From assembly GCA_964187785.1 (NCBI GenBank), contig OZ076409.1, positions 45,448,001 to 45,512,000 on the forward strand: 64,000 bases of DNA. Direction: 5' to 3'. The notes beneath the pieces are model-generated. The model saw only the letters and a list, made by a program, of their open reading frames with translations, did not search any database and was not told where the DNA came from. Both the position numbers and the translations under genes were made by a program. Source of the DNA: Amphiscolops sp. MND2022. Taxonomy: Eukaryota. Shown piece after piece: positions 1-64,000 of the stretch (position 1 is the first letter of the stretch; the number at the start of each line of letters is the position of its first letter).

Positions 1-240
1 GGCGAGTATCTACGCAACATGATATCGAAACAGTTCGTGACTACTGCAATGAAAAACAAATGGGGTTGCTCCATTTAAGAAAAATCTCGAGTGAAGAGTC
101 CAGATATCATGCTTGTGAGATCCATCCTTGTGGCCCAAAAATGTTGTCATTGGAAGGTATCGCCTGAATGATTCATCCCGGGAATGGTTGAAAACTTTAC
201 CAAAAAATTGACAACCAAAAGTTAAGCCAGAGTTTTTAAA

Positions 241-2757
241 ATGCTCGGTCTATAATGCTAGATCAGTGAGAAACAAGACGATGGAAATTAACTCTGCTAT
301 TCTATCCTCTCAGTCACAACTGATTACTATTACTGAAAGTTGGATCCAAACAAACGATAACGATGATTTTCTCATAAAAGAATGTTTGCCTGAAAATTAT
401 ATTCAGTTTCCCTTTCCCACGGAGTTTTCGACTGGTGGTGGTATTCTTCTCATACATAGAAAAGATGTTTCTATTTCTGTTATTCTAAATCAATGCAACC
501 AAGACTTCGAAATTGTTACTTGTCGAGTACTTTCCTTGAATTGTCCCATCATTTTTATCTGCTGCTGTCGTCCACCTTCTGGAAACTTGCAACTCTTTCT
601 TAAAGAGTTTCATGGGGTACTTGTGAAACTTTCGCCTGAATACAGCTTGTGTTGTCGCGATTTCAATATTCACGTTAATCGAATATGTCCAGCTTCGACT
701 GATTTTAAAGATATTCTCGATGAGTTTGGACTGGTACAGTCAGTTGAACTACCTACTCATAAAAATGGTAACACACTTGATCTTGTCATTGGACCACAAA
801 AGTTTGAAATATGTCTTGTTAGTGTCTCCACATCGGATCTCAATTGGTTATATTTCGACTGCCTAAAACATCTTCTGGAAAAACGTGAAAGATCCGTTGT
901 CAAATTCAGAAATTGGAAAAGTGTTAACCTTGTAGATTTCAATGAAGATTGTTTTTATCACCTCTGGTCTATCGAAGGGTCACCTCTGATTGACAGTTTC
1001 TTGGAAACCCTTCAATCAATAAGTGACAAACATGCTCCAGAAATGGAAAGAGTTATTTCGAAACACGATTGCCCTTTTTCCGATAATGAACTGAGAGCAT
1101 GTAAGAGGAAACGGCGTCAATTGGAAAGATTGTTCAGAAAAACGCGGTCCACCATCGATAGACTATATATGCAAATTGCGACAGAAAACTACTTCAAGCT
1201 TTTTCATAAAAAACGTTCGAGGTTTTTGGAGATGAAACGTAATGATGCTGATACGTCGAAACTGAAATTAACGGCTATTGAAACCCTCCTTGGATCTAAG
1301 AAGAAGCAAACTCTACCTTCGGTCTTTCCTCGTGTGAAATTAGCAAACAATTTTAATGATTTTTTCTTATCCAAAATTCAGAATATTCTTAAAAACATTC
1401 CGCCAGTTTTAGTAGACTTGAAATTCCCGGCCTCTGGAGACTTCTGGAAACCTTTGAAAATGTTGATAACTTATATGTAGTGCTTGTTGGCAATCAAGTG
1501 TTGTCGAAATCTCAACCTAGTCAAAATGTGCCTTCCAAAATTCTGAAGAAGTTGTCATTTTTCTATAACCAGATGTCTAAATTATCAATGAGTCTTTCCT
1601 TAATGCCGTCTTCCCCACTGCCTTCAAACATGGGATAGTTACACCAATTTTTTAAAGCGGTGACATTGAAGAAATATCAAACTACAGACCAATCACGAAT
1701 TTTCATTTCGGTTCCAAAGTTATTGAAAAAGTCATTGCTCTGCAACTCAAACGCTTTTTGGATAAACATACAGTAATTGACGAGCATCAATCTGCTTATA
1801 GGAAATATCATTCAACAGAGACAGCGTTATCAGACCTAACTTCAAATCTTCTATGGGGCCTGAACAACAGCGTTCGACACCGTGGATCATGAAATTCTTC
1901 TGTCATTTTTATTTCAAATTGGGATTATTGGTCAGGCGCATTCCTCGACAAAATCCTACCTGAATGGTCGAACACAATGTGTCCTTATTGATGGAAGCTA
2001 CTCTGAGGATAAATCTATTGAAACAGGTGTTCCTCAAGGATCAATCTTAGGGCCAGTGCTCTTCATTCTATACTTACTCCTTTCGAGGTCTCTACTTAAT
2101 GAATTTCTTGCTAGTTATCATATCTATGCTGATGACATAACGATTTACTTGGAATTTGATCTGGGGACAACCTTTGCCAATTTCCTGAAACATAAAAAGA
2201 TAATTGCCAGTGTTTTGAAACTATTAGCCGCCTTGAAATTAAATGTAAACAGTTCGAAAACTCAATGTATGTTCGTTACGAATCAAGGAACTCGCCTTGC
2301 CGAGACAATCACTATTGATGGGATCAGAATTGAGATCAAAGATAGTGTCAAAGTTTTGGGAGTTACTTTGGATAACAAGTTACGTTTCTCTTCTTTCGTC
2401 AACAGCACATGTGAGAAGTCCTACTATCACCTCAGAAGGATAACATCAATTCGAAAATTTTTGTCTTTCGACCTCACAAAGTTATTGATTCTCACTTTCC
2501 TTATCAGTAGACTAGATTATTGTAACTCACTGTTATATGGTGCTCCGGACTACATGATTAAAAAATTGCAAAGAGTTCAGAATAGAGCAGCATGCCTCCT
2601 TTTTCACCAGAGAAATTCCAATGTTAACTTACTTTTGAATGAACTTCATTGGCTTCCTGTTGAAAAAAGAAATAAGTACAAAATCTTATGCTTCGAATAC
2701 CGTCTTTATAATGACTTGCCTGTGCCTATTTATCTGTCGATACCGTTTTTCAGGTAA
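241..2757 (+). pseudogene. L2 ORF2 (APE endonuclease + reverse transcriptase), frameshifted
   Basis: ORFs 266..1480 (EN) and 1882..2757 (RT) are separated by stops and frameshifts; the C-terminus resumes at 5079-5210. Confidence 0.9.
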
Positions 2758-4478
2758 CAGCAACTTGATCAGTACGATCTGAGAAGTTCCAGAGAACGAA
2801 AATGGACTGTCAGAATTACCAACAAGGGTGGCTGTAAATAGGTGGAATTTTTCTGGTCGAAAGGACAGAGGTTGAACTTTTTTGATCGAATTGCAGGGAT
2901 CGAATGGAATGCGGTCGAATTTTATCGTATTTGTTGTATGGCTCGGTCGCTTCGCTCCCTTCGCCAAGTAGCAACATTGAGGCATGGCCATATTGCACGT
3001 CGCTCCGCTTCGCTTCGCTCCTGCATTCAGGGCTCTAGGGGTATGTGAACACATCTGACTACGTTGTGAAAAATTCGATCCGAGTTGTTTCGATCCCATT
3101 CAAAAATTTGGTATGTCGACCTGAGGACTAACTCTGATTTAGGGAAACGGAAATCGGACTAAAGAAATAGAACTAATGGAATTAGGACTAACATGCTCAA
3201 ATTTTCTGAAACGTTCATGTGAAATAGAACTAATTTCGTATAATTTCAAACAGGAATTAGAACTAATTTGTTACGGGAATTGGAACTAAAAACAGGAATT
3301 AGAACTAATTTGTTACGGGAATTGGAACTAAAAAAGTGAGAATAGGACCTGAAATGCGGAATGAGACCCAAGGGGAGAACGGAATAATATCTAAAGGAAT
3401 AATATCTAAATTTTTTCAAAGTATAAAACGTGCCTCTGATATTTCCTCATTTCCTCTAGTGCCCCGCGGCCCCTTGGGGCCGCTTATGTTACCATCTTGC
3501 TAAGCGAGGTCGAACAGGAGCAAAGAGTTCAGAATAGAGCAGCATGCCTCCTTTTTCACCAGAGAAATTCCAATGTTAACTTACTTTTGAATGAACTTCA
3601 TTGGCTTCCTGTTGAAAAAAGAAATAAGTACAAAATCTTATGCTTCGTATACCGTCTTTATAATGACTTGCCTGTGCCTATTTATCTGTCGATACCGTTT
3701 TTCAGGTAACAGCAACTTGATCAGGACGATCTGAGAAGTTCCAGAGAACGAAAATGGACTCTCAGAATTACCAACAAGGGTGGCTGTAAATAGGTGGAAT
3801 TTTTCTGGTCGAAAGGACAGAGGTTGAACTTTTTTGATCGAATTGCAGGGATCGAATGGAATGCGGTCGAATTTTATCGTATTTGTTGTATGGCTCGGTC
3901 GCTTCGCTCCCTTCGCCAAGTAGCAACATTGAGGCATGGCCATATTGCACGTCGCTCCGCTTCGCTTCGCTCCTGCATTCAGGGCACTAGGGGTATGTGA
4001 ACACATCTGACTACGTTGTGAAAAATTCGATCCGAGTTGTTTCGATCCCATTCAAAAATTTGGTATGTCGACCTGAGGACTAACTCTGATTTAGGGAAAC
4101 GGAAATCGGACTAAAGAAATAGAACTAATGGAATTAGGACTAACATGCTCAAAATTTCTGAAACGTTCATGTGAAATAGAACTAATTTCGTATAATCTCA
4201 AACAGGAATTAGAACTAATTTGTTACGGGAATTGGAACTAAAAACAGGAATTAGAACTAATTTGTTACGGGAATTGGAACTAAAAAAGTGAGAATAGGAC
4301 CTGAAATGCGGAATGAGACCCAAGGGGAGAACGGAATAATATCTAAAGGAATAATATCTAAAATTTTTCAAAGTATAAAACGTGCCTCTGATATTTCCTC
4401 ATTTCCTCTAGTGCCCCGCGGCCCCTTGGGGCCGCTTATGTTACCATCTTGCTAAGCGAGGTCGAACAGGAGCAAAGA
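2568..4478. repeat. 952-bp direct tandem duplication
   Basis: 2568-3519 recurs nearly identically at 3520-4471 (ORF pairs 2686/3638, 2842/3794 and 3497/4449 are all offset by 952). Junction microhomology GCAAAGA. Confidence 0.95.
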
Positions 4479-5078
4479 CCTAGCGGGAACGGAGATCGCG
4501 AAGCGATCGTAGTGGGAGCTGGTCTTTGCGACGGTGAGGGCGAGCGTGCATACACCGAATATGCCCCCACATTAGAAGGGGAAAGTACTGAAAATTTTGT
4601 GAGTCATTTACGAAACGTAAAATTTTTTCTTGAATGAAATGATTTGAGATCTGACTATTTTATAGAATCAATGGAAGGAGAAAAATAATGATTGTATCAA
4701 TATTTTATTGATCAATTGTATTACGTTACTTTTGTACTACTTTCATTGTACTACCACAAAATTTGAATTTTGTACCATGTTTTTATCCGCTTCTGTGTTT
4801 TTTTGTTGTACCTTTTTTATGTTGGATGTTTACAATTGAACAATTCGTGATTTTGCCAATTCGATCTACGTAATTGCAAATTTTCCGTGCCAAAAGTTGT
4901 TTTAGTCCTATTTCAATTAGTCCTATTTCCATTAGTTCTAAGGCGGCACTAAAAAATAATTAGTTCTATTTCCATTAGTCCTATTTAAGTTTTGATCATT
5001 AGTCCTATTTCATTAGTCCGAATTCCTGTCTCCCCTCAGATTTTCGATCCCGTTCCTTCGACCTATTTCCGCCCACCC
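2826..5078. mobile_element. MITE family A (non-autonomous DNA transposon, GGGTGG...CCACCC termini, 8-bp TSD)
   Basis: Imperfect TIRs GGGTGGCTGTAAATAGGTGGAA / TTCGACCTATTTCCGCCCACCC. TSD ACCAACAA at 2818-2825 (and 3770-3777) and 5079-5086. An uninterrupted ~350-bp copy is at 39218-39568. Confidence 0.88.
4093..5034. mobile_element. MITE family B (Mutator-like, 9-bp TSD) nested in MITE A; left part duplicated at 3141-3519
   Basis: TSD CTCTGATTT (4084-4092) / CTCAGATTT (5035-5043). Imperfect TIRs with repeated GAACTAAT/GGACTAA subterminal motifs, inverted at the right end. The empty site is visible in the MITE A copy near 39523. Confidence 0.82.
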
Positions 5079-5399
5079 ACCAACAATACCTATGGAAAAC
5101 GATGCTTCTGGGTATCAGGCGCTGAATTGTGGAACTCACTACCATGTGATCTTGTATTGAGCCCTTCATCTGACACTTTCCAAGCACGACTAAAGACATA
5201 CCTTTTCTGAACGCTTTGAGTGTTAAAAAAGCGTCATTTACAACTTCAACTACAACTTCTTGTCCCCTCTCTTAGATCTATTTCATTAGACCTGATTCCA
5301 CGTAGCCTGAAAATATTAGCTGTTGCTACCATTGTTTGTGCAGATGAATGATTACTTTTTTCATCGCTCACTAGAGGAAACCTGGCGAACATTCTGAAC

Positions 5400-5770
5400 T
5401 TACATTCCAAAATGACTTGCAGCGCAGGCAGACTCATGAACTATCAAATGAATATCCCCCGGACTGAGAGAAGCCGCAGTGAATTTTTCTTTAGGAATTG
5501 TCAGATCGTGAACAAGGTTAATAATTGCTTTGACAGTGGCAACGGAACGGGTCTCAAAGACAGACTTCTCTGCGATATGTGGAGGCATTACAATAACCAT
5601 TTCGACGAAGACAATTCTTGTACATGGTTAAGGGTGTGCGACTGTGGACAATGTAGAAACATGAGACGAAGATTTTAGAAAGAAATTGGGAGAAATCCCA
5701 TCAGCGAAAGCTGAAAATCCACATTAACAACAACATAACCTAAAAACAAAACCTGATACAATAAATATAG
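5400..5770 (+). mobile_element. 3' fragment of a CR1/Crack-like LINE
   Basis: ORF 5412..5678 ends in HFDEDNSCTWLRVCDCGQC, resembling the Cys-rich C-terminus of CR1-group ORF2. AATAAA near 5760. Confidence 0.5.
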
Positions 5771-5837
5771 GGATTTTAACTCTCATTTATAATTGTTTGT
5801 TATTTTTTCAGTAACTGCTCCTGGTCCTCGAAATAAC

Positions 5838-7122
5838 ATGCCTGCTATCGCTACTGAGTGCATATCCCTCGGATGCCAGCGAACAAGCAATTCGACGATG
5901 TCATTATCTCAAAAACTTCGGGTAATCAGTATTGGAGGTGGAATTGGAAGCATCACATTCCCTATCTTTGTCAACATCTTGCAAAGAGTTTGTTGGAAAC
6001 CTTTAGGGATTACAAGCAATCTTAGAATAGCCCCTTTTCTGGGTTAGTTTTTCTCTTCGTTGATGGATCTTCGTTGCCAATTGTTGAAGCTCGTCATTGT
6101 ACATCTTGTAATTTCTCCGTTTTCACTCAAGGATATAGAATATTGGATTTACATGGAGCTGTGTTTCAGGCCTTCTGTCGTTCAGTGTTTCACATTATGT
6201 GTCATCCCTCATGTCGTTTTCTGGAGCAAAGACAGCCCTTGTTTTGAGCGCTTACCACTGTCATGTGTTTCAAGAAACACTCAAATTTTCCGATCTTCAA
6301 ATCTATTTCGACTGCTTCGTCGAGAATTTCATAAATTATGATTCAAATCATTTAAATGTTAAAACATTTTCCCTAATATCCATTGTACCCAATGTCCTTT
6401 GTTTCTTCCTGTTGGGAGGAAGACTGCGAAATCTTCTGCCGAGCCATTTGCTTTCAGTTGGAGCGTTTGCTAAACAAGGAGTGTCTTGTTCAATAGAGAA
6501 TGCCAGTAAGGTATATATTCTGTCCCTTTGTTGGTTTCTCATTTCGATTTTATTTCGCCTGTAATGAAAAATCTTTTCGGCAATCCATGTTTCAATAATT
6601 TTTGAACGAATGAAACAAATTCGGAAAATTTGAATCGCTATTATTGCTGGCTCTTTTCAGAAACAGAGGGCCGAAATTCAAGTTTTGGGCAGAGCACATG
6701 GGTGTCACTCATGCGGGACAAAACTGAAACGTGAACGAATTATGAGCTTTATATCATGCCGATCTCCGCAAAGTAAGTTCATTGCAGATCACCAACCCCC
6801 TGTGGCTATAGTATTACAACAATATTGGGCTCGTTATCGGTACCAGTTCATGCAAACGAAGCATTTTAACCAAGCTCTTTATCCACAGTGCATTTCCTGC
6901 TCAACGAGACAAGGCAACTTGGTGAAACTTTTGGCGAATCCATCTTCTAAACACAATGAAAGTCTTTTCTCGTCCAAGAGTTTACTTGAGAAAACTGTAG
7001 TAATTCCCTCTCTTCTCAGTTTTAGAATGTATCTCTTTTGGTTTCCGTTTGTTTGTGGGTGCTTCCTTGATAAAGAAGACCTCTTGGTTTTCTGCAAACG
7101 ATGTTCTAATCATTTTTGTTGA
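5838..7122 (+). CDS. Uncharacterised ~335-aa membrane protein with a C-terminal HNH/zinc-like domain; exons 5838-6042, 6170-6510, 6661-7122
   Basis: Phase-compatible GT-AG introns (GTTAGT...TTTCAG; GTATAT...TTTTCAG). The spliced product has hydrophobic segments, LGGRLRNLLPSHLLSVGAFA, and GCHSCG...FIADHQPP...LYPQCISCSTRQG. The start codon is uncertain (an acceptor-like TTTTCAG ends at 5810). Confidence 0.75.
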
Positions 7123-7820
7123 CCCTGTGGAATTCGCCTGATTCATATCACTTAGTAATGAAACGAATAACAAGAAAAACGAAATAGGAATTTGCGAAAT
7201 ACATACTGTAGTGCATTACTGTAACATTTCAGGGCTAATATTTTTCTGGCTGCGGAACATGTTTACATACAGACACGTTCGCTTTTGTTCATGTTCGACC
7301 CATTGATTTCGGCTTTATTGCCAAAAAGACTGTTTTATTTAAACCAATGCATAATTATTTTTGTGCTCTAATTTCATTTGAAGCTGCTAAATTGAGTGAG
7401 AACTGAGAATTAAAATTTTGACCAAGCTCACTCCTCACCTGTCTTATTCGTTGAAGTATCCTGCCATTTAGTCAACAACCAGCCTCGAAAATGTTGATAA
7501 CTGTTGACGAACGTTTCTAGATTTCAGTTTCGTCACGCCATAATGTGAATTCGCGTTATTGTTTTAGCCTTGATGACAAAGACTTTGAAAGTTGATAGTT
7601 CGAAGACAGTAAACGATTGTTGTTTTATTGGATCATTCGATGACTACCCTGAGGTAGTTCAGAACTTAATTACATTTTTTTTTCATAAGTTCAACTCATT
7701 TAACTTACACGCATCATAATTTAATTACAATTTCTCGTAAGTTTAACTCATTTAACGTACAAGATCGTAAGTTTTTTTTTCAGATTTGATAGTAAATTTA
7801 AAGGCGTGACCTTGAACTGC

Positions 7821-10146
7821 ATGCCAAAAAAATTTGCGAATCAGAATTCCAAGGCAGTTGAAGCGACTGCCCGTAAAAATGCTGCCAAGGAATCCAAGCG
7901 AATAGCAGAAGAGAGGGCAATCGAGGATGCCTTGTGGGAGGACAACGATAAGCATGTGAAACGAAAAGAAGATCGCAAAGTTAGTACTGTACTGAAACAA
8001 TTGGCGAAGCACACCATTCTTTTCACAATTTTTTTCAGGTTTTCTGTTTAGCAAAACCCTTTTCCGAGTTTCAAGGGTGACCTTTTTTGGTCTTGTTGGA
8101 CTGGTGAGAGTTTTCTCAACAATCGCGAACACGACCTACTGTTTTTTTCGGCAGTGTGCTGCTTTCCTTGTTGTAACAGTATACGAAAAATATCGCAATA
8201 CCACTGCTCCTCTTATTGGGTTATTGAATTGGTTGCATATTGGCGAAACGAATGTTTTTGCGTTATGACTGAAAGTTTTTGCGTGTACCCATTTAATTCT
8301 TACGGGGCTGGCCTCAAAATTGAAAGAACGTTTATCAAGTGAAAGAAAAACCACATGTTTGGAAGTTTAGGGAATGGTAATCATGTCAGATTTTTTTCAG
8401 CTTGCTAAAGAGCAGAAAAAGAATGACAAATTGGAGAAAAAACTTGAAAACACCAAACTTCTGGAGGAAGAGGAAGCGAAACTGGGCGGAAACAAGAATG
8501 CGACATCGACTGTTTCAAACAAAATGACAAGACACGACATTTTGGTTGCTCAGCAGCAGACGTCTTCCTCGGGTGCAACTGATGGCATGCAATCCAGAGG
8601 CGATGATGATGATGACTTCGAAATCGAAAGAAACATGAACAGAGAGATCGGAATTAATGACACTGGTGCAAGAAATGTTGATGAAGCTATTGCTCAATTA
8701 ACGTTAGTTGACTCAATCCAAACTCAGCGAGCGAAAACATCAACGAGCAATAACGTACTGATTTTTCTGAAATGAACGAAATGTCTGACGTAATTCAAAA
8801 ACACGTAACTTAGATTTCCTGCCATCAAAACAAAATATTGACTCGTTTTTTCTTGAATTCTAATTTTTTTTAAAAAAAATTCCCCCGCTGCTATAGCCGC
8901 ACATATTGGTAAATTTGCGCGAACTATAAATGTCGAAACTTCTACAGAAATAGCAGCTGTGTTTTTAGGATGTAGTTTTCAATTTCTCTCCAGATTGGCA
9001 GCTCACAAGAGAACAAGAATAATTGGTGAGCTTCTTTGAAAAGCCAATTTTCTTGCCCATTTCTCACCAGGCTCCAGGATGAGCATTTTTGTGTTCGCCT
9101 TCATTAATTCGCATCGTAAGGTGGATATTTAGCCAAGTAGCTAGTTAACTTTACGGTAAGAGTTTCGTCGCACTCCGAAATATAAGACATCCCAACTTCA
9201 GTTGCATCCAATCTTTAACCATTAAAGCGATGGTCCAACAAATTCGCCGCATAAAAAACGGGAACCAGTTCATGTTAGCAATCTTGGAGACATGTTGATC
9301 AGAATACATGATTCGCAAATCATACCAAATCTCAAAACCTCGCCAAGCAAACAGTTTTGGGACTGCAACTTGTACAGAGATTTGGCAACAGGTTTGAAAA
9401 CTTAATAAATCTTGAACTGCACTCTTCAATAGAAAACAGGTATAGAAATGCACACGCTGAAAATAACATTTTGTTGGAAAACTTATTTATAATCGTGTTG
9501 AAAAACTTAAATAACATGCCAACCCTGGTAGTACCGTTAATATAACTTTGTACTTGTATTAAGTTTTCCGTTAATACTGTGATAGAAACATTCGTGTTGT
9601 TGATTTTCCAATTCAACGTTGGGAAAAGTGGAATTCAGTGGTGTTCTTCCGAAAAGAGTCCAACTTCAGTTTCTAATTTCAAATTAGTTCTTGGATTGTC
9701 TCAGGTTTGGAATGGCTCCAGAATGTTGGTGCTTGATAACGGAATCTGAAGCTTACATCTTTGTAGATTTACTTTAATGGAGTCATTTATACGTTTGTTC
9801 GTTGATAAAAGCAAAAGATCTTAATATTGATATTTGATATTCAAAGGTCTTAGTATTTGAATTTTCTGACCGAGCAATTATTCAAATGTCCGGAAAAATG
9901 TTGAATGCAAAAAATAATAGCCCCTATAATCTTAGCCAGTAAGATAATTTCTGTCGTTGCAGAGAAGGTGATTCGACTTCAACAGATCAGCACCCCGAGA
10001 AGAGAATGAAAGCTGCCCTGAAGGCATACGAAAAATCCAGACTTCCTATGCTGAAAGGGGAGCAGCCAGGGCTAAGACTGTCTCAATATAAGGAAATCAT
10101 CTGGAAAGAGTTTCAAAAGTCTCCACAAAACCCTCTGAATCAATAA
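7821..10146 (+). CDS. CCDC124: Coiled-coil domain-containing protein 124 (Lso2 homologue), ~214 aa; exons 7821-7979, 8401-8702, 9963-10146
   Basis: N-terminus MPKKFANQNSKAVEATARK...DALWEDND; ARNVDEAIAQL; C-terminal DQHPEKRMKAA...YEKSRLPMLKGEQPGLRLSQYKEIIWKEFQKSPQNPLNQ. Introns are GT-AG and phase-compatible. Confidence 0.93.
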
Positions 10147-11250
10147 TGCTTATTTGTGCTTGTTTTGCCAGTTGATTTTTTAGCTCCACGGAGTCTTGAA
10201 CAAATTAGTTTAATTGTCTGTCATTAGAACTTGTCTGTTCGTTACGAACTCTACTTTGATTTTCTAGTGAATATCAACCGTGAGTATTAACCGCAATTTT
10301 TTTCAGGTGCAGGCTTACTTGAAAAGCTATGAAGTTTGAGCCTCGCAACTAATGATCATATCAATGTATTATAATAGTCCACAGATTATATTTCTCAAAA
10401 TTTTGTGCGGGAAATGATAGATGATGGTTTTCAACGTAATCCGTTCGATTGAATCAAAACTGATTCTGCTATTGGTGACTCCAGCTATTCGTTATTGTTT
10501 TGCTTGAATTAATTAGTAGTGAATGCTATGTATTTTATGTCTCTTAACATGATCGTTTCAATCAACGTTTCTGTTTTTCGAAAGTTGAAAAAACTCTTCT
10601 TGAAGCAACTTCTTCGCTGAAAAATGTTTTTAATGCGTCGAATCGTTTTTTGTGATTATTTTCGGAAACAACTATGTTCTATATTTCATATCTGATTTTT
10701 ATTTTTGCGTAGGTAAATTTATCTAAATTTTGAAACCTGGAAAGCGTATCTTTCCCAGCCTTGTTTTTCATCGTGTATTTTGTCCAACAATTTCTGTCCA
10801 CCAGGGACTATACACTTTTTGTTAAGCATAGCTAGCTCTTGAAGCTGGCAATGGGATGAATATTTTTCACAATAGCTTTAAAGAACTAAGTCCAACAAGT
10901 CGTTATCATTTCATCTTCACTCAAGTCAGAAAGATATCTATTGAAGATTCTTTCAATGAAACCTTTTGTGTTTGCATTGCTCATACAGAATTCAATTGAA
11001 ACTGTGCAGAGATGTCTGCCATAAATTGGATGCTTAACTCCTGCAAATTTATGACTTGTGTTTCAAAGTCGGAAAATAATTTTTTTTTCAAATACAAAAA
11101 AAAAATGAAGTAATTGGTTCAAAACGACACGCCAGCATATTTTGCTAATGTACTGCGGTCTATCAGCCTCATCCAAATATTTTTGGCTCAAGTATTGTTC
11201 CAGTTTGTTTTCCAACTTGTTGCTGTTTTCTCCAAAGTATTGCTAGTTTA

Positions 11251-11806
11251 AACAATCCGGGAACGGCCAAAGTCGGCGCTATATCTAAGGCTCAAAAAGC
11301 GCAAACATTGTAAAAGGGGGGACCATTTGGGCTTTTTGAAACTCTAGTTTGTTGCAAAATATGAAAAAAAATGAAGGGGGACCCTTTGGAGACTTTAAAA
11401 AAATTTCGAAAAAAGATATAAAAAATGAGATTTTTGAACAGTGTCACTGTCGAAAAATGTAAAAGGGGGACCCTTTGAGATTTTTTAACATCCCTTTTGT
11501 TGCAAAATATCGAACTAAATGAAGAGGGGACCCTTTGGTGCAATCCAAAAATTTTCAAAAAAGTCTCATAGTGCCGAAAAAAATGCGAGTGAAAAAGACC
11601 AAGATAGCCAAAGGGATCCTTAGTATATTTTATGTTTTTGAGGTTCTGAACGTCGGTTTTGTTTCTTTTTGTTTTGGACGAGGTTCGAGTGTTTGGAACC
11701 TCTCGAGTTCAAGTTGTTGAACAAATGAACAAAAAAGTGGACCTTATGCGTCTAAAAAACTACCCACTGTAAGAGTCGGGCACTTTTCATCAAAAGCGCC
11801 GACTAA
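11251..11806 (-). mobile_element. Non-autonomous Helentron-like element (DINE-1/HINE architecture)
   Basis: Asymmetric subTIRs AGTCGGCGC / GCGCCGACT; an extra partial IR (AGTCGGGCACTTTT) near one end; a stem-loop plus TTGTT at the other end on the minus strand; internal AAGGGGGACCCTT and GTGCCGAAAA repeats. Confidence 0.75.
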
Positions 11807-12094
11807 TTTTTTTCCAAGAACACAGAGTTCATGTAACATTTTTAGGTTATTTTTTTTCTTTGTAGTTTTATGTTAGCTGTAATATTCTTCTGAAAATAGT
11901 TTATTTTCAAATGAACTTTCTAACTGTTGAAACCCCATTAAAACCCCAAGGGTGCTTTATGTTCAAAAATTCAAAAGCTCAAATCGGCGGTTTTTGCACA
12001 TGACGAAGTCAATGTGCATTGCAGTCCAGCTAAGAAAGTTTTTTTTCCACAGTAGCCAACTTCATAATAAGCCCCTTTTAGAGAAAAGCCAAAA

Positions 12095-12164
12095 CCCCAG
12101 AGAGATTCGAACCTGCAGCCTCCCGATTGCGCGGCATAAGTGTTAACCACTGTGCCATAAGGAC
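12095..12164 (-). ncRNA. tRNA-derived sequence (SINE head or tRNA pseudogene)
   Basis: The minus strand has an A-box-like TGGCACAGTGG and a B-box GGTTCGAATC at tRNA spacing. Acceptor and anticodon stems pair poorly, so this is not called a functional tRNA. Confidence 0.6.
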
Positions 12165-12239
12165 GTTATTGAATAAAGTTGAACTGTTGAATATATACGC
12201 ATGCTATTAAAATAATATATATACGCATATTAAAATAAT

Positions 12240-12372
12240 CGTTGTCTTCGTCATGTGTTGCGAAGCACCGCTTCGCCTCTGTGTTGAGATTTTTTCCTAA
12301 ATCATTTCCTTAACGATTTGAAGTCTTTTGAGCCTTTAGCAGGGCGCCGACTTATGTCGTTCCCGACTCGTT
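12240..12372 (+). mobile_element. 3' end of an oppositely oriented HINE-like element
   Basis: GGCGCCGACT subTIR followed by the stem-loop GTCG-TTCC-CGAC and CGTT. The 5' end was not recognised. Confidence 0.55.
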
Positions 12373-12741
12373 GATTGCAAAATTTTGGTTGAAATAGATT
12401 TTCAATTTGTTGAAACCGATTCAATTTCATTTTATCTCAATCCTTAGAATTCTTGAACTGAAAAGGGGCGTTTTTCAGATCTATGGTCACATTCAGTTCT
12501 TGAGCAGCTGAGAATCGAGTGTGCCGAATCGACTACCTCTCAAAACAATGAAGCACAATAAAAACATCCTCTAGAATGCATTCTCATCATAGATTTGAGA
12601 TCAATATTTATTAGTTTACTTATAGTTACCAAATGAAATCTTAGTTCAAAAATGTTAGTTTTTTAATTGATTAATTGATTCCTTCAACAAACGTGCAGTT
12701 TGATAATTTCTCTTTTGTAAACTGGAAATAGTTGCGGGTGA

Positions 12742-14010
12742 GTCGCAATATCGAGAAAAGCGTTCACCCTGGCCCCTGATAGCTATTCGAGATCGCCCAA
12801 TGGCGGAGGCGATGATCCAAACCCCACTGGGAGGAATTCCAATGGCAACCTTAGCACAAGACGCAGTAAACGTTGGCCCAAATTCCTGCTATGTGGGTTA
12901 TGTGCCAGCAGTTGCCACGGACCTGAGTCATCGGCTCCTTCGTGTACCTTGAACTCCGACCAACGGAGGGCAATCCAAGTGAATCGCAACATTGACAAAT
13001 CTTTGCGAGAAGAGAAGGAACGAATTGCACGTGACGTAAAGCTGTTGCTCCTTGGTGCTGGTGAAAGTGGCAAGAGCACGATTGTGAAACAGATGCAAAT
13101 CATCCACAGGACCGGCTACAACGAAGACGACTGTATGAAGTATAAACCTGTTGTTTTTAGTAACACTGTCCAGAGTATGGTTGCCATTATCCGTGCAATG
13201 GGCAGGTTAGAAATCAGCTTCAGTTCGCCAGAGACAGAAGAAACTGCCAGGAGATTTTTTCGACTGGCCCAGGAACACGCCGAGCGAGAGTGCCGCGACC
13301 TGTCGGAAGAGTTTTGGGAGACAATCAGAATTTTGTGGCAGGACAGCGGCATCCAAGAGTGCTACTCCCGAGCTAACGAGTACCAGCTGAACGATTCTGC
13401 TGGCTATTACTTTAACTCAATAGACAGAATATCACAACCTGACTACATGCCAACCGAACAAGACATCCTGAGGACCAGAGTGCGAACAGCCGGCATAGTT
13501 GAGATCCAGTTCAGCTTCCGTAGGCTCAACTTCAGAATGTTTGACGTCGGAGGTCAAAGGTCGGAGCGAAAGAAATGGATTCACTGCTTCGAGGGGGTCA
13601 CTGTCATCATTTTTTGTGCAGCCTTGTCTGCGTATGATCAGGTGCTGGCTGAAGACGAAGAAACCAACAGGATGCACGAGAGCATGGAATTGTTCGAATC
13701 AATCTGTAATAGCAAATGGTTCTGCACCACCTCAATTATACTTTTCCTCAACAAAATGGACCTTTTCGAAGCCAAAATTCAGAACTCACCTCTCACTATC
13801 TGCTACCCCGAGTATACAGGTGAAAATAATTACAACGATGCCGGCCACTACATTCAAGAAAAGTTTGAAAATTTGAACAAGAAGAAAGACACCAAAGAAG
13901 TTTATCCTCATTTTACTTGTGCTACTGATACCACTAACATACAGTTCGTTTTTGACGCTGTCACAGACGTGATCGTAAAAAAGAATCTACAAGAATGTGG
14001 TCTTTACTAA
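12742..14010 (+). CDS. GNAI: Heterotrimeric G protein alpha subunit, Gi/o family; single coding block, start codon unresolved
   Basis: [62 protein letters not shown]-terminus KNLQECGLY. The frame is open from 12742 to the stop at 14010 with no intron. The symbol is family-level only. Confidence 0.93.
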
Positions 14011-15959
14011 AATTATCTGTCTCTAGAAATCATCAATGCCAATTTTGCTACCAATTCTGATTGTTTGCTGCTTCTAGTCAACAACAAGTTGTCGTCCCCT
14101 CTGGAAATTGTTGTCATCTGGAACGGGCTGCCTCCTGGTCTTTCGCCGCAGTCACCCAGCAAGTGGTAGCACCCTTCATCAACCCCTATCAACCAGCTGT
14201 ATGTCTCATTATTATCAATTCAGCCACCTTGAGTGCTTGATTTTAAATAGTTGTCTTGATCCAAATACACATACCCTCTTTCGTTTCTGCAGTAAATGTG
14301 ATGGATTGTTTTTCCTCCTTCGTAGCTCCACCTCAGCGTTTTGCGCGCAACCGGTTGTTTCTTTGAGGCTCCAAATGTAAACTCTTGTCGATGGACAATA
14401 AACTAATGTGCTATTAGTCGAGACTACTTTCGTGCAGTTCCTGCTGATTTTTAGAATTGTTCAGATTTAGGCCCGACTGGAAGTTTTTTAACGTTGAATT
14501 GTTAATTTCGGTGTCTTAATCTGATCCTTCTCCCTTTTTGCGTCTAAATGACTTCGGTTTTTGTCTCCCTTGCTTTTTTTTCGCAAAACGGTCACTTAAA
14601 ATGTGGCGGGCAGTTCGTGGCCTCGTGCAGATTTACAGTTCTACAAAAATGGCAAGCAGTCTGCCCTTTTCAAATATTTGATCATTTCGAATGTGGTGGG
14701 TAGTGGTTTTTTTCATTAGGAACTCCACAGTGTGTTATTTTGAATTGCTTTCTAATGATCGATGAATCAGCTACTTCATCGAAATGGTGGACTACGGAAT
14801 AAAGTCAGTCTTATCAAAGTAAAAAATACCGCGTTTCTCTGATTATCTGGCATTCTGCGAATATATCATACCACTCAAAATTTGATGGGCGCTCCAATGT
14901 GAGACATTCCCAAGTATAAAACCCAAAATCACTAGCATTCTTAGAGATCAACCAACATTCGATGAATCATTCTGTCCTTCCGATCGGTACCTTTTGCTCA
15001 GATTAGTCGTTAATAATTGATAATTGTCTGTGAAAGTGTTGATAAAAACAATTTTTTTTCAATGAGCACCTTTTTTCATTGAAAAGAGGCCCTATTATAG
15101 AAAATGGTACGGAACAACGAATACAATGCTTTATGACCAGAGAACATGGTTCTAAGATCATCGTGTAGTGAGCTCTAATGCATTAGCTATTTGCATCATC
15201 CTAATGCACCAATTTCTCACTTCTGGCACTGAAATTACTGATCATCATAGAAAACACGAAAGAGTTCAAGATTTCTAATCCTATCGATTGCTTTTGTTGC
15301 CCGGAAGAGTGAAGTGGTGCCAACAATAACCTCTAACCTTTTGATGAACCTGATCTACTAGCTGCATCTTAGATAAAGCTAACCTAACTGTTGCGTTAAT
15401 TATCCCATGTCTCACGGCGTCCTCGTCTCAAATGCAACTGCAGAACAGCAACTGCCACCGCAAACGCCACAAATTCCGTGCAATTCCAATTCTCATCCAT
15501 TTTAAATGGTGCAATAAATCCAAATATTATCTCAAAACGTTTCAAGTCCAAATCCATTGTAAATATAGTTCCACTGCTTTGCTGTCCATCACGACCGCAA
15601 ATGCATTCATGATGTTCAAGGTGGAATTATCTGCCTCCGAAAAGTGCAGAAATGTTTTTATTAATGTCATTTGTATTATATTTTTTATAATTATACATTT
15701 TCATAGTTACCTTCTCAAAAAACAGCTAAGAACTGAGTTTTAGTAGAAAACAGGGATGGGGAAATATTGTTTTTCTTCCAGAAAACTTTTATTTTCGAAA
15801 ACGATTTTTTCGAAATTTTAAAAAACTTTTCCTCCAAATCATTATTTAGTTGTTTAAATAATTATAATTTTCGTGCTTTGTCCACGCCAAGACATCATCG
15901 CAGCATCCCGTAGCTCATGCCCATTATCGAGAAGTGCCGTTGCAGCTGGCACGGCATCC

Positions 15960-16040
15960 CTCTCACATGTTGCACTGGGCTCGGGTAGTTCCACCAACAT
16001 CAATTTCGGTAAATTGTTGCCAAACTTGGTTTTTTTACCA
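15960..16040 (-). pseudogene. BED zinc-finger remnant (probable decayed hAT transposase)
   Basis: A minus frame reads KKNQVWQQFTEIDVGGTTRAQCNM*, matching the BED pattern VWxxF...AxCxxC with the second Cys replaced by TGA. Confidence 0.45.
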
Positions 16041-16162
16041 GCATCAGTAAACATTTATAAAATAAATATAATATAAATAAAATGAACAAGCCGGGAACGG
16101 CCCAAGTCGGCGCCATATCTAAGGCGCCGACTTTATAAAATAAATATAATATAAATAAAATG

Positions 16163-16690
16163 AACAAGCCGGGAACGGCCCAAGTCGGCGCCATATCTAA
16201 GGCTCAAAAAGACTCGAAAACGAAAACCACTTTTTCTACAACTGGAGACAACAAAAGCTCGCAAAAAACTAAAAATTGAGAAAAAAAAATTCCGAATTTT
16301 TTTTCGAATTTTGAAGTTTCCGGTAAGTCGCACAGTGCCGAAAAATGTAAAAGGGGGACGCTTTGAGATTTTTTGAACATACATTCTGTTGCAAAATATC
16401 AAAAATTGATGGGAGGAACAATAAAAAAATTTCGGAAAAAAAATCAGTCTCACAGTGTCGAAAAAAGGAGGAAAGTCTCATAGTGTCGAAAAAAGTGGAC
16501 CCTTCTGCTTTGGAATGGCTTTTTATCTCATGTTAGAGGCTTTGGATGCGTTGAAAATGTACTAAGTACATATGGTAAAAGTTGGTAAATGTGCATTAAT
16601 GCACAAAAAGTGGACGTTTCGCGTTGAACTGACGAAAAAAAACTAGCCACTGTAAGAGTCGGGATTTTCTTCGAAAACGCCGACTAAAAA
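16163..16690 (-). mobile_element. HINE-like element, preceded by a 78-bp duplication containing a minimal copy
   Basis: Same termini as 11251-11806 (AACAAGCCGGGAACGGCCCAAGTCGGCGCC ... AAAACGCCGACTAAAAA). Confidence 0.78.
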
Positions 16691-16729
16691 TCGAAGAAAA
16701 CATGTTTTTATTTTCCGCCCATATTCCAT

Positions 16730-17680
16730 ATGGGGAAGGAGAATATTTAAATCAAACGGGTTTTCACAAAATTTAGCAAGCACCAAACTTATATTCAAAT
16801 TTAAGGGTGTTACCCGTAGAATTCGACTCACATAACTTTAGCTTCGTGCGATTTGTATTTGCGGAGATTTCTGGACTTTTTTAGTTGACCTCAAGGACCC
16901 CAGAATGACCTCAAAAAATAAGAAAATTTGCAAAAATTTCCAATTTTTGACGTTTCAATGCAGTTTTTGTCAATTTTTCAATAGATATCGTGGTTTAGAA
17001 TGTTGAAAACGTTCAACAAGACACAAATTCGTTGTCCAGTAGGCTTCTATGAAGAAATAATTGCAGTTTTCAATGAAAATTGTCTCATTACCACCGAAAA
17101 TTACAAAAACCCAAAAACATCCCCATTTTTATCGTTTTTTGCAATTTTTGATAGATTTCGTGGATTAGAATGTTGAAAACGCTCAACACGGCACAAATTC
17201 GTTGTCCAGTAGGCTTTAACGAAGAGAAAATTGCAGTTTTCTGAATGAAAAATGTCTCAAATTGACACCAAAATGACAAAAACCTGAAATTTTCAAGTTT
17301 TGAAGTTTTTATGCATTTTTAAACAAATTTTCGACAGACTTCGTGGAATGGAATGTTAAAAGGGTCAACAAGGAAAGCATTAAATGTCCAGTAGTCTTTT
17401 ATGAAGAGATAATTGTAGTTTCTAAATGAAAAAAAATCTCAAATTGACATCGAAAGTGACAAAAGTCAAAATTTTCCAATTTTTAAAGTTTTTATGCATT
17501 TTTCCCCTAATTTTCGGCAGACTTCAAAGATGGGAATGTTGAAAAGGGTCAACGAGGGAACCGTGTGTTGTCCAGTATGTTTAGTCAACAGATACATGCA
17601 GTTTTTCAATTGAAAATTGTCTGGAATTGACATCAGAAAACACAAAAACTCGAAAATTTTCAATTTTTAGATGTTTGCTT
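16730..17680. repeat. Dispersed repeat: unique head followed by about four degenerate 170-185-bp tandem units
   Basis: TGTCCAGTA recurs at ~17033, 17204, 17385 and 17568. The head AATATTTAAATCAAACGG...GAATTCGACTCACATAA is shared with ~21325-21425. Confidence 0.7.
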
Positions 17681-18121
17681 TGCCTTTTGCTACGACTGAT
17701 CTAACCACTTTAACTGTCAATTGGAGATCGGGGCCAAATGTATCCTGATGTTTCTGAGAACTCAATCATAGAAGGTTAAAGTGTGCACCCGTGATCTGCA
17801 AAGGAGGAAAAATCAGTGAGAATGCATATCAAAAGTAATACTCATGCCAGCCAATGTTGTGGTTATATAATTCCGGCACTTAACTATGCTTTTCAAGTAT
17901 TACGTGCTAGTTTAGGATCAATGGAGAACATTCAACCTCAAGTGATATCATAGATTATTAACGATGCTTGCGAAGACTTCGAAACACAATTTGAAAATCG
18001 AAACTCATTTGCTGTCAGTATGGAAACGAGTTGGACGAAAAGTTTGACAAAAATTCGATTAACCACGTCATCTAGGAGAGTTACCGAAATGGGTTTGACC
18101 CAATGAATCCGGGTAAAAGAG

Positions 18122-18689
18122 AACAAGACGGGAACGTCTAAAGTCTGCGCTATATCTAAGGCTCAAAAGGCGCAAAGTTTTTAAAATTGTAAAAGGGGGG
18201 ACCCTTTAGACTTTTTCAAATCTAGTTTGTTGCAAAGTATCAAAGAGTTGAAGGGGGACCCTTTGGAGACATTAATTTTTTTTTTAAAATTTTCGAAAAA
18301 AAAACGAAAAATGAGAAGTCTCATAGTGCCGAAAAACTAGAAAGGGAAAACCTTTCGGGCTTTTTGAAACTTCAGTTTGCTGCAAAATATCAATAAACTT
18401 GAAGGGGGGACTCTTTGGCAACAAAACAAAATTCGAAAAAGTCGCACAGTGCCGAAAAAAAATTCAAAGGGGGACCCTGTAGTCCCTTCGGTTTTGTACC
18501 TTACGTTAAAAATTGAATACACGGAAGGGGGACCCTTTGCACTTACTTAGATGCGTTTCCGCTTGCCGGTCCAGTAGTTTAGTAGTTCTGTAGAAAAAGT
18601 GTCCACTACGCATACATTCTGTGGTCTGACGAAAAAAACTTGCCACTGTCATAGTCGGGCTCATTTTGATAAAATGCGCCAACTAAAAA
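18122..18689 (-). mobile_element. HINE-like element
   Basis: Same terminal architecture and internal GGGGGACCCTTT repeats as the other copies. Confidence 0.72.
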
Positions 18690-19116
18690 CATGTCAAAAA
18701 CTTTAGTTCGTATGCTCAGTGTTTTTTTCTGAACCAGACGTACTAGGCCAAAATGGTCGCTATTTTTTTTACTTTGAATTCTGTTTTTGCAAAATCTAAA
18801 GACACAACTTTGACAGCCAGTGTTTGATGGAATTTTCTTACATGCTGTACAGTTGGAACTTGTTATGGTAAGCTTAATGCTTGTCAAACGTTTTGAGGGG
18901 AGAAGGAAGGGGGTGGAAGACGGCACTCATCCGTGGTCTGCAAAGGTGGGGAATCATTCAGGAAAATATCGAAACAAGACGTCTCACTTGGGCGTACCAC
19001 ACCCCAGTAGTCCGACCAAATTAAACAAACCTACAAGCATCCCACATTAATCTAACAGAGCTACTGTTATAAAAGTAGATCCGGAGAGTAAAAATCTTCA
19101 AAAACGTACTCGTCGC

Positions 19117-19260
19117 TCAATATTTATAAACAATTGCAAGAGCATTATCAACTTGTAGTGCCATTGAGATACGTTGCTTCACCAAATTACCTGCTCCCTG
19201 GTGGTCGTCCGAACAACAGAGGATATTAAAAACACGCGTTACAAAAGAAACTCGCTGCTT
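19117..19260 (-). mobile_element. 3' fragment of a CRE-like RLE retroposon
   Basis: DDHQGAGNLVKQRISMALQVDNA matches the C-terminus of the copy near 33580-33660. Confidence 0.6.
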
Positions 19261-21319
19261 CCATATAAAAACCCACTTTCCACTGCTACTAGACATGCGA
19301 AATTGCAAACGTTAATTTCTGAAGCGTAAATTACATAGAATGTTTATGAGCTTGCAGATGGAATCGGAAGGCCACACAATGTATCCAGCAGATCCGAGTG
19401 TGTACTTGTGCAGTACGGAAAACATGCAAAGCTAACTCCTAAGTGCCATTTTTAGTACCTACACCCGTTTGACGACTTCAGTATCTTGCTTGTTGCGACT
19501 CAAAAAGGGTTCAGCACATCTTGTAGACAGCCGGCGGAGAGTGTTGCCAACTGCAATGAAGTGAAGATCTCTACCAGACTTCTTAATTTCAACCAATTTA
19601 GCAAAAGAAAAGAAGGTTCCACTGTCTGTCGCTGCTTCCTACCTGAATCATCATTACAAAGATAACTGAAACGTTTCGAAAAGTGAATTTTTGCGGATTT
19701 GATTTGGCTATCAAAGCCTTCAATTTTGATTGTGAAATGCCGTGCAAACCAGCATCAGACCAATTCGAAAGGAAATGAGAGATTTGTGTATGAAAAACAT
19801 ATTCGATAGAAAGTCATCGGTACTCATGTTTTGTATCAGAACCAAGTTCTCTCTGAGGATGTTTTTGCATGAGGCCCCGTGAAATAAACAGTTTTGTCAC
19901 ACACAGCCTTTCCTAATTCTGTGTCTCTGTTGGTTTCGTCTATTCGAATACAATACCATCGCAGCCTCTAATCTTTTAAGGTTTTCTGTAGCTGTTTTCT
20001 GTCGCGTTCTGAGACGTAGTGTTGATTTATGGCGTTTACTTTTGCTGTTTTTTGTCCGAAAAACTAATTGAGGAGAGCAGTTTGTACCACTTGAAGAATT
20101 TCTGCATTTTTTGTTCAAATTGTTTAATCCTGGGTTCAAATTTTCAACTGAAGGCATCTGCGAGTTTTTCGACTCTTCTCAATAGCGAATTGAACCGGGA
20201 ATGTAATTTGAATTTGTCTTTCTTCGAGGTAGGAGGTAGGGACAGTAATCACTAAAAGGCACTCATCACACTTATTTTCAGAGACTGCGAGCATCACATG
20301 TTGTTTTCCATCTATTTCGTTGTTTTCCATCTATTTTGAGCCATACCAGGAATACAACTGTTTGGTGAGTGCCAAACTCCCCAAACAGAAGCAAAACTAG
20401 GTGACATTTCAATAAACTTTGTTTTGAGGAAACCAGAAGAACATCTAAAGCCTACAATCCAACGCCTAAAACTTAACAATGTGGCAAGATCAATGGCAAA
20501 GAGTCCTATTTGCGGCTTCCTTTGGCTCGAAAAGTTTCCAAAGAAGAAGAAAAGACGTTAAAAGAATCATCGTACCGTGTTCCGTTTGTTATTCAGAATA
20601 AAGGCAAAAACAAACAAACAAAACAGCGCCAGAGATGCTACTGAAAAACTTTGTCGTGTCAGATCATTGCAATCACAAAAATACAATCATTGCAATCACA
20701 AAAATATGATTCACCTCATTCTTTCCATCAGAAATAGAAAACCAAAGCAGGATCTAAGGCCTATAATCTAACGATTTCGCAAGCTCAATTGGAAAATGTA
20801 CTGGCTCAAATCTCTGAAAACTTTAACTTTGAATGACGTTATTTCAACGTTAAAATTTCATATTAACATTGAAATCAAAATTACCAGTTATTCATTTCGA
20901 GGGAAATAGCAATTCTTGTAGTTGGAGAAAACGATACGAAAGTAAAATTTGGCTATCGATCAGAAGTGTCTATTAACAATCCCTTCTGCCGAATTGATCC
21001 ATTTTAAGCAGTTTTCGAACGAATTCGATTGTTTTCAGTCTTTCCACATTTCCAACCAGCAAGAATTAATGTAGTTTTATATAAACACAATCATGGTTTT
21101 TTGAAAATTGGACTGAGCTGCAGATAATAATATTGGAGATAATCTTTTTGATATGAAGTTCGAGGATTTTCTTGGATGTCAATCTGATGTGATCTTGCCT
21201 GTCTGAGAAGTGGTTTAGTAGATCTTTTTGCGAAGCTTCTAAAAGAAATGGTACGCCTGAAAAGCAAATTAGGTCAATATTAGTCCTGTAAAGACTAATG
21301 GTTACACGCTTTTGATTAT

Positions 21320-22700
21320 CCGAGAAAAATATTTAAATCAAACGGCTTCTCTACAAAATTTGTCAAGTACCAAATTTATAATCAAATTGAAAGATGTCGC
21401 CAATAGAATTCAACTCACATAAAATTGGATCCGTGCAATATGTCTCTGTACAGATTTTTGGACCTGTTTGGTTGACTCCAAGGACTCCAAAATTACCCAA
21501 AAACGACCCCAAAATGGTAAAAATTTGCATAAATTTCTGATTTTTAACGTTTTTTTTGCAATTTTTGTCAAATTTTCGAAAGACTCGGTGGCTTAAGAAA
21601 GTTCAACACGCATGATTTGATTCTCTAAAAGGCTTCTTTGAAATGAAAAAACTGCTTTTTATATCAAAAAAGGCCTCACATTGAGACCGAAATTGACAAA
21701 ATAACCAAAAGTTTCCAAAGATTTTCATGTAATTTATGTCAATTTTTGTATTGACTTCGTGCATTAGAATGTTTAAAGCGTTCAACCAGGAAAGAATTCG
21801 TTGTCCGGTAGGCATTTTGGAAAAGATTAATGGGGTTATTTAAAAGAAAAAGGCATCAAATCGGGAAAAAATGAAAAAAGTTTGTAAAATTTCCGATTTT
21901 CAAAATTTTCAAACATCTTTTGGTAAAGTTTTCAGTAGACTTCGTGGTTTAGAATGATGAAAACGATCAAAAAGGCAAAAAAAAACGTTGTCCAGTTTTT
22001 TGAAGAAAATTATCGCGGTTTTTATAGTTTTCTTATTTTTATAGGTTCCCAAGCAGTCTTAAAAATTTTCTGATTTCTATAGTTTTCCAAGCAAGTTCAA
22101 TGACTTTCGACAGACTTCGTGGATTAGATTGATGAAACGGTCAACAATGAAAGAATTTTTTGATTATCAGACTTAGTGAAGAGATAAAAGAGGTTTTCAA
22201 CTAAAAAATGTCTCGAATTGACACCGAAAAAAAACAGAATTTCCAAAATTTTAGGTTTTTCACTTCTTTGGTTCAAATTTTGTCAATTTATTGATAGACT
22301 TCGTCTACTAGATAGTGGAAACTGCTAAAAAAAGGAGAATTCGTTGTTCGATAGGACGTACTTGAAAGACAAATACAGTACAATTTCTGTACAATTTGCC
22401 AGAGAGTAAATGGGTTAGAAGTTCCAAAAAGTTCTAAAAGAACTAGCTGTGCAGTACGCCTGTTTGAAGCCAACCTTGCAGAGGTTCGCTTCAGAATTAC
22501 TCCAAATGAGTGAATCCTTCTGATAGGCTCCAACGTCTTCACGTTTTTTTGCCACTTATGTCTATTTTTTGAAGTTGTTTGGAGTCAAAACTTTAAAAAC
22601 GATCAACAACGATTAAATGCGTTCCCCAGTAGGCTCTTTTGAAGAAATATATGCAGATTTCGGTCGGAAAAAGCTTCAAAATGGACAGCAAAAGTCAAAT
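21320..22700. repeat. Second, more diverged copy of the dispersed repeat with ~180-bp tandem units
   Basis: Head homologous to 16740-16920; recurring GACTTCGTG...TTAGAAT...TTCGTTGTCC units. Related pieces at ~23600-23690 and ~24560-24710. Confidence 0.65.
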
Positions 22701-23767
22701 ACGCCAAGTTTTTAGCTGAACTTTGATGATTTTAGTGAGTTTTCATTTGAGATTGGAAACTTTTGGAAAAATGAAAGCTTCGAAAAGGAACAGACAAGGA
22801 AATTGCGCTCTCAACGGGAAACTTGTTCTTTTTATAATGGAAAGTTAGGTCGAATGGCCAAACTCGTCCAAAAAACATGAAGTTTTCTAAGTTTTTCGCT
22901 ATGCACATTTTAAAAATATTTTCAGTCTTTTTCTTACATATAGTAGTCGAAAAAATCTATTAACGACTAATGCGGATTTCCAGAAAAGGTTTTCGAAGGT
23001 ATAACCGCAATTTTTTGTTAGAATTGGCCTCAAAATCACCACAAACTCGAAAAGCACGTTTTCTGACAAAATAGTTCCAAACTTTGTTCAACCACTGAAA
23101 GCTTTTGCAGAATAGATGTTCAATTCACCTGGAAGTTGATAAAGTAGGGTAATCGAAACAAAATATGGGGAAAAGTTAGATAATGTTCCTTGAATTTGAA
23201 AACACAGGTTTCGAAATGTCCGGATTCGCCCAATTTTCGAAAACATAACCCCAATTTAGGACTCTCTCCAATTTTTTAAAATACTTTGAAACTTCATAGT
23301 CTCAGAATTAAATCGTAAAGCTACCAGTTGACTCTCAAAGATATATTTGACAAAATAACTTGCAAAACTTCCAGAAAAGGTAACACGAAAACGGCACAAT
23401 TTTTTTTCTCACTTAATTTGTCAAATATTTCATATTCAATGGGCTCCAAGGAAATGCACTAGCGATGCAGTACGCCTTCCGAAGAAAAATGTGTTTGCAG
23501 TTACCAATTTGGGAAGAGAATTTCAAAAATCAAAAGACGTTTTTGTTTTTCATGTATTGTTATGCAAACGTTTCGAGCTTTTTCGTGGGTTCGAAAAGTG
23601 TACACATTCAACAACAACTGAACTCTGTATCCAGTAGGCTTTTAAGAAGAAGCGTATGTAGTTTCTCGTCAGAAACATTCCTCATGTTGAACACAAAAAT
23701 ATTTTAAAAAATCTAATATTTCCTATTTTTGAATTTTTGGTGACGTTTATGTGCAAAAATATAAAGC

Positions 23768-24358
23768 ACAAGTCCGCGCTCCGCTAAAGTTTCCTAAATA
23801 GGCTATGAACATTTTTTTTAAACTTTTATCAATTTCTCAGTGCCAAAAATAGAGAAAGAAGGCCTGAGAATTGGATACCATTTTTTTCCTACTGGAAACA
23901 AAAAAATCTATTACTTGAATTTTTTTTTTGGAAAAGTCCCATTGTGCTGAAAAAAATTTCAGCTCGCAAATTTTTTTCTCAAGCTGAAATTAGCTTTGAA
24001 AACGTGGGTATCTTTGACTAAATGAAACTTTCGGAAAGATTCACAGAGCAGAAAAAAATCTCAATAAAACGTGTTTTCAACAATTATTGCTGTTCGCAGT
24101 TCCACAGTATCAAAAAGTAACAAAGAGGTCCTCAAGACTCTGGAAACACCTTTGTGTTTATTTCACGGAAATACTCAGAAACCAAAAATTGCGTCCTCCA
24201 AGAAATCTGAGAAGATAATTAGGCCAAATGACTGCGTGGAGTTACCTGAAAGATTGAACTTTTGGTAGAACTATTTTGGATAGATCAGATGTATCGAAAA
24301 AATCTGACGAAAAGTCATGACTATAGTCACTCCTTTCTAAAGAAAAGCGCCGACTAAA
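23768..24358 (-). mobile_element. Degenerate HINE-like element
   Basis: Right end GAAAAGCGCCGACTAAA; degenerate left end ACAAGTCCGCGC. Confidence 0.5.
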
Positions 24359-25434
24359 GACAACCGCAAGGGGTCAGATTTTAGTCACTACTTTCAGTTT
24401 TTGTATATTTGATTTTTCCTTTGAAAATAGGCTAACATAACTCAAAAAGTTCCAAAAATGAAATAACCAATTATGCAGTACGCTTTGTTGAAGGAACGTT
24501 GCAGCCTTGTGTCAAAAATTTTTCAGAATGATCAAAAAAAAGACTCAAAGAAATGAAATCTTCATTATTTTCACGTATTTTTTGCAACTCATGTGTATTT
24601 TTTAAAAAAGGTTTTCGAAGTGAGAATATCAAAAACGTTCAACAACGATCGAACGCGTTATCCAGTAAGCTCTTTTGAAGACATATATGCAGACTTCTGT
24701 TGGAAAATGCCGCAAGAAGTCAGACTTCAGTCAGTACTTTCCGTGTTTATAAATTAGATGATTCCTTCAAGAGTAGGCTAATATAAATCACAACACTCTT
24801 TTCTTCGAACTTCTCTGCATTTTCATAGTGCATTGGCTTAACTCTTGAGCCTCCAGTTTATGTCGTTGTAGAACAGTTTGGGGCGGACAATATCTCGTTG
24901 GTCGGCAGGCGTCTTGTTTAACCTTTATAGGAAGCTTATGTGATTCACTCAAACGTATCTTTCACGTACGATCCATATGGAAGCTGAGTTTGACTGATTA
25001 CTGAAAAGAATTTTCGCATAGTTGGCACAAATGTATAGTAATAACGACGTTAAACGACAAACTTTAAGGACATCATTTTTGTTGCTAACAAAACAGCGAC
25101 TGGTCCAAACTGAGCCTTGTGGAACTCCTCTAGGAATACAGACAGATTGTAAGACACCACCATGTATTGGAACTCATTGACACCGTTTGTTAGTAGTGTT
25201 CTCTGGAACACAGGGGGCTCACCCTGTACGATTAAGTCCATGTTGATTTCGACAGCTATTTAAAGTGCAATGGCATGCTATTCACATGGTTCGGTTGGAA
25301 TTTCGCCAGCATAAGGTCAGGATGTGTCGTAACTATCACCACTCTGATCAAAATCGACTGAATTCCCCCTACAGTGAATATTGCGGTTACTACTAGTTGA
25401 GATCAACCTGGGAAGTCTTTCTGAGATTCCTGGT

Positions 25435-25602
25435 CCATTTGGCCAATTCTACTTGGATTCGGTCTATGTGACCGATGGTCACATTTCTGAGCCATTTGGC
25501 CAATTTTGCTTGGATGCGGTCCGTCTGACCGAAGGTCCCATTTCTGAGCCATTTGGCCGATTTTGCTTGGATGTAGTCCGTGTGACCAAAGGCCCCATTT
25601 TG
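25435..25602. repeat. Three tandem 57-bp repeats
   Basis: CCATTTGGCC starts at 25435, 25492 and 25549. Confidence 0.9.
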
Positions 25603-28600
25603 TATTTGAATTTGTTTTAGCTGGTCTTTCTATTGATGGAAGTACCTTTGAAGTACCTTTTCGGCTATAGCTGAGTTATTTAGTTCTAGAATCTGAGCGT
25701 TTAGGTCAGATTTGAGTTCTTCTAGTTGTCTTGATACTTAGGACGACATTTCAGAATTTATCGCTCTGCTTGTTTCCACAGTCAAACCTTTATTTTCACT
25801 GAGATTAGTGTTCAAGTAAGACATGAATTCTGCATCATTATGGTCCAATTCACGATCCTGCCTATATGACATTAAGTCCATTTCATTCTAACTTTTGTCT
25901 CCTTGCACTTCATAGTTATCTCTTGGATAACTAGTTAACATAACATCCATATTTTCCAGATCACACATTACTTCTGATTGCATCGAACACTTTTTTTTGC
26001 TTCCTCTTTCCTTGTCGAAGGCATAACTAGAGAGTGGTCAGCCTTCAGCCTTCAGCATTGAATTGACAAAGAGTCAAAATGTAGCAAATTGAACGGTAAT
26101 GTGTATTGAGTACCAAGTTCCGGCTATATACAGTTTAAAAACAATGACACTCACAAGTTTGTACGTCAGGTAGCTAAGTTTAGAGTGAGATCGTTCTAAA
26201 GTTAGCTTTAGACTCGATATTAGGCCATCAGTCCTAAAAACAGATTAGGACACTAGACATTACGTCATTTTGGATGGGGAGATATAAATAGCATCAAACT
26301 AGTAGCGTTATCACTCACATATTACTAATTCCAGATTAATAGCAACATTTCATGTAGCGGTAGCATCAGTATTTAACAAATCACTAATTCTGATCAAACG
26401 TCAGCATGACAGCAGTGAATTGCTTGTACTTCTTTCTTATTGGCTGAAATATGTTTGGAGCACGCGTCACCTTGACTGTAGCATTGGATTAGTTGAATGC
26501 GTTTCCTTCTTTCTAGCTTGTATTCCAAGCTATTTAGGCACTTTTCAGTTTGTTTTACAACACAATTACGGAGCTATTGCCTTGAAATTATCTGCCGCAT
26601 CGTCATTGTATTAGAGTTACTAAGCAAACATCGAACGGAATAACATCAAAATCAATTTTTGGAATAATTAAAGTTTAACGTTGCTGTCAAGTTGACTTTT
26701 GATCAATGTTACAAAATATTACATGTTGATCAAAATCACGATTGTACAAATTTTATCGGTATAAATGCGTATCAGTTTGTGGTTTAAGGCTTCGAGAGGG
26801 TTTAAAAAGGTTTCACTTTATGGGCAAGTCTTCTGTGACACTCTCTGGGGACTAAAATGAAGGAACCCAACTCCATTCCGGCTTGACAAGCTCGTCTCCT
26901 AGCCATTCGTTGGTCATAAATTTCACCCTGGATGTGTGATCCTTCAAGGTATCCCAGAGTGATTTCTCCTTCAGTTTCTGGGAATGACTTGCCACAAAAA
27001 AAACACGTCCTGTGTGGTACGCTTCGTTAGACTGTCCACAGGTACTACTTCCTTGAGTCAAGTCTGTCGTCATGGCTCTCCCAGCAGTAAGTTGCGGGGG
27101 AATGGAGGAGTTTCATAATAACAAGTTAAAACTAGCATGTCATCGTCCTCGTTTTCCTCGTTCAGTAGATCCTGCTCTGGCGTGACAAAATCAACCTTCA
27201 AATCTTCTTCTCACGATGCATATGATTGGCTGACTGGTGATCTGGGGTGTTCTTCTATTTCAAATTGTAGGGAATTATTCCCGCAGAAGCGAATGAGCAA
27301 AAGTTACTTCGCACTTTTGATTAGGCTCAAGTTAGCACGATGATCTAGAAGCGTTGTGAGGTGAATGGTTTGATGCAGTCGTTCTGACCTTAGGTCTATA
27401 TTTAGTATTGGCGGATATTGAAACGGGAAATTTCCCTTTACATTTCCTTAAGCTTCCAAATTCGACTGTCCTCTTCTGTTAGGAATTTCAATCATCAGTA
27501 AATTTCTGTTACAAGTAGCTTGACTTTATGCCATTTCAGTTTGTTTTCTCTTCATCTTCAATGCTGTTGATAGGCAGCTGAAGTGTTTACGATCACTAAC
27601 TGTCTGTCAAGAAACTTCATCAAAGACTCTCGGTCAGCATGACGCCAGTATTGGGCTGACCAATCAGATCGCGATGGTGAAGTTATGGTGAATTTGAATG
27701 TACTTGAGTGAAATAGCTGATATCTTAAGTCAATTATTCATAATGAAATGACGTCTAAATAGAAGAAACTAGACAATAGTAACAGAGCGAAAGAGTTGGA
27801 TTGATGTTGAAGTTCAAAGTTAAGCCATATCGTGAACAATCGAGTACGTCACTGACAGGTTCTGTACTTACATGCGACAATCGAATAGAATAATATGAAA
27901 ACATAAATTACTTGAAATGTTATTTTGAGCAAGGTTACACTGCATGAAGCCACGACTTCCATTACGAAGTACTTACTTTTACTCAGTAATATGAACAGTA
28001 AGTGAGTGTAGTCAAGAGTACACTGAGTCCAGCGTAGTAGCAAAATTTAGCATTTACTTAATTTCTTTCATTGATATTGATAAAGAATCACTACCATAGT
28101 AAACTCTGATACAGCATTTCCCATACATCCAATCAGTTTATTCGTTCAATTAAATTGTCAATGTCAATTCCTCATATTCTGATGTCTTCTAAAATACAGT
28201 ATCTTTTGGACAACAGCTTCGGATCAACCGTAACAGTACTCGAGGTACATCAGTATCCAGTTGGAGTCCTTTTTGACTTGATCTCGAATTTCATTGATCT
28301 GAGGGAGGTTTTCCCATAGTTGGATTCCCGACAGTATTCTTCTCAAGTACAGTCACTGTTTTTCTAGCCCTTCTGCGAGCACCCTCAATCCTGAGCACCC
28401 TCAATCTACAAACCATATATCCAGAGTTGACCTTTCGTCATAAGTTTTGTAGGAACCAATTTAATTCCCAATTGACACGTGTCGTTCGAAAATTAGACCA
28501 TACATCAATTCTGCTTTTCCAGATGGATAAGACATCAGGTTGGTTCTTTTGTATTTTGTTAGAATTACGCCTGATCAAGGCCTAACTCTAACTATTTCAC

Positions 28601-29059
28601 TTCCTCCTTGTGAAATGTCTGCAAGAAGCATGAACATGGAATTTAACTTCAGTTTCTTAGAATCGCGGCTAAATGGATTTTTATGCAGGAAGGCAACCGC
28701 GCCCATGTATTTCCTCACGTTTAGGAGAAGATTCAAACGGCCAACCGACTCAGCCTACTGAGGAACGAATGGACTCAAATCGCATCAACATGGACTACCC
28801 AGATCATACTAGCACACTTTCTGAGGATGTTACCGAAAAATTCGAGGTTGTTGCTTTGTCGCCTGAACCTGAAGAGGCTGTTCAAAGTGTCCCAGACAAG
28901 TACATTACTACTCCAAGGTCACTACATGTTCCACTGCCGGAATGAGAAACTGATACTACCTACTCGGCTCTTCGCTGAAGTTTTTAAATGAGGAGGGTTT
29001 TCTTAAGCAGGAGTGGATAAGACGAGAGTATTAAACCATACTGCTCTAGAAAAGCTGAG

Positions 29060-31430
29060 ACCATGAGGAACCATACTTTACTTTCATGGCAACCGGTTAA
29101 AAATTTGCGAAACGTTTCCATTTTACGTGCTTCAACCTCAATTGCCTTGGCTCCAGGATTAGGAGTTTCGCGTCAGACGACTGGGGGAAGAACATCAGCA
29201 ACTGTGACAACCCACACCAAAATTTTACCTATCAACCAAGGGAACATGATAACACCATCTAAGCGTTTCCCATCAGTTCGGTACAGTCCACGCGGCTCGA
29301 GCACTTAAGGCAAGTCGAGAGATCCCAACGTCGTCTTTATGAGAGAATTGAGAGTAGCATGACGTGAGAAACGACCTGCACTCTTGGTCCAAAAAAGACC
29401 GTGTAAGTCGTCCCGTTCAACTTTTAACACAGTGGCACGTATGCGCAACACATATGTTGGCTCCGAGTCGTGAACCATTCGAAATCCGAAGTTGCTGATT
29501 GTCAAGTTTCAGACCTAGGTTCTTGCAAGGAACAACGTTCAATCACTGAGACCCGAAATTGGCTTGATGAGCGTTAAAAACTTTCGATCGTTTCTCATCC
29601 TATCTAGAAATCAAATCTTGGGCGGCTTTGACGTAGAAAAGTTGGGTCCAATTTTTCTGGCTTCCATCGAAATAACTTGCCTGTTGATTCGTCAAACTCA
29701 ACCATTTCTCCAGCGCTTTCTTGAAGGATAATGTTGCAGAGGAAACACAGAGACCACCCATTTCAGCGGGCAGAGGCAGCTGAGTACCCGCGAAAACGTC
29801 GCAATTCACGTTACATACTTTGGAAAGCCCGTCCAGTACCTCTTTTGTCACACGTTTCCAAGATAGCTGGATTATTGAATTATGTACTGGTTCTCTAGAA
29901 GAACAACAACTTGTCAGACCGAAGCAATTTTTGAACATTAGAAATCATCAAGAGCATCGGGTTTTTCGAAAACTCCATTACCTTCTTCCAGTTCATTGAG
30001 TTTTTTCCAATAAGTCTGCCTGCGATTTCGTGCCGAGCGGTGAACCAGGGAAAATTAGTTCATCTTTCGTTGGCGTTTTAATTCCGGGGCAGATATTTTG
30101 AACGAGTCTAAATTTGTTGGTCGTCGTGGTTTAGTGATGTCACTAAGCAAAAAAATTTCGTGAGCTTAAGGGCCAGTCCAAGCATTTTCCTCCTCAACAA
30201 TTTTTGTGAGATCTTTCAGAACGGTTCTTTAATCATCTTTTAAATTTCCATCGTCGAGATACCATAAGTTTAATTTCGACTCCAAACTGTCAATCAGATA
30301 CTGAATGGAAACCGAAAGTAAAGTTGAAGACTCAAGATCTCCTGGCTGTGTCCCTTCATATCCTTTTATTACCTTATCATCGTAAAAAAAGAAACACGGT
30401 TGTCTCTCACTCATAACTTTCGGTGTGTATTTGGAAAGTTTTCCGGAGAATGAAATAAAGGTTTGTCGAATTGAAAGGTTCTCCAAAGTCAGTTTTCAAG
30501 TTTAGGTTTTTTTGGGCTGGGGCTTTCTTTCAGACAAAGGAACACATGTGGCCGATTGGTGCCAACACATACTTGTCGACTTTCATATCGTACTTGACGT
30601 GTGTCAAAGACATGGTACCGACACATTTTGCGGACAACCGGCGGAAAGTATTGACCACAGCGATAAAACGGAGTCGTCCTTCAGACTTTTTGTCCAGACT
30701 AGTTTGTACAAATGAAGTACGGATTAGGTTCGGAAGTACATTTTCTTCGAGAATCATATTGACAAAATTTGTTAGGGCTCTCAGGAAATTCAGCCTGTTT
30801 GCCCGTTCGAATTGGCAGCCAAATATTTCAAAATTTTGAGCGAAATGTCATCCAAACCTGCACTAGGGTGGTTGTGGAGTGACATGAGAGCAATATGGAC
30901 GATGAGCTCAGAGATTGAAAAACAAACATCATATATGGTGTCCGGGACTGTGCAAAGTTTCCTCTGGGTATGTTTCAGCTTGAGGGCCGCGTAATTGTCG
31001 ACCGTGAAGGCTGCAATGTCATCGTCGCCTACTTCCATTCCGATTCCGGCCTTAACAATACCTTCGTCTAATTTAATGCAACAGGAACGCAGTTGTTGGT
31101 ATATTTCCGTTTCCTGCTGCAATTTTTCTGCCACATTTCTGTTGTTTTTTTCTCGAAAACCATACCGAACACGTTTGTTGATATTTGCACTGAGTGATGA
31201 CCTCTGACGTTTAACTCATAAAACAACTTAGAGAGGAGAGCAATAAATACCGCAAGGCAAAATCTGACAGGGTTTCCCTAAAAAAATTCAGGTATCACGT
31301 TTTCAGCTAGGGGTATCCCTGAAGTTGAAGGAACTCTTTTCAACTGAACAACGCCTGAAATGAAAAGTAACTGGTCCAAATTCCTCATCATGACAGTTAG
31401 GGATAGTGTCACAGAAGAGACCCTACAACA
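29060..31430 (-). mobile_element. Decayed CRE-like non-LTR retrotransposon (RT + restriction-like endonuclease)
   Basis: Minus-strand motifs SAGLDDIS, LRFIAVVNTFRRLSAK, EGTQPGDL, LWYLDDG, LPAEMGGL; the RLE region is homologous to 33230-33470. Many stops and frameshifts. Confidence 0.8.
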
Positions 31431-31434
31431 AGGC

Positions 31435-32100
31435 TCCGGACTTCTGTTCTTGACAAAATTCAGTCGTGTTTGCCCGTTCAACTTGACAGCCAAATGTTTC
31501 AAAATTCGGTACGAAATGCCGTCCCAACCTGCACTAGAGCCGTTGGGGTAATATATGAGAGCCTTGTGGACGAACCATTCCTAGGTTGAAGTACAATCGA
31601 TTTCTGTGGGTTTCGGAACAGAGCAAGTTTTCCTCTCCGGATGTTTCAGCTTGGAAGCCGCATTGTTCTCGACCGTAAAATCTGCAATCTTGTTGTCGCC
31701 TAGTGCCATCCTGATTCCGGCCTTATCTGTACCTTCGTCTATTTTAGTGCAATTGGAACGCAGTTGTCGAGCTCACTCGCTTTTCTGTAGCGGTTTTCTG
31801 TTGCAGACCGGATTTTTTCCCAATTACACCATCCCGTATACGCTTATTGATGATTGCCTCCTGAGTGATGACCTCTGCCGTTTACCTCCTCGAGGTGATT
31901 TTACCGAAACAAACAGCTTAGGGAGGAGAGAAAAATGCACCACAAGGTAATATTTGACGGAGTTGAACAATTATCAATAGTTTTGTGTATCTCATATGAA
32001 CAACGTCTGAATTAGAGAGAGTGTCTGGTCTAAAGTTATCATCATGACACTAAGGGGTAGTGTTCACAAAAGGGCACATACAATATTTCAACTCGGCATG
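31435..32100 (-). mobile_element. Second partial copy of the CRE-like element (N-terminal part)
   Basis: 31440-32080 is homologous to ~30760-31420 (e.g. GCCCGTTCRAMTTGRCAGCCAAAT at ~30800 and ~31472). Confidence 0.7.
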
Positions 32101-32499
32101 AATTTGGGCCTCCGCTCTTGAAAACTTGGCGCGATTTTTTTGAACCCATCTGTTGCAAAGCATACAATTTACCTAGTCAGGTCGACTCAAAGGGCTTTCA
32201 TCAAAACTCAACCTCGAAACCTAACCAATTGCAGGAATACCACATTTGGGTGGGTGCCACTCTCCCCAAAAAAACAACCACCACTGTGAAGCAAGCAGTA
32301 TAATAAAGCATTCTTGAATTGATAAATTGAATTTTCATGAAATTTAATGAGTTTGGACACGATCGGAGCCACATTAAACACTTTGGAACACAAAACTTCC
32401 ATGTGAGGAGAACGCACCAGAAATCATGCAAATACCCCATATCGTAAATCTCTACATCATTCTAGCATTTTCAGTGCCCGGTGGAAGAAGTCAATTTTG

Positions 32500-33715
32500 C
32501 ATACAACAAATAGGTTTGCGGGTCAACTCAACTCCATGTGGTGCATTTTAGGACAAATTGACAGGACAATTGTACTTCCTGAGAACCAGTACATGTTTTA
32601 TTCATCCAGCTCTCTTGGAAAAATTGACAAAACCGTACACGATAGGCTTTCCAAAGCGTGTAACGTGAACTTCGACGAGATTCCGAGTACTCAACTGGCT
32701 CTGCCCGCTTAGATGGGAGGTTTTGGGGTTTCATCCCCATCATTATCAGCACTTTCCGCCTTTCTGGTCTCAGCTTTTGGTGCGAGTGACTTTCTCATGA
32801 CGATTTTCTCGGAAACATTCGAAGATGTTTCGTTTACGAAAGCGCTTGAGAAATGGTTGAGTTTGACGAATGAACAGGAAAGTCCTCTCGATGGAACTCA
32901 GAAATTTTGGACGCAACCTGTCTACGTCAGAACCGCCCAAGATTTGATATCTAGAATGGATGACAAACATTCGAAAGTTTTTAACGCTCATCAAGGCACG
33001 TTCGGGTCTCAATGGCTAAACATCGTTCCTTGCAAGAATTTTTGCCTGAAACTTGATGATCAGCAGCTTCGGATTTCATTTGGTTTGCGTCTCGGAGCCA
33101 ACATCTGTGTTGCGCAAACGTGCCACTGTGGTAAAAGAGTTCAAGGGGGGACCGTTTACACGGTCTCTCTTGCACCAAGCGTGCTGGTCGCTTCCCACGT
33201 CATGTCATTCTCAATTTTCTCATAAAGCAGACGTTGGGTTCACTCGACTTGCCTTCAGTGCGCGAACCGCGTCGACTGTACCGAACTAATGGCAAATCCC
33301 CAGACGGTGTTACCATGATTCCTTGGGAAATGGGTAAACAGTTGGTGTGGAATGTCACGGTTGTGGATGCTCTTGCACCCAGCCGTCTGAATGAAGGCTC
33401 TTTATGCAACCTGGGAACCACCGCCACCGATGCTGAAGCGCGTAAAATTGAGAAGTATCGGGAATTAATAGACAACGGATACTTTTTTCAACTGGTGGCC
33501 TTGGAAGTTCAGGGTTCTTTAGGCGAGAGCAGTGAAATTTTCATCACGCGTCTCTGTAGAATGATCTGTCGTTCGCACGACGATCAATGAGTTGGCAGCT
33601 TTTGGAAGCAACGGATTTCAATGGCTCTTCAGATCGGCAATGCGGCCTCTGTTCTAGGAACTGTGAGCGACAGAGATGCGTTGGAAGATATTTATTATTT
33701 TTTAACTTATTAACT
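32500..33715 (+). mobile_element. 3' half of a CRE-like retroposon, inverted relative to 29060-31430
   Basis: STQLALPA*MGGFGV, SQWLNIVPC...LRLGANIC..TCHCG, KSPDGVTMIPWEMGKQLVWNVTVVDALA, EARKIEKY, QRISMALQIGNAASVLGT. Confidence 0.85.
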
Positions 33716-34135
33716 TTTTTTTAAATCTCTATATCATTGCAGCTTCAAAAAAATTTTACCGGTCGACTGGGACAGTGGCTGGGGTATATGGTCAATTGGC
33801 TTAATGCCATTTGGCTTTCGAAACAGGTTGGGTAGCAATGAAGAACTGAATTGAGATTGATTAGTTATGATCAGACTTGGTTCATGTATTTACAATTGCA
33901 ATTGATGGTAGACGTGGTTCAGCATCGGGTATATGTAGCACCGCGACAGGTACCTGTTAGTCAACAAAAAATGTGCAGTATCAAGAGTTGTAAGTTGTAA
34001 CGCACAAACAGGTACATCAATGTGCGACATCAAAAGTTGTGTCTGCGATGTCATCTGGCAGGTACTTGAACCTTAGGGATCGTGGCTCATCATTTGATCG
34101 TTCCCGCCTCGCGAGGTTGATGGCAAACCTTGACA

Positions 34136-37090
34136 CCCCCGCTTTGCCGACAGTCGAGCAAGGTGTTGTTGCGTCTTCGTCTTACCCAGTCCCTTCGTGA
34201 AAATGTCAGCTCAATTGTCACCACTTGCAATAAACTTCAGATAACTCGACTGATTCTTCACTGTCTCTCGCACATAGGCCATCCGAGTTGCAAAGTGTTT
34301 CGTCTTTGCGCTGTTGTAATCTCTGGTTGCTTATGCTAGGCACGATTGACTGTCCGTGAACAAAGTTGTCGCTATGGATTCTCCAAGAGTGTCCAGAATC
34401 CCCCGCAAATGCACCGCTTCCTTTACAGCTTTGCTCAAGGTATGAAGTTCTGCCTCAATGGCTGAAGTCGCTACATACGTTTGTCGTCTAGCAGCCCACG
34501 ATATTGCCCCACTACCCACGTTGAAGCAGAAACCAGTGATGCTTCGTCTATCGTCCTTGCAGCTGGCATAGTCTGAATCCGTGTATCCATTTAGGCCTGT
34601 ATCATCGCACTTCATGAAAGTGATGCCCACGTCAGCTGTACCTCTGAGGTAGCGTAAGACGTGCTTCGCTGCTTGCCAGTGAGCAAACCCAGGGTTGCTA
34701 AGAAATCGAGAAAGTAGGTGGGCCGGGAAAGCCAGGTCAGGTCGAGTGGACTGTGAGAGGTAAGCAATGCTACCCACTAGACCTCTGTAGTCATGTCTCA
34801 ACATTTGCTGTTGCTCATCTGATCCGTCTTCTGGCATCTGATCCTTCGTCAGCTCCAGCTTGTCTGCGAGTGGTGTTGAAGCTACCTTGCACTCGCCCAT
34901 ACCGTGTTTGCGAAGTAGGTTGCTCACATACCCCTGATGCTTCATTGTCAGCGAATCGTCACCCCACTTGAAGGAAATTCCCAAGAACCACGTCAGACGA
35001 CCGTTTCCGCCAATGTTGAACCGCTCGCTCATCTTGTCATTGAACCATGTGGTGAATTGACTGTCAGTGGACCCGTAAAGAATATTATCCACCAAGATCA
35101 CTATTCAGCACTTGTGGCCATTCCTCGTCAGAGTCAGTAAGCAAGGGTCGTGAAATGATGCCTTGAAGTTGAGCTCAAACAGATGGGAAGTGACACACTC
35201 AAACGAATTGCGCCCCGATTGCTTTAGTCCATAAAGTGACCGCTTAAGCTTGCACGCCATCTGTTTGCCCTTTTGGTACCCCTCTGGCTGCCCCATGTAG
35301 ACGTCTTCGTGAATTGGTGCGTTCAGGTATGCTGTCTTTATGTCCATCTGATTGAAATGCATACCCAGCTTCACCTCACATGCCAGGACAGTTCTGAGTG
35401 TAGACAGCTTCGCGGTTGGTGAGTAGGTGTCGTGAAAAGTGTTGTGCCCCATTACTTGATGCCAGTGCTTGATAGAGTGATGCATCATTGACAGTGACCC
35501 CGTTTCCACAGGTTGAGCCATCACACTGAAAAGTTCGTCGTTTGTCATCATTGGCACAACAGTTCCATTGGGCATCTTGATGGTTGGGTCGTCATTGAAC
35601 TGAATCATTGCCCTCTTGTCCGTCAATCGCTTGACTGACACCAGATTCCTCGCGTAGGATGGCACCCAGAAGGCATCCCTGCGTTCCAGTAGACAAGAAC
35701 GGCCCGTATTGTCCTTCACAAAGCATGACACTGTCCCACGTCCTCTGATCTCTGCACGACTGCTGTTAGCGTTGCATACGTCTGCCAGAAAACCCTCGTC
35801 CAGATCAGAGAAGAGCTCTTTGTTCTTGATCATGAAGCCGTTGCACCCAGAGTCAATGAGAAGCTCAATGCTCCCCTTGTCGTAGCAACCTGCCCTGGAA
35901 GCCCCGAAGCTGAAGAAGTCCGCTGATGAATGATTGCTGGATTGACCCGAGCCACATCCTCCACTTGAGCGTTTTGCTGTCCCTTCCTGCAAGATGAAGC
36001 CAGACGCCCCTTCTGACCACAGTTGAAGCAAGTCCTCGTCTCCCGACTGTGGCAGTCCTTAGCTCGGTGCCCCATCTTTCCACACTTGAAGCACTTTGGA
36101 GGCTTCCTCCCGGCTGAGTGAAATGTTGTCATCGATGTCTCGCTGGGAACACAGAGACCCCTGGTTGCTGCGAAGTTGACGAAGTCCTGCTTCATCTCGT
36201 AGTACCCCTTTGCTGTATCGAAGTTGAGGACTGCCACCACCCTGTCGAAGTCACTTGGAAGATCCTTGAGAATCATCGCTTTGAAGAGAGCATCTGAGAC
36301 AACTTCTCCTGCAAGATGAAGCCAGACGCCCCTTCTGACCACAGTTGAAGCAAGTCCTCGTCTCCCGACTGTGGCAGTCCTTAGCTCGGTGCCCCATCTT
36401 TCCACACTTGAAGCACTTTGGAGGCTTCCTCCCGGCTGAGTGAAATGTTGTCATCGATGTCTCGCTGGGAACACAGAGACCCCTGGTTGCTGCGAAGTTG
36501 ACGAAGTCCTGCTTCATCTCGTAGTACCCCTTTGCTGTACCGAAGTTGAGGACTGCCACCACCCTGTCGAAGTCACTTGGAAGACCCTTGAGAATCATCG
36601 CTTTGAAGAGAGCATCTGAGACCACTTCCCCCGCTTCAGCCAGATCCAGTTTGAGCCCTTCTGCTTTGGTGAGGTAGTCAGTCACCTCCTCCCCTGATGT
36701 CATCTTGAGACCAGTGAGCTGTGTCATCAGTGATTGAACACGAGGCCGTTCAGTTGATTTGTGGAGCTTCGTCAAAGCTGTCCAGGCAGCAGTCCCATTC
36801 GGCTTGTGCACTCTGATGAAGTTGATGCTTGCCTTGTTAAGGCACTGAACCAGCTCGCACCACACCATGTACTGTAGTTTGGCTCGATCTGCTTCTTCCC
36901 CCTCTCGCTTGACACGTTCGTCATTCGTCTCCACATCTTTTTGAGGTGTTGTTTCGATTCTGTCCAGAAGGCAGTCAGAAAGTCCCAGATCATAGACTCT
37001 TGCTTCGAACTGCTCCAGAAAAGTGGGGAAGTCATCCTCTCGTCCACTAAACAGCAGGTTCACTTTTCGAGAGTGTCGTTGTGCCGTCAT
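34136..37090 (-). pseudogene. Copia gag-pol, disrupted (integrase core deleted, 322-bp gag duplication, stops)
   Basis: ATG at 37090 (MTAQRHSRK). The pre-integrase motif WHQVMGH is joined directly to RT-proximal FHDTYSPTAK at ~35440. RNase H continues through stops to ADIFTKGL. Confidence 0.88.
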
Positions 37091-37363
37091 CGTGATCTGC
37101 GCTGGTGAGGCCAGGGTTCTCAAACTCAAACTCAAACTTTCAAACTCAAACTCAAACTTTCAAACTTTTAGGTTTCAAACTCAAATTCAAACCAAACTTC
37201 ATTATATTATCAAACTTAAACCCAAACTCAAGCTCACGAAAAAAGTTCAAACAGTTTGAGTTGTTTGACTATTTCTTAATATAACGCAGATGGCTATAAT
37301 TTTTTCATTTTTATTAAAATTTCAGCAAGGTGATTCAGAAGTTTTAGTTTTAGATCGTATGGT

Positions 37364-38098
37364 ATGGGCAAGTCGTCTCCGAAGAAAGACTGGCGTCCAT
37401 TTGCAATCAAAAATCCGCGGCTCAGGGGAAAGTTTTTGTGCGGTTATAAAGATAGGAAGAAAACTAATTTGAGAGGATGTATAGCTTGTAATTTGGATAT
37501 TCGGTGCAAAAACGGAGTCACGTCACCCTTATTGCGTCATGTTGATACCTGTGTTGGATCAAGTCCCGTTATGGAAGAGGATCAATCATTGTTAAAGTTT
37601 CTTTCTGGAAAGAGCAGAAAATATAATCTAGCACAGCGTCTAGTTTACAATTCCAATTTTTCTGTTAACAAGATTTGCACTTCCAAAAAGTTTTTGGAAA
37701 TATTTAAGTTGGCGAAGCTTGGAATTCCAACATACTCTGAATTACAGGAAAGTCTTACAAGCTCATACCTTGAAAGAATTGAGTCTGTATCCAATTTGCT
37801 GGCTGCAAATGATCCGCTCGTTTTGTGTTTGGACAAGTGGACTAACCACCACGACGAAAAATTCATCGGAGTATATGTTCTTCAAAAGCGAAAGAAGATA
37901 TTTTTAGGTCTTGAGAATTATGATTCAAAATGCACTGCTACTTATATGAAAGATCGCATAATCGAAATTCTGCAGAAATTTGGCATTGGAAATTTTGACC
38001 GATTCGTTTGCGTTATGTCAGACTGCGGGTCAGACGTTGTACACTGTATGAACACTGCCGCGCCAAAGGTGCTAACTCCAATTGTAATTGACAATTAA
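37364..38098 (+). CDS. Truncated hAT transposase (BED finger + first catalytic motifs)
   Basis: DWRPF...CIAC...SPLLRHVDTC (BED-like), LCLDKWT and VMSDCGSDV. The C-terminal catalytic and dimerisation regions are missing. Confidence 0.8.
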   Translation: MGKSSPKKDWRPFAIKNPRLRGKFLCGYKDRKKTNLRGCIACNLDIRCKNGVTSPLLRHVDTCVGSSPVMEEDQSLLKFLSGKSRKYNLAQRLVYNSNFSVNKICTSKKFLEIFKLAKLGIPTYSELQESLTSSYLERIESVSNLLAANDPLVLCLDKWTNHHDEKFIGVYVLQKRKKIFLGLENYDSKCTATYMKDRIIEILQKFGIGNFDRFVCVMSDCGSDVVHCMNTAAPKVLTPIVIDN

Positions 38099-38306
38099 AA
38101 CCATGTGCCATGTGCCATTCCTTTTTTTTGTTAATACATTTGTTGAAATTCCATATTTTTTGTTAAACGTTTTTGGTAAAACATTTGTAAAACATTTTTC
38201 GTTAAAACAATGTGTTTTATGCAAGTTACAAGAGGTGTTCGTTCATTATTCATAACAGTTTGTTACGTGTTTGCCTAAATTTCAAACTATTCAACAATTT
38301 TCAAAC

Positions 38307-38814
38307 GGAGTGTACGCCTTTGATCTAAATGCCGCGGGTCTAATGGAATTAGATCTAACTTTAAGATCTAACTTTCAGATCTAATTTTATCTAAAACACT
38401 TAGGTCTAACCCTTTCATGATCTAATATGTGTTCTGAAAGCGAAAATATAATGTGGGGCATATGCGATGTATGCACGCTCGCCCTCACCGTGGCAAAGAC
38501 CAGCTCCCACTACTACGATCGCCTCGCGATCTCCGTTCCCGCTAGGTCTTTGCTCCTGTTCGGCCTCGCTTAGCAAGTTGGGAATATAAGCGGCCCCAAG
38601 GGGCCGCGGGGCACTAGAGGAAATGGGGACATATCCGAGGCACGTTTTTTACTTTATATCATTTTTTAGTTTTTGATCCTAATTGACTTATTTTTTCCCA
38701 AATTAGATCATATTAGAAGAGATTTTTAGACCTGATTATTTATATCAATTTATTTAAATCTCGGTTTTGCCCCCTCTCTTAGATCTATTTAATTAGACCT
38801 GATTCCACGTAGCT
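38307..38814. mobile_element. MITE family D (9-bp TSD, AGATCTAA/GGTCTAA subterminal repeats) nested in the hAT
   Basis: TSD TTTTCAAAC at 38298-38306 and 38815-38823. Carries the shared core in reverse orientation (~38452-38650). Its right end matches a solo end at 5264-5306. Confidence 0.75.
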
Positions 38815-39217
38815 TTTTCAAACTACCAAACTCAAACTCTAAAATCAAATCAAACTCAAACTCAAACTATTTGGGTTCAAACTTTCAAACTTCAAACCAG
38901 GTTGCTTCAAACGTTTGAAAACCCTGGGTGAGGCTGTGATCAGCTAAGTAGATGGCGTCGTCTGGGAAGCTGCTGGGCCCAAAACCTTTCGAAACAGGTT
39001 GGGTAGGAATGAAGAAATGAATTGAGATTGATTAGTTATGATCAGACTTGGTTTATGTATTTACAATTGCAATTGATGGTAGAAGTGGTTCAGCATCGGG
39101 TATATATAGCACCGCGACGGGTTCCTGTCAGTCAACAAAAAATGTGCGGTATCAAGAGTTGTATGTTGTATCGCACAAACAGGTACATCAATGTGCGACA
39201 TGAAAAGTTGTGTGTAC

Positions 39218-39568
39218 GGAGTGGCTGTAGATAGGTCGATTTTTTCTGGTCGAAAGGACAAAGGTCGAACCTTTTGATCGAATTGCAGGGATCGAATGGA
39301 ATGCGGTCGAATTTTATCGTATTTGTTGTATGGCTCGGTCGCTTCGCTCCCTTCGCCAAGTAGCAACATTGAGGCATGGCCAAATGGCACGTCGCTCCGC
39401 TTCGCTTCGCTCCTGCATTCAGGGCACTAGGGGTATGTGAACATATCTGACTACGTCATAAAAATTTCGATCCGAGTTGTTTCGATCCCATTCAAAAAAT
39501 TTGGTATGTCGACCTGAGGACTAACTCTGATTTTCGATCCCGTTCCTTCGACCTACTTCCGCCCACCC
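39218..39568. mobile_element. Complete MITE family A copy in the Copia 5' LTR
   Basis: Near-identical to MITE A at 2826/3778. TSD GTGTGTAC / GTGTGTGC (8-9 bp); the empty site is present in the other LTR. Confidence 0.9.
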
Positions 39569-39976
39569 GTGTGTGCGATGTCATCTGGCAGGTACTTGAA
39601 ACTTAGGGGTCGTGGCTCATCATTTGATCGTTCCCGCCTTGCGAGGCGGATGGCAAACCTTGACATTGGCTTAAAGTCATTTGGCTTAAAACAATTGGTC
39701 ACTTGGCTTAATTTTTTAAGGCTAAGTGTCTCGGGTATTGGTCACTTGGCGTAAAGTCATTTGACTTAAAACCACTTAGCTGTGAACACGTGGCAGATTT
39801 TGTCGAATTTATCTTTATAACGTAGCGTATTATTATAACATGTCATATCAAGACTCCTCGGATATGTCCCCATTTCATCTAGTGCCCTGCGGCCCCTTGG
39901 GGCCGCTTATATTCCCATCTTGCTAAGCGAGGTCGAACAGGAGCAAATGGTATTAAGCCAAGTGACTGGTAACCCG

Positions 39977-40325
39977 GAAAAGGACATATAAGCGGAATAA
40001 GACCTAAAAATCGGAACAACACCTAAAAAAGTGGAAATAAGACCTAAAAACGAGAATAGGACCTGAATGCGGAATGAGACCCAAGCGGAGAACGGAATAG
40101 TCTTTGAAGGAACAATATCTGAAGTTTTCTTTAATATAAAACGTGCCTGTGATATTTCCACATTTTATCTAGTGCCCCGCAACACTTTGGGGCCGCTTAT
40201 GTACCCATCTTGTTAAGCGAGGTCGAACAGGAGGAAAGACCTAGCGGGAACGGAGATCGCGAAGCCATCGTAATGGGAGCTGGTCTTTGCGACGGTGAGG
40301 GCGAGCGTGCATACACTGGATATGT
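39977..40325 (+). mobile_element. Fragment of a MITE B-related element with the complete shared core
   Basis: 40050-40325 is homologous to 4290-4565. Confidence 0.75.
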
Positions 40326-40839
40326 AATATTAGAGGACGTTTCGGCGACAAAGACGTTTCGGCGACACTTCGTCTGTATATATATCGCCGAAACGTCTGT
40401 CACCGAAACGTCCAGAATCCGTTTCTTTTTGTTACTGGTCTACTGGGATAGTGGTTGGTATGGGGTCCCTACTTTCGTTGCGGACCACGGGTGTGTCTTC
40501 TCCCCCCAACATGATAATACACATGGCACTTGATTGATGACGAAGATCCATGATATCTGAGAGGAAAAAATTTTGACATGTGTTTTAACATGCATCACCG
40601 GGTATGCACTTGTTTGTGGGAATAGTTCAATTGTGTCGAAATTCTTTATCTTCTTGTGATTGAAGGTTGGGGTGATGTCACGCTGTAAACTCGCAGAGCT
40701 TATATTGTCAGTAATGACTCCACATCGATAACTAGGAGAAACTTCAATTGCGGAACTAATTTTTAGAAAACGTCGGACCTTCCACGTCTACCTTCTTGAA
40801 AAACCTCTGTAAAAAATTGTGCGTGTGCAATCAAGAAAA

Positions 40840-40955
40840 TAGAGCTGGGTCGTTTTTCAGGCAGAGACTTTCTCTCGCAATCCAGGTAAGCAATGCGGCC
40901 AGTGTAGTTGGAACGGTTCGGGACGGAGACCACTTAAGCGAACTTTACTACTTTT
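40840..40955 (+). mobile_element. 3' tip of a CRE-like retroposon
   Basis: Translates RAGSFFRQRLSLAIQVSNAASVVGTV. Confidence 0.6.
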
Positions 40956-41239
40956 AATGTTTTAATGTCCGTTTTGTTTCATTAAGAAATATATGTCTTC
41001 TTTGCTTCGTAATCGTTACCACTTCACATGCCTCTTTGAGTTTCTGAATTGAGATTTCTCCTGGGTCCATTGAACTCTCTGGTTGCATGGTCCTTTCCTT
41101 ATTTTCTTTTATGTTTCCTATGTTGGTTGAATTTTTTGTCTGCCGCCCGGGCTGGGGGCACATGATGAATATAGAAGCGTTTTTTAAGAAACGCTGAATG
41201 ATGACGACGATCCAATTCTGATTGAGGTATTTTTAGAAA

Positions 41240-41308
41240 GCTGGGCGATGAAATTCAACCTCCTCGCATGGTGCCTAGTGGACGTCTCTGACGACAAAAA
41301 GAATTTCA
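41240..41308 (+). ncRNA. HDV-like self-cleaving ribozyme (predicted)
   Basis: P1 GCTGGGC/GCCTAGT (G1-U wobble); P2 TGAAATTC/GAATTTCA; P3 ACC/GGT; L3 TCCTCGCAT; P1.1 CC/GG; P4 CGTC/GACG; J4/2 with C at 41295. G1 is the first base after the TSD. Confidence 0.82.
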
Positions 41309-41622
41309 GGCTGGGGGGCACATACCAGGTACTAACTGGAAGAGCCTCTCCGGAACAGAGGGTAGCTGGATTAGCCGACCAGTCCACCTCTTCAAAAAGA
41401 AAACAGGCGAACCGATCGGCAACGTTTGTCAACCGAAGACATCAGAGGGTTTACAAATGTTCTGCTCTGGAAACAGACATTGAAAGCAATCCAGGGCCGG
41501 GACACACGAGCTGTAGAAGGAAACAACGAAGAGAAATAAAGAGAGAGAAGCGAAAGATTTCCTTAAAAAACCAACTAGAGGGAACAGAGATAAAAATAGC
41601 CACCTGGAATCCTTCTCGATGA
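41248..41622 (+). CDS. RTE 5' ORF with a 2A/StopGo motif and the first strand of the APE domain
   Basis: DIESNPGP at 41476-41499, then a basic linker and KIATWN. The deletion junction is at ~41611. Confidence 0.7.
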   Translation: MKFNLLAWCLVDVSDDKKNFRLGGTYQVLTGRASPEQRVAGLADQSTSSKRKQANRSATFVNRRHQRVYKCSALETDIESNPGPGHTSCRRKQRREIKREKRKISLKNQLEGTEIKIATWNPSR

Positions 41623-43316
41623 GAACCAGGCAGGTTTCAGGGCTGACCGCTCTACCGCAGACGCCACACAGATTTTCGTCAGAATAAATGAGGACATCAA
41701 ACAGTATCAAAGGTCGAGAAATGTCACAGACAACGCAGAAGCCATCTTACTGGACCTGAGGAAGGCATACCCTCGAGTAAACAAGCCGATCCTCTGGGCC
41801 CTGCTGAGAAGATACTCACTGCCACAGAAAATAATAAATAAACTAATGGACCTCCACGAGCACACGAGCTACAAGGTCAAAGGTGCGGAGGGTATGAGTA
41901 CAGCATTCTACCCAGAAAGAGGATTGAGGGAAGGGTGTGCTACCTCACCCGCACTTTTCAACATATATCACCAAGCAGCTATTCGCATAGCAGAGAGCAA
42001 GCGGGAGGAAGCTGCCAGGGAAAATGGAAAACAATGCGGGATCAGATGGTCGTATTTACCAGGAAACAGATTCCCTCCACAACGCAGAGGTCAACAAAAC
42101 TCGGATGCAAGCCAAAAAATTTTCACGCTCTCTCTCTTCGCTGATGATACAACAGTAATCGGTCACAACGATGAAGTAGAAGAGGGAAAGAGGATAGTGG
42201 AAAGATGTCTCCTCGAGTTTGAAGAACAAACGAACTTAGACAAAGAGGAGAAAATGGTTTTTGGCGACGAGAAGAACAACACAGAAATTCGAATGCTTGG
42301 AACGTGGATGGAGAACAATAATGACACAACGAAACGCATCCAAAGGGCGGGAAAGAACTGGGCTACCATCAAAAGGAGGTTCCTGAAATGTCGTCTGACC
42401 AAGCGAACACAGGCCAAAGTAGTGGAAGCCTGCATAGAGAGCACAATGCTCTTCAATGCATCGGTTCGCCCGTTCAAGCTGAAAGAGATCAAAAGGATGC
42501 AAACTTCCATGGACAAGAGATATAGATACATCTGGAGCGATAAGAATGGCCAACCTCTACGCCAGATGGAAGAGAAACACTTAAATATGGCGGACATCAG
42601 AGAACAACTGAATGTAACATCTCTCAGAACGAAGATAGATAAAGCTCACCTCCTAAGAATGGGCCACGTTCTGAGAATGAACGATGACAGGTTGGTGAAA
42701 CAGGCAGTGCTAGGATGGTACAGCAAACTAGAAGAAGAGAATAAGACGAAAAAACTCCCACACAGGAAACACCATAACATACTGGCGCAAACTTATCAAT
42801 GAAGCCGGCGAGGATCCCAAAAATATTGAACACCTGATAACCGATCGAACCAAGTGGAGAGCGCTCGTACGGAACAGAGTAAAACACCTCGAAGAATATG
42901 AGAGACAGCAAGGCCACAACCACGTAATCCAACCCGATGAAATCATCAGAGACAGAAGGGAATCGACGAAAACACCAACCGAAAACACCCTTCAATGCGA
43001 GATTTGTGACAAAGTGTGCAGAAGCAAAGCAGGCCTAGCTATACACAGGAAAAGGCTTCACGACTCGCAACAAAAAGAGACTCAATGCGAGAAATGCGGC
43101 AAGACTTTCACACAAGAAGCCACACTGAAGAACCACATGAAAAAGTGCCTCGAAACATCACAAACACTTGCCTTCAGCTCGAAAATATGTCCCGAAGAAA
43201 GGAGTCTGCCTGAGATGCGATTCCCTGATAGCGCTTACAAACATGTCAAGACACCAAGCAACGAACAAATGCAAAACCCTCAGTTTACTGAAGAAGACAA
43301 ACGGAACCGATACTGA
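41612..43316 (+). pseudogene. RTE reverse transcriptase + zinc fingers, frameshifted near 42760 and ~43160
   Basis: Open RT frame 41612-42802; CEICDKVCRSKAGLAIHRKRLH and CEKCGKTFTQEATLKNHMKKC follow downstream. Confidence 0.85.
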
Positions 43317-44029
43317 TGCCGCAAGGCGATAAAACAGAAGAAGAAGTATTTTTAGAAAATATTCCAATCTTCGAAACTTGTGCTGAAACAAATATTTTCA
43401 GATCACATGACGACTGGAGATACGCAGTTTGATTTGACGGGAACTGATAGTCCTAGGAATGTAGAGAACGAATTATCACAAACGTTAGCGGGTTTTGCTT
43501 CTGTACAAGAAAGTGCAAGCTCTGGTGCTAATCAAGGAATGGCTTCTAAGGGCGAGATGTCTTCCAGTTCAAGCAGATTAACAGAAGGCGAATCCGTGAG
43601 TGATTTGATTGATTATTTTAATCAGGAATACCAAGAAATAAATTCTGACCAAATGAGAGCAAACAAGGAATGAAAAGTTATGGGTTCAAAACAAAATCTC
43701 GGAAAAATTTGGGATGATGTCATAAGTTAGCCAATTTTCGAAGAAATCTTTTCTCTTAGAATGCTGTTGGTCAATGAAATGTTTCTATGGACGAATAACA
43801 TTGATGCCCATAATAGTAAAAACGAGGATCAATGTTTTAAACTCCATTGTGAACCTTTTCGTATTTACATGCATCTTCAAACTGTGAACATATGAAAAAG
43901 TTGAAGTCTCGTGATTTAAAATGGCTCAAACCGTAGTCTCATTACACTTGCGATAAGTGCGATCTCGTTTCAGCCGGCAAGTCTAATTTGTTGCGATAAA
44001 AGATGCTTGCTTTTCAACCATGAGGTTTC

Positions 44030-44640
44030 GTGTTCTGAGACATTCCAAAGCAGAAGGGTCCCTTTTATAGTTTTTTTCGGCACTATGAGACTTCGCCCCC
44101 CCCCTTTCGGCTTTGTGAGGCTTTTTTTCGAACGCTTTTTAATGTCCGAAAAGGGTCCCCTTCATTTTTTGAGCTTTCGCTACAGAATGGATGGTGAAAA
44201 ATCGCAACTGTCTTCCCTTCTACAGTTTTCGACATTGCGAGATATTTTAAATTAACATTTTTTGTCTTGCAATAAATTCGTCTTGAAAGATCGGCGTTTT
44301 TTATACGCGACTATTTTTCTAATTTGTTTTCATCGAAGCCCCCTCTCAATATTTACTAGAAACGAAACGTTTTGCGAGCATAAAGGACTCCTTAAGGGTT
44401 TTCGGCACTATGCGACTTACCGGTGACCTTCAAAAAAATTAGAAAAAAGTTTTTTTTGAAACATTTTCGGTTCAGAAAGATGTTTTTTGCTGTTTCCAGT
44501 TGGGAGGAATGGTTTTCGAGTCTAATGTGTATCCCTTCGGGTATTTTTTGCCGCTGTAAAATTGATGAAATTTTAGTAATAGCGTCATTTTGCATATTTA
44601 AAAAACTTTTGTTGAACCTTGAGACGGGCGCCGACTTCAA
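44030..44640 (+). mobile_element. HINE-like element (degenerate)
   Basis: Reverse complements of the internal repeats (GGGTCCCCTT, TTTTCGGCACTATG) and the subTIR GGCGCCGACT at ~44627. Confidence 0.6.
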
Positions 44641-45068
44641 ATTGAGTCAAGTAGTAGAAAAATTGTCCGACTTAATCCTTGGTTCTCTGTATGATATTGC
44701 TCATTTGGTTTTCTCTTCAAAAGTTCGCAACTTTCTTCGCAAGTGTTTGCGAAGCACGGCTTCGCCTCTGTGTAACAAGGGTCACAAAGTGTTGAAAATT
44801 TTTTTGGAGTGTTGCGATAGCATAACGTTAACTGGCCGAAATGATCGGAAAAAAGGAAATCTTTTTCTAATAGAACAGATAATAACTTTCTGGATGATTT
44901 CCTTGATTTATAAAGTTACTTGCTATATTAGTTCAAACTAATATAGCAAGTTTCGATTTTCTGGATGGTCCAATTTCCTGGTTATAATTGTTACCAAATT
45001 TTCTAGTGTCGGTTGTACGCACCCCCTGGGGGTCTAAATTTCCAGTTTGGTTAAAGCAGGTAAATGGA

Positions 45069-47346
45069 ATGGTGAAACCTAAGCCACCTTCAACCCTGCA
45101 CCCATTAGGACTGAGTAATACGTTCCTGCCAAACCACGAGAATGCTCTTGCTGCCAGTTCCGGCAATAGTTTGACTGACTCAGAAAATCGGTCGGCGCAA
45201 GAAGGCGACGCTGATGTGTGGCTTGATGACACTGCAGGCGCAACTTCATGGAACGGTACCGCGGATGCCACTTCTAGTCGAAGCGGAAGTGTTCCCGTCG
45301 ATCAAGCTGGCATGCCCATCTACAGTAACGGAGTTCATACCGAAGACCCAGCAACAGTTGTTCCAAATTATTTCGAGAGTCTTGCTTTCAGTCCTGATTA
45401 CAACTCCAGTGGAGCCTTTTCGCCCATAGACTTCAACCCCCAATCGGCACCATATCTCTCACCACAACAAGCAGCAGCGGCTGCCGCAGCTGTTGGTTTC
45501 TCTCCATTCTACAATATATCTCCCGACTACCCTTCTTGGGCACAGGGTCCAGGCACATTTGATTTCGCTCCCACGCTCACTTCGCCTGTCGATACAAACG
45601 CCAGTTTAAAATTGCTCGAGCAGAATTTTACCAACTTGTCGTTGTTCGCTCCTGCTGCAGCTGGCTCGCCATTACATGCAATCGATTTCGCAAACTACCA
45701 GGCGTTATTTCCTACCGGTAAAAACAAGTCCTATGCGAAGATTTCCGGTCAGCCGACAGCCATTGGCAGTTCTAGTAGAAACTTCCAGAAGCCTAGGCAA
45801 CAAAGATGGAACAATGGAGTGAGCTCCAATACCTTCGGTGGTCAACCTTCTTCGCATCACCGACAGAACCCGAACTCGTACTATCACCGACCACAGCACC
45901 CGCAAACTATGCCGGATATTGGTGAGTTCTTTATCTTTACGTATATTTCCTGAAAGTCATTCAGCAGACGGTAACAATGAAAGCGCCTTTTCTTAAGTAC
46001 GCTTTTCCTCGAGTTTCAAAAATAGAAACATTAGTGCTTTTTGGGAAAAAGTTCGATCTTGAGAGCTCGAAATGATTTTGTACATTAACATTACGTTTGT
46101 AAGCACAATGAGATGCTTTTGGCAGTCTTATTAAATACCCAGAAGTCATAAATGGTTTTAGCTAAAACAAAGATGAATGCTTATTATTTTCAAATCTGTG
46201 TGGAATGTCACGTTATTTGATCATAGAAAACGCTATTTGAGATACCTAATTGACGAATGTTTAGGCACCTGGGGCTACAATGAAGACTTTTCTGCTGCTA
46301 ACAAGACTATGACTAGATCTGGAAAAATCGTGCCGACTCCGAGTGAAAAGGAAAATGAAGTTTTGAGAAAACTGAAGCAAAACAACAATTATAACCCCGT
46401 AGACTTCAACTGCAGTCCGAAAGAAGCCAAGTTTTTCGTAATAAAAAGCTATAGCGAAGATGACATTCATCGCTCGATAAAGTACAAAATTTGGTGTTCT
46501 ACCGAACGGGGTAATCGGAAGCTGAATGAATGTTATGGAAGATTCCACAACAAGGGACCCATTTATCTCATGTTTAGTGTTAATGGGTCCGGACATTTTT
46601 GTGGAGTTGCTGAGATGAAATCTTTTGTCGACCTCGAAACTCAGCAAAAAGTGTGGTCTCAGAGTAAGTGGAAAGGTTCTTTTGACGTGGAATGGATTTT
46701 TGTAAAAGACGTTCCTAACTCGCAATTAAGGCACATTAGGCTGGAAAACAATGAGAACAAGCCGGTTACCAACTCACGAGACACACAAGAAATTCCATTC
46801 GAAAAGGGAAAATTGATACTCAAGGTGTTCCACAAGTATGAACACGAGACGAGTTTGTTCGACGATTTCTCGCACTATGAGAGCAGAGAGCTGGAAGCAA
46901 ATGCTGGAACGGCTGCTGGAGAAGGTGATTTGCAAAACACTCTTGGATGCAGTGCCGTAGGACTAGATAACACCTTGGTTGCATACCAACCGCTAAGCAA
47001 TGCCGCTGTTCCTGGGTCGAATGGAGAAGCCAATGCGCTGGGAGATGAAGGCACTGAAAGTAGCACTGTTTGCATAACTGGTCAAGTCAGCAACTCACTT
47101 CTCGTTCCTGCCGCCCCGCATGTCGCTGAAGGAGCTTCAGATACCAATGGTGCCATCGCCGTTGCCCCAACTTCTAATAGAGACAATATTAATCCCTCTT
47201 CGGCAACTGAGAACAGCAGAACTTTGACAAACACTTCAAATTGTTCACAGCTGAATTCCTCATCTTTCGATAACAGTTGCCCTGCGCCCCCATCTCTGAT
47301 GTCACAATCAACCAACGTGCCGTCAATAGAGTCGGTGGCGCCTTAA
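45069..47346 (+). CDS. YTHDF: YTH-domain family (YTHDF-type) m6A reader, ~644 aa; exons 45069-45921 and 46265-47346
   Basis: YTH domain [24 protein letters not shown]...[15 protein letters not shown]...VWSQSKWKG...[34 protein letters not shown] low-complexity N-terminus. Phase-1 intron GTGAGT...TTTAG. The start codon is uncertain. Confidence 0.92.
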
Positions 47347-49224
47347 TTTCCTGCCCTTTTTATTTTCCGATGTTGCATTTTTTTGTTTCGGTGCAACCAA
47401 GTCAGTTGTTTGATGCAATTGGGCTCAAATGATTGTTTGCAAATCTTTCATCACTGCTTATAGTGTTGGTTGTATGAACTCATCAATTGCGTCAAACTGA
47501 CTCTCCAATATCAGTGCGTTCTCAGTTCTTATATACTAGATAATCCACCAGAAGTGGTACCAGCTTTCAAAGCTTGTTTTACATATTACATAATTGCCGC
47601 AATGCTACCAAAATCCAGCTAATGTCCAAAGCTTTGGATCCGTACATGCTTCATTTTTTTGTGACCAAAAGAATAAAGATTTACCAAAAAACGTGTGATT
47701 AGATTTTTAGCTTCATTAGCTTGCGACAATTAAGCACAGTATTTCACAGCGAGACCTTTAATTTCCATGTTCTATAGCTATTCACTGATAACACGAGCAT
47801 CCACAACCATGGTCCAAGTAGACCATTCAAAGGAACTAAGAGTATAAAATAGCTTTTGTAAACTGTATATACTACATAAATGGGAATTGCAATTGCTGTT
47901 GTCATTTATAATTTTGTCGCAATAGCATTCTGTAAAAATATTGTTGAAAGAAGAGAAAACGTTCCCTTGTCCCAATGTATTAAGGAACATCTCAGATGCA
48001 TTTCTCTTCCTTACCCTGTTCAGTGCTTCTGGAGGAGCTTTCAGAGCAACTCTGGTCTCCCTACTTTTCTTTTGTGGAAAACTAATCAAACTCGATGAAC
48101 GGATAACTGCATGGACACAAAACGCACTTCTGGTGTGATTGTTTTTAATATTTCTGCTTTAGCAGGAATGTTATTGTAACCTCAAAGTTGGTCCTTTTTT
48201 TTTCAGTCGTCAAATTTCGTCCTACTGAATAATTCAGATATTTTGTTCGGCAGTGAGTGTAAGCGTGGGAAAGCTGCCGACAACAATTCAATTCTAGTGC
48301 GATAGAACGAGCGAGTGGTAATTATCCATTCGTATGCTGACGTCATTGAGATGAAGCGAATGAGTGTTAATTATTCGTTCGTTGAGAGCTTCGCCTGCAT
48401 TCAAATGCGAATGCGAAACTTCGTCTACGCTTAGTTATATTTTCTTTAGTCCGAGAAGAATTAAAGGCGGTGTAAACTTGTACAGTGATTAATTGTGCTC
48501 TAAGTAATGATTAAACAGGAGTGTATTGGTATTCCAGATATGATTCTTTTATTAATGATTTTTTGTTTTAAAAAAATAAAGATTAAAGCAGAAATAGTAC
48601 TGAGCCCCGGAGGGGCCTATTTTACTGAAGTTGTTTCTAACCTGTTTTTATTGAGAGTTTTGTTTCCACGGCGGTTCTGTTCCAGTCAGTCATTTATTTT
48701 TATGCTTTACAAAGTATATTTTCATACCAAACTAATTGATGAAAATACCCATTATTGCTTTTATTCAACCTTCTTGTACTACACGTTATAACATCACTTA
48801 TATTTGTTTACTAAAAGCTAACTATTCGAATCATTTCCTCATTTGCCACTTTCCACATTTCAAAAAATTCCCCTTTTCCCAGCCTTATCGGCTCTCTTAA
48901 ACTAATCTTGCTTTTTGATCATTGGGACTTATTTTGGCTCTTTTTTCTGTTTTCTCCCCCACCATCAAAATTACAAAAGTTATCAAAAGCTGAAATTTTC
49001 AAAAGTTTCTCAAACTGACTTAATTAAAATTGGAATATTTTTCTATTAAATGAAATTTAATTTCCATTTAAATAGTTTTTGGTTTGAACAAAACGTTTTC
49101 ACACATTATACATTAACTGTTTTTTTGTGACTGTTGATTTCCTAATCACGACTTCATAAGGGTAATTACTGTGAAAAACGTTTATATCTGGATCCTAAAC
49201 TATCACCCTGAAAATAAATTTTAG

Positions 49225-52200
49225 GTTTTTGGTTCGATTATAAATCTTTCCACTAATTTTCAAGAAAAATATGGGGACAGAAAAAAACCCTTATTTTAAG
49301 TGCCTTGGAAAGATTTGTGTTCCAGCTGAGTGATTTTTAGCTGAAAGGGGATAACGAGTGAATATACGATCAGCAGTTTGTCGTCCTTTGGGTAGTGGAG
49401 TCTTTTTTCCAGGGGAAGGGTGACCGGGTCTTTTGTTACTCAGCATTGTGGGGCGGCGGCGGTGAGCGAAGGAAGGGAGCAGTTATTGAAATAATGCATT
49501 CACCATTTATTCATTCTGAATAGATAATTACATTTTCAATATATTTTCAAATATTATGTTGATGGATCATTTGAGTTTCAATGATAAATACATTCTTCCT
49601 GTCCAGAATGGCACTTGTGCTGTGAGTGCAAACTTCAATCGGAATGCTAGTTGGATCATCATGACTCCAGAAGAACATTGGCTAAAACTTTCTTTTTCTT
49701 CCGCAATATTTTGGCGATATATGTGCTGTGCATTAGTAAAATAAGCCTTCGAAGCCAAAAAACGGGTTTGTCGGGGGTTTTTGGTTTCGTTTAAAAACGA
49801 CGTATCGTAATAGTAACAGAGTTTTCTTCAGTACCGCCTAAAAGTTTAATTTAATAGTCCTACATGAATGCAATCCATGCTGAAGCAGCGATAATTCGAA
49901 TAGAACCGTTCGAAAGACGAGAGTTTGTTCCATAACTTGACGGAAGTTTTTGTTCATTATATTTTAATTTAGCGTTCGCTGTGATTAGCAAAAGTGATTA
50001 AAAACAACTCGCCAAAAATTCAGATGAGTGACTGACTGTTTTTTAAAGAGGATAACATTTTTTGTATATATACAAAAAACAGGCTTCTTTAAAATTTTTT
50101 CAAACATTATGCGTCCAAACTCTGGAATGACGACTGAAACCGATGAAGATACGCCTAAACACTGGAATAACAGCTGAAACCAATGCGTGCAGTACAATTA
50201 GGTCTTTTTTTACCAAATTTAAGTAAGTTTAGGCGTTATTCCACCACTATAGTGATTTGATCAGAATAACGACTAAAATTTTAAAAAAGGTCCCAACTCT
50301 GGAATAACGACTAAATTCAATGTAGATACGTCTAAACACTGGAATAACGGCAAAAATCAGTGCGTACAGTACAATTAGGCCTTGTTTTATCAAACTAAAG
50401 TGACGTTAGGTGTTAATCTACCACTTTAGTGGTTTTATCAGCATGAAGACTAAAATTAAAGAAAAAAGGTCCAAACACTGGAATAACGGCTAAAATCAAT
50501 TCGTACAGTATAATTAAGCCTTGGTTTGCCTACCTTTAGGTGTTATTCCACCATTCAAGTGGTTTTTCCAAAACAAGGACTAAAATTTAAGAAAAAATGT
50601 CCAAACTCTGGAATAACAACTAAAATCGATGAGGATACGTCTAAACACCGGAAAACAGCTAAAATCAATGCGTACAGTAGAATTAGGCCTTAGTTATTCC
50701 ATTTAGAGTGATTTTAGGCGTTATTCTACCACTACTGTAATTTATCAGAATAAGGACTAAATTTAAAGAAAAAAGGTCCAAACTCTGGAATGACGACAAA
50801 AATCAATGAAGATACGTCTAAACACTGGAATAACGGCAAACATCAAAGCTTACAGTACAATCAGGCCTTGTTTTACCAAATTAAATTGATTTTAGGTGTT
50901 ATTCCGCCACTGAAAAGATTTTTCCAGAACAAGGACTAACATTTAAGAAAAAATGTCCAAACTCTGGAATAACAACTAAAATCAATGAGGATACGTCTAA
51001 ACACCGGAAAACCGCTAAAATCAATGCGTACATTAGAATTAGGCTTAAGTTTATCACATTAAAGCGATTTTAGGCGATTCGACCACAATAGAGATATTAT
51101 CAGAATAAGGACTGAAATTAAAGAAAAAAAGGTTCAAACTCTGGAATGACAACAAAAATCGATGAAGATACGTCAAAACACGGGAAAAACAGCTAACATC
51201 AATGCGTACAGTAGAATTAGGCCTTAGTTTATCCAATTAAAGTGATTTTAGGCGTTTTTCTACCACTACAGTGATTTATCAGAATAAGGACAGTTTTTGG
51301 TTCGATTATAAATCTTTCCACTAATTTTCAAGAAAAATATGGGGACAGAAAAAAACCCTTATTTTAAGTGCCTTGGAAAGATTTGTGTTCCAGCTGAGTG
51401 ATTTTTAGCTGAAAGGGGATAACGAGTGAATATACGATCAGCAGTTTGTCGTCCTTTGGGTAGTGGAGTCTTTTTTCCAGGGGAAGGGTGACCGGGTCTT
51501 TTGTTACTCAGCATTGTGGGGCGGCGGCGGTGAGCGAAGGAAGGGAGCAGTTATTGAAATAATGCATTCACCATTTATTCATTCTGAATAGATAATTACA
51601 TTTTCAATATATTTTCAAATATTATGTTGATGGATCATTTGAGTTTCAATGATAAATACATTCTTCCTGTCCAGAATGGCACTTGTGCTGTGAGTGCAAA
51701 CTTCAATCGGAATGCTAGTTGGATCATCATGACTCCAGAAGAACATTGGCTAAAACTTTCTTTTTCTTCCGCAATATTTTGGCGATATATGTGCTATGCA
51801 TTAGTAAAATAAGCCTTCGAAGCCAAAAAACGGGTTTGTCGGGGGTTTTTGGTTTCGTTTAAAAACGACGTATCGTAATAGTAACAGAGTTTTCTTCAGT
51901 ACCGCCTAAAAGTTTAATTTAATAGTCCTACATGAATGCAATCCATGCTGAAGCAGCGATAATTCGAATAGAACCGTTCGAAAGACGAGAGTTTGTTCCA
52001 TAACTTGACGGAAGTTTTTGTTCATTATATTTTAATTTAGCGTTCGCTGTGATTAGCAAAAGTGATTAAAAACAACTCGCCAAAAATTCAGATGAGTGAC
52101 TGACTGTTTTTTAAAGAGGATAATATTTTTTGTATATATACAAAAAACAGGCTTCTTTAAAATTTTTTCAAACATTATGCGTCCAAACTCTGGAATGACG

Positions 52201-53360
52201 ACTGAAACCGATGAAGATACGCCTAAACACTGGAATAACAGCTGAAACCAATGCGTGCAGTACAATTAGGTCTTTTTTTTACCAAATTTAAGTAAGTTTA
52301 GGCGTTATTCCACCACTATAGTGATTTGATCAGAATAACGACTAAAATTTTAAAAAAGGTCCCAACTCTGGAATAACGACTAAATTCAATGTAGATACGT
52401 CTAAACACTGGAATAACGGCAAAAATCAGTGCGTACAGTACAATTAGGCCTTGTTTCATCAAACTAAAGTGACGTTAGGTGTTAATCTACCACTTTAGTG
52501 ATTTTATCAGCATGAAGACTAAAATTAAAGAAAAAAGGTCCAAACACTGGAATAACGGCTAAAATCAATTCGTACAGTATAATTAAGCCTTGGTTTGCCT
52601 ACCTTTAGGTGTTATTCCACCATTCAAGTGGTTTTTCCAAAACAAGGACTAAAATTTAAGAAAAAATGTCCAAACTCTGGAATAACAACTAAAATCGATG
52701 AGGATACGTCTAAACACCGGAAAACAGCTAAAATCAATGCGTACAGTAGAATTAGGCCTTAGTTATTCCATTTAGAGTGATTTTAGGCGTTATTCTACCA
52801 CTACTGTAATTTATCAGAATAAGGACTAAATTTAAAGAAAAAAGGTCCAAACTCTGGAATGACGACAAAAATCAATGAAGATACGTCTAAACACTGGAAT
52901 AACGGCAAACATCAAAGCTTACAGTACAATCAGGCCTTGTTTTACCAAATTAAATTGATTTTAGGTGTTATTCCGCCACTGAAAAGATTTTTCCAGAACA
53001 AGGACTAACATTTAAGAAAAAATGTCCAAACTCTGGAATAACAACTAAAATCAATGAGGATACGTCTAAACACCGGAAAACCGCTAAAATCAATGCGTAC
53101 ATTAGAATTAGGCTTAAGTTTATCACATTAAAGCGATTTTAGGCGATTCGACCACAATAGAGATATTATCAGAATAAGGACTGAAATTAAAGAAAAAAAG
53201 GTTCAAACTCTGGAATGACAACAAAAATCGATGAAGATACGTCAAAACACGGGAAAAACAGCTAACATCAATGCGTACAGTAGAATTAGGCCTTAGTTTA
53301 TCCAATTAAAGTGATTTTAGGCGTTTTTCTACCACTACAGTGATTTATCAGAATAAGGAC
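49225..53360. repeat. 2068-bp tandem duplication spanning the unique/satellite boundary
   Basis: 49225-51291 recurs at 51293-53360 (ORF pairs 49556/51624 and 49985/52053), almost identical. Confidence 0.95.
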
Positions 53361-56300
53361 TAAATTTAAAGAAAAAAGGTCCAAACTCTGGAATGACGAC
53401 AAAAGTCAATGAAGATACGTCTAAACACTGGAATAACGGCAAACATCTAAGCTTACAGTACAATCAGGCCTTGTTTTACCAAATTAAATTGATTTTAGGT
53501 GTTATTCCGCCACTGAAAAGATTTTTCCAGAACAAGGACTAACATTTAAGAAAAAATGTCCAAACTCTGGAATAATAACTAAAATCAATGAGGATACGTC
53601 TAAACACCGGAAAACCGCTAAAATCAATGCGTACATTAGAATTAGGCTTAAGTTTATCACATTAAAGCGATTTTAGGCGATTCGACCACAAAAGAGATAT
53701 TATCAGAATAAGGACTGAAATTAAAGAAAAAAAGGTTCAAACTCTGGAATGACAACAAAAATCGATGAAGATACGTCAAAACACGGGAAAAACAGCTAAC
53801 ATCAATGCGTACAGTAGAATTAGGCCTTAGTTTATCCAATTAAAGTGATTTTAGGCGTTTTTCTACCACTACAGTGATTTATCAGAATAAGGACTAAATT
53901 TAAAGAAAAAAGGTCCAAACTCTGGAATTACGACAAAAGTCAATGAAGATACGTCTAAACACTGGAATAACGGCAAACATCTAAGCTTACAGTACAATCA
54001 GGCCTTGTTTTACCAAATTAAATTGATTTTAGGTGTTATTCCGCCACTGAAAAGATTTTTCCAGAACAAGGACTAACATTTAAGAAAAATTGTCCAAACT
54101 CTGGAATAACAATTAAAATCAATGAGGATACGTCTAAACACCTGAAAACCGCTAACATCAATGCGTACAATAGAATTAGGCCTAAGTTTATCACACTAAA
54201 GCGATTTCAGGCGATTCGACCACAATAGAGATATTATCAGAATAAGGACTGAAATTAAAGAAAAAAAGGTCCAAACTCTGGAATGACAACAAAAATCGAT
54301 GAAGATACGTCTAAACACCGGAAAAACAGCTAACATCAATGCGTACAGTAAAAGCTGAAACCAATGCGTGCAGTACAATTAGGTCTTTTTTTACCAAATT
54401 TAAGTAAGTTTAGGCGTTATTCCACCACTATAGTGATTTGATCAGAATAACGACTAAAATTTTTAAAAAAGGTCCCAACTCTGGAATAACGACTAAATTC
54501 AATGTAGATACGTCTAAAGACTGGAATAACGGCAAAAATCAGTGCGTACAGTACAATTAGGCCTTGTTTTATCAAACTAAAGTGACGTTAGGTGTTAATC
54601 TACCACTTTAGTGATTTTATCAGCATGAAGACTAAAATTAAAGAAAAAAGGTCCAAACACTGGAATAACGGCTAAAATCAATTCGTACAGTATAATTAAG
54701 CCTTGGTTTGCCTACCTTTAGGTGTTATTCCACCATTCAAGTGGTTTTTCCAAAACAAGGACTAAAATTTAAGAAAAAATGTCCAAACTCTAGAATAACA
54801 ACTAAAATCGATGAGGATACGCCTAAACACCGGAAAACAGCTAAAATCAATGCGTACAGTAGAATTAGGCCTTAGTTATTTCAATTAGAGTGATTTTAGG
54901 CGTTATTCTACCACTACTGTAATTTATTAGAATAAGGACTAAATTTAAAGAAAAAAGGTCCAAACTCTGGAATGACGACAAAAATCAATGAAGATACGTC
55001 TAAACACTGGAATAACGGCAAACATCAAAGCTTACAGTACAATCAGGCCTTGTTTTACCAAATTAAATTGATTTTAGGTGTTATTCCGCCACTGAAAAGA
55101 TTTTTCCAGAACAAGGACTAACATTTAAGAAAAATTGTCCAAACTCTGGAATAACAATTAAAATCAATGAGGATACGTCTAAACACCTGAAAACCGCTAA
55201 CATCAATGCGTACAATAGAATTAGGCCTAAGTTTATCACATTAAAGCGATTTCAGGCGATTCGACCACAATAGAGATATTATCAGAATAAGGACTGAAAT
55301 TAAAGAAAAAAAGGTTCAAACTCTGGAATAACAACTAAAATCAATGAGGATACGTCTAAACACCGGAAAACCGCTAAAATCAATGCGTACATTAGAATTA
55401 GGCTTAAGTTTATCACATTAAAGCGATTTTAGGCGATTCGACCACAATAGAGATATTATCAGAATAAGGACTGAAATTAAAGAAAAAAAGGTTCAAACTC
55501 TGGAATGACAACAAAAATCGATGAAGATACGTCAAAACACGGGAAAAACAGCTAACATCAATGCGTACAGTAGAATTAGGCCTTAGTTTATCCAAATAAA
55601 GTGATTTTAGGCGTTTTTCTACCACTACAGTGATTTATCAGAATAAGGACTAAATTTAAAGAAAAAAGGTCCAAACTCTGGAATGACGACAAAAGTCAAT
55701 GAAGATACGTCTAAACACTGGAATAACGGCAAACATCTAAGCTTACAGTACAATCAGGCCTTGTTTTACCAAATTAAATTGATTTAAGGTGTTATTCCGC
55801 CACTGAAAAGATTTTTCCAGAACAAGGACTAACATTTAAGAAAAATTGTCCAAACTCTGGAATAACAATTAAAATCAATGAGGATACGTCTAAACACCTG
55901 AAAACCGCTAACATCAATGCGTACAATAGAATTAGGCCTAAGTTTATCACATTAAAGCGATTTCAGGCGATTCGACCACAATAGAGATATTATCAGAATA
56001 AGGACTGAAATTAAAGAAAAAAAGGTCCAAACTCTGGAATGACAACAAAAATCGATGAAGATACGTCTAAACACCGGAAAAACAGCTAACATCAATGTGT
56101 ACAGTAAAAGTAGGCCTCGACCAACTTAAAGTATTTTTAGGTGTTGTTCCACCACTGAAGTGATTTTTCCAAAACGAGGACTAAAGTTCAAGAAAAAAGG
56201 TCCAATCTCTGGAATAACAACTAAAATCGATGAGGATACGTCCAAACACGGGAAAACAGCTGAAATCAATGCGTACAGTAGAATTAGGCCTTAGTTTATC

Positions 56301-59300
56301 CAATTAAAGTCATATAAGGCGTTATTCTACCACAACAGTGGTTTATCAGAATAAGGACTAAAAGAAAAGAAAAAAGGTCCAAACTATGGAATGACGACAA
56401 AAATCGATGAAGATACGTCTAAACACCGGAAAACCGCTAAAATCAATGCGTACATTAGAATTAGGCCTAAGTTTATCACATTAAAGCAATTTTAGGCGAC
56501 TCGACCACTTTAGAGATATTATCAGAATAAGGACTGAATTTAAAGAAAAAAGGTTCAAACTCTGGAATGACAACAAAAATCGATGAAGATACGTCAAAAC
56601 ACCGGAAAAACAGCTAACATCAATGCGTACAGTAAAAGTAGGCCTTGACCAACTTAAAGTATTTTTAGGTGTTATTCCTCCACCGAAGTGATTTTTCCAA
56701 AACGAGGACTAAAGTTTAAGAAAAAAGGTCCAAATTCTGGAATAACAACTAAAATAGATGAGGATACGTCTAAACACCGCAAAACCGCTAAAATCAATGC
56801 GTACAATAGAATTTGGCCGAAATTTATCACATTAAAGCGATTTTAGGCGACTCGACCACTGTAGGGATTTTATCGGAGCTGGGACTAAAATTAAAGAAAA
56901 AAGGTCCAAACGCTGGAATGACGACAAAAATCGATGAAGATACGTCTAAACACGGATAACGGCTAACATCAATGCTTACAGTACGATAAGGCCTTGTTTT
57001 ACCAAATTGAAGTGATTTTAGGTGTTATTCCACCACTGAAGTTGTAATTCCAAAACAAGGACCAAAATTAAAGAAAAAAGGTTCAAACTCTGGAATATCA
57101 ACTAAAATCGATGAGGATACGTCTAAACACCGGAAAACAGCTAAAATTAATGCGTACAGTAGAATTAGGCCTTAGTTATTCCAATTAGAGTGATTTTAGG
57201 CGTTATTCTACCACTACTGTACTTTATCAGAATAAGGACTAAATTTAAAGAAAAAAGGTCCAAACTCTGGAATGACGACAAAAATCAATGAAGATACGTC
57301 TAAACACTGGAATAACGGCAAACATCAAAGCTTACAGTACTACAATCAGGCCTTGTTTTACCAAATTAAATTGATTTTAGGTGTTATTCCGCCACTGAAA
57401 AGATTTTTCCAGAACAAGGACTAACATTTAAGAAAAAATGTCCAAACTCTGGAATAACAACTAAAATCAATGAGGATACGTCTAAACACCGGAAAACCGC
57501 TAAAATCAATGCGTACATTGGAATTAGGCTTAAGTTTATCACATTAAAGTGATTTTAGGCGATTCGACCACAATAGAGATATTATCAGAATAAGGACTGA
57601 AATTAAAGAAAAAAAGGTTCAAACTCTGGAATGACAACAAAAATCGATGAAGACACGTCAAAACACGGGAATAACGGCAAACATCTAAGCTTACAGTACA
57701 ATCAGGCCTTGTTTTACCAAATTAAATTGATTTTAGGTGTTATTCCGCCACTGAAAAGATTTTTCCAGAACAAGGACTAACATTTAAGAAAAATTGTCCA
57801 AACTCTGGAATAACAATTAAAATCAATGAGGATACGTCTAAACACCTGAAAACCGCTAACATCAATGCGTACAATAGAATTAGGCCTAAGTTTATCACAT
57901 TAAAGCGATTTCAGGCGATTCGACCACAATAGAGATATTATCAGAATAAGGACTGAAATTAAAGGAAAAAAGGTCCAAACTCTGGAATGACAACAAAAAT
58001 CGATGAAGATACGTCTAAACACCGGAAAAACAGCTAACATCAATGCGTACAGTAAAAGTAGGCCTTGACCAACTTAAAGTATCTTTAGGTGTTGTTCCAC
58101 CACTGAAGTGATTTTTCCAAAACGAGGACTAAAGTTCAAGAAAAAAGGTCCAATCTCTGGAATAACAACTAAAATCGATGAGGATATGTCTAAACACGGG
58201 AAAACAGCTAAAATCAATGCGTACAGTAGAATTAGGCCTTAGTTTATCCAATTAATGTCATATAAGGCGTTATTCTACCACAACAGTGGTTTATCAGAAT
58301 AAGGACTAAAAGAAAAGAAAAAAGGTCCAAACTATGGAATGACAACAAAAATCGATGAAGATACGTCTAAACACCGGAAAACCGCTAAAATCAATGCGTA
58401 CATTAGAATTAGGCCTAAGTTTATCACATTAAAGCAATTTTAGGCGACTCGACCACTTTAAAGATATTATCAGAATAAGGACTGAATTTAAAGAAAAAAG
58501 GTTCAAACTCTGGAATGACAACAAAAATCGATGAAGATACGTCAAAACACCGGAAAAACAGCTAACATCAATGCGTACAGTAAAAGTAGGCCTTGACCAA
58601 CCTAAAGTATTTTTAGGTGTTATTCCTCCACCGAAGTGATTTTTCCAAAACGAGGACTAAAGTTTAAGAAAAAAGGTCCAAATTCTGGAATAACAACTAA
58701 AATAGATGAGGATACGTCTAAACACCGGAAAACCGCTAAAATCAATGCGTACAACAGAATTTGGCTGAAGTTTATCACATTAAAGCGATTTTAGGCGACT
58801 CGACCACTGTAGGGATTTTATCGGAGCTGGGACTAAAATTAAAGAAAAAAAGGTCCAAACGCAGGAATGACGACAAAAATCGATGAAGATACGTCTAAAC
58901 ACGGATAACGGCTAACATCAATGCTTACAGTACACTAAGGCCTTGTTTTACCAAATTGAAGTGATTTTAGGTGTTATTCCACCACTGAAGTTGTATTTCC
59001 AAAACAAGGACCAAAATTAAAGAAAAAAAGTTCAAACTCTGGAATATCAACTAAAATCGATGAGGATACGTCTAAACACCGGAAAACAGCTAAAATCAAT
59101 GCGTACAGTAGAATTAGGCCTTAGTTGTTCCAATTAGAGTGATTTTAGGCGTTATTCTACCACTACTGTACTTTATCAGAATAAGGACTAAATTTAAAGA
59201 AAAAGGTCCAAACTCTGGAATGACGACAAAAATCAATGAAGATACGTCTAAACACTGGAATAACGGCAAACATCAAAGCTTACAGTACTACAATCAGGCC

Positions 59301-62300
59301 TTGTTTTACCAAATTAAATTGATTTTAGGTGTTATTCCGCCACTGAAAAGGTTTTTCCAGAACAAGGACTAACATTTAAGAAAAAATGTCCAAACTCTGG
59401 AATAACAACTAAAATCAATGAGGATACGTCTAAACACCGGAAAACCGCTAAAATCAATGCGTACATTAGAATTAGGCCTAAGTTTATCACATTAAAGCGA
59501 TTTTAGGCGATTCGACCACAAAAGAGATATTATCAGAATAAGGACTGAAATTAAAGAAAAAAAGGTCCAATCTCTGGAATAACAACTAAAATTGATGAGG
59601 ATACGTCTAAACACGGGAAAACAGCTGAAATCAATGCGTACAGTAGAATTAGGCCTTAGTTTATCCAATTAAAGTCATATAAGGCGTTATTCTACCACAA
59701 CAGTGGTTTATCAGAATAAGGACTAAAAGAAAAGAAAAAAGGTCCAAACTATGGAATGACAACAAAAATCGATGAAGATACGTCTAAACACCGGAAAACC
59801 GCTAAAATCAATGCGTACATTAGAATTAGGCCTAAGTTTATCACATTAAAGCAATTTTAGGCGACTCGACCACTTTAGAGATATTATCAGAATAAGGACT
59901 GAATTTAAAGAAAAAAGGTTCAAACTCTGGAATGACAACAAAAATCGATGAAGATACGTCAAAACACCGGAAAAACAGCTAACATCAATGCGTACAGTAA
60001 AAGTAGGCCTTGACCAACTTAAAGTATTTTTAGGTGTTATTCCTCCACCGAAGTGATTTTTCCAAAACGAGGACTAAAGTTTAAGAAAAAAGGTCCAAAT
60101 TCTGGAATAACAACTAAAATAGATGAGGATACGTCTAAACACCGGAAAACCGCTAAAATCAATGCGTACAATAGAATTTGGCCGAAGTTTATCACATTAA
60201 AGCGATTTTAGGCGACTCGACCACTGTAGGGATTTTATCGGAGCTGGGACTAAAATTAAAGAAAAAAAGGTCCAAACGCTGGAATGACGACAAAAATTGA
60301 TGAAGATACGTCTAAACACGGATAACGGCTAACATCAATGCTTACAGTACGATAAGGCCTTGTTTTACCAAATTGAAGTGATTTTAGGTGTTATTCCACC
60401 ACTGAAGTTGTATTTCCAAAACAAGGACCAAAATTAAAGAAAAAAGGTTCAAACTCTGGAATATCAACTAAAATCGATGAGGATACGTCTAAACACCGGA
60501 AAACAGCTAAAATCAATGCGTACAGTAGAATTAGGCCTTAGTTATTCCAATTAGAGTGATTTTTAGGCGTTATTCTACCACTACTGTACTTTATCAGAAT
60601 AAGGACTAATTTTAAAGAAAAAGGTCCAAACTCTGGAATGACGACAAAAATCAATGAAGAGACGTCTAAACACTGGAATAACGGCAAACATCAAAGCTTA
60701 CAGTACTACAATCAGGCCTTGTTTTACCAAATTAAATTGATTTTAGGTGTTGTTCCGCCACTGAAAAGATTTTTCCAGAACAAGGACTAACATTTAAGAA
60801 AAAATGTCCAAACTCTGGAATAACAACTAAAATCAATGAGGATACGTCTAAACACCGGAAAACCGCTAAAATCAATGCGTACATTAGAATTAGGCCTAAG
60901 TTTATCACATTAAAGCGATTTCAGGCGATTCGACCACAATAGAGATATTATCAGAATAAGGACTGAAATTAAAGAAAAAAAGGTTCAAACTCTGGAATGA
61001 CAACAAAAATCGATGAAGATACGTCAAAACACGGGAAAAACAGCTAACATCAATGCGTACAGTAGAATTAGGCCTTAGTTTATCCAATTAAAGTGATTTT
61101 AGGCGTTTTTCTACCACTACAGTGATTTATCAGAATAAGGACTAAATTTAAAGAAAAAAGGTCCAAACTCTGGAATGACGACAAAAGTCAATGAAGATAC
61201 GTCTAAACACTGGAATAACGGCAAACATCTAAGCTTACAGTACAATCAGGCCTTGTTTTACCAAATTAAATTGATTTTAGGTGTTATTCCGCCACTGAAA
61301 AGATTTTTCCAGAACTAGGACTAACATTTAAGAAAAAATGTCCAAACTCTGGAATAACAATTAAAATCAATGAGGATACGTCTAAACACCTGAAAACCGC
61401 TAACATCAATGCGTACAATAGAATTAGGCCTAAGTTTATCACATTAAAGCGATTTCAGGCGATTCGACCACAATAGAGATATTATCAGAATATGGACTGA
61501 AATTAAAGAAAAAAAGGTCCAAACTCTGGAATGACAACAAAAATCGATGAAGATACGTATAAACACCGGAAAAACAGCTAACATCAATGCGTACAGTAAA
61601 AATAGGCCTTGACCAACTTAAAGTATCTTTAGGTGTTATTCCACCACTGAAGTGATTTTTCCAAAACGAGGACTAAAGTTCAAGAAAAAAGGTCCAATCT
61701 CTGGAATAACAACTAAAATCGATGAGGATACGTCTAAACACGGGAAAACAGCTGAAATCAATGCGTACAGTAGAATTAGGCCTTAGTTTATCCAATTAAA
61801 GTCATATAAGGCGTTATTCTACCACAACAGTGGTTTATCAGAATAAGGACTAAAAGAAAAGAAAAAAGGTCCAAACTATGGAATGACGACAAAAATCGAT
61901 GAAGATACGTCTAAACACCGGAAAACCGCTAAAATCAATGCGTACATTAGAATTAAGCCTAAGTTTATCACATTAAAGCAATTTTAGGCGACTCGACCAC
62001 TATAGAGATATTATCAGAATAAGGACTGAATTTAAAGAAAAAAGGTTCAAACTCTGGAATGACAACAAAAATCGATGAAGATACGTCAAAACACCGGAAA
62101 AACAGCTAACATCAATGCGTACAGTAAAAGTTGGCCTTGACCAACTTAAAGTATTTTTAGGTGTTATTCCTCCACCGAAGTGATTTTTCCAAAACGAGGA
62201 CTAAAGTTTAAGAAAAAAGGTCCAATCTCTGGAATAACAACTAAAATCGATGAGGATACGTCTAAACACGGGAAAACAGCTGAAATCAATGCGTACAGTA

Positions 62301-64000
62301 GAACTAGGCCTTAGTTTATCCAATTAAAGTCATATAAGGCGTTATTCTACCACAACAGTGGTTTATCAGAATAAGGACTAAAAGAAAAGAAAAAAAGTCC
62401 AAACTATGGAATGACGACAAAAATCGATGAAGATACGTCTAAACACCGGAAAACCGCTAAAATCAATGCGTACATTAGAATTAGGCCTAAGTTTATCACA
62501 TTAAAGCAATTTTAGGCGACTCGACGACTATAGAGATATTATCAGAATAAGGACTGAATTTAAAGAAAAAAGGTTCAAACTCTGGAATGACAACAAAAAT
62601 CGATGAAGATACGTCAAAACACCGGAAAAACAGCTAACATCAATGCGTACAGTAAAAGTAGGCCTTGACCAACTTAAAGTATTTTTAGGTGTTATTCCTC
62701 CACCGAAGTGATTTTTCCAAAACGAGGACTAAAGTTTAAGAAAAAAGGTCCAAATTCTGGAATAACAACTAAAATAGATGAGGATACGTCTAAACACGGG
62801 AAAACAGCTGAAATCAATGCGTACAGTAGAATTAGGCCTTAGTTTATCCAATTAAAGTCATATAAGGCGTTATTCTACCACAACAGTGGTTTATCAGAAT
62901 AAGGACTAAAAGAAAAGAAAAAAGGTCCAAACTATGGAATGACAACAAAAATCGATGAAGATACGTCTAAACACCGGAAAACCGCTAAAATCAATGCGTA
63001 CATTAGAATTAGGCCTAAGTTTATCACATTAAAGCAATTTTAGGCGACTCGACCACTTTAGAGATATTATCAGAATAAGGACTGAATTTAAAGAAAAAAG
63101 GTTCAAACTCTGGAATGACAACAAAAATCGATGAAGATACGTCAAAACACCGGAAAAACAGCTAACATCAATGCGTACAGTAAAAGTAGGCCTTGACCAA
63201 CTTAAAGTATTTTTAGGTGTTATTCCACCACTGAATTGAATTTTCCAAAACACGGACTAAAATTTCAGAAAAAAGGCCCGAACTCTGGAATAACAACTAA
63301 AATCGATGAGGATACGTCTAAACACCGGAAAACCGCTAAAATCAATGCGTACATTAGAATTTGGCCTTAGTTTATTACATTAAACAGTTTTAGGCGATTT
63401 CACCACTATAATGATTTTATCAGAATTAGGACTAAAAATAAAGGAAAAAGTTCCATACTAATGAATGACGACAAAAATCGATGAAGATACGTCTAAACAC
63501 GAATAGCGGCTAACTTCAATTTTTACAGTACAATAACGCCTTGTTTTACAAAATTAAAGTAATTTTAGGTGTTATACCACCACTGAAGTAATATTTCCGA
63601 AACAAGGACTAAAATTTAAGAAAAAAGGTCCAAATTCTGGAATAACAACTAAAATCGGCGAGGATACGTCTAAACACCGGAAAACAGCTAAAATCAATGC
63701 GTACAGTAGAATTAGGCCTTGTTTTATCAGATAAAAGTGATTTTAGGCGATTCCACCACAATAGTGATTTTATCAGAATAAGGACTAAAAGCAAAGAAAA
63801 AAGGTCCAAACTCTAGAATGACGACAAAAATCGATGAAGATACGTCTAAACACGAATAACGGCTAACATCAATGCTTACAGTACAATAAGGCCTTGTTTT
63901 ACCAAATTGAAGTGATTTTAGGTGTTATTCCACCACTGAAGTTGTATTTCCAAAACAAGGACCAAAATTAAAGAAAAAAGGTTTGAACTCTGGAATGACG
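50111..64000. repeat. ~178-bp tandem satellite array with higher-order structure (runs off the window)
   Basis: GTCCAAACTCTGGAAT recurs every ~177-179 bp, with trimer periodicities of 534 and 528 bp. Interrupted once by the duplicated unique block 51293-52178. Confidence 0.97.

Follow-up and report, generated by a model that had tools for sequence, protein, structure and literature searches.

The closest described parallel to the module reported here is provided by the CMITEs of corals, families with different TIRs whose common interior is better conserved than the TIRs themselves and has no counterpart in the matching autonomous element (PMC2872659). The origin of that interior was left unexplained, a role in transposition was suggested, and the text of the report describes no structure for it (PMC2872659). 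Coral CMITEs are of the piggyBac type (TTAA), ~100 bp long, and amount to six families and ~1,600 copies with a 75-nt interior (PMC2872659), whereas the elements studied here are of the MULE type, comprise at least 20 families and at least ten thousand copies, and carry three core types with a mapped minimal unit and a predicted G·A rod. As in corals, the interior is here more conserved than the TIRs between families and is absent from the autonomous partner; we have set these elements apart from CMITEs proper given that their duplications are of 8-9 bp and not TTAA, a separation made on the published description of CMITEs.

The end architecture of the hosts is of the Phantom-class Mutator/Foldback type (PMC3169594, PMC5225508). 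Indeed, elements of the Tm1/Phantom class likewise have a FLYWCH and MULE transposase, composite TIRs made of tandem motifs, asymmetric 7-bp outer ends and 9-bp duplications (PMC3169594). Tm1-HH is also comparable in being a non-autonomous class with a conserved captured hairpin, but this is a host histone stem-loop confined to one low-copy family (PMC3169594), whereas the core described here has no Rfam match and is found in many families. Muta1 of Aedes aegypti is a further animal MULE, in which sub-terminal repeats are accompanied by duplications of 8 or 9 bp, and the passages on it cited here mention no common internal module (PMC5225508, PMC5499845); the mobilising enzyme in our case is likely of the Muta1 type. 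In the heteromorphic MuDR elements of maize, Mutator arms and interiors have been exchanged by nesting, recombination and conversion, the exchanged interiors being transposase genes (PMC10401008), unlike the non-coding module considered here. One-strand C-GNA-G caps such as those of the core are found in the GCGNAGC mini-hairpins of the G4 origin, RSF1010 ssiA and N4 promoters (PMC13037366) and in the end hairpins of Helentrons and HINEs (PMC4067079); those systems are single-strand or rolling-circle replicons (PMC13037366, PMC4067079), whereas the core lies inside cut-and-paste elements.

Two aspects are thus known already, a hairpin acquired by capture (Tm1-HH) and an interior conserved above the TIRs (PMC2872659, piggyBac MITEs of corals). 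What appears to be new is such a module across many Mutator families, with a predicted G·A rod. A search of the open-access literature, without Repbase or Dfam, returned no account of this module or of one crossing Mutator families, and no report of G·A rods in MITEs was found in open-access papers. The core presumably also bears some likeness to bacterial REP-type repeats.

The window, by which we mean the whole stretch of 64,000 nucleotides analysed, contains the following features of relevance:

2568..3526, plus strand: first unit of a tandem duplication, containing an A core at 2928-3059 (minus strand) and a B core cut at 3526
3778..5078, minus strand: MITE A host copy, split by MITE B, with a perfect 8-bp target duplication at 3770-3777 / 5079-5086
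3880..4011, minus strand: A-type core, in the MITE A copy that hosts MITE B
4093..5034, plus strand: MITE B, inserted in MITE A; sub-terminal repeats GGACTAA/GAACTAA
4372..4572, plus strand: B-type core, within MITE B
4390..4417, plus strand: 5' box, ending in CTAGTGCCC, common to types A, B and C
4418..4435, plus strand: perfect 8-bp hairpin with a TT loop, in the B type only, seen in the sequence and in the fold
4456..4545, plus strand: predicted rod of Watson-Crick stems and five G·A internal loops, with a GC-GAA-GC cap at 4498-4504
4549..4563, plus strand: 3' box CATAC...ATATG, located by pattern search
38307..38813, minus strand: MITE D (GATCTAA family), its left end adjoining another element
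39218..39568, minus strand: MITE A with an A-type core at 39320-39451 and an 8-bp duplication with 1 mismatch
39667..39974, plus strand: MITE C (GGCTTAA family), its left end damaged and its core joined by deletion to the right arm
39992..40420, plus strand: chimeric MITE, with a GACCTAA-type left arm, a B core at 40135-40324 and a TTTCGGC-type right arm

Self-BLAST of the window and inspection of its sequence place the core at 4381-4570, inside MITE B, and further copies were found where a preliminary description of this DNA had put them. GATCGC-GAA-GCGATC (4494-4508) lies within the stem GCAAAGACC/GGTCTTTGC at 4472-4480/4521-4529, and both this long stem (4472-4529) and the hairpin with a TT loop (4418-4435) are as first described. 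MITE B is flanked by a 9-bp target duplication (4084-4092 / 5035-5043, 1 mismatch), and other copies of its family have the same family ends and 8-9-bp duplications. By self-BLAST, the reverse B-type core in MITE D extends over 38449-38655 (92%), a partial B core at 39856-39947 (92%) lies in MITE C, where it had been reported at 39855 but proves to be joined by deletion to the right arm, and the copy at 40142-40324 is about 87-89% alike. The last of these is present as reported (at 40142), but its host is not MITE B but the chimera with a GACCTAA left arm and a TTTCGGC right arm. Similarly, the partial copy given as 3430-3526 exists (3418-3526, cut at 3526, by self-BLAST) but is not a separate insertion: it is the broken edge of a tandem duplication of 959 bp (2568-3526/3520-4478, 99.3% by self-BLAST). 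For the MITE A at 39218-39568 an empty paralogous site is found at about 34015-34065.

Other repeats were noted in the remainder of the window. A satellite array with a 177/178-bp unit and higher-order periods of 356 and 528 bp occupies 50100-64000, a long inverted repeat (29102-29906 / 32570-33466, ~79% alike) flanks a 432-bp tandem pair, and an abundant repeat family with internal sub-repeats and without the core is present at 11251-11583, 16054-16690, 18121-18689 and 44038-44448. Two uninterrupted ORFs, at 12742-14010 and 46177-47346, presumably resemble a G-alpha-i subunit and a YTH-domain protein, and the coding fragments at 212-2757, 34331-37159, 37334-38098 and 41600-43316 we take to be LINE-like, Copia-like and hAT-like.

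The three MITE A copies carry, on the minus strand, the diverged homologue with three ordered blocks that had been noted earlier (about 2928-3059, 3880-4011 and 39320-39451), and its similarity to B is distant. In a global alignment A and B are colinear with z 5.4, a score reached by none of 500 shuffles, whereas the local alignment score of A and B falls within the shuffle range, with no significant local match, and the A and B profiles do not cross-match. The similarity between A and B is thus real yet distant at the sequence level. A third type, C, is clearly related to A (alignment z 18.7), has its 5' half in common with A and its 3' box in common with both A and B, and occurs with at least seven arm types as judged by eye, one of which now carries A. 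A search with an outlier copy gave 436 candidates, the best ones being 80-88% alike; type C is old, while A and B are young. Diverged core variants were noted at L224:1550-2050, L170:1-330, L275:2650-3000 and L007:2650-3050, some without recognisable arms, and two old type-C fragments in the evenly spaced sample likewise have no recognisable arms.

About ten thousand or more MITEs carry the core, of 130-190 bp. The 5'-box pattern has at least 9,565 exact matches across the 1.07-Gb animal genome and the 3'-box pattern at least 10,060, against 2 and 1, respectively, for the reversed control patterns; the core is thus far above chance. In 60 10-kb stretches taken at even spacing (600 kb), profiles of the three types gave 27 matches (11 B, 10 A and 6 C), some of which belong to the same element. 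Scaled up to the whole genome, this would correspond to some tens of thousands of core pieces. The core has no match in Rfam at gathering and E-value thresholds and no tRNA match in ARAGORN. Metagenome contigs gave 0 core matches, and among viral contigs 10 matches were obtained, a chance level, with 0 backed by BLAST. Core-like pieces do occur in contigs of other organisms' public runs and of seawater RNA runs, in a small share, and another organism's run yielded, again in a small share, contigs with B-like arms and no core cover; owing to these small shares neither transcription nor absence of the core is demonstrated, and the contigs indicate only that the module occurs outside this assembly too. 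Coding and tRNA-like identities were considered by eye and dropped, the short ORFs having no conserved frame and a possible A box having no spaced B box. In 40 evenly spaced 10-kb loci (L031-L070) the CpG observed/expected ratio is 0.94, which suggests little CpG methylation.

The hosts are at least 20 FLYWCH-MULE (Phantom/Foldback-like) MITE families, about 24 end families being distinguished by eye and 40 left-arm classes among 71 copies giving an upper figure that includes truncations. Every host with verifiable ends starts with GG (GG...CC) and has 7-9 asymmetric outer nucleotides, tandem sub-terminal motifs in inverted arrangement and target duplications of 8-9 bp. A strict automatic duplication filter was passed by 92 of the 291 near-full cores, with ends mis-called in about a dozen of the 32 clusters, and a strict TIR finder was mostly unsuccessful because the ends are asymmetric. 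MULE ORFs are many in the genome, and in the five scanned MULE was detected in 5/5 and FLYWCH in 4/5, one falling below the cut-off. Autonomous partners were found for 5 MITE families, outside window families A-D, one of the matches being weak (73% over 92 bp). Homology is limited to the arms in 5/5 pairs, and the core types A, B and C have 0 matches in the five partners at E 0.05, hence the core is not a deletion remnant of these partners; an ordinary deletion-derivative MITE, with an interior taken from its partner, was rejected (0/5 pairs). In agreement, only 2 of 30 MULE loci contain a core, each time within a nested MITE. The module is therefore common to unrelated MITE families, as had been claimed, and the chimeric arms, together with cores 90-98% alike under different arms, bear out that it moves between them.

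Two observations concern the autonomous elements themselves. Two MULEs with different TIRs, at L133:2430-2520 and L134 near 2526, have a G/T-rich 3' non-coding segment in common, and this segment resembles a long hairpin. At L147, near 2440-2475, a single AT-rich hairpin capped by GC-GAA-GC was seen by eye close to, but outside, the ORF for the transposase in an autonomous MULE.

The boundaries of the core were analysed by comparing copies chosen by one box only. Among copies chosen by the 5' box, 65/71 extend to the 3' box. The six exceptions are each a single copy: three carry nested insertions, one has an internal deletion, one is truncated and one is a C-like variant. Past the 3' box, each family has its own points of departure from the reference, and these are many and range from the box edge to 100 bp beyond it. 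Conversely, from 30 loci chosen by the 3' box, 3 duplicates were removed and all 27 unique copies reach the 5' box, some departing 2-8 bases upstream of it. A further exception is a family in which two copies have lost the 3' box through similar deletions. Natural breakpoints, which in related families are not independent of each other, thus map a minimal unit of about 125 bp between the boxes, and the arms of the different families encroach on the core shoulders as far as both boxes, no further. The comparison across families revealed neither own ends nor a target duplication of the core, for which a check had been suggested; ATATG is present at both core ends, with common homology running beyond it.

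Families were also sampled by their TIR ends only, regardless of the core. The core is present in 29/30 copies of one family (128 ends genome-wide) and in 29/30 of a second (345 ends), with 27 of type A and 2 of type C, the 30 copies including five local duplicates. A third FLYWCH-MULE family (103 ends) has the core in 0/30 and includes 2-4 core-less MITEs, of which 2 are complete with target duplications, the other copies being full-length elements or deletion derivatives; two further core-less MULE MITEs were found elsewhere. Clearly, as core-less MITEs with target duplications exist, the core is not needed for mobility, and the earlier suggestion that it is required by the transposon families does not hold. 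Where a core-bearing MITE exists the core dominates its family, the basis being three families, too few to generalise, and total end counts are of the same order with the core (128, 345) and without it (103). Within families, shared-versus-singleton selection tests gave no significant result (p 1.0 and 0.19), their power being low because most copy variation is post-insertion decay, and a de novo search for MULE MITEs in 600 kb called only 2 elements, one with and one without the core, and has no power.

We have also considered the secondary structure of the core. Under standard folding the B stems are visible and A has no stability (z +2.2). Nevertheless, all three 3' halves can be drawn as one rod, in which GA/GA or GNA/GNA loops alternate with short Watson-Crick stems and GC-GAA-GC forms the cap. 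With a G·A-aware model, built post hoc after the motif was seen and with its own energies, z amounts to -5.3 (A), -8.9 (B) and -7.8 (C), scores reached by 0/200, 0/60 and 0/200 shuffles, respectively, and the Watson-Crick-only, mirror-motif and reverse-strand controls for A are flat. B has five G·A loops, shuffles at most two. On the other hand, the 5' hairpins of A and C do not score significantly in the same model (z -1.9, 0.1). GNA-triloop sites grow into rods in 125/398 cases within cores and in 1/406 outside, with no rods in 23,992 bases of autonomous elements (11 elements) nor in 30 kb of random sequence. Outside the cores a single G·A rod was seen, at L316:2690-2725 (minus strand), where a run of T precedes a short palindrome around GAGCGAAGCGAG; this segment resembles a Helentron/HINE start.

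C-GNA-G occurs 6/3/4 times on the plus strand of the cores and 0/0/1 times on the minus strand. The cap-adjacent stems of B and C are entirely different, the basal stem of A and C is changed on both sides (TGGC/GCCA versus TGAC/GTCA), and in A whole GCGAA units are lost in recurrent deletions that spare the first hairpin. Compensatory (double) changes within types are few, in a count in which the basal part of B was paired out of register. The three types are thus predicted to have different stems and a single architecture, a plus-strand G·A-mismatch rod, and the hairpins, earlier taken for exchangeable ones, do differ in their stems but look like one fold class, a tandem G·A rod with a GC-GAA-GC cap. 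Tandem G·A pairs occur in RNA too, a fact that was counted against our best explanation. Among the motifs of DNA are GGA/GGA zippers flanked by sheared G·A pairs (PMC11014236), and GCGNAGC mini-hairpins are far stabler as DNA than as RNA and, in single-strand replicons of phages and plasmids, are located at priming or promoter sites (PMC13037366).

The observed distribution of the core, its hosts, its absence from the partners, the ragged family-specific shoulders and the chimeric arms are in our judgement best explained if the core is a selected structured cis-module which spreads through the exchange of ends and helps copying, likely in the form of single-stranded DNA, an account that we hold to be probable, though only just. 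Capture would take place where core-bearing MITEs cluster and nest, the arms of a new transposase family being placed round an existing core, either by template switching in gap repair or by crossover in the common core or in look-alike sub-terminal repeats, after which the old arms would erode. We infer such end-swapping from the clustering, the nesting, the chimeras and vestigial motifs, with a parallel in maize (PMC10401008). Amplification would then be limited to products that retain the sequence from the 5' box through the 3' box, a retention by selection to which the minimal unit, the dominance of the core in its families and the fold all point. The fold may act as single-stranded DNA, most likely on a strand exposed transiently in replication or excision-gap repair, and as a pause or a priming/landing structure the rod would let a larger share of excisions give a net extra copy. 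The single-stranded action is the weakest step and we regard it as doubtful: the one measured MULE mechanism is cut-and-paste via double-strand breaks (PMC5499845), and a pathway with no known single-strand step in the element counts against it.

In a neutral relay, the core would be the interior of an early abundant MITE that was reused as the commonest repair template, through nested insertion and microhomology between similar sub-terminal repeats, and homogenised by gene conversion, its hairpins being by-products of GCGAA slippage and template switching. Indeed, MITE ends are 3-9 times denser near cores (0.12-0.34 per kb versus 0.037 in evenly spaced sequence). The core itself does not attract insertions, as 7.7 kb of core contain 3 nested ends, a density not above that of the far flanks. 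Chimeric left and right arms are common, the shoulders being patchworks of sequence from other families, Mutator clades are known to have exchanged arms (PMC10401008), the selection tests are not significant and core-less MITEs transpose. We nevertheless find this relay unlikely, as it gives no account of why erosion halts at both boxes across many families, and palindrome correction would not make purine-only G·A loops on one strand in three types with different stems.

Selection could also act on the core as RNA, or as a duplex protein-binding or promoter array made of the boxes and the GCGAAGCG repeats, in which case a host or element protein would open chromatin, block silencing or bend DNA between the arms. 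The ordered sequence boxes are conserved, several left shoulders contain words that we take to be TATA-like and CCAAT-like, and core pieces are found in contigs of seawater RNA runs. In addition, the core is oriented in the transposase sense in 4/5 pairs, and internal enhancers of MITE excision are cited in the coral report (PMC2872659). Set against this, the TATA-like shoulder is missing from several amplified families, the orientation is opposite in one pair, no Rfam match exists, RNA folding has no plus-strand preference in A or C, and the caps are GAA triloops, neither GNRA nor UNCG tetraloops, so that an RNA or duplex function is considered improbable.

Still further removed is the notion that the core is, or was, an independent element inserting into MULE MITEs, such as a non-autonomous Helentron/HINE, a Crypton or a SINE, which we deem very improbable, present-day mobility of such an element being largely refuted. 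The genome is rich in intact Helitron-type ORFs, a HINE-like start elsewhere has the same GA-GC-GAA-GC-GA motif, the two old type-C fragments lack recognisable arms and ATATG stands at both ends; however, there are no fixed boundaries, TT target, subTIR pair or empty-versus-filled pair within one MITE family, and no tRNA or Rfam head. Helitron ends consist of 5'-TC and hairpin-CTRR-3', inserted between A and T. In the core CTAG is internal with conserved sequence on either side, and at 40 Helitron loci, whose element ends may fall outside the stretches compared, nested MITEs in one were the only core homology, so that a Helitron was rejected. Helentrons and HINEs have fixed ends, a subTIR pair, a 3' stem-loop and insertion in TT (PMC4067079), whereas the boundaries of the core vary by family, with neither fixed ends nor subTIR pair nor TT insertion (DINE-1-like elements included), and a SINE or known structured RNA was discarded with no tRNA, 5S or 7SL head and no Rfam family, no SINE or Helitron with independent boundaries being matched. 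Many clustered, stop-free Helitron-like ORFs of about 2,375 aa were seen at G000:C1 71-76 Mb and elsewhere. Finally, that all hosts are one family with diverged TIRs and a drifting core is refuted, for although MULE-type end architecture is common to all verified hosts, cores 90-98% alike lie between arms that match different autonomous transposases, each without the core.

Within the reading of a selected module spread by end-swapping, we tentatively propose an end-less selfish module that parasitises MITEs, its predicted G·A rod of single-stranded DNA boosting copying by whatever Mutator transposase ends surround it, and which would have swept successively (C, then A and B) through dozens of families. 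Such a parasite of MITEs, if real, would enhance amplification independently of the transposase, and selection in these MITEs would have it as its unit. The conserved interior of coral CMITEs was left unexplained (PMC2872659), and this genome offers a far larger case of the same pattern, with matched autonomous partners, a naturally mapped unit of ~125 bp, three types and one predicted fold. If the fold acts as single-stranded DNA, cut-and-paste amplification would include an unrecognised replication- or repair-coupled step. The core thereby touches on two open questions, how MITEs come to outnumber their autonomous parents and where MITE interiors originate, and the MITE interior as a selected enhancer becomes an idea directly testable in the existing MULE yeast assay.

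Follow-up and report, generated by a model that had tools for sequence, protein, structure and literature searches.

The 64-kb stretch of DNA analysed here, called the window below, carries on its forward strand a non-autonomous copy of an RTE-like LINE, 3.8 kb long in full, that has lost an internal part, and a predicted HDV-like ribozyme fold begins at the first nucleotide of this copy. The features of the copy are collected in Table 1. The span of the insertion is given by the 13-bp target-site duplication (TSD) found on both of its sides. We class the window copy as non-autonomous because a 1,688-nt deletion has removed its endonuclease region and a frameshift lies ahead of its zinc fingers. 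In the full-length copy L024, all parts are found in one 1254-aa protein that consists of a leader, the motif DIESNPGP, an APE endonuclease, an RT and C2H2 fingers. Papers cited by PMC number or DOI were accessible in part (marked "in part"), and what we take from them holds for those parts.

Table 1. Features of the insertion and of its immediate flanks, in window positions.
Feature	Position	Strand	Remark
Host target motif GACGACGA	41203..41210	+	37 nt ahead of the element, 16 nt ahead of the TSD; in the codon phase of the element's frame
5' TSD copy, 13 bp	41227..41239	+	read from sequence
Whole insertion (RTE-like LINE, 3.8 kb when full-length; here non-autonomous, with an internal deletion)	41240..43345	+	
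HDV-like double-pseudoknot ribozyme fold (P1, P1.1, P2, P3, P4)	41240..41308	+	predicted
P1	41240-46/41273-79		7 pairs including G1-U and G4-U; read by eye and by descriptor parse
P2	41249-56/41301-08		8 Watson-Crick pairs
P3	41258-60/41270-72		3 bp
L3	41261-69		9 nt
P1.1	41262-63/41280-81		CC/GG
P4	41283-86/41290-93		4 bp; followed by A, C41295 and five As
Candidate catalytic C and AAAA of J4/2	41295..41299	+	C+AAA invariant in 12/12 non-family sequences
G-rich run directly 3' of P2	41309..41319	+	predicted competitor of the ribozyme fold, perhaps an attenuator
Stop-free leader frame, 86 codons, through the ribozyme up to the 2A-like motif	41242..41499	+	
ATG at element nt 9, within J1/2-P2	41248..41250	+	first Met of the 1254-aa protein of L024
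2A-like (StopGo) candidate DIESNPGP	41476..41499	+	fits the DxExNPGP consensus (PMC5814959, in part)
Reverse transcriptase and thumb frame	41600..42802	+	RVT_1, E 9e-16
Junction of the 1,688-nt internal deletion	41610..41611	+	endonuclease and linker removed; leader frame ends at 41622
C-terminal frame, C2H2 zinc fingers	42732..43316	+	out of the RT frame in the window copy
(GAA)3 3' tail	43337..43345	+	read from sequence
3' TSD copy	43346..43358	+	read from sequence

Elsewhere, the window holds a broken Copia-type LTR element on the reverse strand (34331-37159; gag, zinc knuckles and RVT_2) with a 322-bp tandem duplication, and a long satellite array with a unit of 177-178 bp (50113-63999). 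Long ORFs are found for a G-protein alpha subunit (12742-14010), a YTH-domain protein (46177-47346), another RT (1864-2757) and a weak hAT-like (DUF659) remnant (37334-38098). An imperfect long hairpin of repeated GACGTTTCGGCGA units at 40332-40414 gives weak microRNA-model matches that stay below the gathering score.

Copies of the element and their common start

Searching the genome with nt 1-161 of the element yields at least 19 matches, 80-100% identical, which we call family A. All 19 listed matches start at nt 1, 16 of them with a G and three with an A that still pairs with U in P1, and they have different sequences upstream, except where a host repeat has been struck more than once. The TSD abuts nt 1 in 11 of the 13 copies with two ends (one TSD is mismatched, and one gave 8 bp). 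This common first nucleotide and the adjoining TSD agree with the claim of the sequence-only reading that the fold lies at the exact start of the element. That reading had also named family 5' ends upstream of 41240 as evidence that would speak against it; we find no element sequence that is shared further upstream. A family 5' end beyond 41240 was rejected, since the upstream stretches that are shared are host repeats, found at the same offset in different families (L009, L159).

Four copies are full-length, at about 3.8 kb each. Among 17 young 3' ends (96% or more), at least 12 belong to copies with the exact 5' end, four to 5'-truncated copies, and one is ambiguous. Eight of those 12 young copies are internally deleted, each by a different deletion, and the internally deleted copies examined retain the first 165-371 nt or more. 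Different deletions are seen in L020, L022, L023, L025, L027, L029, L031 and the window copy (41240-41610), where five end near nt 165-200, and in L022 the 5' end is present twice in tandem. These arrangements suggest that insertion involves a renewed engagement of the 5' RNA.

Protein searches identify related elements at about 25-33% endonuclease identity. A comparison of their copies results in seven sister families, B to H, and the shared sequence of each of them starts at GCT. In metagenomes we find 57 related loci. Of these, 19 were scanned for the fold: six loci of four families have a GCT-headed fold at the element start, one distant element is parsed differently, and 12 have no parse. 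The named relatives come from Branchiostoma belcheri and Convolutriloba macropyga, and no relatives of the lineage were found in the viral contigs searched.

Several of these relatives have peculiarities. Four of the 12 unparsed loci (L182-L184 and L187) start with C (CCTTGCC), after (GAT)n runs, and have an HDV-like fold by eye only; this metagenomic family has an ATG at nt 9 that opens a frame of 90 codons, in overlap with that of the endonuclease, as well as NPES as a degenerate motif, and is possibly a frameshift variant. A PHD-like cysteine cluster directly after NPGP is present in L050-L054, L057-L060, L075-L085, L081 and L100, and absent in family A. The Branchiostoma protein P0149 is an EXOC6 gene model with a whole element of the lineage in frame between Sec15 domains, which is probably a gene-model artefact.

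The predicted ribozyme fold

The first 69 nt of the element can be drawn as a nested double pseudoknot in which P1, P1.1, P2 and P3 come in the right order for HDV-like ribozymes; P4 is optional in these. The joining region J1/2 is the dinucleotide GA, and A41257 and A41300 are likely to be mismatched at the foot of P2; the relative L194 has a C-G pair at this place. The predicted cleavage point, 41239/41240, is set by the first nucleotide of the 7-bp P1 with its G1-U pair, which is also the first of the element, and the G1 pair is G-U or G-C in 12/12 relatives. The sequence-only reading had proposed the five helices, C41295 and the 13-bp TSD, and all are found where it had placed them in reading the sequence, the helices and C41295 also in the descriptor parse.

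Typical HDV lengths are 7-8 nt for L3 and C plus 3 nt for J4/2, with a P1 of 6-7 bp that typically begins with G1-U or G1-C. The window fold has a longer L3 (9 nt) and a longer J4/2 (C+4 or C+5), as had been noted from the sequence, together with the suggestion that this copy may be impaired. For the ribozyme, that suggestion was set aside as unsupported: nine of the 19 listed matches have the same 69 nt and 14 are within two changes of them, and a 9-nt L3 with C+AAAA or C+AAA is also present in the metagenomic pairs L194/L202 and L192/L195. Because the same lengths recur in other families, we regard the long L3 and J4/2 as a trait of the lineage and not as decay. The damage in the window copy is to the protein (the deletion and the frameshift).

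The minimum-energy structure of the isolated 69-mer, in pseudoknot-free folding, consists of the nested parts P1, P3 and P4. The plain folding energy of the site is ordinary (z 0.04, by a method that ignores pseudoknots), and when 30 nt of downstream sequence are included the nested helices lose out in the pseudoknot-free model. In that model, the G-run at 41309-41319 is predicted to disrupt the nested helices, and in this it resembles the attenuator described for L1Tc.

We searched with a descriptor written after the families had been seen; its first, strict version matched family A only, and a looser one followed. Of the 16 parses that it gives on the two strands of the 64-kb window, the one at the site scores highest (17.5, against 12.5 for the next), and 0/300 dinucleotide shuffles of the site parse when anchored at nt 1. 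An HDV-like parse from nt 1 is obtained for nine of the 10 family representatives, with 0/300 shuffles each, that of H being poor; the remaining representative, E2a, has no descriptor parse. In addition, we used a held-out covariance model of 12 sequences from other families, to which only four P1 pairs were supplied. A descriptor or Infernal-type search had been put forward as a check in the sequence-only reading, and this model picks a single significant match in the window, 41240-41307 (29.5 bits, E about 2e-5 on a rough calibration; the next has E 1.1). The covariance model also matches the starts of further copies, with seven at E below 0.05 among 26 loci. Two weak parses, at 41326-41392 and 30815-30904, were rejected for want of support from the held-out model. 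Rfam has no ribozyme family match at the window site at E up to 10, nor in four relatives at E up to 1. A loose search of the genome for the L3 pattern was uninformative, with 258 matches against 241 in the control.

Covariation, another check that had been proposed, is positive across families and lacks significance within the young family. Among 10 distinct copies of family A, 93% of the cells are paired, and within-family covariation is not significant: there is one double change in 24 pairs, and 253/500 shuffles score as high. The helices of the sister families differ in sequence yet pair. Across eight representatives, in alignments parsed to fit, 49/52 cells of P1 are paired as listed, 24/24 of P3 and 15/16 of P1.1, including a swap from CC/GG to GC/GC (the latter in family D), and every position of P2 is variable. 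In an unfitted MAFFT alignment of the 12 non-A sequences, the six core pairs are 97% paired and 2/500 shuffles score as high, a value that relatedness alone can give; controls slid along the alignment drop to 35-54%. The invariant positions of this alignment are G1, C2, T3, the U and C of L3, and the C-A-A-A of J4/2.

Reading frame and target site

The frame that leads into the endonuclease-RT (EN-RT) has no stops from nt 2-3 to NPGP in 8/8 representatives of families A-H (83-102 codons), and each alternative frame of the same leaders has 1-6 stops. There is one representative per family, chosen among intact-looking copies; other copies have stops or frameshifts. The shuffle probability of an open leader is 0.02-0.13 per family, and for the part ahead of any Met it is 0.04 (B), 0.04 (C), 0.10 (D) and 0.29 (G). 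No Met is encoded in frame ahead of NPGP in families B and D. The leader is open in four of six metagenomic copies, and it is not open in L180, in L194 or in the four-copy L182 family. Judging from these frames, the first 69 bases are likely to be both ribozyme and coding sequence.

The ATG at nt 9 is present in family A, L192/L195, L194/L202, L048 and the L182 family, and absent in families B-H; it is in frame in L192, L195 and L202. We presume that ingi also has an ATG at nt 9. The accessible parts of PMC2323293 and of the other literature searched hold no mention of such an ingi ATG.

The class A 2A core D(V/I)ExNPGP takes the form DIESNPGP in family A and is canonical in B and D; the canonical core is absent in C, E, F, G and H. 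Among 76 homologues with an N-terminal NPGP, only four have D-(I/V)-E, and most have T/S-(I/V)-H, so ribosome skipping may not be general in the lineage. In a screen of retroelement-associated 2A candidates, 7.4% were highly active (10.64898/2026.09.24.754024, in part).

The target-site analysis covers 63 of the 76 listed insertion sites, those whose 5' end is intact; eight were dropped for a damaged 5' end and five as nested or duplicated. GACGA starts exactly at -37 in 31 of the 63 sites and at -36 in four, over an upstream background that has a mean of 0.12 per position. By family, GACGA is at -37 in 12/17 sites of A, 6/7 of C, 6/9 of F, 2/7 of B, 2/7 of E, 2/7 of E2, 1/5 of H and 0/4 of D, and it is also there in the metagenomic L192 and L195. 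In two of seven 5'-truncated copies with a visible junction, the motif is found by eye about 16 nt before the TSD.

Position -37 is in the codon phase of the nt-3 frame. The upstream flank stays open longer in the element's frame (median 23 codons, against 11 and 7 in the others; p 0.010 and 4e-5), and beyond the motif the frame difference is not significant (medians 12 against 20 and 8; p 0.96 and 0.07). There are 100 or more open codons upstream at 8/63 sites in the element's frame, against 1 and 1. As the openness past the motif is not significant, yet these eight sites have long open flanks, in-frame fusion is real for a minority of sites; it may be a by-product. Upstream of the window copy the open stretch is just 17 codons long and has no Met.

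Some insertions share their surroundings. A host repeat with GATGACGA(A/C)GATC, found at window 41195-41226 and also at L006, L016, L018, L107, L129 and L158, appears to have taken insertions of families A, B, C and F, all at one offset, and an unoccupied look-alike of it lies at window 40525-40560, 664 nt upstream. In the flanks of L001/L020 and L106/L054, A and B are inserted a few bases apart in a Gypsy-like gag-pol, both in frame. Five tandem tRNA-like matches of 101 nt (L155, 61-1163) lie just upstream of a family C insertion.

Interpretation and comparison with known systems

Our preferred reading, to which we assign a probability of about 0.8, is that the HDV-type fold cuts read-through RNA just before G41240, and that the element is translated through the ribozyme and sheds its leader at the 2A-like motif. 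Fold compatibility, the shared start, the cross-family covariation, the open frame and the motif spacing are seen in the sequences. The steps that we infer (cleavage, translation start, StopGo and a motif-reading domain) would combine as follows. The fold would self-cleave with C41295 as the catalytic base, and free the element RNA from read-through transcripts. The cut RNA would be the template, which would set one 5' end common to all new copies. Translation would start inside the ribozyme, in family A at the AUG at nt 9, and families without this AUG would use a non-AUG start or upstream read-through. The 2A-like DIESNPG/P would split the ribozyme-encoded leader from the endonuclease-RT, and the protein would nick 16 nt downstream of GACGA(A/T/C)GA, resulting in the 12-13 bp duplication. 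Points that speak against this reading are the missing Rfam match, the non-significant covariation inside the family, the long L3 and J4/2, the 2-nt J1/2 (a 1-nt spacer gave little activity in Agam-2-1; PMC4908430, in part), the loss of the nested helices in the pseudoknot-free model when downstream sequence is added, the inactivity of some well-folded trypanosome examples (PMC4035085, in part), the rarity of D-(I/V)-E among the homologues, the closed leaders of L180, L194 and the L182 family, and the target motif, which family D lacks at -37 and which is rare in E, B and H.

A further proposal, which we consider doubtful, is that the lineage hijacks host translation by targeting GAC-GA(T/A)-GA within runs of acidic codons, at a spacing that aligns its frame with the codons of the target. 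In this proposal the ribozyme would switch the RNA between being translated and being retrotransposed. The frame would then be open through the ribozyme so that the 2A-like motif frees the EN-RT from a fused upstream protein, with uncut read-through RNA as the mRNA and cut RNA as the template.

The common start could have another origin in an internal promoter that initiates at nt 1 (compare Pr77 of L1Tc), in which case the ribozyme would be secondary or would trim read-through RNA. A shared start is equally expected from such a promoter, a capped transcript would go well with an AUG at nt 9, and the first 77 nt of L1Tc are both promoter and ribozyme (PMC3185411, in part). We hold this to be unlikely, as the sequences diverge widely among families while the pairing and the J4/2 C persist, and families B and D have no in-frame AUG ahead of NPGP.

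We give still less credence to a real fold that is catalytically weak or dead and is kept for protein binding, RNA stability or formation of the 5' junction. The non-canonical L3 and J4/2 and the short J1/2 would fit it. The retention of the first 165-371 nt in deleted copies suggests an integration role, and the 5' RNA of R2 has roles of this kind (PMC6765202, PMC11331408, both in part). Against it, the C at the catalytic position and the As that follow are invariant in 12/12 diverged sequences, activity is reported for a theta ribozyme whose J4/2 is elongated (PMC10879173, in part), and R2 ribozymes tolerate wide variation (PMC3774820, in part). That the helices are a chance pattern at a LINE start is highly improbable, for although the folding z of 0.04, the lack of an Rfam match and the short helices would agree with it, the held-out covariance model match, the same fold heading families of unrelated sequence, the shuffles, the window-wide ranking and the pairing in the cross-family alignment all argue for the fold.

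That a LINE may begin with an HDV-like ribozyme at its 5' end is already known. What stands out is a ribozyme of 57-90 nt that would double as coding sequence and is followed by a 2A-like motif, in a widespread lineage, and a fixed, codon-phased spacing between a ribozyme-headed element and a short target motif. The literature searched, mostly open papers and with Repbase outside its scope, has no description of an RTE-like lineage with such a target motif. Likewise, it has no description of a LINE ribozyme inside an ORF, and an earlier account is possible in the subscription literature outside that scope. The lineage bears on how uncapped, ribozyme-cut retrotransposon RNA is translated, for which its families form a natural panel of variants with an AUG at nt 9, a later AUG or no AUG, and it adds compact variants of the HDV-like fold, with an L3 of 9 nt, which escape Rfam.

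The anatomy is of RTE type, with a single ORF for APE endonuclease and RT, a short tandem-repeat tail and a TSD. The lineage RT aligns end to end with that of DUF6451-bearing elements of the same genome, at 23% over 488 aa (7/12 loci matched). The domain DUF6451, which we take to mark RTE elements, has no match in 21 proteins of the lineage. RNase H has no match in L024 or in 20 homologues, and with no such domain after the RT, the Ingi clade proper was rejected. ESM Atlas and PDB searches return only generic RT, L1, R2 and zinc-finger matches, and do not settle the clade. The sequence-only reading called the element an RTE retrotransposon; the anatomy and the alignment to DUF6451 elements are compatible with this name, which is likely to fit only in a broad sense, for a divergent lineage.

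Drz-Agam-2, a ribozyme found in mosquitoes, belongs to an RTE element. HDV-like ribozymes have been reported at the 5' ends of RTE-clade and Ingi elements (PMC5786205, PMC6765202, both in part), and bipartite, internally deleted copies for RTE, Ingi, Vingi and R2 (PMC5786205, in part). As in our lineage, nt 1 of the RTE-clade ribozymes is nt 1 of the element and the fold is a double pseudoknot, and RTE-clade LINEs have the RTE-like APE-RT, the short-repeat tail and the internally deleted copies. Unlike RTE ribozymes such as drz-Agam-2 (PMC4908430, in part), the window fold is compact: its J1/2 measures 2 nt, and it lacks a P1.2 domain. It also has a 9-nt L3, a J4/2 of C+AAAA, a location inside a protein frame and a 2A-like motif after it. 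The RT of the window lineage also differs from RTE elements in its divergence, without a DUF6451 match, and a fixed target motif lies upstream of the element.

R2 ribozymes (PMC3774820, in part) share with the window the HDV-like fold, a P1 of 6 or 7 bp and a variable P4, and for R2, too, the RNA is proposed to be freed from a co-transcript. The endonuclease of R2 is restriction-like and its one target is in rDNA, whereas the window lineage has an APE endonuclease and a short degenerate target.

L1Tc/NARTc and ingi/RIME, like the lineage, have a small HDV-like ribozyme at nt 1 (PMC3185411, PMC4035085, both in part). L1Tc and ingi also have an in-frame DxExNPGP before the APE, a single ORF and a TSD of about 12 bp, and their upstream target pattern begins GAxxAxGa, which the GACGA(T/A/C)GA of the lineage fits (PMC5814959, in part). 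In contrast to L1Tc/ingi, the lineage is without RNase H, its RT and thumb align with RTE-type elements, its tail is (GAA)n and not poly(A), and it is found in a marine animal and in metagenomic DNA. The distance from motif to nick is 16 nt in the lineage, compared with 11 nt in the published L1Tc pattern. Taken at the level of sequence, the comparison suggests that an L1Tc/ingi-like package of ribozyme, 2A and target exists on a divergent RTE-like enzyme.

Follow-up and report, generated by a model that had tools for sequence, protein, structure and literature searches.

How can an RNA that is predicted to cut itself free at its own 5′ end be translated, and what does a 2A/StopGo motif contribute when it lies just upstream of the endonuclease in the same open reading frame? 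These questions are raised by a retroelement in the window (the whole 64,000-nucleotide stretch of Amphiscolops sp. MND2022 DNA that was analyzed). A preliminary description proposed a coupled module, in which self-cleavage and non-canonical initiation are followed by ribosomal skipping that gives the EN-RT protein a defined N-terminus. The reading that we favor, and consider reasonably probable, is that the locus holds an internally deleted, single-ORF, RTE-related LINE whose ribozyme-released RNA would be entered by ribosomes near its 5′ end, and in which StopGo would free the EN-RT.

The element is 2.1 kb long and begins at position 41240, as set by identical 13-bp target-site duplications (TSDs; gtatttttagaaa) at 41227-41239 and 43346-43358. 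The second of these is preceded by a (GAA)3 tail at 43337-43345, and all features lie on the + strand. An ATG at 41248-41250 (nucleotide 9 of the element, after an 8-nt leader) opens a frame of 76 stop-free codons (41248-41475) that continues into the 2A/StopGo core DIESNPGP (41476-41499), where the predicted skip falls between Gly (41494-41496) and Pro (41497-41499). The core is followed by an Arg/Lys-rich linker (41500-41595), which is the predicted N-terminus once skipping has occurred; most relatives likewise have basic residues directly after the motif. The APE domain starts with IATWN at 41596-41610, and 32 codons separate this sequence from DIESNPGP. The ATG, its frame and the position of the core about 30 codons before the APE domain are therefore as they were first described.

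What had not been recognized is that the window copy is internally deleted. Relative to the full-length copy L024, it is without reference nucleotides 363-2050 (1,688 nt), which interrupts the APE domain at 41610/41611 and leaves the RT in a frame other than that of IATWN. Because of this 1.69-kb deletion, the ORF stops at 41622 and EN-RT cannot be made. The RT and thumb remnant (41612-42802) does not share the frame of the leader ORF, and the C-terminal C2H2 zinc-finger region (approximate bounds 42996-43320) is in a frame different from that of the RT remnant; these regions match RVT_1 and zf-C2H2 in the full-length copy. The window copy is dead, and near-intact family copies exist. Elsewhere in the window, a gene for a YTH-domain protein (PF04146, E 2.5e-49) is located at 45069-47346, 1.7 kb downstream of the element, with a probable low-complexity exon upstream. 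An AT skew of 0.19-0.27 is sustained over 12 kb at 52001-64000, perhaps reflecting a tandem array.

The 1.07-Gb genome contains at least 19 matches to the 5′ 400 nt of the element. Four full-length copies (L020, L022, L023 and L024) are about 98% identical, whereas identity is about 80% in an older set; judging by the former value, the window's family (family A) was recently active. In L024, a single ORF runs from the nt-9 ATG to the C-terminal zinc fingers. The L020 protein carries APE and RT in one ORF, with Pfam matches to Exo_endo_phos_2 (27 bits, cut-off 27.4), RVT_1 (75 bits) and zf-C2H2 and none to RNase H at E up to 0.01, and the best PDB match of the element protein is LINE-1 ORF2p. 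TSDs of 13-16 bp and a (GAA)n tail are present in 10 of the 11 copies displayed, and the eleventh lies in a GAT repeat. With APE and RT in one ORF, TSDs, a simple-repeat tail and no LTR, the element has the characteristics of an APE-type non-LTR retrotransposon.

RTE elements possess a single ORF without an ORF1 and end in a short tandem-repeat tail. Both features occur in the lineage, with the exception of locus L168, which has a fused esterase-like domain. In a quick IQ-TREE analysis of 79 RT domains (midpoint root, no labelled references, long-branch warnings, with 11 short loci and most homologous proteins left out), family A falls within a 46-sequence clade (SH-aLRT 98) that sits on a long branch, apart from CR1-like and from classic RTE-like sequences. 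The nearest outside matches of an APE search are RTE-like as labelled by eye (E about 1e-6). The RTE label itself was assigned by eye against the RTclass1 entries in the Odon supplement, and from motifs typical of the clade. RTEX, Proto2 and Ingi were set aside because their RT motifs differ, by eye, from those of the lineage in the entries compared. The lineage is best described as RTE-related and as a candidate member of the RTE clade. Classic RTE-like loci of the same genome differ from it: they fall outside the lineage in the tree, and among 30 loci retrieved with a classic RTE-like query, many of them 5′-truncated, none has a PGP motif or a strict ribozyme match.

The only named relative among the 120 matches listed of 197 is a Branchiostoma belcheri hypothetical protein. 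ESM Atlas matches are exclusively unnamed APE-RT clusters, and cluster names are otherwise "hypothetical protein". Of 22 metagenome loci, 6 carry an NPGP motif, another 5 are copies or fragments of one family (L104), and the rest are truncated or distant. In the tree, the sister of the lineage is a GC-rich LINE on a small contig (L162, G000:C1525). It shares the KAYPRV and LREGC motifs without a PGP motif, and may come from another organism.

The predicted HDV-like self-cleaving ribozyme occupies nucleotides 1-69 of the element (41240-41308). P1 pairs 41240-41246 with 41273-41279, P2 pairs 41249-41256 with 41301-41308, and P3 pairs 41258-41260 with 41270-41272 around L3 (41261-41269). A GG at 41280-41281 is followed by a short P4, and the candidate catalytic C is at 41295. 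The A of the nt-9 ATG lies in J1/2 and its TG forms the first two bases of P2, which bears out the earlier observation that this codon overlaps P2. A hand-written HDV descriptor, whose matches have the nested double pseudoknot of P1, P2, P3 and P1.1 and the G-U at the cleavage site, finds 26 matches in 610,134 bases (the window plus the loci), every one at an element 5′ end, and none in 256,000 shuffled bases. In a MAFFT alignment of 10 ribozyme 5′ ends, 92% of cells pair compared with 38-46% in slid controls, and double changes are found at 14 of 15 pairs, which was reached by 0 of 500 shuffles. Most of the aligned sequences were chosen by the descriptor, which itself demands pairing, and therefore the positions of the matches at TSD-defined ends are the more independent evidence. 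Covariation covers P1, P2 and P3; by inspection, P1.1 is GG/CC, or GC/GC in family E. T22, C24 and C56-AAA are invariant in alignment A2, consistent with the U-Y-C start of L3 and with a catalytic C followed by A in J4/2.

Family copies begin at G1 of the ribozyme with unrelated flanking sequences, which is indirectly consistent with the predicted self-cleavage 5′ of G1. An Rfam scan of positions 38000-48000 returned no ribozyme family and one chance-level microRNA match, behind which there is an inverted-repeat hairpin at 40336-40412. Minimum-energy folding, a method that cannot show pseudoknots, gives the leader a non-significant z of -1.23. Families E and F (L171, L172) have minimal HDV-like folds of about 50 nt that are without P4. 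A second conserved hairpin, with the loop ATTAGCCGA, is located at 41357-41391. Similar (T/C)AGCC(G/A)A-loop hairpins occur in family A, its older set, family B and loci L096, L097 and L100, and are not clearly present in C, D, E and F. This hairpin lies inside the part that deleted copies retain, and is a candidate cis-acting RNA element that might bind a protein or take part in initiation.

The order of ribozyme, 72-94 codons and motif is shared by five sister families of the same genome (B, C, D, E and F) and by metagenome families L097, L100, L101 and L104. The leader frame is stop-free from the first base of the ribozyme in 8 of 10 families. When the count is restricted to the part ahead of each first in-frame ATG, this has a P of about 3e-4 by shuffling, or 3e-3 with B and E dropped as related, in a post hoc test devised after the data were seen. 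By contrast, the first in-frame ATG varies from family to family. It is at nt 9 in A and L097, 51 in B, 53 in L100, 141 in C and 225 in F, where it is only 8 codons before the core. No in-frame ATG precedes the motif in L101, and D and E have no family-wide one. The nt-9 ATG is thus in frame only in the window's family and in one metagenome family, and these differences rule out a universal AUG at nt 9. The proposed coupled module is supported with respect to the conserved motif, the ribozyme fold at exact 5′ ends and a leader that looks disposable yet is open, but not with respect to the nt-9 ATG, which is not general.

Individual copies show a similar pattern. Among 12 loci of the window's family, the motif was detected in 10. 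From the nt-9 ATG onward, 7 of these have an open frame, one of them being L010, which is 83% identical and has a decayed core; two others have a stop and one has a 1-nt deletion. In family D, 4 of 5 motif-bearing copies are open without an in-frame Met, in family E 4 of 5 copies are open (3 without Met), and in family F all 7 are open. The single copy of L101 has a stop inside the ribozyme, in P4. Two copies with 1-nt indels (L005 and L222) are still open in the shifted frame, and so openness can arise by chance. For families D and E, an out-of-frame ATG combined with a frameshift is a possible alternative to non-AUG entry.

The leader does not evolve like a functional peptide. Between B and C, differences by codon position are 19/15/17 (dN/dS 0.9), and a third-position bias starts only in the last 20 codons (8/6/16); dN/dS is 0.11 for the APE domain. 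Between A and L097, where leader identity is 18%, the corresponding values are 23/22/25 for the leader and 9/7/14 for the last 20 codons. A functional leader peptide is therefore unsupported, as protein-level selection is not seen in these between-family comparisons, and the pattern indicates that the peptide is disposable whereas the frame and the 2A are not. A disposable leader whose frame is kept open is what a role in trimming the N-terminus predicts.

In the mechanism that we favor, read-through transcription would be followed by self-cleavage at G1 by the predicted ribozyme. Ribosomes would then load onto the uncapped RNA close to its 5′ end, in a cap-independent manner and with a flexible start codon, probably the nt-9 AUG in the window's family and perhaps a non-AUG codon in D and E. 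Skipping at PG/P would finally release a protein consisting of Pro, the basic linker, APE and RT, with a fixed N-terminus.

The last step depends on the motif. DIESNPGP is the sole D(V/I)ExNPGP sequence in all six frames of the window, with a chance expectation of 4e-5. The same pattern has 448 matches in the whole genome compared with none for a reversed control, and together these values rule out a chance origin. Of the first 30 genome matches, one belongs to the window's family; by eye, most of the others precede CR1/L2-like APE sequence and have an L-rich, Gly-ended context before the core. A search with residues 45-480 returned 83 close and 4 distant, RTE-like proteins; of these 87, 72 have NPGP but only 5 the strict consensus. 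This query contained the motif, and the search was therefore repeated with the RT region only. Among the 120 matches listed of 197, the APE start is detectable in 78 (42 are not assessable), and an NPGP-type motif is located upstream of it in 71 of the 78. The remaining 7 predicted proteins start 57 residues or fewer before APE. When both searches are pooled, the motif is present in 103 of 111 assessable proteins (of 157). Conservation across copies, which had been put forward as a check, is thus observed in the family as well as the lineage.

The commonest core across the lineage is T(I/V)HPNPGP, and 61 of the 103 fit T(I/V)H.N/HPGP (T.H). The others are T.E (14), S.H (12), D.E (9), G-type (6) and C.H (1). 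In the T/S class, p0 is usually Arg (78%), p6 Ile or Val (79%) and p10 Leu (83%). Between motif and APE there are 33-85 residues, apart from three proteins with 175-208; scans of two of these three found weak matches to C1 or zinc-finger domains. All synonymous codons at N, P, G and P are used among 17 motif instances with DNA. This rules out a DNA- or RNA-level motif that reads NPGP by accident, and argues that the motif is conserved as protein rather than as DNA. One metagenome family (L104/L106) has a decayed motif, DVNENPES, together with two leader stops and an ATG just before the remnant. Members of this family (L104-L108) are inserted in GAT repeats.

Viral StopGo sites are known to have either Thr at p12 or His at p14 as single variants; each is reportedly rare and keeps about 90% of activity in its viral context (PMC12846837), whereas most of the lineage carries both. 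A broader interpretation, which we offer only tentatively, is that the whole lineage translates through its own ribozyme, starting at the cleaved 5′ terminus and with no need for an AUG, and that an undescribed double-variant StopGo class, Lx-T(I/V)HPNPGP, makes the start site irrelevant. The window's family would then be a member with a D-type core and a nt-9 AUG.

A different role for the motif might be mainly that of a throttle, at which ribosomes stall or drop off and thereby lower EN-RT output, with N-terminal trimming being secondary. Such a role has been suggested for LINEs with a single ORF (PMC3894237), a review describes it for L1Tc (PMC5814959), and 59% of tested ORF2p-associated 2A-like peptides lowered protein abundance (bioRxiv 2026.06.17.732966). 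It also predicts the same pattern of motif conservation. We nevertheless regard it as unlikely to be the main function. An uncapped RNA would seemingly need little further damping, and a throttle alone does not account for the tandem motifs of L168 (2711-4654), where the order is 2A, esterase-like domain, 2A, 2A, Cys-rich finger, APE and RT. The esterase-like domain is GDSL-type (E 4e-6, below cut-off), all three 2As are canonical, and they bracket this domain as polyprotein separators would. L168 has frameshifts and no descriptor-matching ribozyme. A throttle and the release of EN-RT that we favor do not exclude one another.

For the window's family, the strength of skipping is a separate matter. 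The residues upstream of the core are YKCSALET, and the earlier remark that they lack a Leu-rich run is correct. Only the Leu at p9 is kept, as in the D-type subgroup, and the clade's usual R(p0), I/V(p6) and L(p10) are missing. The class A upstream context (Gly/His at p11 plus a hydrophobic run) is absent from the window motif, which has Thr at p11. In front of Asp, p11 is preferentially Gly (PMC12846837), and most p11 substitutions abolished P2A/F2A activity (bioRxiv 2026.09.24.754024). Because this mutagenesis disfavors Thr at p11, high activity is doubtful, and the doubt expressed in the preliminary description was fair. In human cells, 139 of 1,969 one-deviation motifs were highly active, as were 43 of 580 RT-associated contigs, with 56% of the latter in the mid-range (bioRxiv 2026.09.24.754024), and 28% of viral StopGo sites fit no upstream class (PMC12846837). 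Skipping in the window's family is probably partial.

The same features could mean that the motif of this family is a weak or inactive relic and that the nt-9 ATG yields a single full-length fusion protein. Thr at p11 and the missing hydrophobic run are consistent with this view, as is the inactivity of many LINE 2As with an intact core in reticulocyte lysate (PMC3708506), and a fixed ATG takes away the need for trimming. However, the window's family, L096 and L097 share 7 of the 8 core residues while differing by synonymous changes, compared with the low leader identity between A and L097, and the near-identical copies point to recent activity of the family. A relic therefore seems distinctly improbable.

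The insertion sites have a signature of their own. The host sequence GACGACGA is located at 41203-41210, and its first base is 37 nt ahead of the point where the element begins. Across insertion flanks from the window, L001-L019 and L173-L225, RACGA starts exactly at -37 in 31 of 63 (13/18 in A, 10/24 in B-C, 6/8 in F, 2/8 in D and 0/5 in E), compared with 0.22 per offset far upstream. Given 13-bp TSDs, this start is 24 nt from the first nick. In repeated host sequences, different families share the same or nearly the same insertion point (L003/L225, L001/L009/L202, L014/L205, L187/L209 and L002/L004/L223). At L020 (4034-5500 and upstream), a full-length copy is in frame inside a gag-like ORF with weak matches to DUF1759 and a zinc knuckle. 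Many copies are internally deleted (that of the window, L021, L025, L026, L028, L029, L031, L032 and L033), and they keep at least the first ~180 nt and the 3′ end. The share of such copies is biased because the search used the 5′ end. L033 is a minimal 199-nt element with its own TSD that can be likened to RIME/NARTc or SIDEs.

Translation that begins in host sequence on uncleaved, capped read-through RNA and passes in frame through the ribozyme, with the 2A freeing the enzyme from a host-derived N-terminus, would account for the ATG-less leaders, for the in-frame position of L020 and for a -37 target motif that shares the frame of the ORF in families A, B/C and F, but this is very unlikely, since flanks are open for at least 30 codons about as often in the ORF frame (24/63) as in the +1 frame (22/63), the +2 frame (8/63) is closed by the TGA of the target motif itself, the ATG-less families D and E show no in-frame bias, and an active ribozyme would remove the cap.

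RTE-clade LINEs with 5′ HDV-like ribozymes were reportedly described by Ruminski et al. in 2011. Such elements have the ribozyme at the precise 5′ junction and a single APE-RT ORF, both of which are also true of our lineage, and IRES-like initiation has been proposed for them (PMC6765202, PMC3774820). The closest known arrangement is that of L1Tc/Ingi of trypanosomes, with the Pr77 HDV-like ribozyme and L1Tc2A (PMC5814959, PMC3185411), and so the parallel drawn in the preliminary description is apt. L1Tc/Ingi and the lineage share a single ORF, an HDV-like ribozyme at nt 1, an in-frame 2A just upstream of APE, an upstream target consensus and short non-autonomous derivatives (PMC5814959, PMC3185411). 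Unlike Ingi, L020 has no RNase H match and its RT motifs are RTE-like by eye; the (GAA)n tail and the dominant T(I/V)HPNPGP are further differences from L1Tc/Ingi. The frame of the lineage runs through the ribozyme itself.

That some LINEs carry a 2A upstream of APE was also known, from six APE clades: Rex1, Crack, L2, L2A, CR1 and Ingi (Odon et al. 2013, PMC3708506). In those elements the ORF start and the 2A are 40-100 residues apart, and the 2A, which immediately precedes APE or a PHD finger, correlates with a single ORF, as in the lineage (PMC3708506). RTE is outside these six clades and the term does not occur in the main text, and the LREGC and KAYP motifs have no match in two of the supplementary files (PMC3708506). 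TIHP likewise has no match in two supplements of PMC12846837. HPNPGP occurs 67 times in the supplement of Rao (PMC12338488) and 25 times in that of Li (PMC12846837), and the rows viewed are GDVHPNPGP or DVHPNPGP; in literature full text, it was found in one mycovirus paper only. No report in the literature searched joins the RTE clade with ribosome skipping, or a ribozyme and a 2A for this lineage, with Repbase, subscription journals and bioRxiv supplements outside the scope of the search. Repbase or the bioRxiv supplements on RT-associated 2As could already hold members of the lineage. The pairing of ribozyme and 2A is itself known; what seems new is that an RTE-related lineage has the L1Tc-type layout, with a double-variant core as the common form and with leaders that look AUG-independent.

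Two questions are open in the literature: the way in which uncapped LINE RNAs released by a ribozyme are translated, and the purpose of LINE 2As (PMC3894237, PMC6765202). The lineage offers natural variants with an AUG at nt 9, an AUG in P4, no AUG, a decayed 2A with a closed leader, and a triple 2A. Because these variants are matched, both questions are testable in 300-nt constructs. The lineage also supplies about 90 natural T/S-type cores that are beyond the reach of single-mismatch viral searches.
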